This document shows, one piece after another, positions 1 to 29,114 of a stretch of DNA of 29,114 nt. Within the stretch, counting starts at the first letter, position 1. Each line of letters starts with the position of its first letter. The position numbers were made by a program, and so were the translations under genes. The DNA comes from a virus. Lineage: Duplodnaviria; Heunggongvirae; Uroviricota; Caudoviricetes. The stretch lies in the IMG/VR virus record IMGVR_UViG_2526164597_000011; one strand, given 5' to 3'. The notes beneath the pieces are model-generated. The model made no database searches. It was not told the origin of the DNA and saw nothing but the letters and a program-made list of their open reading frames with translations.

Positions 1-324
1 TCAGACATTGAGTTTTACCGGCACTTCTTCTGCACTGGTTCCGGCATCTGCCCATACAACCCCGACCAGCGGATCAGAGCCGCTGTTAGTCAGCTGAACT
101 TTTCCGGACTTCAGATAAACCTTCTTACCCGTTTTCATGTCATCCGTTTTCAGCTTAGGCAGCATAAACACACCTTCGGTTATGCCGTCGCCTGTTTCTC
201 CCTGTGGAATATCGGTCAGCGCCACCGCAAAAACATCACCCACCTGCACCAGATCTCCGCTGCTGATGGCTGCACTGGCAACAATCGCCACCGTTTTTCC
301 TTCTTCTACAAAATTCTTTGCCAT
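1..324 (-). CDS. Small phage head-region protein (possible decoration/DUF2190-like structural protein)
   Basis: Complete ORF with stop at 1-3, immediately downstream of the protease-capsid gene on the same strand. ATG at 324 is preceded by GGAGACAG RBS; the track ORF extends to a TTG at 369. Gly/Val/Thr-rich 107-aa product. Function inferred from position only. Confidence 0.4.
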   Translation of the reverse strand: MAKNFVEEGKTVAIVASAAISSGDLVQVGDVFAVALTDIPQGETGDGITEGVFMLPKLKTDDMKTGKKVYLKSGKVQLTNSGSDPLVGVVWADAGTSAEEVPVKLNV

Positions 325-365
325 AACTGTCTCCGCACAGCCCCGTTCAGGGGCTGATTTCAGGT

Positions 366-388
366 ACAAAAAAAGCCCTTACGGGCCA
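366..388 (-). terminator. Putative rho-independent terminator after the capsid gene
   Basis: Minus-strand hairpin GCCCGTAAGGGC followed by a T7 run (plus strand aaaaaaagcccttacgggc, about 368-386), just 3' of the capsid stop at 411. Confidence 0.35.
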
Positions 389-410
389 TCAGAGTTGTTG
401 TCTGCGACGT

Positions 411-2369
411 TTACGCCGTACATTTCACCAGACCGCGGTGATCAACTGGCGCGACACCGGCGTCAATACGCACTTTCGTTGTCACGCCATCCACACTGAA
501 GCCCTCCATCTGATCAATATATGGCGTATCCACACCGTTGAGATAAGCCACTTCAATCGTATCGGAGCCTTTTGACGCAGCCAGGTAGAAGGTGGTCTGG
601 CTGTTATCATCAAGACGAGGCTCTGCAATAACGGTCGCAAAATCTTTCACCGGGTTAATAATACCGGCGTTAATGTCAGCCCCCTTGACACTTGAGGAGC
701 GAATGACCTGGTTAGCAACAGACTCCATCGCCGTCGGTACCAGTACGAACGCAGGACGAATATTCAGATGACGCTCACCCTCTTTCTGAACGCGCATCAA
801 CTGGCGGGCTTTATCCAGCGATGCCACGTCCATTGCCGCGCTCTCCAGTACGTTTGCATGTTTCGCTTTATCGAACAGACTTACATTATCTGTGGAGATT
901 TTCGGGTTAGACGTCAGAATGGCATAAACCAGATCGGCAATAGTGGATTTCGCCGCACGGCCCAGCTTCATCGGGACATCGGTCAGCATATTCAGATCAT
1001 CATTGATAATGGCCTGACGGGTGATACTGAACAGCTCGCCATAGGTCGCCAGTGCAATAGTGGCCTGTTTATCTCCGGTGGTGACGTATTTATATTCCGC
1101 CCCTTCACGCACCTGACGCAGAGCACTGAAGCCCCCCATACCCACACGATGGGCAATTTTAAAATCAGACAACTGACCTTTCCGCGTCCACTGTTCATAG
1201 GTTTCAGGGGCATCTTCCCAGCCCTGCAGAATGGCTTTGTTCGCAACATCCAGCAGAATATTACCGAAGTCAGACGTACTGTGTGTGAACGCCGCACCGA
1301 CCATCTGCATCGGGTTATAACTGGAAACACCAATACCACGTTCAGTCAGTGACATACGGGCATATTCACGCAGGGTCATCCCGTTGTAGACATTATCACG
1401 TTCGGTTTTTTCAAATCCGGCACGCGCCATCAGCGCCTGGCGGATCCCGTCCCCCACAAAATTACCGTTACCGGCATAAATATGAGCCGGGGTATTTTTA
1501 TTGGATGGCGTGGACTCGCGCCCCATCTCGTTCAACAGCTTTTCGCGGGCCTGCTCCAGCGAACATTCAGGATCGGCAAGACACTGAGCCTGCAGCGTCT
1601 GATAACGCCCGCCAAACATGGCAAACAGATCATTAATACCGTTTACACGCGCTTTTTGCTCTGCCAGTACCTGCGCACGGATGCTGTTTTCATCCACCAC
1701 GGGTGCTGCTGCCTGCACTGGCGTCCGGGAGGCTGCAGGTCCATCATCCTGTACGCGTGGAGCACTGTTGCGTGGCGGAGTAATCATATTTCGAATGGAT
1801 TCCGGCATCTTTTTAAATTCCTCTGTACGTTTTGACTGAATACATGCCATTGCCTTAACGGCTGGTGTCACCTGATCAGCAAATCCATGTGCCAGACATT
1901 CGGCACCGGACATCCAGGTCTCATCCGCCAGCATGGCAGCAATTTCATCGGTGGTTTTCCCGGTTTTCTGTGCATAAGCGGGTAACAGAACCGCCTCAAC
2001 TTTATCGAGCAGGTCGGCATAGGTGCGCATGTCCTCCGCATCACCGCCCGTAAAGCCAAATGGTTTATGAATCATCATGAAGGAGTTTTCCGGCATAATG
2101 ACCGGGTTTCCCACCATCGCAATGACCGACGCCATTGACGCCGCCACACCGTCGACATAAACGGTAATGGACGCACCATGTGTTTTCAGTGCATTAAAAA
2201 TGGCGATGCCTTCAAAGACATCGCCACCCGGTGAATTGATATGGAGATTAATGTGGGTGATATCGCCCAGTGCATTCAGATCACTGATAAACTGCTTCGC
2301 TGTAACACCCCAGAAACCAATCTCGTCATAAATATAAATATCCGCGTCACTCTGGTGACCAGCCTGCAT
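411..2369 (-). CDS. Prohead protease (ClpP/S14-like) fused to major capsid protein (HK97-fold, Mu gpT-like)
   Basis: The N-terminal half has ClpP-like motifs (DADIYIYDEIG, INSPGGDVFEG, SMASVIAMVG). The C-terminal ~300 aa resemble a Mu-gpT/HK97-type major head subunit. The track ORF runs to a TTG at 2630 but overlaps the portal; the ATG at 2369 (MQAGHQSDADIYIY) is the likely start. Confidence 0.8.
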   Translation of the reverse strand: MQAGHQSDADIYIYDEIGFWGVTAKQFISDLNALGDITHINLHINSPGGDVFEGIAIFNALKTHGASITVYVDGVAASMASVIAMVGNPVIMPENSFMMIHKPFGFTGGDAEDMRTYADLLDKVEAVLLPAYAQKTGKTTDEIAAMLADETWMSGAECLAHGFADQVTPAVKAMACIQSKRTEEFKKMPESIRNMITPPRNSAPRVQDDGPAASRTPVQAAAPVVDENSIRAQVLAEQKARVNGINDLFAMFGGRYQTLQAQCLADPECSLEQAREKLLNEMGRESTPSNKNTPAHIYAGNGNFVGDGIRQALMARAGFEKTERDNVYNGMTLREYARMSLTERGIGVSSYNPMQMVGAAFTHSTSDFGNILLDVANKAILQGWEDAPETYEQWTRKGQLSDFKIAHRVGMGGFSALRQVREGAEYKYVTTGDKQATIALATYGELFSITRQAIINDDLNMLTDVPMKLGRAAKSTIADLVYAILTSNPKISTDNVSLFDKAKHANVLESAAMDVASLDKARQLMRVQKEGERHLNIRPAFVLVPTAMESVANQVIRSSSVKGADINAGIINPVKDFATVIAEPRLDDNSQTTFYLAASKGSDTIEVAYLNGVDTPYIDQMEGFSVDGVTTKVRIDAGVAPVDHRGLVKCTA

Positions 2370-2382
2370 CCTGAACCAGGAA

Positions 2383-3645
2383 TTATTCTTCGGACTGGTC
2401 GTCGGTGTACTGCGGCTCCTGTCGTTTCGTTGCGGCACTGCTGCCTCCTTTATCACTGGCCGGATCGGTATCAAATACCAGGTCCAGCTTGCGGTTTTCA
2501 TCAATTTCGGCCTTGCGCCGACGTTTGACATCATCTGGATTACGACCACCTGCACGTACCCAGTCTGATTCTGTCGCCGCTCCACCACGAATCTGAATTT
2601 TCCAGGCCTCAGCCTCCTTAACAGGGTCAATCCACGGCATCACCGGTCCGGAATACACCGCGGTATACAGTGAAGATCGGTCCAGATCGCGGGGTAGCCT
2701 GATAACACCGGATACCACAGCCTGTTTCAGCCAGGCACGATACATCGGACGGGTGACGGCACCAATAAACCAGTCCTGCAGGATCAGGTAGCCATCAGTG
2801 GATTCAACCAGCTCCTGACGCTGGGCGCTGTAAGTGCCGTTATAGTTGCGCGCTGTACTGGAAAAACTCAGACGACTGCCCGCCGCCACGGCACGCAACT
2901 GACCATTACGAAAAGTTTCAAGGTTAGGATTGGGGCGATCCGACTTCACCATTCCGATTTCTTCGCCGGGTTTCAGATCGTCGTAAATAATGCCTGGCTG
3001 AATGGTAAGCTCGCGTTCCTTATCCTTGCTGCCATTACCATCCGGTTCATAGCTCTGCCCGTCGCCTTTGCGGATGTACATCCCCAGAGCAGCGGCGATC
3101 CTTGCTGCAGTCAGCTCAGAATCTTCATACTCTTTCAGGGCACTGAGGCGGATCAGCACACCGGACAACAAAGACGTCCCGCGCATCTGGTGCAGACGGC
3201 GAACAAATTTAAGATGCAGCATTCGCTCTGCATCCACTTCTTTGGTTTCCATCTGCCGTCCGGATACGGGACGGCTTTTATACACCAGATATTTTTCGGG
3301 ACGCCCCCAGTCATCAACAAACACGCCCTGATTCAGCCTGTTGCTCTCATCACTGGTCATGGGAATAAAGTCCGGCTCGAGCGCCTCCAGCCAGAAATGA
3401 ACACCGGCAGAAGGCGTCAGGCTGTTTATGCGCCCGGAAACCATCTGGGCAAACACCTCACCATCGCGCAGCCAGGTACGCAGCATCAGACGCTCCAGCA
3501 TCGGACGGGTAAACTGCCCGGTGACTTCCGGGCTGACAGACCATTCACTCCATCGGGTGCGAATCTCCGCAGCCAGGTCACGGGCAATGGCCCCATTGCG
3601 TAATACCGGATGTGGCTCGACAATAATCCCGTTTTTCCCCACCAC
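2383..3645 (-). CDS. Phage portal protein (main C-terminal reading frame)
   Basis: 420-aa ORF between gpW and the protease-capsid gene, the canonical portal position in the lambda order A-W-B-C. Its only start is a GTG at 3645, and the frame stays open upstream to a stop at 3712-3714. Confidence 0.7.
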   Translation of the reverse strand: MVGKNGIIVEPHPVLRNGAIARDLAAEIRTRWSEWSVSPEVTGQFTRPMLERLMLRTWLRDGEVFAQMVSGRINSLTPSAGVHFWLEALEPDFIPMTSDESNRLNQGVFVDDWGRPEKYLVYKSRPVSGRQMETKEVDAERMLHLKFVRRLHQMRGTSLLSGVLIRLSALKEYEDSELTAARIAAALGMYIRKGDGQSYEPDGNGSKDKERELTIQPGIIYDDLKPGEEIGMVKSDRPNPNLETFRNGQLRAVAAGSRLSFSSTARNYNGTYSAQRQELVESTDGYLILQDWFIGAVTRPMYRAWLKQAVVSGVIRLPRDLDRSSLYTAVYSGPVMPWIDPVKEAEAWKIQIRGGAATESDWVRAGGRNPDDVKRRRKAEIDENRKLDLVFDTDPASDKGGSSAATKRQEPQYTDDQSEE

Positions 3646-3697
3646 CCGTTCTTCCAGCTTGTCAAATACACCAATGACCAGATCGTGGTTGTTATCA

Positions 3698-3892
3698 AGG
3701 TACGAGCCTGCTCACGTAACGACACGGCCCCCGTACTGGCTTAAACTGGTCGGCAGTTCGGTTCTCCCGTCGGGCTTTGTGTGTCCGCGTCGTTTTTACG
3801 GCCTCATAAGCCTGGATCACCGCACGGGAACGCAGCCTTGCCGCTTTCCATCCTGGTGAAAAAACGCCAATCACATCATCAAGAATTGCCAT
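3698..3892 (-). pseudogene. Probable N-terminal segment of the portal gene, in a different frame from the main portal ORF (frame break near 3698-3714)
   Basis: ATG at 3890-3892 overlaps the gpW stop (TGATG coupling) and opens a 65-codon frame (MAILDDVIGVFSPGW...) ending at a TGA at 3695-3697. The main portal frame is open from 3711 downward. The two open frames overlap by only ~14 nt, the pattern expected from a single indel. Confidence 0.4.
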
Positions 3893-4110
3893 CAGAACCT
3901 CGCCAGCCGGTACCCGGGATGCCCCCGTCGTCGTGTAATCAGAGCCGCAAGGCGGCGCTCCCACTCCTGCCGCCCCTGCCGGATCTCAGATAAGTTTTCC
4001 ATGGTCATCTGCTGACCATTAAAAGTGACGGATTTTCCGTCCAGCACCGCCATTTCAGCTTCCGTATAACGCTGAATCATGGCTTCAATATCATTCTGAT
4101 TCATAACCAT
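3892..4110 (-). CDS. Head-tail joining protein, lambda gpW-like
   Basis: 72-aa ORF between terminase large subunit and portal. C-terminus ITRRRGHPGYRLARF resembles the lambda W C-terminus (QRRRGPAGFYV, recalled from memory). ATG at 4108-4110. Confidence 0.6.
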   Translation of the reverse strand: MVMNQNDIEAMIQRYTEAEMAVLDGKSVTFNGQQMTMENLSEIRQGRQEWERRLAALITRRRGHPGYRLARF

Positions 4111-4168
4111 CCTCCGGAAGTCAGCCAGGGGTTAACATCGTCAGTTACTGTTTTCTTCCGTTTTGTTT

Positions 4169-6202
4169 TTAACTAGGCGTGGGTACCGGTTCCGGTGAGG
4201 GTGACGGTTCGGTACTGTCCGGGACACACTCCAGCCAGGTTTCCCGGCTCGCCCACTCCAGTGCATCCGGCCAGCGGATCTTTTCGTATCCATGCAGAAT
4301 GACCAGAGCCTCGGCATACACCATCAGGTCAAAAGCTTCGTTGGCACCGCGACCCGGCTTACTCCATTTCCCGTCACTGCTCCGCTCTTCATACGTCAGT
4401 TCGTCGTAAAACCAGCTCCCCAGCCAGTCAGGGAAATGCACATAGCCGGGACCTAGCGAGTCACGCCATAACGCGTTATTCACCCGGTCTTTCAGGGCAT
4501 CCGTCTGAAGAAGCCAGAGCGGCACATCACCTGCGGCCTGCGCCCGTCGGCCCGTTCGTCCGGTGTTATCAGGGAATGTACGGGTGATCAGTTTTGCTCG
4601 CCGGATGCTGTCGCCCTTAAACAGGTAAATACGTTTACCAAGGCCATCACGACGGCAACGACGCCAGAATTTATAGGCATTATCAGTGACCCCGTCTTCA
4701 CCGCCGGAGTCCACCGCCATTGCCATCAGTCGCATTTGTTGAGAAGGGTCGGAGGCCAGCGGCCAGCTTTTATGAAAAACATCCGTCAGCAGGACATCCC
4801 AGTCTTCCGGATAGCTGGCCGGATCAATTCGCTGGCTCTCCCCGTCGCTGTCACCGCGCAATGACTGCGTGATGTTGTAACGATCAATAATCCAGCGTTC
4901 GCCACGGCTGCCATAGCCCGTTACCTGAACCACAAAACGGCGATGACGTCCCGCCTGCACATCCACTGTCGCCACAAGGAAATTAACGCCATCCGGCACA
5001 CTGCGGGAAGGAACTGGCTCTGCCCGCTGCTCAAGCAATTCACTTTTTCGTTGCTCCATGCTGGCGCGGGGAAGATAAGGTAATCCCCAGTCGGTATTGA
5101 TAACCGTCTTGAGTGTCTCTTCACTTCCGGTTGTCTCGTATTCCTGTTCTGCAGTAAGCAGTTTGTAAACGAGTTGCGAGAGTGTCTGATAAGCAGCTGC
5201 CGGACCCTCCATCCAGAATGACGCAATACGTGAACGCCGGGGATCACCATAACGACTGCCATCTGCATTGATGGATTCACCATCCCGTAACCAGACCCCA
5301 CGTCCGTTCAGCTCGCGTTTTTGTTCAGGCAAAATCCGTCCTGAACAGGAAGGACACTGAATATAAGCCGCCTCACTTGCCAGCACAGGATCGGCAATAT
5401 CACGGAAACCAGCAACCACATCGCCGCAGGGCTGAAAATACTCACCACAGTGTGGACAGGGCCAGTACCAGCGACGGCGATCGCCACGGTTATAGAGCGA
5501 CAGTATCCCCGTGGTTGGTGGAGCCTCATGCGGTGAAGTCCGTCGCCATTTCACATCCTTCACATCCCTGCCGGGGGAACTCTCCACCAGCGTCATACCA
5601 CTGGACATAAATGTGGTGGTACGTTTTGAGGCAAGAGAGAAGGCATCCCCCTCACCATCAATATCTTCCGGAAAACGGTCATAATCCGTCAGCGCCACGC
5701 ATTTATAATCTGATGAAGACATGATATTGACTGACGGCCAGCCGATTTTCAGGTAGTTGCCAGCAAGGAATGTTCTGTCATAAACGTTGTTGTCATTTTT
5801 GTTCGGACTCAGGCGACTGACCACTTCCGGGCTGACGCGAAACGTTCTGGCGAGTCGTTTTTTGGAGTGTTCGCGGGCTTTTTCCTCCGTCATCTGAATG
5901 ATCAGCATATCAGCAGGATCGCAAATCACGTTGTAAATCACCCAGCCGTCAATCAGGCCGATAGTCTTGCCGGTTCGTGCCGGGCCAACAAATATCACTG
6001 CGTCGTATTCACGCGAGGCCAGGCAGTTCATAGGCTCAATAACATACGGTGCCACCAGCGGATCCCATGGGACTGAGTTCCCTGCCCCCATGGGCACCCG
6101 CATATACTGAGCAACGGCATCAGCAACCCGCATTCGTCTCGGTGCGCGAAGGATATAACCTGAATCGGTTCGTGCTGCCTTTGCGGTTTCCTGATTCAGC
6201 AT
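4169..6202 (-). CDS. Terminase large subunit (lambda gpA family)
   Basis: 677 aa. Contains a Walker-A-like VGPARTGKT and a CPHCGEYFQPCG zinc-finger motif comparable to CPHCGEEQ in lambda gpA. The ATG at 6202 overlaps the upstream small-subunit stop (TAATG). Confidence 0.9.
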   Translation of the reverse strand: MLNQETAKAARTDSGYILRAPRRMRVADAVAQYMRVPMGAGNSVPWDPLVAPYVIEPMNCLASREYDAVIFVGPARTGKTIGLIDGWVIYNVICDPADMLIIQMTEEKAREHSKKRLARTFRVSPEVVSRLSPNKNDNNVYDRTFLAGNYLKIGWPSVNIMSSSDYKCVALTDYDRFPEDIDGEGDAFSLASKRTTTFMSSGMTLVESSPGRDVKDVKWRRTSPHEAPPTTGILSLYNRGDRRRWYWPCPHCGEYFQPCGDVVAGFRDIADPVLASEAAYIQCPSCSGRILPEQKRELNGRGVWLRDGESINADGSRYGDPRRSRIASFWMEGPAAAYQTLSQLVYKLLTAEQEYETTGSEETLKTVINTDWGLPYLPRASMEQRKSELLEQRAEPVPSRSVPDGVNFLVATVDVQAGRHRRFVVQVTGYGSRGERWIIDRYNITQSLRGDSDGESQRIDPASYPEDWDVLLTDVFHKSWPLASDPSQQMRLMAMAVDSGGEDGVTDNAYKFWRRCRRDGLGKRIYLFKGDSIRRAKLITRTFPDNTGRTGRRAQAAGDVPLWLLQTDALKDRVNNALWRDSLGPGYVHFPDWLGSWFYDELTYEERSSDGKWSKPGRGANEAFDLMVYAEALVILHGYEKIRWPDALEWASRETWLECVPDSTEPSPSPEPVPTPS

Positions 6203-6697
6203 TACTCCTCCTGCTGTAATTCCTCCTCATCATCCGCACCTGCTTCAGTCACCCGCAGGGCTACCTGATCGCGCAGATCATCAATAATGGACTGAACACG
6301 GCTCACAGCGGCAGGCTGCAGACCGCAGTCACGTTCAAGAATATCCGGTAATGTCTCCAGCACCTGCACGACCGCTTTTGCCCAGATGGCAAACTCCCGT
6401 CTGACATCACTGGCCGGAATGAGTTGTGCCGTTTCCTGTTCGAACTTAAGACGCTCACGTTCAGACTGATACCAGGCTTTGCGCTCATGTGCGTCCATTT
6501 CGCCTTCTGCAACCGGCGGTGGTAATGCCAGAAATGCCGACACAATATCAACCACCCGATAAAGCTTGAGGTTGCTTTCATGCCCCCCCTGCAACGGGTA
6601 GATTTGGCAGCCTTGCCGCAGCAGTCTGGCGATGTACACCTGACAGTGCCGCCAATTGACTGATATTCAGCGTCAGATTTTTTAACTCTCGATCCAT
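6202..6697 (-). pseudogene. Terminase small subunit (Nu1-like), frameshifted in a homopolymeric tract
   Basis: ATG at 6695-6697 opens a 39-codon frame (MDRELKNLTLNISQLAALSGVHRQTAAARLPNLPVAGGA*) that stops at 6578-6580. The rest of the protein (…GGHESNLKLYRVVD… to the stop at 6202) is in another frame. The two frames join inside a C7 run at 6583-6589 (G7 on the coding strand). Removing one G gives a continuous ~165-aa product collinear with lambda Nu1 (…PVLRGGGKGNEVLYD…). Confidence 0.7.
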
Positions 6698-6859
6698 ACC
6701 CGCTCCAGAATGTTTTAAACATGCATCTTGCGAACGACTTTAGGCAAACGGTGTTAGTGATGAACAAAAAACAATCAAAATCGACACCACAAAAATAAAA
6801 ATACTGTAATATCAATCTATTACAGTAGTGGTGATGACGGATGAAATTTCAAAAACTAG

Positions 6860-6945
6860 CCTTTTTCCGCGACGCTCCCGCCCCGTGGCAGGGACCCCCA
6901 CTGGGAGGACCCGACAGCCTGACAACCGTGACGAGCATCTGAAAC
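6860..6945. other. Candidate cos (cohesive end / terminase recognition) region
   Basis: GC-rich block (cgcgacgctcccgccccgtggcagggacccccactgggaggacccgacagcc) inside an otherwise AT-rich non-coding stretch, ~170-250 bp upstream of the Nu1-like start. This matches the lambda cosN-cosB-Nu1 layout. Positional inference only. Confidence 0.25.
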
Positions 6946-7249
6946 AGAGCGTTACATAATGGCATGGGGATAATTCAGAAGGACATCACAGCATGCCCAC
7001 ACAAATTAGTGTGAGTGTCCTGTTTCTTACTACGCGCAGGACTGACGAGCATGAGGGGAAAATACGCGAACCGAAATGCCTTATCTTCAGAAATGCAGCC
7101 GGCATCCGAACTGGACGATATTGTAAATTCACCTAAATACGAGGCATTGCTGTAGTTGAATTGCAGTACTGTATTAGCCTTACAGTGACAGAATACGATA
7201 TTGACTCTGTCACTTGTGAAATGGTCAGAATGGTTAGCAGTTATGGTGA

Positions 7250-7456
7250 TCAGTCAACCACCAGGGAATAATCCTTCGTATTCTTATCGTGCTTTACTAA
7301 CGCGGCCTCAATTGCCCTGAATGCTTCCAGAGATACTTGATGTTCTATACATGCAATTACAACATCCGGGTAACCCATCGAAATGGTGCTATTAAGCATA
7401 GTTTTTACACGAACCTGCTCCTGGGAGGGGGCATCAGTGTATTGATCTTTATGCAT
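7250..7456 (-). CDS. Hypothetical small prophage protein
   Basis: 68-aa ORF with an ATG start, isolated in an AT-rich accessory region between the cos region and gnsB. No recognisable motif. Confidence 0.35.
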
Positions 7457-7751
7457 TTTGTCGCTCCATTCGTTTGCTCTTCACTTGCGGCTAAAAATAT
7501 AACGTCAAATCACTCAGCATGAAAGAGTGAAAGTTTCAGCGCGTTTCCCTTACATAATCTGTCGTTTGTATTCTCTTCAGGCATACCGGAAAGACTAGGT
7601 ATTGTCACACAACCAATACCATCGACAATCGAGATTTATATCTATTCAGTAATGTTTAAATATAACAAAACCCCGTAAAAACGAGGTTTATGGGTAATTT
7701 GTATTGTTGAATAGCATCTGATGAGAAATTGATGCTAATACTATAAACATG

Positions 7752-7925
7752 CTAGATTAAATCAATCTTGATATCATAGCTTTCAAGACCAGTCATTTTT
7801 TCCCGTGCAGTAAACTGGATACTGGTAACTTCTTTCCCGGTCTTTTTCTTAAGCTCAATGATTTTTTTTGTTATATATTCAGAAATATCTGCTTCTGTTT
7901 TTGTTTTTAACTCTTCAATGTTCAT
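7752..7925 (-). CDS. gnsB: GnsA/GnsB family protein
   Basis: MNIEELKTKTEADISEYITKKIIELKKKTGKEVTSIQFTAREKMTGLESYDIKIDLI matches the Gns family as remembered. Two tandem ATGs at 7928/7925; the track ORF's upstream extension to 8018 is probably non-coding. Confidence 0.65.
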   Translation of the reverse strand: MNIEELKTKTEADISEYITKKIIELKKKTGKEVTSIQFTAREKMTGLESYDIKIDLI

Positions 7926-8097
7926 CATTTCCTCTTTTAGTCTGTTATGACTGTCCTGGTACACAGTAGTGTCAATTATATGGAGCAAACGTATAAAAGA
8001 TAAGATGAAACATCGCAATAATCAACATACGACGGTCTAAATTTCACACAAACAGATAAAGATGATTATCATTTATTATCAATGCATTAGAATCAAA

Positions 8098-8328
8098 TCA
8101 ATTCAAGAGTCTCATTGCTGCTTCCAGAATTTCTTCTGAAGTTACATGTCGATCCGCTGCTACATAAATGACTTTATGATCTCCGGTCAGAGATGGAAAC
8201 CCTGCAGCCATTACAGTGAGGTGTGTTGTTTCGCCATTTGGATATTCACGCATGATGGTGTTAACTCCGGTCATCACTGGCACTACCATTGCTGGTTCAG
8301 AGTTAAAAAAAACTATTATTTTTTTCAT
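8098..8328 (-). CDS. ynfN: YnfN-like small prophage protein
   Basis: MKKIIVFFNSEPAMVVPVMTGVNTIMREYPNGETTHLTV… with an ATG at 8328. Lies between gnsB and cspI, as in Qin-type prophages. Confidence 0.45.
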   Translation of the reverse strand: MKKIIVFFNSEPAMVVPVMTGVNTIMREYPNGETTHLTVMAAGFPSLTGDHKVIYVAADRHVTSEEILEAAMRLLN

Positions 8329-8372
8329 AATGTTACCGTAATATGTGAGTATCCATCGACTAGACACTAAGC

Positions 8373-8392
8373 AAAAAAGCTCCCGAAGGAGC
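8373..8392 (-). terminator. Putative rho-independent terminator downstream of the cold-shock gene
   Basis: Minus-strand hairpin GCTCC-TTCG-GGAGC followed by a T6 run (plus strand aaaaaagctcccgaaggagc). Confidence 0.35.
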
Positions 8393-8599
8393 CTTCATTT
8401 TCACTTTCTTAAATCTAACGACAGATGGCTAACATTTAAGTATTGTGAAATATTATCAAATGTAATCATCATTGATTTACAAAAGATACATTTTGCCCCG
8501 AAAGGATTTCTGTCAGAAACATCAAAAGATGATGTTCTATACTGAGAACCATGGCAACACGGGCATCTAAAGTGAATATGGTTTGTAATATTTTCTACC

Positions 8600-8812
8600 T
8601 CAAAGTGCCACTACATGAACAGCTGCAGGGCCTTTAGGTCCGTTCTCAATACCAAATTCGACTTCCTGATTCTCAGTTAACGTTTTGAAATCGTTGCTCT
8701 GAATAGCTGAGAAATGCACAAACACATCTTTGCTACCATCTTTCGGCGTGATGAAACCAAAACCTTTTTCAGGGTTAAACCATTTCACTAAACCAGTCAT
8801 TTTGTTAGACAT
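8600..8812 (-). CDS. cspI: Cold-shock protein (CspA family, CspI/CspB-like)
   Basis: [38 protein letters not shown]… carries the RNP1/RNP2 cold-shock motifs (KGFGFI, VFVHF). About 190 bp of AT-rich leader lies upstream, typical of csp genes. Confidence 0.85.
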
Positions 8813-9021
8813 CATTATTACCTTTTGAAGAAGTTAGCCCTTGGGCAGAATGGTCCGAAAAAAAATATCAGAGAGAAAAACCAACAAGGAAATCTCAAGA
8901 GGTACAAATAATAAAATTATAACAATGACTGCTTCAGATAATTTTGTAACAAACCAGAACACCATTAACGCATGATTAACCAACCATAGCAAGGATTACT
9001 TTTGTAGGTAATGACTCCAAC

Positions 9022-9525
9022 TTACTGATAGTGTTTTATGTTCAGATAATGCCCGATGACCTTGTCATGCAGCTCCACCGATTTTGAGAACGACAGTGAC
9101 TTCCGTCCCAGCCTTGCCAGATGTTGTCTCAGATTCAGATTATGTCGCTCAATGCGCTGAGTGTAACGCTTGCTGATAACGTGCAGCTTTCCCTTCAGGC
9201 GTGATTCATACAGCGGCCAGCCATCCGTCATCCATACCACGACCTCAAAGGCCGACAGCAGGCTCAGAAGACGCTCCAGTGTGGCCAGAGTGCGTTCACC
9301 GAAGACGTGCGCCACAACAGTCCTCCGTATCCTGTCATACGCGTAAAACAGCCAGCGCTGACGTGATTTAGCACCGACGTAGCCCCATTGTTCGTCCATT
9401 TCAGCGCAGACAATCACATCACTGCCCGGTTGTATGCGCGAGGTTACCGACTGCGGCCTGAGTTTTTTAAGTGACGTAAAACCGTGTTGAGGCCAACGCC
9501 CATAATGCGTGCACTGGCGCGACAT
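9022..9525 (-). CDS. insB: IS1 InsB (catalytic part of InsAB' transposase, produced by -1 frameshift)
   Basis: 167-aa ORF that overlaps insA in the -1 frame. Sequence is typical of IS1 InsB (…[42 protein letters not shown]…). Confidence 0.95.
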
Positions 9526-9719
9526 CCGACGCCATTCATGGCCATATCAATGATTTTCTGGTGCGTACCGGGCTGAGAGGCGGTGTAAGTGAACTGTAGT
9601 TGCCATGTTTTACGGCAATGAGAGCAGAGATAGCGCTGATGTCCGGCAGTGCTTTTGCCGTTACGCACCACGCCTTCAGTAGCGGAGCAGGAAGGACATC
9701 TGATGGAAATGGAAGCCAC
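9444..9719 (-). CDS. insA: IS1 InsA (DNA-binding transposition inhibitor, N-terminal part of InsAB' transposase)
   Basis: 91 aa, [40 protein letters not shown]…; Cys4 zinc finger plus HTH. The A6C slippery site (TTAAAAAACTC) lies at the insA/insB overlap. Confidence 0.95.
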
Positions 9720-9952
9720 GCAAGCACCTTAAAATCACCATCATACACTAAATCAGTAAGTTGGCAGCATTACCACTTTTGTAAAGAAAAACACACGAAT
9801 GAAACAATAGCTTTATTTATTAATAAAACGTGTCATTCTGTCTAATGACCTTTTATCTTACCCTTAAGATTTCAAGGATTTTGACTCATGGAAGAGTCCT
9901 TTTTATTTAAATTTCACATTCAGCGCTAAAAATAATCCGATTTAATATTAAT

Positions 9953-10976
<1,024 letters not shown>

Positions 10977-10980
<4 letters not shown>

Positions 10981-11288
10981 AGATATTTATGATGAGGACG
11001 CTCGTGCTTATTGGCAGGATTTTCAATCTTAAAGGAGTACTGATGCTGCAGATAAGACTCAACTTTTTCTGACAATTTTTCTGCTACTTCCAGGAAGACT
11101 TGCCGGACGCTCATTCTGGCTGCTGCCTCATAAAACTCCAGCGCAGCTCCTTCAACACGGTCCATGGCGACATCCAGGCCAAAAATTTCACCGTCAAAGC
11201 GTTCTTTGTCCTGTAAGGCTACAGTTACCGTAACTTTATTCTCAAAATTACGGACTCCTTTCACAACCAGTTCATAGTATTGAGTCAT
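10977..11288 (-). CDS. YdfR-like (DUF1327-type) protein between holin and endolysin
   Basis: 103-aa ORF tightly packed between the pinholin stop and the endolysin start (4-nt overlaps). Soluble acidic protein. Size and position match the ydfR gene of Qin-type lysis cassettes (from memory). Confidence 0.5.
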
Positions 11289-11292
11289 TGGA

Positions 11293-11508
11293 TTACTCTC
11301 CTCTCGCAGCCTTACGCCTGTCTTCTTTAATCTTGAAATAAAGATTTGTCAGGTACGTCAGCAGGCCAAATACCAGGCTACCCAGCACACCTATTGCTGC
11401 CCACTGTGAGGGCGTGACTTTATCGAGCAGCTGTAAAAACCAGTAGCCAGCACTGCCTGCGGAGGTGCCGTAGGCAATGCCTGTTGAAATTTTGTCCATG
11501 GATTTCAT
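11293..11508 (-). CDS. Class II holin (phage 21 S21-type pinholin) with dual-start motif
   Basis: [71 protein letters not shown] is near-identical to the S21 sequence as remembered. Met1-Lys-Ser-Met4 gives the antiholin/holin dual start. GGAGGTGAGG RBS upstream. Confidence 0.85.
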
Positions 11509-11610
11509 AGCCTCACCTCCGCACGGAACGGATGGCATAGTTATTATGTGTAGGCTTCCAGACACATCAATCAGAGCCTTAATTGATATATATGCTGGAG
11601 ACGATGCAAT

Positions 11611-11634
11611 ATAAAAAGCTCGCCGTAGCGAGCT
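11611..11634 (-). terminator. Putative rho-independent terminator downstream of the lipoprotein cargo genes
   Basis: Minus-strand hairpin AGCTCGC-TACG-GCGAGCT followed by TTTTTAT (plus strand ataaaaagctcgccgtagcgagct). Confidence 0.4.
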
Positions 11635-11759
11635 AATAAAATGTATTTCTCTGATATTATGTTTATTTGTATTAGCTCAGACTTGACATCACAGGTTTCG
11701 TATATAGAACATCATCAAATCTGTCAGTTTGCTATGAATGAGATATAGTAATTGAAGAG

Positions 11760-12155
11760 CTAACCTCGCATGTCAAAGCCAGATTTCTGAAAATCTCTGT
11801 AGACTTCCGGATTGTTGAAGGCCGGAAATTTGGCTTTATGAGCTGCGGACTTTATCGCTTCGCAATAGGCTTTATCACCGTTACTGGTAGATATTTTTAA
11901 CGCCGTGCCATCCTGAGAGAATTCCATATGCAACCTGCATTTTTTCCCTTTCCAGTTATGCGGCTCATCAAGTTTGGCATTAATTGCAGCTCTGATTCCC
12001 CGCGCTTGCGCCCCCCATTCATCCTGATCATCCCAGCGTCCTGAACTGCAACTACCTGTAGCAGTAGTTTTGTGGCAATCTGAAGGGTGTAAAGGTGTGC
12101 ATCCCGCAACAAAACCGACCCAAAAAGTCAACATAACGATTTTCTTTAATCCCAC
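11760..12155 (-). CDS. Lipoprotein with TolA domain-III-like C-terminal domain (paralog 2)
   Basis: Signal peptide plus lipobox (FVAGC, Thr at +2). C-terminal region KKCRLHMEFSQDGTALKISTSNGDKAYCEAIKSAAHKAKFPAFNNPEVYRDFQKSGFDM aligns with the cargo paralog at 12306-12734 and with the E. coli TolA C-terminal domain as remembered. Confidence 0.6.
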   Translation of the reverse strand: MGLKKIVMLTFWVGFVAGCTPLHPSDCHKTTATGSCSSGRWDDQDEWGAQARGIRAAINAKLDEPHNWKGKKCRLHMEFSQDGTALKISTSNGDKAYCEAIKSAAHKAKFPAFNNPEVYRDFQKSGFDMRG

Positions 12156-12305
12156 TTCTTGCTCCTCAATCCATTAAAATCTCAGCAATAGTAGTTGTTA
12201 CGTCCGCCACTGGCTCAGAGCTGACTATCCGCTAAATTTAGCTCAGTGCCGTAGTTGTGTCAGAACAAACCTAAGCCGAAACCGTTTATTACAAAACAAT
12301 AAATA

Positions 12306-12734
12306 TCAGGGTTTAAAATCCAGCACCCCATTTTGAAATACTTTATATACTTCCGGCGAAGGGGGGGCAGGTATATCAGCATTCTTTATCGCATTCATCG
12401 CTTCACGACATAAATCGAGGTCTCCACTTTCTCTTTTAACCTCCAGTAGAAGGCCATTCGGGGCCATATGCATTCTCAGTGTACACTCTTTTCCTGAATA
12501 CTTACTCGCATCCCCGAACTGTTTTTCGATGGCGCTCTTGATTTGATGGGCATACAGACGGATATCCTCACTAACATCAGAAGTACGTTCAGATGAACTC
12601 ACATACTGTGTCTCTATTGCTTTATCGGAGTAATATGATGTACGGTCATGATAATTTGTCGATACAGCATCAGTGCACCCGATAATAATCCCACTAATAA
12701 TCAACGTAAGAATTGATGCGCTACGAAAACCCAT
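12306..12734 (-). CDS. Lipoprotein with TolA domain-III-like C-terminal domain (paralog 1)
   Basis: Signal peptide plus lipobox (IIGC, Thr at +2). C-terminus QIKSAIEKQFGDASKYSGKECTLRMHMAPNGLLLEVKRESGDLDLCREAMNAIKNADIPAPPSPEVYKVFQNGVLDFKP closely parallels the TolA C-terminus (…QIKSAIESKFYDASSYAGKTCTLRIKLAPDGMLLDIKPEGGDPALCQAALAAAKLAKIPKPPSQAVYEVFKNAPLDFKP, from memory). Confidence 0.65.
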   Translation of the reverse strand: MGFRSASILTLIISGIIIGCTDAVSTNYHDRTSYYSDKAIETQYVSSSERTSDVSEDIRLYAHQIKSAIEKQFGDASKYSGKECTLRMHMAPNGLLLEVKRESGDLDLCREAMNAIKNADIPAPPSPEVYKVFQNGVLDFKP

Positions 12735-12851
12735 TTTTCCTCACATATGTCATATAGTAAAGGATTATATATACCGTTGTTTTGGACGCTCAAACAGCGA
12801 ATCAGATCAAATAAAACGCACATTTGTTAACATTTACACAAAGTCTGCGTG

Positions 12852-12872
12852 GGATATTCTGAAAGAATATCC
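12852..12872. promoter_or_regulatory. Perfect 21-bp palindrome (candidate operator) upstream of the lipoprotein cargo gene
   Basis: GGATATTCT-GAA-AGAATATCC, 9-bp arms with a 3-nt spacer, ~120 bp upstream of the lipoprotein start at 12734 in an AT-rich promoter-like region. Confidence 0.3.
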
Positions 12873-13267
12873 ATAATGTGGAGAGAATCTATTGAAGTGC
12901 ATGGTGCCGGGTGCCTCCCGGTGAATTCAGTACCAGCACCTGAATCCGCGATTATCCCATATACCTACTCGCTGATTGCCCCTCCGCACAGGGGGATTCA
13001 CCATGCCAGTTTCTTTTAACAAACTCCCCGCAAACCAGAGAACAGTCAACCGCCTGAATTGTGAAGTATTTAAAAATTTCTCCCGCTAACTGATACCCGG
13101 CTAACAGTCTGGCGTTTTCTTTTTCAGCAACGGGAAAGCAACAACCACCACACCCGCCACCAGCACACCGTCAGCCAGCACTGACATTATCCGGCTGCTG
13201 CAATGCCATTCACAAAAACAGTAAGCAATCACTTTTTACCGTAACAGGTGATAATCCAGATATGTAT

Positions 13268-13621
13268 CTACCCCAGATGAGTAATCCGAAGTTCATCCAT
13301 ACCACAGGTCCTGGCTATTCTGTTGTACTCCTGAACAAGAGCAAATAATTCTGAATTAGCAACCATGAACTCATCGCAAACCCTCTGTATAGCATCACTA
13401 TTCAGAATAATAACGTCTCTTCCCGAAAGACGATCAGGAGCACAGAACAAAACTGTCAAACGGCTGAAGGCCTTTGCTCGTGCTGCATTGACTATATCAA
13501 TACGCTGCCTAAGGATGAAACACCCCGACGCCTCATCAATATTCACTCTACCCACACCATATGAATGATAAATATTTAATGCTGAAAAAACCATTAGACC
13601 GTATAACAAACACTCAATCAA
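13268..13621 (-). CDS. Hypothetical protein (possible gene remnant) between tRNAs and lipoprotein cargo
   Basis: 117-aa ORF with no recognisable motifs, followed by ~390 bp of non-coding sequence (12880-13267) without ORFs. May be a truncated cargo gene. Confidence 0.3.
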   Translation of the reverse strand: MIECLLYGLMVFSALNIYHSYGVGRVNIDEASGCFILRQRIDIVNAARAKAFSRLTVLFCAPDRLSGRDVIILNSDAIQRVCDEFMVANSELFALVQEYNRIARTCGMDELRITHLG

Positions 13622-13731
13622 TACTTAACAGAACTTTTATTTTTGACAAACATATTATGTTTTCAACAATATCCTGAGCCAGGTATATTCCAGTATAAGG
13701 CTCTGCCGGAAGGAATCTGGAAGAATGAATA

Positions 13732-13808
13732 TGGCGCGCTGTACTGGATTCGAACCAGTGACCGATTGCTTAGAAGGCAATTGCTCTGTCCGGCTGAGCT
13801 AACAACGC
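13732..13808 (-). tRNA. tRNA-Arg (anticodon UCU), phage-borne argN/argO-like
   Basis: Minus-strand sequence GCGTTGTTAGCTCAGCCGGACAGAGCAATTGCCTTCTAAGCAATCGGTCACTGGTTCGAATCCAGTACAGCGCGCCA. 7-bp acceptor stem (one G-U pair), anticodon loop CT-TCT-AA, T-loop GGTTCGAATCC, encoded CCA end. Confidence 0.85.
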
Positions 13809-13908
13809 TGAATACCGATAATGGACCGCCATCGGGGACCCGCCCCCGCACCAACAACCCTGTTATCGTGTCGTCTGCTCTTCCTGATAAGCTAATGGCG
13901 GTTTGTGA

Positions 13909-13984
13909 TGGTGGCCCTTGCTGGATTTGAACCAGCGACCTGGCGATTATGAGTCGCTCGCTCTCACCACTGAGCTAAAGGGCC
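13909..13984 (-). tRNA. tRNA-Ile2 (anticodon CAU, lysidine-type; ileX/ileZ-like)
   Basis: Minus-strand sequence GGCCCTTTAGCTCAGTGGTGAGAGCGAGCGACTCATAATCGCCAGGTCGCTGGTTCAAATCCAGCAAGGGCCACCA, near-identical to E. coli tRNA-Ile2 as remembered. Anticodon loop CT-CAT-AA, encoded CCA end. Confidence 0.85.
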
Positions 13985-14030
13985 GGGAGCAGAATAATAA
14001 CGGTCCGTAATTAATTCCGCAATAAAAAAC

Positions 14031-14057
14031 CCGCTCGGCGGCGGGTTGTAGAAACTC
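14031..14057 (-). terminator. tR'-like rho-independent terminator downstream of the Q gene (target of Q antitermination)
   Basis: Minus-strand hairpin CCCGC-CGCCGA-GCGGG followed by TTTTTTATT, ~70-95 bp downstream of the Q stop. The interval 14058-14127 is the expected location of PR' and qut. Confidence 0.45.
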
Positions 14058-14127
14058 TTCTAACGTCAGGCATAAAAAGCCCATCATTATGACGAATTTA
14101 CCACAGATTCCGGAAAAATCAACCTTG

Positions 14128-14949
14128 TTACCTAGTTACCTTTTTTAACTGCCGCTCAGCCCATGCTTCTTCAATATCAAACCGGGTCACCAGCGCATCA
14201 TAGAATTTCTTAACTGTTTTTTCCCATGACGCGCGTGTTATCTGGTTTGTCACCTCGCATATAGCATTAAATGCCTCCGTTGATGGTAGTCTTTCATAGC
14301 CACGACCACCACAACGCTGGCAGTCTCTGACAACAGGCATACCACGTTTTACCGACTCTTCACGATGAATGGCGACACCACGCCCACGGCAATCCTTACA
14401 GGCGGTGGAAACCTCACCCTTTCCGCCACACTCCGGACAGGCAACTTTTACCACCTCCCTGACTTTTTTCCATTCTTCCCAGTAAGACGGATACACACCT
14501 TTCGTACACTTTGCCCATACCGGCGGCTTACCATCCGGATACTGGACCTTGTTTGTAAAAACTATGCTTTCAATAAATTTTTCCCCATAGCAACAAGGGC
14601 ACTGCTTTTTACTCGCTGCGCTGCGGGCATAATCCTCAAAAGCGTACGAAGCCATAATGCGCATCACTACCGGTTTTATTTCTGCCGGAAGTTTTCTCAA
14701 CGCCGCCACACGATCGCACCGACTGAGTGCATAATCTGCCAGTAATTCTGTTGCCCGCGCCCTGTCATTCATACTGATGCCCATTTTCCCCAGGAACGCA
14801 GAAAAACCCATCTCAGCCCGATTCTGTGTCATGCCCTGCGCGGCCATCACATCAGTGATACTCAGCGCATCTTTTGACGTTGAGGCCGATGCATCGGTCA
14901 GGCCAGGGGATTTTGGGGAGTAGTATTTCGGTAAATCTTCCAGTTTCAT
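14128..14949 (-). CDS. Late-gene antiterminator Q (Qin quuQ-like)
   Basis: 273-aa protein with multiple CxxC zinc-binding motifs (CPCCYGEK, CPECGGKG, CKDCRGRG, CQRCGGRG). Located just upstream of tR', the tRNAs and the lysis cassette. Confidence 0.8.
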   Translation of the reverse strand: MKLEDLPKYYSPKSPGLTDASASTSKDALSITDVMAAQGMTQNRAEMGFSAFLGKMGISMNDRARATELLADYALSRCDRVAALRKLPAEIKPVVMRIMASYAFEDYARSAASKKQCPCCYGEKFIESIVFTNKVQYPDGKPPVWAKCTKGVYPSYWEEWKKVREVVKVACPECGGKGEVSTACKDCRGRGVAIHREESVKRGMPVVRDCQRCGGRGYERLPSTEAFNAICEVTNQITRASWEKTVKKFYDALVTRFDIEEAWAERQLKKVTR

Positions 14950-14963
14950 TTTTTGACCTGCTC

Positions 14964-15320
14964 TTAATGCATTATGGGGTAAATCTTCACCCCCAGACGT
15001 CCGCCAGATACTGGCTGACCACGAACGATATTGATTTCATCAAACTGCTCATCGTCCATTAACACTCCCGCATGCGTCAGCGCATCCAGCGGTGCTTTCA
15101 GGATATTGTCCAGGTCGCGACGACGCTTATCCGGTGGCTCTGCAATCACCTTTATCGCCAGCCTTCCGGACAGGCTTAATTTCAGCCGCTGCTGGCGAAC
15201 AATAAGCGCCACAGCCCGGCGATAACGCTTTCCCTCCTCCGAGATAAAATATGTGCTGCCACGGCGTCGCCAGTAAGTGTTCACCGTCGGCGGGTAAGGT
15301 AAAACCAAATCTATGAGCAT
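14964..15320 (-). CDS. rusA: Holliday-junction resolvase RusA
   Basis: 118 aa with RusA signatures (LPYPPTVNTYW, …PDKRRRDLDNILKAPLDALTHAGVLMDDEQ…), comparable to DLP12 RusA as remembered. Confidence 0.8.
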   Translation of the reverse strand: MLIDLVLPYPPTVNTYWRRRGSTYFISEEGKRYRRAVALIVRQQRLKLSLSGRLAIKVIAEPPDKRRRDLDNILKAPLDALTHAGVLMDDEQFDEINIVRGQPVSGGRLGVKIYPIMH

Positions 15321-15332
15321 CAGTCACCTCTT

Positions 15333-16421
15333 TTACCCAAGCACGCCAGTTGCAAAGGCGTGATCAAGAAAACGAAAAATTAAATCAACCTGAGAACCAT
15401 GCTTTTCTTCGAACGCCAGAGGATCCGCATGAAGCTCGTTGTGATGCTCCCGACACAGCGGTAGCGTGAAAATATCGTGAGATTTTGTCCCCATTCCGCC
15501 CTGACCATGACCAATCAGGTGATGGGGATCGTCGGCTGGCTTACCACAACACGCACACGGCTGTGTCTTCACCCAGCGTTTGTATTTCTCGTTAACCCAG
15601 CAGCGACGTTTAGGTCGTTTCATGAAAGATTCCGGAGACTCAGGATCAACGGCAATGCTGACCACCGTCTTTTCCTGTGGTGGGTTCTGTTGCTGGTGGG
15701 CGTGAGGCAGCGGCGCAAGATTTTTTGTGCGCTGTTTCAGTATGCTGGTGGCGGTCTGCTCTCCCGGTACGATGTCGCTTTCGCGGTACACCGAGCAGAT
15801 TTTTTCCGCTGGTAATCCCAGCGAACGACGCGATACAGCCTCAGGTAGTGCATCCACCACCTGATTGCAGACCGCCCACCAGGATAATTCAGCCAAAGAT
15901 AATTCCCGCTCCTGCGTACCGCTTATTGCGTGACGGATGACGTCAATCACCCATGCTGTCAGATTTTGTTGAGCAAGCAGCTCCAGTGATTCCGATGTCT
16001 GGTCACGCAGTTGGTTGTCGCAGTGCCAACACAACACCATTGCGCCGGTACCATAACGGTGAATGACTGTTTCAGTGTGATGGTAATCTCCATTAGGCCA
16101 CTGGCAGGATGTAACATGACGTAATAGCCAGTCAGACAATGCGCCAACGCCGCCAGCAGCACGAATCACCCGTTCGTTACTAAAAAACGGCAGCAATGTT
16201 TTGTCTTCCGCCAGCGGCTGGCCAACGGCAGGAACGACTCCGGATGGCAGATTACGCATGCTTTTTGGTTCCGGTTCCACCAGCACTCGAGGATTATGAA
16301 ATATCTGTATGGATTCACGGCCCGGCTTAAGGACCACCAGCCCAAGCTCAGGCACCAGAACAGGTCTAAGTAATACCCGCACGTTACCTCCAGATCCGTT
16401 GCTGGAAAGTGCGGGACGCAC
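15333..16421 (-). CDS. DUF968-family prophage protein (YdfU-like) with C-terminal HNH-like Cys/His motif
   Basis: C-terminus …RRCWVNEKYKRWVKTQPCACCGKPADDPHHLIGHGQGGMGTKSHDIFTLPLCREHHNELH… Start uncertain: track GTG/TTG at 16421, possible internal Met at 16259. Confidence 0.55.
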   Translation of the reverse strand: MRPALSSNGSGGNVRVLLRPVLVPELGLVVLKPGRESIQIFHNPRVLVEPEPKSMRNLPSGVVPAVGQPLAEDKTLLPFFSNERVIRAAGGVGALSDWLLRHVTSCQWPNGDYHHTETVIHRYGTGAMVLCWHCDNQLRDQTSESLELLAQQNLTAWVIDVIRHAISGTQERELSLAELSWWAVCNQVVDALPEAVSRRSLGLPAEKICSVYRESDIVPGEQTATSILKQRTKNLAPLPHAHQQQNPPQEKTVVSIAVDPESPESFMKRPKRRCWVNEKYKRWVKTQPCACCGKPADDPHHLIGHGQGGMGTKSHDIFTLPLCREHHNELHADPLAFEEKHGSQVDLIFRFLDHAFATGVLG

Positions 16422-16662
16422 GTGGTGGGCGTTCGGAGTAAGGCAATCTGACTGAGATTATCCAGTGACGGTAGTCGAGACTAAGGGCTTTCTTAACCTC
16501 GTATCCGCGCCTGCGGTAACACTGAATTATCCATTCAGCCTGCTCTTCAGTGCATGGAGGGTGTTGGAACCATTCAGACTTGAATGCGTGAGAATACCGC
16601 TCGTGCGTGCAGGCAAGAACGGGCGAATTATCAGAATTGTAATATTTTACGTTGCGTGCCAT
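16384..16662 (-). CDS. Hypothetical small protein (nin-region-like)
   Basis: 92-aa ORF starting with ATG, overlapping the putative 5' end of the DUF968 gene by 38 nt. No motif recognised. Confidence 0.35.
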   Translation of the reverse strand: MARNVKYYNSDNSPVLACTHERYSHAFKSEWFQHPPCTEEQAEWIIQCYRRRGYEVKKALSLDYRHWIISVRLPYSERPPRASRTFQQRIWR

Positions 16663-16728
16663 CGGTTTTCTCCGGTGGCACGGTGTTACTCAGCGGGAGT
16701 TCAGCCCCGCGCAAGATTGTAGATGAGT

Positions 16729-16980
16729 TTATTCTTCTGCAAAAGCTGAAAAGCCTGCTTTTATTCCGATCTCTTTCAGTGCCTGTAATGAAGTGACAAA
16801 CTCACCTTCGCGCAAGATAAATCCGTCTGTCACTCGACCATCCACAAAATTAATTAACGCAGCCCCATTCTTTCGCAAACACATAATGCGGTAATGACTA
16901 ACAAGATTTCCATTTTCAACGCACACCGCATAGAGGCCATCTTCACAAAAAATTTTACGCAGTTCTTCGATGTTCATCAT
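16729..16980 (-). CDS. rem: Rem-like small prophage protein
   Basis: 83 aa, MMNIEELRKIFCEDGLYAVCVENGNLVSHYRIMCLRKNGAALINF…; matches Qin rem as remembered, and sits next to hokD. Confidence 0.5.
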   Translation of the reverse strand: MMNIEELRKIFCEDGLYAVCVENGNLVSHYRIMCLRKNGAALINFVDGRVTDGFILREGEFVTSLQALKEIGIKAGFSAFAEE

Positions 16981-17107
16981 CAGAATCCTTCCGGATAATT
17001 AGCTCTCCCCTTTAAGGGACCATCCCTCTTATCCCTGCGCGCTACTTAAGTATTTTTGATTCTATTCCGGCACCGTCCAGAACTTCAAACGCGTTGAAAA
17101 TAAAAAC

Positions 17108-17130
17108 AAAAACCCGCCGAAGCGGGTTAA
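17108..17130 (-). terminator. Putative rho-independent terminator at the hokD 3' end
   Basis: Hairpin AACCCGC-TTCG-GCGGGTT followed on the minus strand by TTTTGTTTTT (plus strand aaaaacaaaaacccgccgaagcgggtt). Confidence 0.35.
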
Positions 17131-17196
17131 GTGCGGGTGCGTTGAGGATGCCTGCCACATCAGAGGTGGCGAGGGATTTCTCCCTCGCCGGGTCTC

Positions 17197-17352
17197 TTAC
17201 TCCTCAGGTTCGTAAGCTGTGAAGACAGCGACCTCCGTCTGCCCGGTTCGGATTCGTACCTCGCAGAGGTCTTTCCTCGTTACCAGTGCCGTCACTATGA
17301 CGGTTAAACAGATGACGATCAGGGCGATTAACATCGCCTTTTGCTGCTTCAT
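17197..17352 (-). CDS. hokD: Hok/Gef-family membrane toxin HokD (RelF)
   Basis: MKQQKAMLIALIVICLTVIVTALVTRKDLCEVRIRTGQTEVAVFTAYEPEE, 51 aa, matches HokD as remembered. ATG at 17350-17352; the track ORF is extended upstream in frame. Confidence 0.85.
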   Translation of the reverse strand: MKQQKAMLIALIVICLTVIVTALVTRKDLCEVRIRTGQTEVAVFTAYEPEE

Positions 17353-18095
17353 AGCCTGCTTCTCCTTGCCTTTCGGCACGTAAGAGGCTAACCTACATGT
17401 GTCTAGCATGAAATTGGCCTCAGATTAATGTTAAGCGTCTTGCAGGACGCGTAATGTTAACTGGGGCTTTTCTCTATCTGCCGTTGGTGTTCATGCCCGA
17501 GGCAGATAGCCTCAAGCACCCGCAGCCATTCTACTTAACTACCGTTACCTCGCCAATGTGAAATCAGTCAGAAAGGCGATCCATAAGAACAATAGCAAGA
17601 CAATAAATCGCCATTACAGCCGTAATAGCCAGCGCACATTTGAGAACCAGCACCACAACCTCCTGTATTGGACGTACACCAGTCCTGATGAATATGAGGC
17701 TGTCTCGTCAGTGATTCAATACAACTATTGGGTATAGTTTCTCTGATTTTTTCTGTGGAAATGGGGCTCAACCACTAGTCATTTAATACGCAAAGTCCGA
17801 CACAAGCTAACCTTCTAGTCCGCTTTGAGCGAGGAGTGGACCTTGTTATGCTCACGGCCAGAAAGCGCTATGTAAGTTTGGGGTGAGTTTGGTTATGCTG
17901 TATTCCTGCCATAGTCGTTACTCCAGTTAACAGTGTGGTCAGATGCCCTATAGTATCACGAGCACTATAGGGCGTTGTCTTATGATCCAACTGCATGATG
18001 AGCTTAGGCTATTGGATTAAAGAACTAGTTAGAACTGAATTAAAGACAAAGGGAATCACTCCTAAAGGCCAATTATTCATTGAAAAGGAATTGGT

Positions 18096-19445
18096 ATGAA
18101 CGCAGGATTACACTTCAGTGAGATCAGCAAAGAACAATTTGATATTTATTTTTACGGTCGCTCACCTTACCTTAAGACATTTTCTGAGGAGATACGCTGG
18201 TTTAAATATGAGGGGAATGGGATAACATTGTTATCCACAATAATCATATGCAATATTGATAAAGATTTTAACGCAATAGTCTTAGGTCGGGATTTAGATA
18301 AAAAATTCAGAGCAATAAACGTCTTGGCTTCATTTGATTCAATGGATGTCTTGCTTAATAATTTGAACGATGACATACCAAAGATGCTGGCGCAGCACCA
18401 AAATGGTACATTCATGCAAGGCGATGAATCATCCAAACCTTTTTCATTATTCTTGAGTAAAGTCCCAGAGAAAAAAAGGAATGTTTATATAAAAATGCTC
18501 CTCGAAGACCCTCTTCATTTCCCTGCATATATTGTTCTTGAGGAACTTGCATACTGGTTCAAAGATCCTGATGGAATATTTATAAGGGATTTTCAAAGTG
18601 ATGCATTTAATTCAAGGTTATTTGAATTATATTTGAACGCTGTATTTTATGAACTCGACTTTGAAATGAATAGAGAATACAATCAACCAGATTTTCTGCT
18701 ATCTAAATTTGGAGTGGAAATTGCTGTAGAGGCTGTAAGCATTGCTGAAGCAGAAGCCCCTCTTGAAAGAAAAGTCATTAACGATGAACAGATGGATGAA
18801 TTAAGAAAACATGTTCTAAATGTCATGCCTTTTAAGTTTGCAAGAAGTTTATTAAAAAAAGTCCGGCATTGCCCTGAGCCAGAGAAAGTTCATTACTGGG
18901 AACTCAACCATACAAAGAACAAACCATTTGTCATAGCAATGCAGGATTATTCAAAAAGAATGTCCATGGCCTTCTCAAGCGAAGCCTTGCATAGCTATTT
19001 GTACGGGATTGATATTGAGTCAGGCATTTCTATTGAAAGACATACAGATGAAAATAGAAGTATCAAGTCGAACTTTTTTGGCTCAGAACAAAATAATTAT
19101 GTTTCTGCCGTTTTACTCACTACTCAAGCAACCATACCTAAGTTTAACCGGATGGGAATTCTTGCAGGTGTAGAGGCGAGTGGATTCAAAGTGTACGTCA
19201 GTGGTGTTAAAACTGATCAGGATGCAGCCCCACATCCATTTTCAGCCGATGTAAGTGACCCTAACTATCAAGAACCATGGTGTACAGCCATGTACATGTA
19301 CCATAATCCAAACGCTATACACCCTGTTGACTATCAATTATTCCCAAATGTAGTTCATGTATTTAAAAAGGACGAACACTTTGAAGAGTACATTCCCAGA
19401 AACTATATTCTCCAATCGACTACTATGATATGTAAAACGGAATAA
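18096..19445 (+). CDS. AT-rich orphan protein of unknown function, 449 aa (candidate defence/cargo gene)
   Basis: Long ATG-initiated ORF with AAGGAA RBS 6 nt upstream. Markedly lower GC than the flanking phage genes. Only plus-strand gene inside a minus-strand block. No family recognised; weak PD-(D/E)xK-like stretch (NQPDFLLSKFGVEIAVEAVS). Confidence 0.7.
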   Translation: MNAGLHFSEISKEQFDIYFYGRSPYLKTFSEEIRWFKYEGNGITLLSTIIICNIDKDFNAIVLGRDLDKKFRAINVLASFDSMDVLLNNLNDDIPKMLAQHQNGTFMQGDESSKPFSLFLSKVPEKKRNVYIKMLLEDPLHFPAYIVLEELAYWFKDPDGIFIRDFQSDAFNSRLFELYLNAVFYELDFEMNREYNQPDFLLSKFGVEIAVEAVSIAEAEAPLERKVINDEQMDELRKHVLNVMPFKFARSLLKKVRHCPEPEKVHYWELNHTKNKPFVIAMQDYSKRMSMAFSSEALHSYLYGIDIESGISIERHTDENRSIKSNFFGSEQNNYVSAVLLTTQATIPKFNRMGILAGVEASGFKVYVSGVKTDQDAAPHPFSADVSDPNYQEPWCTAMYMYHNPNAIHPVDYQLFPNVVHVFKKDEHFEEYIPRNYILQSTTMICKTE

Positions 19446-19879
19446 ATTGTGGTTTACTAAAAGCTAATAAATGATTAATGCGTTTTTCCGTATTAATCGT
19501 TTATTATCAAAGCAATTCACCACGAATCCACACCTGTACTTCCGATAGCCGATAAGCTACCGCTGAAGATCCAATTTTGATGCGCTGGTTTTTCGGGGGG
19601 ATTACTCTGGTTCTTCATCGAAGAGCGGAGTACCGGAGTTACTTATCGTCAGAGTGCTACGATTTCGCTGAATACAGAACTTCAACTTGATAAGTGCAGT
19701 TTCTTTAAGCCCCCCTGCAAACCAACCATCAACTTTTGGAGGGCTCTTGCATACCAACGTCCGCTCTTGGCACAAAGCGGACAACCACGCCAGATCTACC
19801 CTGTGCCATGAAAAATGAGAATGTCAATTCACTCCTGAACTAATGCTTTTTAATCTAGTAACGTCTAAAATACCTAACA

Positions 19880-20281
19880 TTATCCCTGATAAAATGCCAG
19901 TATGCGCTGCATAACTTCACTCATCCGGCACTCGCGACAGATTATGTTTAGGCGACTGTCGTAGCGACGTATTTCTCCATCAGGTAACGACCAGATAAGG
20001 TCCGGATCAACCACAGCTGTTTTCTTCACCTTTGCCCTCGATAGTTTTTTGCGGGCGTTTTGCCAGTCCTTACGCGCCTGTTCAGACGGGAATAACCCGT
20101 AGCCGGAGTTGTATACATCGCCACTGGCTACCAGCTCTCTGGCAAGAACGCTCATCAGATATCTAGTCGCACCTGTTTTAGCTTCCAGTTGCCGTAACGT
20201 CTCACGACCGCTCTGGCGCACGAGTTCCACCACCTGCCCTTTAATTTTTTCCCGCTCTTCTTGTGTAAAAACTTTTGCCAC
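19880..20281 (-). CDS. Hypothetical early-region protein downstream of the replication gene
   Basis: 133-aa ATG-initiated ORF, basic, with a CRECR motif. Position corresponds to the helicase-loader/nin-side of the replication module. No family recognised. Confidence 0.45.
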   Translation of the reverse strand: MAKVFTQEEREKIKGQVVELVRQSGRETLRQLEAKTGATRYLMSVLARELVASGDVYNSGYGLFPSEQARKDWQNARKKLSRAKVKKTAVVDPDLIWSLPDGEIRRYDSRLNIICRECRMSEVMQRILAFYQG

Positions 20282-20321
20282 AAGTCCCCCTTAAAATTAC
20301 CTCATGACCTGAAATCAAAAC

Positions 20322-21341
20322 TTATCCTCTGAAACCAGGCGGAATTTCTGTATCCGGTTCAGAAATATGATTCATACAACGCTGTACAGGTGAACGTCCC
20401 AGGCGGATGACCAGTTCGTCCCATTTTTCGCGGAGTTTTGACGGGCTCATGATGTTTTTTACCCAGAATTGATCTCGCTGTACCCGACCAAACATTTCGC
20501 AAATTTGTCTGTGGCTTCTGCCATCCAGCATCCGCATTGTGCGCACGTCATTGGCCCAGGCTGTCCAGTTAGGCTCTTTTGGTCGCATGATCTCTCCATC
20601 GTCGCTGGCAGCCTGTTCGTAAAGGTTCACGATCCGCCCCCAAATCCACTGCGCACACGCCAAATCCTCCCTGCTACCCCACTGGCGTTTTTTCGCACTA
20701 AACACAACCGCGTCGGGGTTCCGGGTTAAAAAATCCTGTTCAGCGGTCTGCGGGTCCGGTTGCGAAGCTTCCGGACGAAAAGTGTTTTTATTCTCTGTAG
20801 TAATCTCTGTTGTATTCTCTGTAAGATCATCAGGCCATTTTGACCCGATGACATTGGGTCGTTTTGAACCAATGGAGCGTTTCATTTTGACCTCTTCCAT
20901 CGTGTCATTTTGACCTGATGGAGCGGCGCATTTTAAACCGATGGATTCGCTCAATTTGCCACCATCTAAAAGCTCGCTCCCGTAGTTGATCGTGTAGAAA
21001 TTGGTCATATCGCGCTTTGATTTATTGAGCTTTTCACAACGCAAAAGCCCCAGCGTTTTCAGACTTGCAAACGCGCGCTTTAACGTTGACTCTGACCAGA
21101 ATGGGAACTGTTCCAGCCATTGTTCCGTTGTGTTGTAAATCCAGCGAACACCATCACATTCCATGCCGGAATTGGTATCTCTCAACCAGTAATGCAACTG
21201 CTGCAACACAATGGCTTCATTTAAGCCAATCTTCATCGCAAGCTGTGTGTTTATAACCAGTGGGCGTTCAGCAAAAAGAAGGCTCATAATTCCATCCAGC
21301 TTTTTGTTGGTATTGCTGTCGATACGCAAGTTTGAAAGCAA
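20322..21341 (-). CDS. Replication initiation / replisome-organizer protein (lambda O-like role) with internal origin iterons
   Basis: N-terminal winged-helix-like region (…WIYNTTEQWLEQFPFWSESTLKRAFASLKTLGLL…). Central region contains the iteron array, encoding repeated SIGSKRP/NVIGSKWP peptides. Start uncertain (21341 or internal Met at about 21287). Confidence 0.6.
   Translation of the reverse strand: MLSNLRIDSNTNKKLDGIMSLLFAERPLVINTQLAMKIGLNEAIVLQQLHYWLRDTNSGMECDGVRWIYNTTEQWLEQFPFWSESTLKRAFASLKTLGLLRCEKLNKSKRDMTNFYTINYGSELLDGGKLSESIGLKCAAPSGQNDTMEEVKMKRSIGSKRPNVIGSKWPDDLTENTTEITTENKNTFRPEASQPDPQTAEQDFLTRNPDAVVFSAKKRQWGSREDLACAQWIWGRIVNLYEQAASDDGEIMRPKEPNWTAWANDVRTMRMLDGRSHRQICEMFGRVQRDQFWVKNIMSPSKLREKWDELVIRLGRSPVQRCMNHISEPDTEIPPGFRG
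20835..20950. repeat. Replication-origin iterons: five direct repeats at 23-bp spacing inside the replication gene
   Basis: cattttgacccgatg (20837), gttttgaaccaatgg (20860), cattttgacctcttc (20883), cattttgacctgatgg (20906), cattttaaaccgatgg (20929). Spacing of successive repeats is exactly 23 bp. Confidence 0.6.
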
Positions 21342-21789
21342 TTGCTTTTTCTATAAGTTCGTCAGTTTCACGATCCACTACGGCAGGATCAGCAAAAAGC
21401 AGTCCGGACTCCACCACATCGCCATATTCTTTGTTTAACCCGGCGATCATGTACGTGATGCTTTTTCCGTCACTAATTTCACGATACAACCTGAAATCAT
21501 TAATCCGGATAGCCTCCATAATTGCAGGCACTAGCGCCGTGAACTTTTCACGCTTATCCCTAGTGTCGATAGCCTTCCAGCGTTCGAATATCTTCACTCG
21601 ATTAACGCCAAGCGCTCGCTGATCAACCGCGCCACCTTCATCTGTGACACGCTGAACATCGATGTTCGGGCGCTCTTTCAAAGCCCAGAATGCTTCAGTG
21701 ATTAATATCGTCGCCTGCTCCTGTGTCATTCCTGGTCGACATATCCAGGCATCCAGAGCCTCACGAGCCTGTTCAGGAGTGATTTTCAT
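21268..21789 (-). CDS. Hypothetical early protein at the cII-equivalent position
   Basis: 173-aa ATG-initiated ORF immediately downstream of the Cro-like gene, overlapping the replication-gene ORF's 5' extension. No motif recognised. Confidence 0.45.
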   Translation of the reverse strand: MKITPEQAREALDAWICRPGMTQEQATILITEAFWALKERPNIDVQRVTDEGGAVDQRALGVNRVKIFERWKAIDTRDKREKFTALVPAIMEAIRINDFRLYREISDGKSITYMIAGLNKEYGDVVESGLLFADPAVVDRETDELIEKAIAFKLAYRQQYQQKAGWNYEPSFC

Positions 21790-22000
21790 TGTTCAACCGC
21801 CCCGCCCGCTTCGTCTTACGATATTCGTCATAAACCTTGGGATCATACAGAAGCTCGCCGCCAGATGCCTCCTGTAGACGCATCGCGCGACCTTCAGGAA
21901 CCAGCTCTTGCCATTGAGAAACAGCAGATGGGTCAACGCCAGCAGCTTTCGCTACTTTGGCTTTCGTACCGTAAAAATTAATTACGTCTGATTTAAACAT
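21773..22000 (-). CDS. dicC: Cro-like repressor (DicC-like)
   Basis: 75-aa product with HTH (GTKAKVAKAAGVDPSAVSQWQ). ATG at 21998-22000 with a strong GGAGG RBS. Divergent from the dicA-like gene. Confidence 0.7.
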   Translation of the reverse strand: MFKSDVINFYGTKAKVAKAAGVDPSAVSQWQELVPEGRAMRLQEASGGELLYDPKVYDEYRKTKRAGRLNNENHS

Positions 22001-22077
22001 CGCACCTCCAATATTGAGTTTTCTCAATGCTAATCACTCAAGGAATCTCAAGTCAAGGGTTATTAAGATATCTAAAT
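22001..22077. promoter_or_regulatory. Divergent promoter/operator region of the immunity switch
   Basis: 77-bp interval between divergent starts. Contains the palindrome TTGAG-TTTT-CTCAA (about 22015-22028) and repeated CTCAAG half-sites. Confidence 0.4.
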
Positions 22078-22485
22078 ATGAACGAGAAAACTTTAGGTCA
22101 ACGCATTAGAGAAAGACGTAAGCAGGTAGGCTTAAGTCAAAACGGTTTAAGCAAAGCTGCTGGCGTATCTGGCTCATCAATTTCATTATGGGAAAGTGAC
22201 CATACAGCCCCGCGCGGGCAAAATTTGCATCGCCTCGCCGAGGTATTGCAATGTTCACCAACCTGGATACTGTTTGGCGACGAGGACAAAACACCAGCTC
22301 CCCCTGTTTCACTCGATAGTGCCTTAGACTTATCGGAAGATGAGTTAGAGATGCTGCGTTTGTATCGCGCACTTCCTAAATCAGAGCAACAAGCACAACT
22401 CAGCGAACTCCGCGCCCGCGTTGAGAATTTTAATCGCCTGTTCACCGAGCTATTAGAGGCTCGCAAACGCAACAAGCATCAATAA
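22078..22485 (+). CDS. dicA: Prophage repressor, DicA-like (XRE-family HTH)
   Basis: 135 aa from the ATG at 22078. HTH (GLSQNGLSKAAGVSGSSISLWE) and C-terminus …VLQCSPTWILFGDEDK…LSELRARVENFNRLFTELLEARKRNK, collinear with K-12 DicA as remembered. Confidence 0.8.
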   Translation: MNEKTLGQRIRERRKQVGLSQNGLSKAAGVSGSSISLWESDHTAPRGQNLHRLAEVLQCSPTWILFGDEDKTPAPPVSLDSALDLSEDELEMLRLYRALPKSEQQAQLSELRARVENFNRLFTELLEARKRNKHQ

Positions 22486-22677
22486 TCATCCCTTCACAAA
22501 ATTTTAAAGCCTTACATTTCAATGTATTGGCTTTATCTTGCGCCAATACTTGAGTTTTCTCATCAAAAAACCTTGACGAAAAATAATGAGAAAACTAAAT
22601 TACTTCCATCAAGACACCGCACGGTGTTCTCAGCAAACAGTTCCGCTACCCCGGCGTTAAGGGGAAATGAGGTCAGC

Positions 22678-22830
22678 ATGGATACTATCGATCTTGGCAA
22701 CAGCGAATCTCTGGTATGTGGCGTGTTCCCCAACCAGGACGGTACGTTCACCGCGATGACATATACCAAAAGCAAAACGTTTAAAACCGAATCTGGCGCG
22801 CGTTGCTGGTTAGCCAGAAACACTGACTGA
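22678..22830 (+). CDS. ydfA: YdfA-like small protein (DUF1391)
   Basis: MDTIDLGNSESLVCGVFPNQDGTFTAMTYTKSKTFKTESGARCWLARNTD from the ATG at 22678 with AGGGGAAATGAGG RBS. The track ORF is extended upstream in frame. Confidence 0.7.
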   Translation: MDTIDLGNSESLVCGVFPNQDGTFTAMTYTKSKTFKTESGARCWLARNTD

Positions 22831-23207
22831 TGAGGCTGACGATGGAATTTAAAGATTTACCGTCTGATGTACAGAAAACAGCAGCTCATACATTGCATTC
22901 TGTGCTGCGAGAAATCGGGAAAGATATTGCAAGCGAGCCAGCAAAAGATCTGGCCCGGAAAATCAAGACCGCTTTCGTTGAGCTTTATAATGTTGGCACT
23001 GACTCTGAAACTGTCGAGACCAAGACCGTAAGTTCACCAATATTCTCACTTGAGCCAGGCGTATTATCAGGTGAAATATGCACCGAGATTTCCAGCGAAC
23101 TGCTTCCGGTAATACGAGAAGCAATTTGCCGTCGCGGTTTGGATGGAAGTTACGATCATGACGTCCTGCAAGTTCTCAGGACAATGGTGACTTCACTGGG
23201 GATTTGA
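22830..23207 (+). CDS. YdfB/YdfC-like early protein
   Basis: 125-aa ORF following ydfA in the dicA operon. Position corresponds to ydfB-ydfC of Qin. Confidence 0.5.
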   Translation: MRLTMEFKDLPSDVQKTAAHTLHSVLREIGKDIASEPAKDLARKIKTAFVELYNVGTDSETVETKTVSSPIFSLEPGVLSGEICTEISSELLPVIREAICRRGLDGSYDHDVLQVLRTMVTSLGI

Positions 23208-23376
23208 TCCCTGCGTCCTCTAACCTTTTGATATAGCGGTCCTCCAAGAAGCGGTAAATTTTGTCGAAATCATCTTTCCCCTCTGGTTTATTCAGAGGAT
23301 TACAGGACCCGTAAGTAGCGGCATACATTTCAACCGTTTTATCAAAAATATAAGAGACAAATTCTTCTTTAGTCAT
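23176..23376 (-). CDS. Small hypothetical protein, convergent with the dicA operon
   Basis: ATG at 23376 preceded by AAGGAA RBS (6-nt spacer). 66-aa product MTKEEFVSYIFDKTVEMYAATYGSCNPLNKPEGKDDFDKIYRFLEDRYIKRLEDAGIKSPVKSPLS. AT-rich; overlaps the 3' end of the ydfB/C-like ORF. Confidence 0.3.
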   Translation of the reverse strand: MTKEEFVSYIFDKTVEMYAATYGSCNPLNKPEGKDDFDKIYRFLEDRYIKRLEDAGIKSPVKSPLS

Positions 23377-23651
23377 ATAGATTTCCTTCTTGGTTATTCG
23401 GGATAAGAAGGATACCACCTCGCCTGACGTGGTTAAAAGCAGGCATACAACACGAAAGCGCACGGCGAAGTTCGTCTCACTGTACGGTGTCGTTAAATTT
23501 AATTCGACCGTGCGCTTCCGGTTGTGGCAACCCGCGAAATGGCGCGGCGGTAAGTATGGCGGGGTTATTCCTTCCCCGTTGAGGACACCGAGTTGTCAGG
23601 TTGACCATACGCTTAAGTGACAACCCCGCTGCAACGCCCTCTGTTATCAAT

Positions 23652-23708
23652 TTTCTGGTGACGTTTGGCGGTATCAGTTTTACTCCGTGACTGCTCTGCC
23701 GCCCTTTT
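23652..23708 (+). ncRNA. dicF: DicF small regulatory RNA (ftsZ-targeting sRNA)
   Basis: tttctggtgacgtttggcggtatcagttttactccgtgactgctctgccgccctttttaa matches the DicF sequence as remembered, including the 3' GGCGG…CCGCC hairpin plus U-run. Located between ydfB/C and dicB. Confidence 0.75.
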
Positions 23709-23878
23709 TAAAGTGAATTTTGTGATGCGGTGAATGCGGCTGAGCGCACGCGGAACAGTTAAAACCAAAAACAGTGTTATGGGTGGATTCTCTGTATCCG
23801 GCGTTAATTGTTAACTGGTTAACGTCACCTGGAGGCACCAGGCACCGCATCACAAAATTCATTGTTGAGGACGCGATA

Positions 23879-24067
23879 ATGGAAACGTTATTACCAAACG
23901 TTAATACGTCTGAAGGTTGTTTTGAAATTGGTGTCACTATCAGTAACCCTGTATTTACTGAAGATGCCATTAACAAGAGAAAACACGAACGGAAGCTATT
24001 AAATAAAATATGCATTCTTTCAATGTTGGCCCGTTTACGTCCGATACAAAAAGGATGCTGGCAATGA
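23879..24067 (+). CDS. dicB: Cell-division inhibitor DicB
   Basis: METLLPNVNTSEGCFEIGVTISNPVFTEDAINKRKHERKLLNKICILSMLARLRPIQKGCWQ, 62 aa, matches DicB as remembered. ATG at 23879; the track ORF is extended upstream. Confidence 0.85.
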   Translation: METLLPNVNTSEGCFEIGVTISNPVFTEDAINKRKHERKLLNKICILSMLARLRPIQKGCWQ

Positions 24068-24255
24068 ATACAGCATTTGCACTTGTTCTGACAGTTTTTC
24101 TTGTTTCCGGAGAGCCAGTTGATATTGCAGTCAGTGTTCACAGGACAATGCAGGAGTGTGTGACTGCAGCAACCGAACAGAAAATTCCCGGTAACTGTTA
24201 CCCGGTCGATAAAGTTATTCACCAGGATAATAACGAAATCCCGGCAGGTCTTTAA
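24064..24255 (+). CDS. ydfD: YdfD-like small membrane/lysis protein
   Basis: MNTAFALVLTVFLVSGEPVDIAVSVHRTMQECVTAATEQKIPGNCYPVDKVIHQDNNEIPAGL, 63 aa. ATG at 24064 overlaps the dicB stop (ATGA coupling). Confidence 0.75.
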   Translation: MNTAFALVLTVFLVSGEPVDIAVSVHRTMQECVTAATEQKIPGNCYPVDKVIHQDNNEIPAGL

Positions 24256-24347
24256 AACAGTTCCGTAATAAACATCCGATTTCATTCTTATATGCCAGCA
24301 ATGGCAGGGATTTGTTCACCCTTAAATCTGTAATGAGGTAAAACAAA

Positions 24348-26819
24348 ATGAGTAAAGTCTTTATTTGCGCCGCCATTCCGGACGAACAGGCAATAAAGGA
24401 AGAAGGTGCCGTCGCTGTAGCCACTGCCATTGAAGCCGGTGATGAACGTCGCGCCCGCGCAAAATTTCACTGGCAATTCCTGGAACATTATCCGGCTGCT
24501 CAGGACTGCGCTTATAAATTTCTTGTTTGCGAGGATAAACCCGGTATACCCCGCCCTGCCCTCGATTCCTGGGATGCTGAATATATGCAGGAAAACCGCT
24601 GGGATGAGGCGTCTGCTTCCTTTGTCCCGGTCGAGACTGAATCCGATCCGATGAACGTCACTTTTGACAACCTAGCCCCTGAAGTACAGAACGCTGTCAT
24701 GGTTAAGTTCGACACATGTGAAAACATCACTGTTGATATGGTGATTAGCGCACAGGAATTGTTGCAGGAAGACATGGCAACATTCGACGGCCATATCGTT
24801 GAAGCGTTGATGAAAATGCCAGAAGTTAACGCTATGTATCCGGAGCTTAAGCTGCATGCCATCGGGTGGGTTAAGCATAAATGTAAGCCTGGTGCCAAAT
24901 GGCCCGAAATTCAGGCAGAGATGCGCATCTGGAAAAAACGTCGCGAAGGTGAACGCAAGGAAGCCGGAAAATACACGTCTGTTGTTGATCTCGCCCGCGC
25001 CAGAGCCAATCAACAGCACACTGAAAATTCAACAGGAAAAATCAACCCGGTCATTGCTGCCATTCATCGCGAATACAAGCAGACATGGAAAACACTGGAT
25101 GACGAACTGGCCTACGCTCTCTGGCCTGGTGATGTGGATGCCGGAAACATTGACGGCAGCATCCATCGCTGGGCAAAAAATGAAGTTATCGACAACGACC
25201 GCGAAGACTGGAAGCGTATCTCGGCATCAATGCGCAAACAGCCTGATGCCCTTCGCTACGACCGCCAGACTATTTTTGGCCTTGTCCGTGAACGTCCGAT
25301 CGACATTCACAAAGACCCTGTGGCACTGAACAAATACATTACTGAATACCTGACTACAAAGGGCGTGTTTGAAGATGAAGGAACAAATCAGAGCGCAACT
25401 GATACTCTCTCGTCGCCAGTACCAGAAACTGATGCAGTGGAAACGGCAATTCCAGACAACGAAAAAACCGAATGCAAAGTGGAAGTCGAACCATCTGTAG
25501 AACGTGAGGGGCCGTTCTACTTCCTCTTCACCGACAAGGATGGCGAAAAATACGGTCGCGCAAATAAACTTTCTGGTCTGGATAAGGCGCTGTCTGCTGG
25601 GGCTACTGAAATCACGAAAGAAGAATATTTCGCCCGCAAAAACGGTACATACTCAGGTTCACAACAAAATACTGGTGCATCTGACACGACCGCACAACCA
25701 GGGTCAGTAAAAGTTACCGCTGACGAAGTAAACAAAATTATGCAGGCAGCCAATATCAGCCAGCCTGACGCCGATGAACTGCTTGCAGTATCACGTGGTG
25801 AATTTGTTGAAGGGATTAGCGACCCGAATGATCCGAAATGGATTAAGGGGATCCAGACCCGCGATTCTGTGAACCAGAACCAGCAAGAAACGGAACAGAA
25901 CGACCAGAAAGCGGAACAAAACAGCCCAAATACGCAACAAAACGAGCCAGAAACGAAACAACCTGAACCAGTAGTGCAACAGGAACCGGAAAAGATCTGC
26001 ACCGCCTGCGGTCAGAGCGGTGGCGGCAACTGCCCTGATTGTGGTGCGGTGATGGGTGACGCAACATACCAGGAAATATTCGATGGAGAGAATCAGCCTG
26101 AAGTTCAGAAAAATGATCTGGAGGAAATGGAAGGCTCTGCGCATCAGCACAAGGAGAACACTGGCAGCAATCAGCATCATGCCAGCGATAGTGAAACTGG
26201 CGAGGCGTCAGATCCCTTAATTAAGGTGAACGGTCATCATAATCTCACATCCACCAGCAGAGCGGGGATTCATCTGATGATCGACCTTGAAACCATGGGA
26301 AAAAATCCCGATGCCCCGATTATCTCAATAGGTGCAATATTTTTCGATCCGCAAACCGGAGATATGGGACCGGAATTTAGTAAGACTATCGATCTGGAAA
26401 CTGCTGGCGGAGTCATTGATCGGGACACCATTAAATGGTGGCTTAAACAATCACGCGAAGCGCAATCTGCCATTATGACCGATGAAATCCCGTTAGATGA
26501 TGCACTGTTACAATTGCGGGAATTTATCGACGAAAACTCCGGTGAATTTTTTGTTCATGTCTGGGGAAATGGAGCCAACTTCGACAACACGATTTTGCGC
26601 CGTTCATACGAACGGCAGGGGATCCCCTGCCCGTGGCGTTACTACAACGATCGCGATGTACGCACAATCGTTGAGCTGGGGAAAGCCATAGACTTCGATG
26701 CCAGAACGGCTATTCCATTCGAAGGTGAGCGCCATAATGCACTTGATGACGCCCGTTACCAGGCAAAATACGTTTCAGCTATCTGGCAAAAACTGATCCC
26801 GAGTCAGGCTGATTCTTAA
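24348..26819 (+). CDS. Large early-region protein: RecE-like N-terminal/central region, zinc ribbon, C-terminal DEDDh 3'-5' exonuclease domain
   Basis: 823 aa. C-terminal domain shows DEDDh motifs (MIDLETMG; HVWGNGANFD; HNALDDARYQA). Central CTACGQSGGGNCPDCG zinc ribbon is preceded by a Q/E/N-rich low-complexity linker. The central block resembles Rac RecE as remembered (unverified). Confidence 0.8.
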   Translation: MSKVFICAAIPDEQAIKEEGAVAVATAIEAGDERRARAKFHWQFLEHYPAAQDCAYKFLVCEDKPGIPRPALDSWDAEYMQENRWDEASASFVPVETESDPMNVTFDNLAPEVQNAVMVKFDTCENITVDMVISAQELLQEDMATFDGHIVEALMKMPEVNAMYPELKLHAIGWVKHKCKPGAKWPEIQAEMRIWKKRREGERKEAGKYTSVVDLARARANQQHTENSTGKINPVIAAIHREYKQTWKTLDDELAYALWPGDVDAGNIDGSIHRWAKNEVIDNDREDWKRISASMRKQPDALRYDRQTIFGLVRERPIDIHKDPVALNKYITEYLTTKGVFEDEGTNQSATDTLSSPVPETDAVETAIPDNEKTECKVEVEPSVEREGPFYFLFTDKDGEKYGRANKLSGLDKALSAGATEITKEEYFARKNGTYSGSQQNTGASDTTAQPGSVKVTADEVNKIMQAANISQPDADELLAVSRGEFVEGISDPNDPKWIKGIQTRDSVNQNQQETEQNDQKAEQNSPNTQQNEPETKQPEPVVQQEPEKICTACGQSGGGNCPDCGAVMGDATYQEIFDGENQPEVQKNDLEEMEGSAHQHKENTGSNQHHASDSETGEASDPLIKVNGHHNLTSTSRAGIHLMIDLETMGKNPDAPIISIGAIFFDPQTGDMGPEFSKTIDLETAGGVIDRDTIKWWLKQSREAQSAIMTDEIPLDDALLQLREFIDENSGEFFVHVWGNGANFDNTILRRSYERQGIPCPWRYYNDRDVRTIVELGKAIDFDARTAIPFEGERHNALDDARYQAKYVSAIWQKLIPSQADS

Positions 26820-26891
26820 TGTTCAACTGTCGCCGGTTGTGACTGGTATTCTGCAACCGGCGCTCGTCTGATGTAAGAGATAAAGAAATCG

Positions 26892-27143
26892 ATGAGCGAA
26901 GTAATCATGATTGTCTCTCCCGGCAAATGGGTATCCGAAGAGCAGTTAATTGCGCTGAAAGGAATAAAAAAAGGTACGTTAAAAAAGGCCCGGGAAAAAT
27001 CGTTTATGGAAGGAAGGGAATATAAGCATGTCGCTCATGACGGTATGCCATGGGATAACAGTCCATGCTTTTACAACCTGGAAGAAATTGATCGCTGGAT
27101 TGAGCGCCAGGCATCAGCAAGACCAAGACGTCATCTTACTTGA
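26892..27143 (+). CDS. Putative excisionase (Xis)
   Basis: 83-aa basic protein immediately upstream of the integrase on the same strand, with 19-nt spacing. Call is positional. Confidence 0.5.
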   Translation: MSEVIMIVSPGKWVSEEQLIALKGIKKGTLKKAREKSFMEGREYKHVAHDGMPWDNSPCFYNLEEIDRWIERQASARPRRHLT

Positions 27144-27162
27144 CTAAAAGCCACACTAACTA

Positions 27163-28383
27163 ATGAGAGAAGTTGAAATGAAATATCCGACAGGCGTGGA
27201 AAACCATGGAGGGAAATTACGTATCTGGTTTGTTTATAAAGGCGTAAGAGTCAGGGAAAACCTGGGGGTTCCTGACACAGCAAAAAACAGGCGCGTTGCA
27301 GGTGAGCTACGCGCCTCTGTTTGTTACGCAATAAAAACTGGTGTTTTCGACTATGCAAAACAGTTTCCCTCCTCACGCAATCTGGAAAAATTTGGTGAGG
27401 CCCGACAAGATTTAACCATAAAAGAACTGGCTGAAAAATTTCTGGCACTGAAAGAAACTGAAGTCGCAAAAACATCACTCAACACATACCGTGCCGTCAT
27501 CAAAAATATCCTGAGCATAATCGGTGAAAAAAATCTTGCCTCATCGATTAATAAAGAAAAATTACTGGAGGTTCGTAAAGAGCTACTGACTGGATACCAG
27601 ATCCCCAAAAGTAACTATATTGTTACACAACCAGGGAGATCGGCTGTAACTGTAAATAATTACATGACAAATCTTAACGCCGTGTTCCAGTTTGGTGTTG
27701 ATAACGGTTACCTGGCAGATAACCCGTTTAAGGGGATCTCGCCATTAAAGGAATCAAGAACCATTCCGGATCCTCTTTCGCGGGAGGAATTCATCCGTCT
27801 TATCGATGCGTGCAGAAATCAGCAAGCCAAAAATTTATGGTGTGTTTCTGTTTATACTGGCGTTCGCCCTGGTGAGCTGTGTGCACTTGGATGGGAGGAC
27901 ATAGATCTGAAAAATGGAACAATGATGATCAGGAGAAATTTAGCAAAAGACCGTTTCACGGTACCAAAAACACAGGCGGGAACCAATCGGGTCATTCATC
28001 TTATTAAGCCAGCAATCGACGCTCTCCGGAGTCAGATGACATTAACGAGACTGAGCAAAGAGCATATCATTGATGTTCACCTCAGAGAGTATGGCAGAAC
28101 AGAAAAACATAAATGCACCTTTGTTTTTCAACCTGAAGTGTCAGCGAGAGTAAAAAATTATGGTGACCATTTTACCGTTGACTCAATAAGGCAGATGTGG
28201 GACGCAGCGATAAAACGTGCCGGACTCCGCCATCGAAAATCATATCAGTCGAGACATACTTATGCCTGCTGGTCGCTGACAGCTGGTGCTAACCCGGCAT
28301 TTATAGCAAACCAGATGGGCCATGCAGATGCGCAAATGGTATTTCAGGTATACGGAAAATGGGTAATGCTGCCAACTTACTGA
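27163..28383 (+). CDS. Tyrosine integrase (IntQ-like), 3' end replaced by IS1
   Basis: Recombinase motifs (…VYTGVRPGELCALGWEDID…, …RHTYACWSLTAGANPAFIANQMGHADAQMVFQVYGKW). Native sequence ends at W (28361). The last 6 codons and the stop come from the IS1 left end starting at 28362. Likely native start is the ATG at 27178 (MKYPTGV). Confidence 0.85.
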   Translation: MREVEMKYPTGVENHGGKLRIWFVYKGVRVRENLGVPDTAKNRRVAGELRASVCYAIKTGVFDYAKQFPSSRNLEKFGEARQDLTIKELAEKFLALKETEVAKTSLNTYRAVIKNILSIIGEKNLASSINKEKLLEVRKELLTGYQIPKSNYIVTQPGRSAVTVNNYMTNLNAVFQFGVDNGYLADNPFKGISPLKESRTIPDPLSREEFIRLIDACRNQQAKNLWCVSVYTGVRPGELCALGWEDIDLKNGTMMIRRNLAKDRFTVPKTQAGTNRVIHLIKPAIDALRSQMTLTRLSKEHIIDVHLREYGRTEKHKCTFVFQPEVSARVKNYGDHFTVDSIRQMWDAAIKRAGLRHRKSYQSRHTYACWSLTAGANPAFIANQMGHADAQMVFQVYGKWVMLPTY

Positions 28384-28416
28384 TTTAGTGTATGATGGTG
28401 ATTTTAAGGTGCTTGC

Positions 28417-28692
28417 GTGGCTTCCATTTCCATCAGATGTCCTTCCTGCTCCGCTACTGAAGGCGTGGTGCGTAACGGCAAAAGCACTGCCGGACATCAG
28501 CGCTATCTCTGCTCTCATTGCCGTAAAACATGGCAACTACAGTTCACTTACACCGCCTCTCAGCCCGGTACGCACCAGAAAATCATTGATATGGCCATGA
28601 ATGGCGTCGGATGTCGCGCCAGTGCACGCATTATGGGCGTTGGCCTCAACACGGTTTTACGTCACTTAAAAAACTCAGGCCGCAGTCGGTAA
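28417..28692 (+). CDS. insA: IS1 InsA
   Basis: 91-aa product identical to insA of copy 1. Confidence 0.95.
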
Positions 28693-29114
28693 CCTCGCGC
28701 ATACAACCGGGCAGTGATGTGATTGTCTGCGCTGAAATGGACGAACAATGGGGCTACGTCGGTGCTAAATCACGTCAGCGCTGGCTGTTTTACGCGTATG
28801 ACAGGATACGGAGGACTGTTGTGGCGCACGTCTTCGGTGAACGCACTCTGGCCACACTGGAGCGTCTTCTGAGCCTGCTGTCGGCCTTTGAGGTCGTGGT
28901 ATGGATGACGGATGGCTGGCCGCTGTATGAATCACGCCTGAAGGGAAAGCTGCACGTTATCAGCAAGCGTTACACTCAGCGCATTGAGCGACATAATCTG
29001 AATCTGAGACAACATCTGGCAAGGCTGGGACGGAAGTCACTGTCGTTCTCAAAATCGGTGGAGCTGCATGACAAGGTCATCGGGCATTATCTGAACATAA
29101 AACACTATCAGTAA
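28611..29114 (+). CDS. insB: IS1 InsB (InsAB' catalytic part)
   Basis: 167-aa product identical to insB of copy 1. The A6C frameshift site lies at about 28666-28676. Confidence 0.95.

Follow-up and report, generated by a model that had tools for sequence, protein, structure and literature searches.

In phage lambda, the packaging genes follow cos in the order small terminase subunit (TerS, the product of nu1), gpA-type large subunit (TerL), W-like gene and portal, and the site bound by TerS, cosB, lies between cosN and nu1. In phage mEp460, which has a small terminase of the mEp460/Gifsy-2 type, TerS lies directly upstream of a gpA-type TerL and overlaps it, and the TerS gene adjoins the start of the phage record. 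The locus considered here follows the same plan. It lies in a 29,114-nucleotide stretch of viral DNA (IMG/VR record IMGVR_UViG_2526164597_000011; hereafter the window), which comes from a 2012 draft contig (AIHN01000044.1) of Escherichia coli DEC14D (GCA_000250475.2). The prophage is a Qin-site, mEp460-like lambdoid element of this strain: it occupies the Qin locus, with the flanks rspB-rspA-ynfA...ynfF, and at the terminase locus its DNA is 98 to 99% identical to that of mEp460 and mEp460_ev081. Its gene order (TerS, gpA-type TerL, W-like gene, portal and a ClpP-protease/capsid fusion gene) preserves the lambda synteny from cos to portal. As deposited, its TerS gene is broken in two at a run of seven G residues. 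The reading we favor, with a probability of about 70%, is that the seventh G is an error of the sequencing or assembly consensus, a cause suggested by the privacy of the indels in this region, by their clustering and by the cleanness of everything around them. The features on which the argument turns are the following, in window coordinates.

6698 to 6722, minus strand: short leader between the presumed cos end, where linear phage records start, and the TerS ATG
6578 to 6697, minus strand: TerS 5′ fragment, 39 codons and a stop, the predicted helix-turn-helix part; deposited as EHX92911.1, a 39-aa stub entitled [quoted passage not shown]
6606, minus strand: private change 17 nt from the G run; T4G1 becomes T3G2 on the plus strand, and CAA becomes CCA (Gln31Pro)
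6583 to 6589, minus strand: homopolymer of seven G (seven C on the plus strand); the wild-type six G encode the Gly-Gly of a conserved Ala-Gly-Gly-His
6202 to 6582, minus strand: TerS 3′ part in the shifted frame, 126 codons and a stop
4169 to 6202, minus strand: gpA-type TerL, 677 codons compared with 700 in relatives
2383 to 3892, minus strand: portal gene (502 aa in relatives), split by indels at 3745, 3732 and 3702

The initial annotation had described an ORF that begins at ATG 6697 and stops after 39 codons, with the remainder of the protein in another frame and a stop overlapping the start of TerL. This picture is correct to the base. The 5′ ORF reads MDRELKNLTLNISQLAALSGVHRQTAAARLPNLPVAGGA and ends at a TGA (6578-6580) one codon past the G run; the 3′ frame, from 6582, reads HESNLKLYRVVDIV...EELQQEE, and its TAA shares a single base (6202) with the ATG of TerL. 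In the source contig, the 3′ part was called as a 113-aa DUF1441 product. The frame change had been placed in the run of seven C at 6583-6589, which is the sole G/C run of seven or more in the TerS gene, and it does fall there, close relatives being shorter by exactly one base at that very run; the split ORF is thus not a chance pattern. Deletion of one G yields, as had been foreseen for a six-base run, a single ORF of 164 aa (...LPVAGGHESNLKLY...), and 164 aa is also the length of TerS in relatives (163 aa in a divergent allele). The gene in the window, with 39 codons followed by 126 in another frame, does not provide the one uninterrupted ORF of ~160 to 168 aa expected of a TerS gene. The private change at 6606 amounts to a shift at the boundary of two runs. 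No match to the repaired TerS with Pro31 exists in a collection of 15 billion proteins, and the Pro31 variant is known only in the company of the seven-G run.

The identification of the gene as a small terminase is borne out by two profile matches and by its place directly upstream of a gpA-type TerL. The repaired ORF belongs to Pfam family DUF1441 (PF07278), which it matches with 139.1 bits against a cut-off of 35.1 (E = 1.3e-40); it matches PHROG 141, "terminase small subunit," over its full length (E = 9.7e-73); and it is 99% identical to the DUF1441 protein of strain KE48 (WP_000373430.1). The neighboring TerL matches both GpA_ATPase (E = 1.6e-71) and GpA_nuclease (E = 5.8e-85). In context, too, it is like a Nu1-type gene: a TerL of the gpA type follows it immediately, and the presumed cos adjoins it. 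As to similarity with Nu1 itself, pairwise BLASTP of the repaired TerS against lambda Nu1 found none (E = 18), and the Nu1 family is absent from its Pfam matches at E values up to 10. Reciprocal PHROG searches do link the two: the repaired protein matches phrog_57 (E = 7.5e-10), and lambda Nu1 matches phrog_141 (E = 5.6e-8). Moreover, hhalign pairs TerS residues 9-53 with Nu1 residues 2-48 (E = 0.0013, with a probability of just 18%), and MAFFT arrives at the same register, with Gly-Gly and Leu-Tyr aligned to those of Nu1. The register originally proposed (PVAGGHESNLKLY against PVLRGGGKGNEVLY) is therefore reproduced by both programs, though weakly. In an AlphaFold2 model of an intact homologue (pLDDT 78), the N-terminus is arranged as strand-helix-helix-loop-strand-helix, with Gly37-Gly38 in the loop; fold searches returned nothing significant. 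By its profiles, the gene is an ordinary small terminase of the DUF1441/PHROG 141 type and a remote relative of lambda Nu1. That it works like Nu1 is well supported by position and profile, short of strict membership in the Nu1 family.

The initial annotation had proposed a comparison with orthologous prophages to find the normal length of the run, and the answer is clear: six G is the normal, conserved state. The exact 80-mer with six G is present in 878 of the 887 complete E. coli genomes that carry this allele family, so that the gene is in frame in these and the two-ORF arrangement is not a common property of the orthologues; only 1 of the 887, strain EC4, has seven. Six G are also found in phage mEp460, in all 3 matches among GTDB species representatives and in at least 120 IMG/VR contigs, and the seven-G form has no match in IMG/VR or metagenome contigs. 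In a divergent allele (87% amino-acid identity), Ala-Gly-Gly-His is likewise encoded, there by GCT GGT GGA CAT and with no homopolymer, which argues that it is the protein motif that is conserved and not the slippery tract.

The run is not the only irregularity in this part of the window. With the near-identical intact prophages of KE48 and 20Ec-P-124 as references for indel calling, the window shows seven one-base indels, all of them in 3702-6589 (3702, 3732 and 3745; 4164, 4165 and 4174; and 6589). These and the one run-boundary shift are contained in three patches (3702-3745, 4164-4174 and 6589-6606), and they break TerS, TerL and the portal gene. In TerL, the indels at 4164, 4165 and 4174 lead to a premature TAG that removes the last 24 residues; the portal gene is left as an N-terminal piece of 65 aa (3695-3892) and an ORF of 420 aa (2383-3645). 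Outside the patches, positions 1-9006 contain no indels relative to the near-identical prophages, and 4300-6550 is ~100% identical to KE48, with a lone mismatch at 5504. Farther along, 9775-27627 (17.8 kb) is gap-free and 99.98% identical to these prophages, and core chromosome from this contig (9,147 nt) agrees in length with complete genomes and is 99.9% identical to them. Away from the patches, about 33 kb of the contig is free of indels relative to close relatives. General assembly sloppiness was rejected as an explanation because the 17.8 kb of prophage and the 9.1 kb of core chromosome show neither gaps nor differences in length.

Moreover, the changes are private. All seven indels recur when the window is compared with each of 13 diverse relatives (20 to 154 substitutions from the window), and these comparisons reveal no further indels in the TerL, portal and capsid genes. 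The six indels in the portal and TerL genes are found in none of 1,926 complete genomes (best identity 98.9%), and the 81-mer of the window at the G run has no match in complete genomes. Among 153 billion gene positions, the 39-aa stub with Pro31 and the 677-aa TerL are on one contig only. A rare natural allele bearing the indel patches was considered and rejected, as no complete genome has them and their products come from that single contig. The distribution is also far from even, the probability of such clustering being ~6e-4 within the 2.9-kb span and ~5e-6 within 9 kb. Between 3600 and 9006, the window differs from KE48 by the seven indels and three substitutions (4260, 5504 and 6606), far from the ratio expected of neutral decay. 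Finally, the spectrum of the indels includes changes in short runs (A2 to A1, A2 to A3, C4 to C5), together with a stray T located 4 nt beyond two undercalled runs, T5 and T6, and the four A8/T8 runs of the window are unchanged. Replication slippage does not fit clustered indels that hit short runs and leave the A8/T8 runs untouched; a local stretch of low-quality consensus does. The window thus has what one would look for in an artifact, namely clustered one-base indels that are private to one assembly, in otherwise identical sequence.

Several other features of the prophage were noted. A complete IS1, which KE48 and 20Ec-P-124 lack, occupies 9007-9774 on the minus strand (insA 9444-9719, insB 9022-9525). 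It separates the DUF2514 lysis gene from cspI and has a target duplication of 9 bp (ACTTTTGTA). The integrase ORF (ATG at 27178) ends at 28383, giving 401 aa compared with 426 aa in KE48, and it is shortened because a second IS1 follows (insA 28417-28692, insB 28611-29114). Just beyond this second IS1, the contig has a 39-aa ORF that is possibly the displaced integrase C-terminus. A mosaic boundary is apparent at ~3577-3700: positions 1-3577 have 38 substitutions but no indels relative to KE48, and the window to the right of it is almost identical to KE48, the first indel patch (3702-3745) being directly beside the boundary. Downstream of the antiterminator gene, at 13732-13984, are two prophage tRNA genes. 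According to ARAGORN they are tRNA-Arg(tct) and tRNA-Met(cat), the latter being tRNA-Ile in the RefSeq annotation of KE48. On the plus strand, 18096-19445 holds a 449-aa ORF between the DUF977 gene and hokD, on the strand opposite to its neighbors. It has no Pfam match and is kept in KE48 as a hypothetical protein; it could be a cargo gene.

The seven-G run does occur in other strains. The consensus 39-aa stub is found on 36 contigs (39 index blocks) from NCBI, Logan and ENA, compared with 713 contigs for one intact TerS sequence alone. Among the genes compared, seven G are present on at least eight masked TerS haplotypes, six of which have identical twins with six G. In EC4 and five other seven-G assemblies, the G run is the lone indel across ~2.2 to 6.6 kb, despite 5 to 118 substitutions, and in carriers elsewhere the packaging module is usually otherwise intact. 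Some further assemblies, ERR11040747 among them, have other homopolymer indels and were set aside as unreliable; only the lone-indel assemblies were relied on. Real slippage from six G to seven is evidently a repeated event in this TerS gene. A third state of the tract (an A lost, five G) was seen at position 2261 of ERR11040747, on the haplotype of a seven-G lineage. It occurs only there, in an assembly with other homopolymer indels, and is probably platform noise.

The initial annotation had offered two explanations, a real slippage mutation and a homopolymer sequencing error, and these are the right two. If the seventh G is an error, the natural DEC14D gene would have six G, and the seventh would be a homopolymer-length miscall in the AIHN01000044.1 consensus, part of three short low-quality patches that account for the seven one-base indels and the run-boundary shift; the TerS, TerL and portal genes of the real strain would be intact and the apparent packaging defect an artifact. 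Drafts of the DEC collection presumably belong to the pyrosequencing era. The paper that describes them, Hazen et al. 2012, is cited in PMC6256406. Independent real mutations would not be expected to cluster in this way, and slippage should favor the longest runs, both of which favor an error. Against this, the error patches would have to be confined to one 2.9-kb stretch; an isolated seven-G run in assemblies otherwise free of indels means that the run does slip in nature; and the two real IS1 lesions raise the possibility that the prophage is decaying and that frameshifts in it are tolerated. Genuine replication slippage in DEC14D, with the other six indels being either errors or also real, is a serious but doubtful alternative. 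It draws on the same seven-G run elsewhere, on 36 contigs and at least eight haplotypes and as the lone indel of clean assemblies, on the EC4 copy that RefSeq flags as frameshifted within an otherwise intact prophage, and on the IS1-truncated integrase and the second IS1, given which selection on the phage genes may be relaxed. On this reading, which we think unlikely, TerS would be cut after its predicted helix-turn-helix, with loss of cos recognition and of packaging. Yet in every other clean carrier the frameshift is isolated; DEC14D alone combines it with a private neighbor, the boundary shift 17 nt away that is seen nowhere else, and with two more patches of private indels. Moreover, the seven-G form is rare, as the single case among the 887 complete genomes shows. 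Within the genuine-mutation reading, a still smaller part belongs to the notion that the whole TerS/TerL/portal module of a locked-in prophage is decaying and that all seven indels are real; they might have been selected since cos cleavage in situ is harmful, or have come from error-prone repair near cos. The integrase truncated by IS1 would suit this, as would the fact that all private changes lie within ~4.3 kb of the presumed cos end and to its TerS side. It is nonetheless very unlikely: it is very improbable that three indels within 11 nt and another three within 44 nt arose separately, the seven indels in 3600-9006 are accompanied by just three substitutions, indels are absent and private changes nearly so from the other ~24 kb of prophage that could be aligned, and for selection a single inactivating hit would be enough.

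Two further ideas give the run itself a role. The first makes it a site of functional recoding, by +1 ribosomal slippage on GGG-GGG-G, or a contingency locus for phase variation of packaging. The repeated origin of the seven-G form speaks for either, and in principle a tRNA-Gly could re-pair in the +1 frame on the run and restore AGGH. Programmed frameshifting was rejected, as six in-frame G are conserved almost throughout the complete genomes, orthologues having no two-ORF arrangement in common, and as the divergent allele encodes the motif with no slippery tract at all. For phase variation, a frequency of ~0.1% in complete genomes, and of at most a few percent elsewhere, is in keeping with mutation and drift acting on a silent prophage gene. 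This idea is extremely improbable. Hardly better are the prospects of the other, in which the six-G run would be a recurrent, reversible slippage point and a de facto on/off switch for packaging in the course of prophage domestication, having disabled packaging time and again in prophages that are otherwise intact (the seven-G form having at least eight independent origins), with DEC14D as a real example; we rate it highly unlikely. The six further indels, the draft source and the seven-G runs elsewhere together favor a consensus error for the window, with a smaller probability left to a real mutation.

Whether error or mutation, the feature is an ordinary one, of a kind already known. If it is an error, the DEC14D draft mis-annotates three intact genes (TerS, TerL and portal) as fragments, and counts of "defective prophages" taken from such drafts would be inflated. 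If it is real, it is another instance of a prophage gene frameshifted at a homopolymer, the type of lesion that NCBI annotation has already flagged in EC4. A small practical gain is that, with independent changes from six G to seven in many E. coli lineages, the run is a handy marker of silent prophage inactivation.

Measured against the known systems, the window is closest to mEp460, from which it differs at this site in the extra G and in Gln31Pro, the six-G run of mEp460 being intact. The linear records of mEp460, mEp460_ev081 and Ayreon all begin at a point corresponding to window position ~6722, 25 nt upstream of the TerS ATG, and we presume from these record starts that this is the physical cos end. 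The mEp460 record (JQ182728, 1-60) annotates TerS from nucleotide 1; compared with E. coli prophages, it has ACG for the ATG start and A5 for A6, which fuses the upstream frame, possibly through an error in the record or as a real variant. Lambda is unlike these phages in the distance from record start to TerS ATG, which is 190 nt, compared with only 25 nt in records of the mEp460 type. With a leader of 25 nt, a lambda-like cosB between cosN and TerS would not fit here and must lie elsewhere. The nearest parallel to the lesion itself is the DUF1441 pseudogene of EC4 (NZ_CP060974, H9192_RS18220), which has the same change from six G to seven and is marked "frameshifted" by NCBI/RefSeq. In EC4, the frameshift is the lone defect of an otherwise intact 30-kb prophage region, whereas in the window it is accompanied by six more private indels and a neighboring private change.

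Follow-up and report, generated by a model that had tools for sequence, protein, structure and literature searches.

Group A colicins and filamentous phages both seize the C-terminal domain III of TolA in order to enter the cell, the phages using conjugative pili as their primary receptors and TolA domain III as their coreceptor. The filamentous phage IF1, e.g., uses I pili, and its g3p is seen in complex with TolA domain III in PDB entry 2x9a. The domain carries two cysteines (C363 and C388), which we take to form an intradomain disulfide. Small lipoproteins of the Cor, Llp and TraT type, by contrast, inactivate receptors of the outer membrane, e.g., FhuA. When domain III of TolA is produced artificially in the periplasm, cells are said to become tolerant to colicins and Ff phage (work ascribed to Levengood-Freyermuth et al. 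1993, Click & Webster 1997, and Riechmann & Holliger 1997) and, according to older literature, also leaky. On the domain, g3p, colicin N and the N-terminus of TolB all bind on the side of the C-terminal strand (PMC3365938), and the colicin A fragment TA53-107 binds the domain at ~1.3 µM (PMC3365938), whereas the native TolA-TolB contact is weak, with a Kd of 40-250 µM (PMC7066135).

Here we compare with these systems two neighboring genes, A and B, of a prophage represented by a window of 29,114 nucleotides, i.e., the whole stretch of DNA that was analyzed. The two open reading frames lie on the minus strand, at the coordinates that a first-pass annotation had given. Gene A (12734-12306) starts with ATG and encodes a lipoprotein of 142 aa, with a signal peptide at residues 1-19 (N-terminal signal sequence MGFRSASILTLIISGIIIGC), the lipobox IIGC20, a disordered linker rich in Ser, Thr and Tyr (~21-53), and TolA domain III at 54-142, as delimited by ORF, Pfam and AF2 analyses. 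By the same analyses, gene B (12155-11760) starts with GTG and encodes a lipoprotein of 131 aa, with a signal peptide at 1-18 (N-terminal signal sequence MGLKKIVMLTFWVGFVAGC), the lipobox VAGC19, a conserved Cys-loop/acidic Trp motif within residues 20-48, and TolA domain III at ~46-130. In both proteins the N-terminus shows the positively charged n-region, the hydrophobic core and the lipobox of a lipoprotein signal, and the Thr at +2 that had been reported is present as well (C20-T21 followed by D22 in A; C19-T20 followed by P21 in B). We favor the 131-aa start of B over the 124-aa start given in RefSeq because a Shine-Dalgarno sequence, GAGGAG (12162-12167, minus strand, read from the sequence), stands 6 nt 5' of the GTG; in a plasmid homologue the corresponding codon is ATG.

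The two proteins are confirmed as paralogous lipoproteins consisting of a signal peptide, a linker and TolA domain III. [quoted passage not shown] Against the TolA chains of the PDB, phmmer returned E values of 5e-28 for A and 5e-9 for B, and in alignment with residues 334-421 of E. coli TolA, 52 of 88 positions are identical in A (59%) and 27 of 79 in B (34%). The AF2 models display the alpha/beta fold of TolA domain III, a three-stranded sheet packed on helices: A was modeled with a pLDDT of ~90 for residues 54-142 and superposed by Foldseek on 2x9a_B (rmsd 0.6 Å, TM 0.96), and B, with a pLDDT >90 for 45-125, on 3qdp (rmsd 1.1 Å, TM 0.92). The first-pass annotation had proposed the C-terminal likeness to TolA, quoting C-terminal strings that we could reproduce exactly, and the structural comparison that it had recommended bears it out. 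C84 and C109 of A, and C73 and C98 of B, align with C363 and C388 of TolA; these two cysteines and the lipobox cysteine are invariant in 24 aligned homologues, and in the fold core and the C-terminal L-D-F-K motif the conservation follows that of true TolA.

Neither protein is a full-length TolA, as the matches to full-length models are confined to the last ~80-100 positions. With NF007065 (cut-off 213) A scored 107.8 and B 53.7, and with TIGR02794 (cut-off 59.45) A reached 75.6, i.e., above the cut-off through its C-terminal domain alone, and B stayed below it at 47.2; the N-termini are lipoprotein signals, and domains I and II of TolA are absent. The genes might accordingly be taken for functionless, decayed fragments of a captured tolA, the more so as PGAP labels A in strain IMT16316 'tolA, incomplete, missing N-terminus' and the alignment of A with the full-length TolA models covers no more than their last ~100 positions. 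We find this hardly credible, however: the reading frame of A is uninterrupted and comes with a start codon, Shine-Dalgarno sequence, signal peptide and lipobox of its own, its lipoprotein architecture is preserved in variants with as little as 65% identity, it is annotated elsewhere as a complete CDS, the AlphaFold models are confident, and A is present in 883 of 5,426 genomes with a dN/dS of 0.33, the ratio for B (0.075-0.13) indicating strong purifying selection. A neighbor-joining tree of the ~90-aa domain was poorly resolved and supported a recent capture of A from host tolA neither way.

The surfaces of the two proteins differ in what they retain of TolA. A keeps the C-terminal strand (GVLDFKP, compared with APLDFKP in TolA) and two of the three lysines that contact colicin A, whereas B retains none of the three and has diverged at both known ligand edges; because of this divergence, B may not bind the classical ligands. 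Its mature N-terminal motif is nearly invariant among homologues. With Thr at +2, both proteins are predicted by the E. coli +2 rule to be sorted to the outer membrane, and by our reading of the lipoboxes an Asp at +2 occurs in none of ~60 clusters of related small lipoproteins, for which the same rule would thus predict outer-membrane sorting.

The A-B pair is situated between antiterminator Q with two tRNA genes and the holin gene, in agreement with the placement between a Q/tRNA block and a lysis cassette that had been suggested. Upstream are Q (14128-14949, minus strand; Antiterm PF03589, 182.6 bits), a terminator-like site found by sequence scan (14047-14028, minus strand) and the two tRNA genes (13909-13984 and 13732-13808), which lie between Q and the cargo slot together with a late promoter and terminator region; a DUF3927 gene also precedes the A-B unit. 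Downstream, the lysis cassette begins with a P21-type holin (11293-11508, minus strand; Phage_holin_2_1, 122.8 bits), annotated essD at an identical RefSeq locus, and continues with DUF1327, lysozyme and DUF2514 genes, the last of them annotated rzpQ at that locus and, in our reading, encoding an Rz-like protein. The prophage also encodes a known defense gene, PD-T7-1.

The pair appears to be arranged as a moron-like unit in this cargo slot, with a promoter-like consensus match, a strong terminator, AT-rich flanks and a position between modules. A candidate sigma-70 promoter, TTGAGC-18-TATAAT (12764-12793, minus strand; 10 of 12 consensus matches in a scan), lies ~30 bp 5' of the start codon of A and is a candidate moron promoter, with a predicted transcription start near 12757. 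An intrinsic terminator (11617-11634, minus strand) with a 7-bp GC-rich stem, a UACG loop and a U5 tail (-13 kcal/mol, z -2.9) lies between B and the holin gene, as had been noted in the first pass. The flanks of the pair have a GC content of 33-34% (34% in the upstream region, also called AT-rich before), compared with 47% for the window. Some 60 bp 5' of the -35 hexamer lies an inverted repeat, GGATATTCT GAA AGAATATCC (12852-12872, not assigned to a strand), which occurs once in the window, was equaled in none of 100 shuffled sequences and could form a hairpin of -9.5 kcal/mol. It had been described as a perfect 21-bp palindrome, but its perfect arms measure 9 bp each and are separated by a spacer of 3 nt, GAA, that is not palindromic. 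Lacking a U tract, it is not a typical terminator, and it is possibly an operator. The DNA upstream of A in the window showed no homology to that upstream of the STEC variant, thus no promoter or operator is conserved between the two.

Since A and B lie within the late transcription unit, flanked by the block of Q, terminator and tRNAs on one side and by the holin gene on the other, they might act as late-phase antagonists of Tol-Pal, which, made from the Q-dependent late transcript upon induction, would titrate the N-terminus of TolB (or Pal) away from TolA, loosen the outer membrane and promote vesiculation or lysis. TolB uses the very face of domain III that A keeps, and domain III in the periplasm reportedly gives a leaky tol phenotype. 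We nevertheless regard such a role as distinctly unlikely, as the unit is equipped with a separate promoter-like site and with a terminator ahead of the holin gene, the phage already possesses a holin, a lysozyme and DUF2514/rzpQ, and the TolA-TolB contact is so weak that titration would need much protein; moreover, a B-type gene is found after the relaxase gene of conjugative plasmids and at non-prophage sites, where there is no lysis program. In this context, a prophage gene called TolA-type has been described in strain EDL933, with a 32-fold induction by ciprofloxacin (PMC11125564). As to a family link of that gene, no O157-labeled strain was encountered among 60 sampled carriers of the A variant.

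An analysis of distribution revealed that the genes recur in the Q-to-holin slot of prophages, A in 883 (~16%) and B in roughly 800 of 5,426 complete E. coli genomes, and that B, when plasmid copies (e.g., on pO157) are included, is present in ~23% of them. In an Stx-phage-like prophage, a variant of A with 67% identity follows tRNA-Ile/tRNA-Arg immediately, as a single gene, in the slot that is occupied by stxAB in Stx phages. The idea that A and B are typical phage genes was dropped, since a tblastn search of 50,697 phage records with both proteins yielded a single carrier, mEp460_ev081. The family is not phage-specific; the first-pass annotation was right in viewing the pair as cargo of a prophage slot, but relatives occur on plasmids and at non-prophage chromosomal sites as well. 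B-type genes with 78-89% identity were identified on plasmids (pO157 and those of the I complex) and, in other members of the Enterobacterales, at unrelated sites of the chromosome, and a third version of the lipoprotein is encoded on Klebsiella IncF plasmids. Between these contexts, the shared homology comprises the ORF and ~45 bp upstream only, as expected of a self-sufficient single-gene cassette. An exhaustive search added ~60 further clusters of small TolA domain III lipoproteins.

On IncK2/Z- and IncI1/B/O-typed plasmids and on pB7A_99, the B-type gene lies 68 bp past the relaxase gene on the same strand, and on pO157 a B-type remnant adjoins a truncated nikB. (An identification of the plasmid gene with yggA of R64 was rejected, as yggA is located beyond oriT, on the other side.) This arrangement could indicate a conjugation factor, transcribed together with the relaxase operon and working in the envelope while DNA is transferred, e.g., in entry exclusion or in the stabilization of mating pairs, in which case the prophage copies would be secondary acquisitions. 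We hold this to be very improbable, because the canonical IncI1 plasmid pESBL, in which NikB is directly followed by TrbC with no gene between them, transfers without a gene at that position (PMC4288162), and in E. coli, A is mostly found, and B often, in prophages or in chromosomes without transfer genes.

Strong purifying selection acts on the conserved chromosomal copies of Enterobacter, Raoultella and Citrobacter, and in Enterobacter the B-type gene has an ordinary-looking chromosomal neighborhood, which fits a housekeeping role in the envelope as well as it fits defense. The proteins might, then, be envelope-homeostasis lipoproteins that bind, at the outer membrane, TolB, Pal or another native partner and tune the mobilization of Pal or the tethering of the outer membrane, and that would be carried by mobile elements as fitness genes. 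The great diversity of small TolA domain III lipoproteins in the Enterobacterales, the conservation of the fold core and of the L-D-F-K motif, and the nearly invariant N-terminal motif of B, which suggests a specific partner, all speak for such a role. The chromosomal sites, however, vary from genus to genus, as in accessory genes and not in core synteny, and repeated capture by plasmids and prophages, together with the defense-gene neighbor in Serratia (where the family gene adjoins an NsnA-like gene; in Citrobacter it is found at a prophage edge), fits genes of conflict better. E. coli K-12 is not known to carry the gene, which would thus not be required for Tol-Pal function. On balance we consider a homeostatic role rather unlikely.

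We propose instead, with a probability of roughly 0.45, that A and B are decoys tethered to the outer membrane, which intercept TolA-dependent colicins and the g3p of filamentous phages. As predicted outer-membrane lipoproteins, both would dangle a TolA domain III into the periplasm under the outer membrane, and because the inner-membrane anchor and the long helical domain II are absent, they would not be coupled to the TolQR motor, and a bound ligand would be held and not pulled in. Group A colicins, through their segments that bind TolA, and filamentous phages, through the N1 domain of g3p, would encounter the anchored copy on emerging below the outer membrane, before the genuine TolA, and the carrier cell would become tolerant. 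In the lysogen the unit would be transcribed from its own promoter, and induction would add transcription by Q-modified polymerase running in from the late promoter. The affinities quoted above suggest that a modest dose of decoy could trap invaders with little disturbance of Tol-Pal, since colicin A binds domain III far more tightly than TolB does. A closely resembles domain III of E. coli TolA and B would present its own conserved N-terminal motif, and the pair may in this way cover different ligands. The wider distribution (on plasmids after the relaxase gene, at non-prophage sites, and beside a defense gene in Serratia) favors a decoy over a helper of lysis. The leakiness that artificial TolA domain III is said to cause possibly points to a cost of the decoy, or else to a different purpose of the proteins.

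More tentatively, the widespread outer-membrane copies of TolA domain III might form a class of mimics that serve prophages, plasmids and defense islands as immunity factors, neutralizing Tol-dependent colicins and pilus-specific filamentous phages, with diverged paralogues widening the range. In Raoultella, a stand-alone secreted TonB C-terminal domain is encoded ~0.7 kb from a B-type gene, a hint that the Ton pathway, too, may be mimicked in this way. If the decoy model is true, it would represent a natural defense by mimicry of a periplasmic hub, not by masking of a surface receptor; it would help to explain differences between strains in their sensitivity to colicins and to Ff/If1 phages, and conjugative plasmids could by this means offset the phage risk that arises from their own pili. 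As A and B are common in E. coli, effects on interventions with bacteriocins or phages would be of practical concern. The resemblance itself is not new, as RefSeq annotation already gives the domain as TolA_C; public annotation of the family is limited to this domain name, and in full-text searches of the literature we found no characterization or functional study of TolA domain III lipoproteins.

Compared with known systems, A and B are closest to domain III of TolA (~325-421; PDB 1TOL, 1S62, 2X9A, 3QDP/3QDR), whose fold they share to within 0.6-1.1 Å and whose cysteines they keep. TolA itself, however, has an inner-membrane anchor (domain I) and domain II, whereas A and B possess neither, nor any coupling to TolQR or the proton-motive force; with a lipoprotein signal and a short linker, their predicted point of attachment is reversed to the outer membrane. 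Dominant-negative work with engineered TolA domain III is reported to have produced tolerance to group A colicins and Ff phage (by Bouveret 2002, too). Like A and B in the proposed model, the engineered soluble periplasmic domain (Levengood-Freyermuth 1993; Click & Webster 1997; Bouveret 2002) is an uncoupled competitor; it is, however, laboratory-made, soluble, overproduced and leaky, whereas A and B are natural, lipid-anchored by prediction, diverged from host TolA, and mobile. Cor (phi80/N15), Llp (T5) and TraT (F) are small outer-membrane lipoproteins that block entry, guarding the cell that carries them against incoming phages, colicins or DNA, and are accessory genes of phages and plasmids in similar moron positions, as is proposed for A and B, but there is no sequence relationship: Pfam matches of A and B are of the TolA/TonB type only, the PADLOC-DB 2.0 models gave nothing for either protein at E <= 0.01, and only one strong PHROG match was obtained, to a family that carries no annotation. 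The mechanism would differ as well, being mimicry of a periplasmic hub in the case of A and B. Finally, in cells infected by filamentous phages, g3p reportedly gives immunity, an observation attributed to Boeke, Model & Zinder 1982. It involves the same interaction between TolA domain III and g3p-N1 and excludes both phage and colicins, as we propose for A and B, yet it would be the mirror image of the decoy: there, the ligand saturates the TolA of the host, whereas A and B would saturate the incoming ligand and spare the TolA of the host.

The cargo locus at 11760-12872 holds two open reading frames, as the first-pass annotation had proposed, both on the minus strand: gene A (12734..12306, 142 aa, ATG start) and gene B (12155..11760, 131 aa, GTG start). 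Their products had been described as paralogous lipoproteins, and each indeed begins with a typical lipoprotein signal (MGFRSASILTLIISGIIIGC followed by TD in A; MGLKKIVMLTFWVGFVAGC followed by TP in B), the two being 29% identical over their whole length including the signal peptide. For the identical locus, RefSeq gives a B of 124 aa that starts from an internal ATG and so lacks the signal peptide's charged n-region, and it treats A as an incomplete tolA pseudogene; neither call looks right. The 131-aa start of B is the better one, because GAGGAG precedes its GTG with a spacing of 6 nt and the same codon is ATG in plasmid homologues. That both proteins resemble TolA domain III (TolA-III) is confirmed, and the likeness is strong. 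Scored with Pfam TolA_C (PF06519; threshold 25), A reached 82.6 bits and B 54.6 bits, and with the NCBIfam full-length TolA models the match was confined to the last ~80-100 positions. Gapless alignments of PDB sequences covered E. coli TolA residues 334-421 for A (E 5e-28; 52/88 identical) and 341-419 for B (E 5e-9; 27/79 identical), in which the C-terminal strings quoted in the first-pass annotation matched exactly, and both proteins keep the cysteines that correspond to TolA C363 and C388. The AlphaFold models are confident for the domain (pLDDT ~90) and disordered for the signal peptide and linker; Foldseek paired A with 2x9a_B (rmsd 0.6 Å, TM 0.96) and B with 3qdp (rmsd 1.1 Å, TM 0.92), with TonB C-terminal domains as distant matches only, and the suggested likeness to TolA-III was thus borne out by both profile and structure. 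The resemblance is itself no discovery, because RefSeq already names the domain and it falls in PHROG 5772, a family without an assigned function.

The minus-strand order is Q (Pfam Antiterm; 14949-14128), a terminator-like hairpin (14047-14028), two tRNA genes, a DUF3927 ORF, A, B, a P21-type holin, DUF1327, lysozyme and DUF2514, so that A and B lie, as had been stated, between the Q/tRNA block and the lysis genes. The upstream region of A is AT-rich (34% GC vs 47% in the window), again in line with the first-pass annotation, and includes a promoter-like site (TTGAGC-18-TATAAT; 12793-12764, minus strand) that is a consensus match only. What had been read as a perfect 21-bp palindrome is an inverted repeat (12852-12872) with two perfect 9-bp arms; it is not a perfect 21-mer, because a 3-nt spacer parts the arms. 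This repeat occurs once in the window, was matched in none of 100 shuffles, and folds as RNA at -9.5 kcal/mol without a U tract. The interval between A and B contains no terminator, and the terminator claimed downstream is a clean intrinsic one on the minus strand after B (11634-11617; 7-bp stem, U5 tail, -13 kcal/mol). Judged by this layout, the A+B unit has a moron-like architecture, with a promoter predicted by consensus only. Its position within the late operon might suggest a late antagonist of Tol-Pal that aids lysis; however, the unit has its own terminator, the phage already encodes holin, lysozyme and an rzpQ-annotated DUF2514 protein, and plasmid and chromosomal copies do not fit such a role, which we regard as distinctly unlikely.

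A putative gene of 117 aa (13268-13621, minus strand), flanked by the tRNA genes and the DUF3927 ORF, matched nothing in Pfam or PADLOC; at the identical locus RefSeq leaves it unannotated. The tRNA at 13909-13984 (minus strand) was called Met (anticodon CAT) by ARAGORN, and the identical gene is tRNA-Ile in RefSeq; our guess is a lysidine-modified ileX-type tRNA, the sort that usually follows Q in lambdoid phages. A 449-aa ORF (18096-19445, plus strand), with no Pfam match, matches the PADLOC defence protein PD-T7-1 over its full length (E 4e-157); the prophage therefore has a catalogued anti-phage gene too, at another cargo site.

Many E. coli chromosomes, as well as phage mEp460_ev081, contain the 1.5-kb locus at 100% identity. 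Recurrence of the pair, a point raised in the first-pass annotation, was found in 769 of the 5,426 complete E. coli genomes, which carry the entire A+B locus; A is present in 883, nearly all copies chromosomal, and B in 1,263, a higher count because 525 more copies (~88% nucleotide identity) are on plasmids. Among 50,697 phage genome records, A or B is encoded in just one. A variant of A with 67% identity (the STEC variant), without B, occurs in a Stx-phage-like prophage directly after tRNA-Ile/tRNA-Arg, which we take to be the stxAB site of Stx phages, and is followed by a SASA-family carbohydrate esterase gene that presumably corresponds to nanS-p; its upstream DNA shows no relationship to that in the window. 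On plasmids (IncK2/Z-typed, IncI1/B/O-typed, pB7A_99) the B-type gene is on the same strand as the relaxase gene, 68 bp downstream of it, and on pO157 it adjoins a truncated nikB; in the canonical IncI1 plasmid pESBL, TrbC directly follows NikB with no intervening gene (PMC4288162). A role in conjugation would fit this context but no other, and is very improbable.

B-type proteins with 78-89% identity are found in Citrobacter, Enterobacter, Serratia, Klebsiella and Raoultella, at chromosomal sites that are different in each genus: an ordinary metabolic neighbourhood in Enterobacter, beside arsenic-resistance genes in Citrobacter amalonaticus, a prophage edge in Citrobacter freundii, and, on a Serratia marcescens chromosome (locus L017, 6957-8736), between nrdDG and a pair of NsnA-like and HEPN genes. 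The NsnA-like gene matches a PADLOC defence model (E 7e-58), and the Serratia gene looks as if it sits inside a defence island. In Raoultella a gene for a small secreted protein with a TonB_C domain lies ~0.7 kb from the B-type gene; this 111-aa exported protein of Raoultella terrigena (locus L019, 7140-7475; PF03544, 31.3 bits vs cut-off 24.6) amounts to a free-standing copy of the tip of the second energy transducer and was found in this one species only, in two assemblies. Homology among the B-type contexts comprises the ORF and ~45 bp upstream, and nothing beyond. A third family, a 144-aa TolA-III lipoprotein with the lipobox LITAC and 35% identity to B, is encoded on Klebsiella IncFIB/FII plasmids (locus L011, 3217-4246, on K. 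pneumoniae pMR0617ctx), on the same strand as a thioredoxin-like gene that it follows at a distance of 47 bp, and its type is present in ~310 PLSDB plasmids, mostly from Klebsiella. A profile search run exhaustively over 1.84 billion representatives returned 565 clusters (E <= 1e-3); of the 149 best, ~60 are 105-170-aa proteins with a lipobox, and where members of these small TolA-III lipoprotein clusters have a named source, it is Erwinia, Klebsiella, Enterobacter or Serratia.

The dN/dS of B is 0.075-0.13 against plasmid and chromosomal copies, and that of A is 0.33 against the STEC variant, with changes concentrated in the linker; in column statistics of 62 lipoprotein versus 53 full-length TolA clusters, the fold core and the C-terminal L-D-F-K are kept by both. 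These patterns indicate that A and B are functional genes, and the RefSeq label on A therefore appears to be an artefact of a full-length model applied to a short protein; pseudogene status, contradicted by the selection and architecture data, is scarcely credible. The B-type mature N-terminus, C-APLHPSGCHKTTATGSCSSGRWDDQDEWG, is nearly invariant between genera (motif at 12012-12098, B residues 20-48); it contains two further cysteines plus an acidic W-x5-W stretch that, as we see it, loosely resembles the Trp-containing TolB-binding epitopes of colicins. A native role in envelope tuning would fit this conserved motif as well as the chromosomal copies, and we consider it unlikely.

As the best explanation we tentatively propose, with a probability of about 0.45, that A and B are decoys, i.e., TolA-III copies tethered to the outer membrane that would catch group A colicins and the g3p of filamentous phages; from localisation onward we infer each step. 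Both proteins carry the ligand-binding tip of TolA without its membrane anchor and long stalk and cannot be energised by TolQR; the +2 rule predicts that they are sorted to the outer membrane, and their linker is ~30 residues long. Colicin A contacts the beta-2 edge of TolA-III (L375-P380, with K368, K379 and K396), and the opposite face and C-terminal strand are used by g3p, colicin N and the TolB N-terminus (PMC3365938). In A, K379 and K396 are retained along with the C-terminal strand; in B, the three contact lysines are replaced by E, S and H, and the C-terminal strand has diverged. Since colicin A binds TolA-III at ~1.3 µM (PMC3365938) and the native TolA-TolB contact is far weaker (40-250 µM; PMC7066135), an uncoupled tethered copy could trap invaders. 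Such a copy could capture invading ligands on their emergence under the outer membrane and would hardly compete with the native cycle. The proposal matches laboratory experiments in which soluble periplasmic TolA-III reportedly gave tolerance to colicins and Ff phage. Conjugative pili (I pili in the case of IF1) are the primary receptors of filamentous phages, which require TolA-III as coreceptor, and this would provide a rationale for a decoy gene on conjugative plasmids. The best structural match of A, PDB 2x9a, is TolA-III in complex with g3p of the filamentous phage IF1.

Full-text searches turned up no functional study of A/B-type lipoproteins, and PADLOC has no model for A or B. Known exclusion lipoproteins, among them Cor, Llp and TraT, block a surface receptor, whereas A and B are proposed to mimic a periplasmic hub, a mechanism that would be new by comparison.

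Follow-up and report, generated by a model that had tools for sequence, protein, structure and literature searches.

The 449-codon open reading frame considered here, which lies on the plus strand of a 29,114-nt stretch of Caudoviricetes DNA (IMG/VR record IMGVR_UViG_2526164597_000011, hereafter the window), is in our judgement, with a probability of about 0.8, a PD-T7-1 gene, a moron of a Qin-like lambdoid prophage whose product defends against phages on its own, is expressed from the gene's own promoter-like site and cuts phage nucleic acid by means of a PD-(D/E)xK nuclease. A PD-T7-1 gene beside hokD is already known as a family and is not new. A first-pass annotation, made from the sequence without database searches, had called the frame an orphan of no recognizable family, a view that the profile searches overturn. 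The protein matches the PADLOC PD-T7-1 model PDLC04073 over its full length (E=4e-157, 521 bits; residues 8-447 against profile positions 2-448 of 452) and PHROG 8571 at E=2.5e-120, while the PD-T7-5 profile (PADLOC PDLC04110) covers residues 117-427 (E=1.5e-40). Its relatives comprise more than 1,000 cluster representatives, and shorter members of ~345 aa are frequent among them. Scanned against Pfam and NCBIfam, the protein matched no model, and its RefSeq entry, WP_000991111.1, is labelled "hypothetical" in hundreds of genomes. Defence-specific profiles name this entry at once, and the prophage record should list a validated anti-phage gene in the place of relBE.

The same annotation had proposed a nuclease-type anti-phage gene, and this proposal is borne out by the family match and by published assays in which homologues were protective. 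PD-T7-1 is a validated single-gene system that, according to the accessible text of the study, protects against T7 and more strongly against T-even phages; the representative from ECOR46 (RCQ85672.1), cloned with its native promoter, conferred protection against T7 and T-even phages (Vassallo et al., 2022, Nat Microbiol; PMC9519451). The accessible text also gives phage adsorption as unchanged by E. coli PD-T7-1 homologues, and weak HHpred matches of the ECOR46 gene at residues 171-219 to Hjc (the best, at 80% probability), PDDEXK_5 and RmuC. The NILS69 allele protects against a Teseptimavirus and yields small T7 plaques (PMC12409345). No nuclease activity, target, trigger or mechanism of PD-T7-1 is published in the literature searchable here.

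Start codon, ribosome-binding site and opposed orientation of the gene were all as first described; the neighbouring hokD, rem, DUF968, DUF977 and replication-like genes are without exception on the minus strand. Calculation likewise upheld the lower GC content (0.364 for the gene against 0.499 and 0.477 for the left and right flanks; GC3 0.336 against 0.50-0.52 in neighbouring genes). The low-GC block of ~2.4 kb (17410-19880) that had been drawn around the gene did not stand, as the low GC is that of the frame itself and the foreign DNA is a 1,966-bp unit (Table 1). Nor are the flanks non-coding, as had been thought: the left one holds the hok leader/sok region and a promoter-like site, the right one a decayed AlpA-like gene. 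Further Rfam rows in the flanks (isrK, SSRC34_2, ceN48, rsmX) fell below the gathering score and were taken as chance. Relative to copies in other phages the gene has a dN/dS of 0.07-0.15 and is under purifying selection.

Table 1. Features in and around the PD-T7-1 unit (window positions; domain limits in residues).
Feature	Position	Strand	Remarks
hok mRNA leader / sok antisense region of hokD	17347..17521	-	Rfam RF01794, 115 bits against a gathering score of 59; outside the unit
Promoter-like site, left flank	17528-17556		consensus match
Portable cargo unit	17817..19782	.	1,966 bp; carries PD-T7-1; similarity ends abruptly on both sides
Left border, arm of 34-nt inverted repeat	17818..17851	.	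core GTCCGCTTTGAGCGAGGAG; 82% complementary to 19749-19782 (repeat search)
Sigma-70 promoter-like site	17927..17954	+	TTAACA-16-TATAGT; 10/12 consensus; ~140 nt upstream of ATG, within the unit
Perfect 10-bp palindrome	17945..17973	.	GCCCTATAGT-N9-ACTATAGGGC; overlaps predicted -10; fold z-score -4.7
Shine-Dalgarno AAGGA	18085..18089	+	6 nt 5' of the PD-T7-1 ATG; read from the sequence
PD-T7-1 gene	18096..19445	+	449 aa; ATG start
PD-T7-1 domain plan	residues ~1-110; ~125-310; ~315-449		beta-rich N-terminal; PD-(D/E)xK-like core; conserved beta-rich C-terminal
AT-rich hairpin, 18-bp	19465..19506	.	20 nt past the PD-T7-1 stop; -10.3 kcal/mol, z-score -6.4
Decayed AlpA-family (helix-turn-helix) gene	~19507..19720	-	convergent with PD-T7-1; upstream limit approximate
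Right border, other arm of inverted repeat	19749..19782	.	palindromic core GTCCGCTCTTGGCACAAAGCGGAC; hairpin z-score -3.6

The sigma-70 site within the unit is a putative promoter by its match to the consensus, and the palindrome that overlaps it is, from the folding prediction, a possible operator; in the Morganella copy of the unit both arms of this palindrome are intact and three changes fall in the spacer. The hairpin past the stop codon is predicted by folding and likely serves as a terminator between the convergent PD-T7-1 and AlpA-like genes. The sequence CACTATAGGG at 17963-17972 equals positions -7 to +3 of the T7 promoter; it is unique in the window, and 0 of 100 shuffles contained such a match. 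The specificity of T7 RNA polymerase is determined by promoter positions -8 to -11. Because these mismatch here, we rejected the idea of a T7 promoter and do not claim induction driven by a phage polymerase.

A stretch of the protein, QPDFLLSKFGVEIAVEAVS, had been noted as weakly PD-(D/E)xK-like. The fold comparison backs this reading, and the stretch bears two residues, D199 and E212, that are invariant in the family. Across 40 homologues with identities down to 34%, the invariant positions are E150, D157, D159, Q167, E177, P198, D199, E212, A213 and K255. Two positions after E212 every homologue has V, A or L, not lysine; E177 is placed on the first helix and K255 on the following helix. On the model, the core has a restriction-endonuclease-like (PD-(D/E)xK) fold, and its structural matches include CdiA-CT toxins, tRNA-splicing endonucleases, TnsA and homing endonucleases. 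CdiA-CT toxins comprise tRNases and DNases. Other routes to a nuclease family were negative: with E<=5, the 40 aligned homologues hit no nuclease family in Pfam and nothing beyond scattered noise, PDB sequences searched with the family profile gave no match at E<=10, and Foldseek found no PDB structure at E<=0.001, its top Rad50 rows (TM ~0.12) being meaningless. Membership of RmuC was rejected, as neither the protein nor its homologues match it in Pfam and the published HHpred probability is 37%; the Shield paper likewise describes the RmuC similarity as of low probability and without a common fold.

The mechanism that we infer is as follows. The protein would be produced in the lysogen from the promoter-like site, and its central domain would be a metal-dependent nuclease of PD-(D/E)xK type with an acidic triad of E177 (first helix), D199 (second strand) and E212 (third strand). 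A hydrophobic residue would stand where a lysine is canonical, with the invariant K255 on the next helix as the likely substitute for that lysine, and the domain would cut the infecting phage's nucleic acid. The N-terminal domain, in which R22, E32, W35, D57, R65 and D66 are conserved and which is missing in PD-T7-5, and the C-terminal domain probably serve recognition or control. For PD-T7-1 the analysis provides a confident model together with a layout of its domains and four residues for mutation (E177, D199, E212 and K255).

Of interest for phage evolution is that the gene moves as part of a discrete unit with repeats at its ends, which differs little between lambdoid, P2-like and Morganella phages. 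The unit shares 99.0% identity with that of the Yersinia P2-like phage vB_YpM_46, where it lies between the tail genes FI and G, 96.2% with Morganella phage IME1369_01 and 99.6% with E. coli WCHEC035148. Of 5,426 complete E. coli genomes, 201 have the whole unit, once each and at >=95% nucleotide identity; no PLSDB plasmid has it. The AlpA-like remnant beside the gene translates as ...IKIGSSAVAYRLSEVQVWIRGELL, with in-frame stops upstream; a C-terminal AlpA-like remnant at the matching place in NZ_AP017610 is marked as a pseudogene by RefSeq, and beside the Serratia homologue the equivalent position is taken by an intact Phage_AlpA gene (54 aa). We found no conserved partner gene, since no neighbour recurs in the seven contexts compared (window, Serratia, two of Pseudomonas, Alloalcanivorax, Burkholderia and Paraburkholderia). 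A reverse transcriptase that overlaps one Pseudomonas copy from upstream was considered as a partner and rejected (1/7 contexts, not a feature of the family). Several contexts are defence islands beside Shedu SduA_C, PRTase-CE, PIN-TPR-GreABC or a type II restriction-modification pair.

Within the prophage, PD-T7-1 sits between hokD (17197-17352, its product 100% identical to that of K-12) and the DUF977 gene. The Qin-like arrangement without relBE that had been described was confirmed: the K-12 order in NC_000913.3 is hokD-relE-relB-ydfV, and tblastn searches of the window with K-12 RelB and RelE found nothing better than E=5. The hokD-rem-ydfU neighbourhood is common to both prophages at 94.6% DNA identity, whereas relB and relE are missing from that of the window; conversely, the window hokD retains a complete leader of hok/sok type, which is missing in K-12. 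K-12 Qin has one border-like site just past relB. The proposed location in a defence hotspot agrees with the variable content of the slot, which in other E. coli holds DUF4209, HAD+NUDIX, deaminase, AbiH or KwaB-like genes.

The core of the left border recurs at the edge of the hokD/DUF977 slot with other cargo and in an annotated inverted repeat of P2-EC46, and similarity of the flank to genomes with other cargo restarts at 19752-19759, inside the right border site; the border sites are part of both backbone and cargo. Window positions 19756-19782 match AJ512680.1 92-118 (27 nt, 93%) and 17817-17836 match 3171-3190 of the same record (20 nt, 95%). The backbone of the Yersinia phage matches both flanks of P2-EC46 up to the border sites, and the same border sites frame ~40 further types of cargo, in many cases defence genes. 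Nilsson, Karlsson and Haggard-Ljungquist reportedly described foreign DNA bounded by inverted repeats at the P2-like Z/fun locus (2004, Mol Biol Evol 21:1), and the basic idea of cargo exchange at such sites is said to have been raised for P2 in that year. In the P2-EC46 record (GenBank AJ512680.1) the features annotated as 'left/right inverted repeat' are matched at their inner ends by the border cores of our unit; here, in contrast, the slot is that of a lambdoid Qin-like prophage, from hokD to DUF977, and the two backbones have only the ~24-nt cores in common.

We tentatively put forward, as a possible but doubtful account, that these ~24-nt palindromic borders (GTCCGCT-N10-AGCGGAC type) are docking sites of a cassette exchange among unrelated temperate phages, in which site-specific recombination by a putative recombinase would move whole defence genes. 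The backbones concerned are the P2 Z/fun locus, the Qin-like hokD/DUF977 slot, the umuDC/tail-fibre slot of the Morganella phage and further unclassified ones. The data are equally compatible with ordinary recombination between short stretches of homology at conserved boundaries. An unrelated 200-aa tyrosine recombinase beside the unit in E. coli WCHEC035148 was considered as the enzyme and rejected, being absent from the window and having no close relative in enterobacterial phages; it is probably mere neighbouring cargo. The border hairpins were also considered as intrinsic terminators and rejected in this role, because they are not followed by a T-run on either strand. Integron gene cassettes offer a comparison, as palindromic sites are present here too, but at both ends and in mirrored orientation, and no integron integrase lies near the unit. 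If true, the exchange would amount to an integron-like market for defence cargo, and true recombination sites at the borders would explain the trade of defence genes between unrelated phages and provide a sequence tag for new defence cargo.

Among the other readings of the gene, a serious contender, if still short of even odds, is that PD-T7-1 acts as an abortive-infection toxin that responds to a phage cue with indiscriminate degradation of host and phage DNA, or of tRNA/RNA, and kills the cell before phage release. Twelve of the 21 systems of the Vassallo screen behaved in this way in its accessible text; against this reading, the text also records direct immunity for 7 of the 11 systems that have a domain for DNA binding or cleavage. 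CdiA-CT toxins and tRNA-splicing endonucleases are among the closest structural matches, and the contexts examined hold no methylase or other partner for self-protection; the stable carriage in the 201 E. coli genomes with no antitoxin-like neighbour, however, argues the other way. It is unlikely that the nuclease-like domain is catalytically dead and that the protein instead binds a phage DNA structure or protein and blocks replication or packaging. Inactive nuclease domains usually lose their catalytic residues, yet E177, D199 and E212 never vary in the homologues, nor does K255, which is close by in the chain, and displaced lysines are known in the PD-(D/E)xK superfamily, for example in sites of the Cfr10I/NgoMIV type.

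That the frame encodes the mobility enzyme of its own unit, as a transposase-like or homing-type nuclease with defence as a side effect, we consider very improbable. With 34-nt inverted repeats exactly at its termini, a length of 2 kb and one nuclease-fold frame, the unit does resemble an insertion sequence, and TnsA and homing endonucleases appear in the fold matches. However, the other framed cargo types are unrelated and lack this gene, no transposase lies within the unit, and no direct repeats of a target-site duplication flank it at any of three independent junctions (window, Yersinia phage and P2-EC46). The single copy per E. coli genome and the distant homologues in ordinary defence islands without these repeats point the same way, as does the validated clone, which had ~45 nt past the stop and so lacked one repeat, if, as its cloned coordinates suggest, the gene is on the minus strand of its contig. 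Least probable of all is a moron that serves lysogenic conversion or another function outside defence. The name 'glycosaminoglycan attachment site protein' is used in the Morganella phage record and in some UniRef entries, and cargo of the P2 Z region was first labelled 'putative lysogenic conversion protein'; against this, the former name has no supporting domain, homologues show a measured anti-phage phenotype, and the neighbouring cargo is defence-related.

The reading of the gene as PD-T7-1 can finally be set against known nucleases and family members. Compared with PD-(D/E)xK nucleases of the Hjc, VRR-NUC and XisH types, PD-T7-1 lacks a lysine two residues past E212 and a sequence-profile match, and has large added N- and C-terminal domains without a solved relative. 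PD-T7-5-type proteins have the core and C-terminal regions in common with it and lack the N-terminal ~110 residues. The gene of ECOR46, compared by length, family profile and HHpred location, is equally long (1,350 nt) and has its weak nuclease-like signal at the same residues as the motif of the window protein. No difference from PD-T7-1 as described was found: both are single genes with a promoter or promoter-like site of their own, at home in prophages and defence islands.

The plus-strand ORF beside hokD encodes a member of PD-T7-1, a kind of defence gene that is already known and experimentally supported. The PADLOC model for PD-T7-1 matches the protein over its entire length (E=4e-157), that for PD-T7-5 matches residues 117-427 (E=1.5e-40) and PHROG 8571, whose function is unassigned in PHROG, gives E=2.5e-120, with no match in Pfam and NCBIfam scans. 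The first-pass annotation had described an orphan gene of no recognised family, a description that can no longer be maintained, and had proposed a nuclease-type anti-phage gene in a hotspot, which is supported. According to the available text of the original study, PD-T7-1 was one of 21 systems obtained by functional selection on the E. coli pangenome, was cloned from ECOR46 under its native promoter (protein RCQ85672.1, 1,350-nt gene) and leaves adsorption unaffected (PMC9519451). A second allele, that of strain NILS69, protects against a Teseptimavirus and reduces T7 plaque size (PMC12409345). We infer that the ORF protein is the same as the tested ECOR46 allele from the equal gene length, the coinciding HHpred coordinates and the DNA identity of at least 95% in all 201 E. 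coli copies. No published account of the mechanism of PD-T7-1 was found in the literature searched. The RefSeq entry (WP_000991111.1) reads "hypothetical protein", and the identical protein is on record in 565 contigs. Some records (UniRef names; comparison locus L003, 3029-4378) use "glycosaminoglycan attachment site protein", a name without support from any domain in the PD-T7-1 protein that looks like an annotation artefact which has since spread.

The ORF itself (449 aa, ATG start) and its good ribosome-binding site (AAGGA, 6 nt upstream of the ATG) were correctly recognised from sequence, as was its orientation, every neighbouring gene being on the minus strand. Its low GC content holds on calculation (0.364 vs 0.499 in the left and 0.477 in the right flank), and GC3 is 0.336 vs 0.50-0.52 in neighbouring genes. 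A second low-GC block of the window lies at ~7250-9250 (GC 0.34-0.40). The flanks, described as non-coding, are only partly so: they resolve into the hok leader/sok, promoter-like sites, a decayed AlpA-like gene and border sites. Positions 16400-21400 are 100% identical to E. coli 20Ec-P-124, where the matching DNA is part of a full-length Qin-like lambdoid prophage adjoining rspB.

Features of the window (positions in nt)
Feature	Position	Strand	Basis or remark
cspA-type thermoregulator	8554-8970		above Rfam gathering score
STnc100	12845-13035		above Rfam gathering score
tRNA	13735-13808		above Rfam gathering score
tRNA	13912-13984		above Rfam gathering score
hok leader/sok	17347-17521	-	Rfam sok, 115 bits
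Promoter-like site for hok	17528-17556	-	predicted
Left border site	17818-17851		inverted repeat arm
Promoter-like site TTAACA-16-TATAGT	17927-17954		predicted
Perfect 10-bp palindrome GCCCTATAGT-N9-ACTATAGGGC	17945-17973		overlaps predicted -10 of PD-T7-1 promoter-like site
PD-T7-1 ORF	18096-19445	+	
AT-rich hairpin, 18 bp	19465-19506		fold z -6.4; terminator role predicted
Decayed AlpA-family gene	~19507-19720	-	in-frame stops
Right border site	19749-19782		inverted repeat arm
DicF	23653-23704		above Rfam gathering score

The PD-T7-1 family comprises 1,079 representatives of 50%-identity clusters (E<=0.001) from Enterobacterales, Pseudomonas, Burkholderia and others, in two architectures: ~450 aa, as in the ORF, and ~345 aa starting near residue 118 (PD-T7-5 type). 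Invariant residues among 40 homologues (to 34% identity) include R22, E32, W35, D57, R65 and D66 in the N-terminal part, E150, D157, D159, Q167, E177, P198, D199, E212, A213, K255 and D284 in the centre, and H316, R352, E393, W395, H403, N404 and P405 in the C-terminal part. AlphaFold models the protein with confidence (pLDDT 89, pTM 0.90) as a beta-rich N-terminal domain (residues ~8-99), a core (helix 171-186, strands 190-192, 200-204 and 207-216, helix 230-257, strand 278-284) and a beta-rich C-terminal region. Helix one carries E177, the second strand opens with D199 and the third contains E212, which, as modelled, is the layout of the usual acidic triad. The position two after E212 is hydrophobic in the entire family, so the canonical lysine is absent; invariant K255 is a candidate substitute. 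At fold level there is support for membership of the PD-(D/E)xK superfamily, with a non-canonical motif; sequence profiles give none. The PD-(D/E)xK-like stretch noticed in the first-pass annotation coincides with residues 171-219, for which the domain evidence in the available text of the original study is limited to weak HHpred hits to Hjc, PDDEXK_5 and RmuC (PMC9519451). The ORF is under purifying selection, as seen from dN/dS values of 0.12 against the Yersinia phage copy, 0.07 against that of a Morganella phage and 0.15 against that of E. coli RM10740.

PD-T7-1 is carried on a portable unit. In comparisons with a P2-like Yersinia phage (99.0% identity), a Morganella phage (96.2%) and E. 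coli WCHEC035148 (99.6%), the shared sequence begins at 17817 and breaks off abruptly at 19780-19782, and its two ends form a 34-nt inverted repeat whose arms are 82% complementary. The unit is flanked by tail genes FI and G in the Yersinia phage and, in the Morganella phage, by umuDC on one side and a tail-fibre gene on the other. It was found in 201 of 5,426 complete E. coli genomes, always whole and in single copy, and in none of the PLSDB plasmids. Within it, the palindrome is probably an operator; in the Morganella copy its arms are identical and the spacer has three changes. Extended by one base, the right arm reads CACTATAGGG (17963-17972), which is identical to the T7 promoter from -7 to +3 and occurs once in the window; at the specificity positions (-8 to -11) there is no match. 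The decayed AlpA-family gene is carried within the unit in every phage copy. Beside a Serratia marcescens homologue of PD-T7-1 the AlpA gene is intact (54 aa) and lies downstream of a P4-type integrase, which suggests a P4-like island as the source of the unit.

No conserved partner gene was seen in seven genomic contexts of the PD-T7-1 family, that of the window included; several of these contexts are defence islands. In one of the seven (Pseudomonas fluorescens HK44; L009, 4748-7410), a homologue with 51% identity shares a 4-nt overlap with a reverse transcriptase of 418 aa encoded upstream (PADLOC RT; closest named group UG17, RT_UG17, E=3.6e-35), and the pair could be a two-gene RT-plus-nuclease variant. 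In E. coli RM10740 (L020, 4001-9054) an IS3 element, a restriction-methylase pair of type II and a gene for tail-fibre assembly lie beside the unit, an arrangement that looks like a small defence cluster within a P2-like remnant.

The K-12 arrangement described in the first-pass annotation agrees with the K-12 map, which reads hokD-relE-relB-ydfV, and the reported absence of relBE is confirmed by the lack of any RelE or RelB match across the entire window. HokD (17197-17352) is 100% identical to that of K-12, where similarity to the window stops at 17366 because relE abuts hokD. The window gene retains a complete hok/sok-type leader and promoter-like site (17347-17556, minus strand), separated from the foreign unit by ~260 bp of prophage backbone; unlike its K-12 counterpart, it may thus function autonomously as a hok/sok module. 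One border-like site, GTCCGCTTTGTGCCAGGAGCAGCC..., is present in K-12 MG1655 Qin (L010, 5982-6015) within ydfV just past relB, on the far side of relBE, and relBE itself may be cargo of the same slot.

The border sites are palindromic, of the GTCCGCT-N10-AGCGGAC type, and frame the slot regardless of cargo. In Qin-like prophages carrying DUF4209 or HAD+NUDIX cargo, flank similarity extends to 17832 or 17845, within the left site, and restarts inside the right site (19752-19759), so that the site cores are part of backbone and cargo alike. With a deaminase cargo only the right-hand boundary falls inside a border site, because left-flank similarity ends early, at 17765. Three tandem units, each with its own border sites, fill the slot of WCHEC035148 (L005, 1771-7181): one encoding a 326-aa hypothetical protein and a 200-aa tyrosine recombinase (PF00589), the PD-T7-1 unit, and one encoding a 314-aa hypothetical protein; another left-type site begins 18 nt past the right site of the PD-T7-1 unit. 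Exchange of units may be either site-specific or through ~24-nt homology; no target-site duplication was visible, nor was any recombinase found to be consistently adjacent.

Border sites are found in the backbones of Qin-like, P2-like and Morganella-type phages, and the right-site core has matches in P2 itself and numerous P2-like phages. A scan of IMG/VR with the left core gave at least 120 loci. Among the matches listed, 56 left sites had a right-type site 0.65-4.7 kb downstream, enclosing 40 distinct cargo clusters, defence genes in many cases (PD-T7-1 in 6/56), between Qin-like, P2-like, umuD/tail-fibre-like or unclassified flanks. The largest ORF matched a defence model in six of ten other cargo types examined among these matches: DarT, NucC-like, HNH effector, NsnA/PD-T4-2_A-like, Lamassu/Ppl-like ATPase and PDC-S31. 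The points of note are the mechanism of PD-T7-1 and a repeat-bounded slot common to several phage families, the latter reportedly described in part for P2 since 2004 by Nilsson et al. GenBank AJ512680.1 (P2-EC46 Z region), the record of these authors, who are cited for variable P2 loci in the available text of later work, has a "left" and a "right inverted repeat" annotated around two foreign ORFs. The inner ends of these repeats are the border-site cores of our unit.
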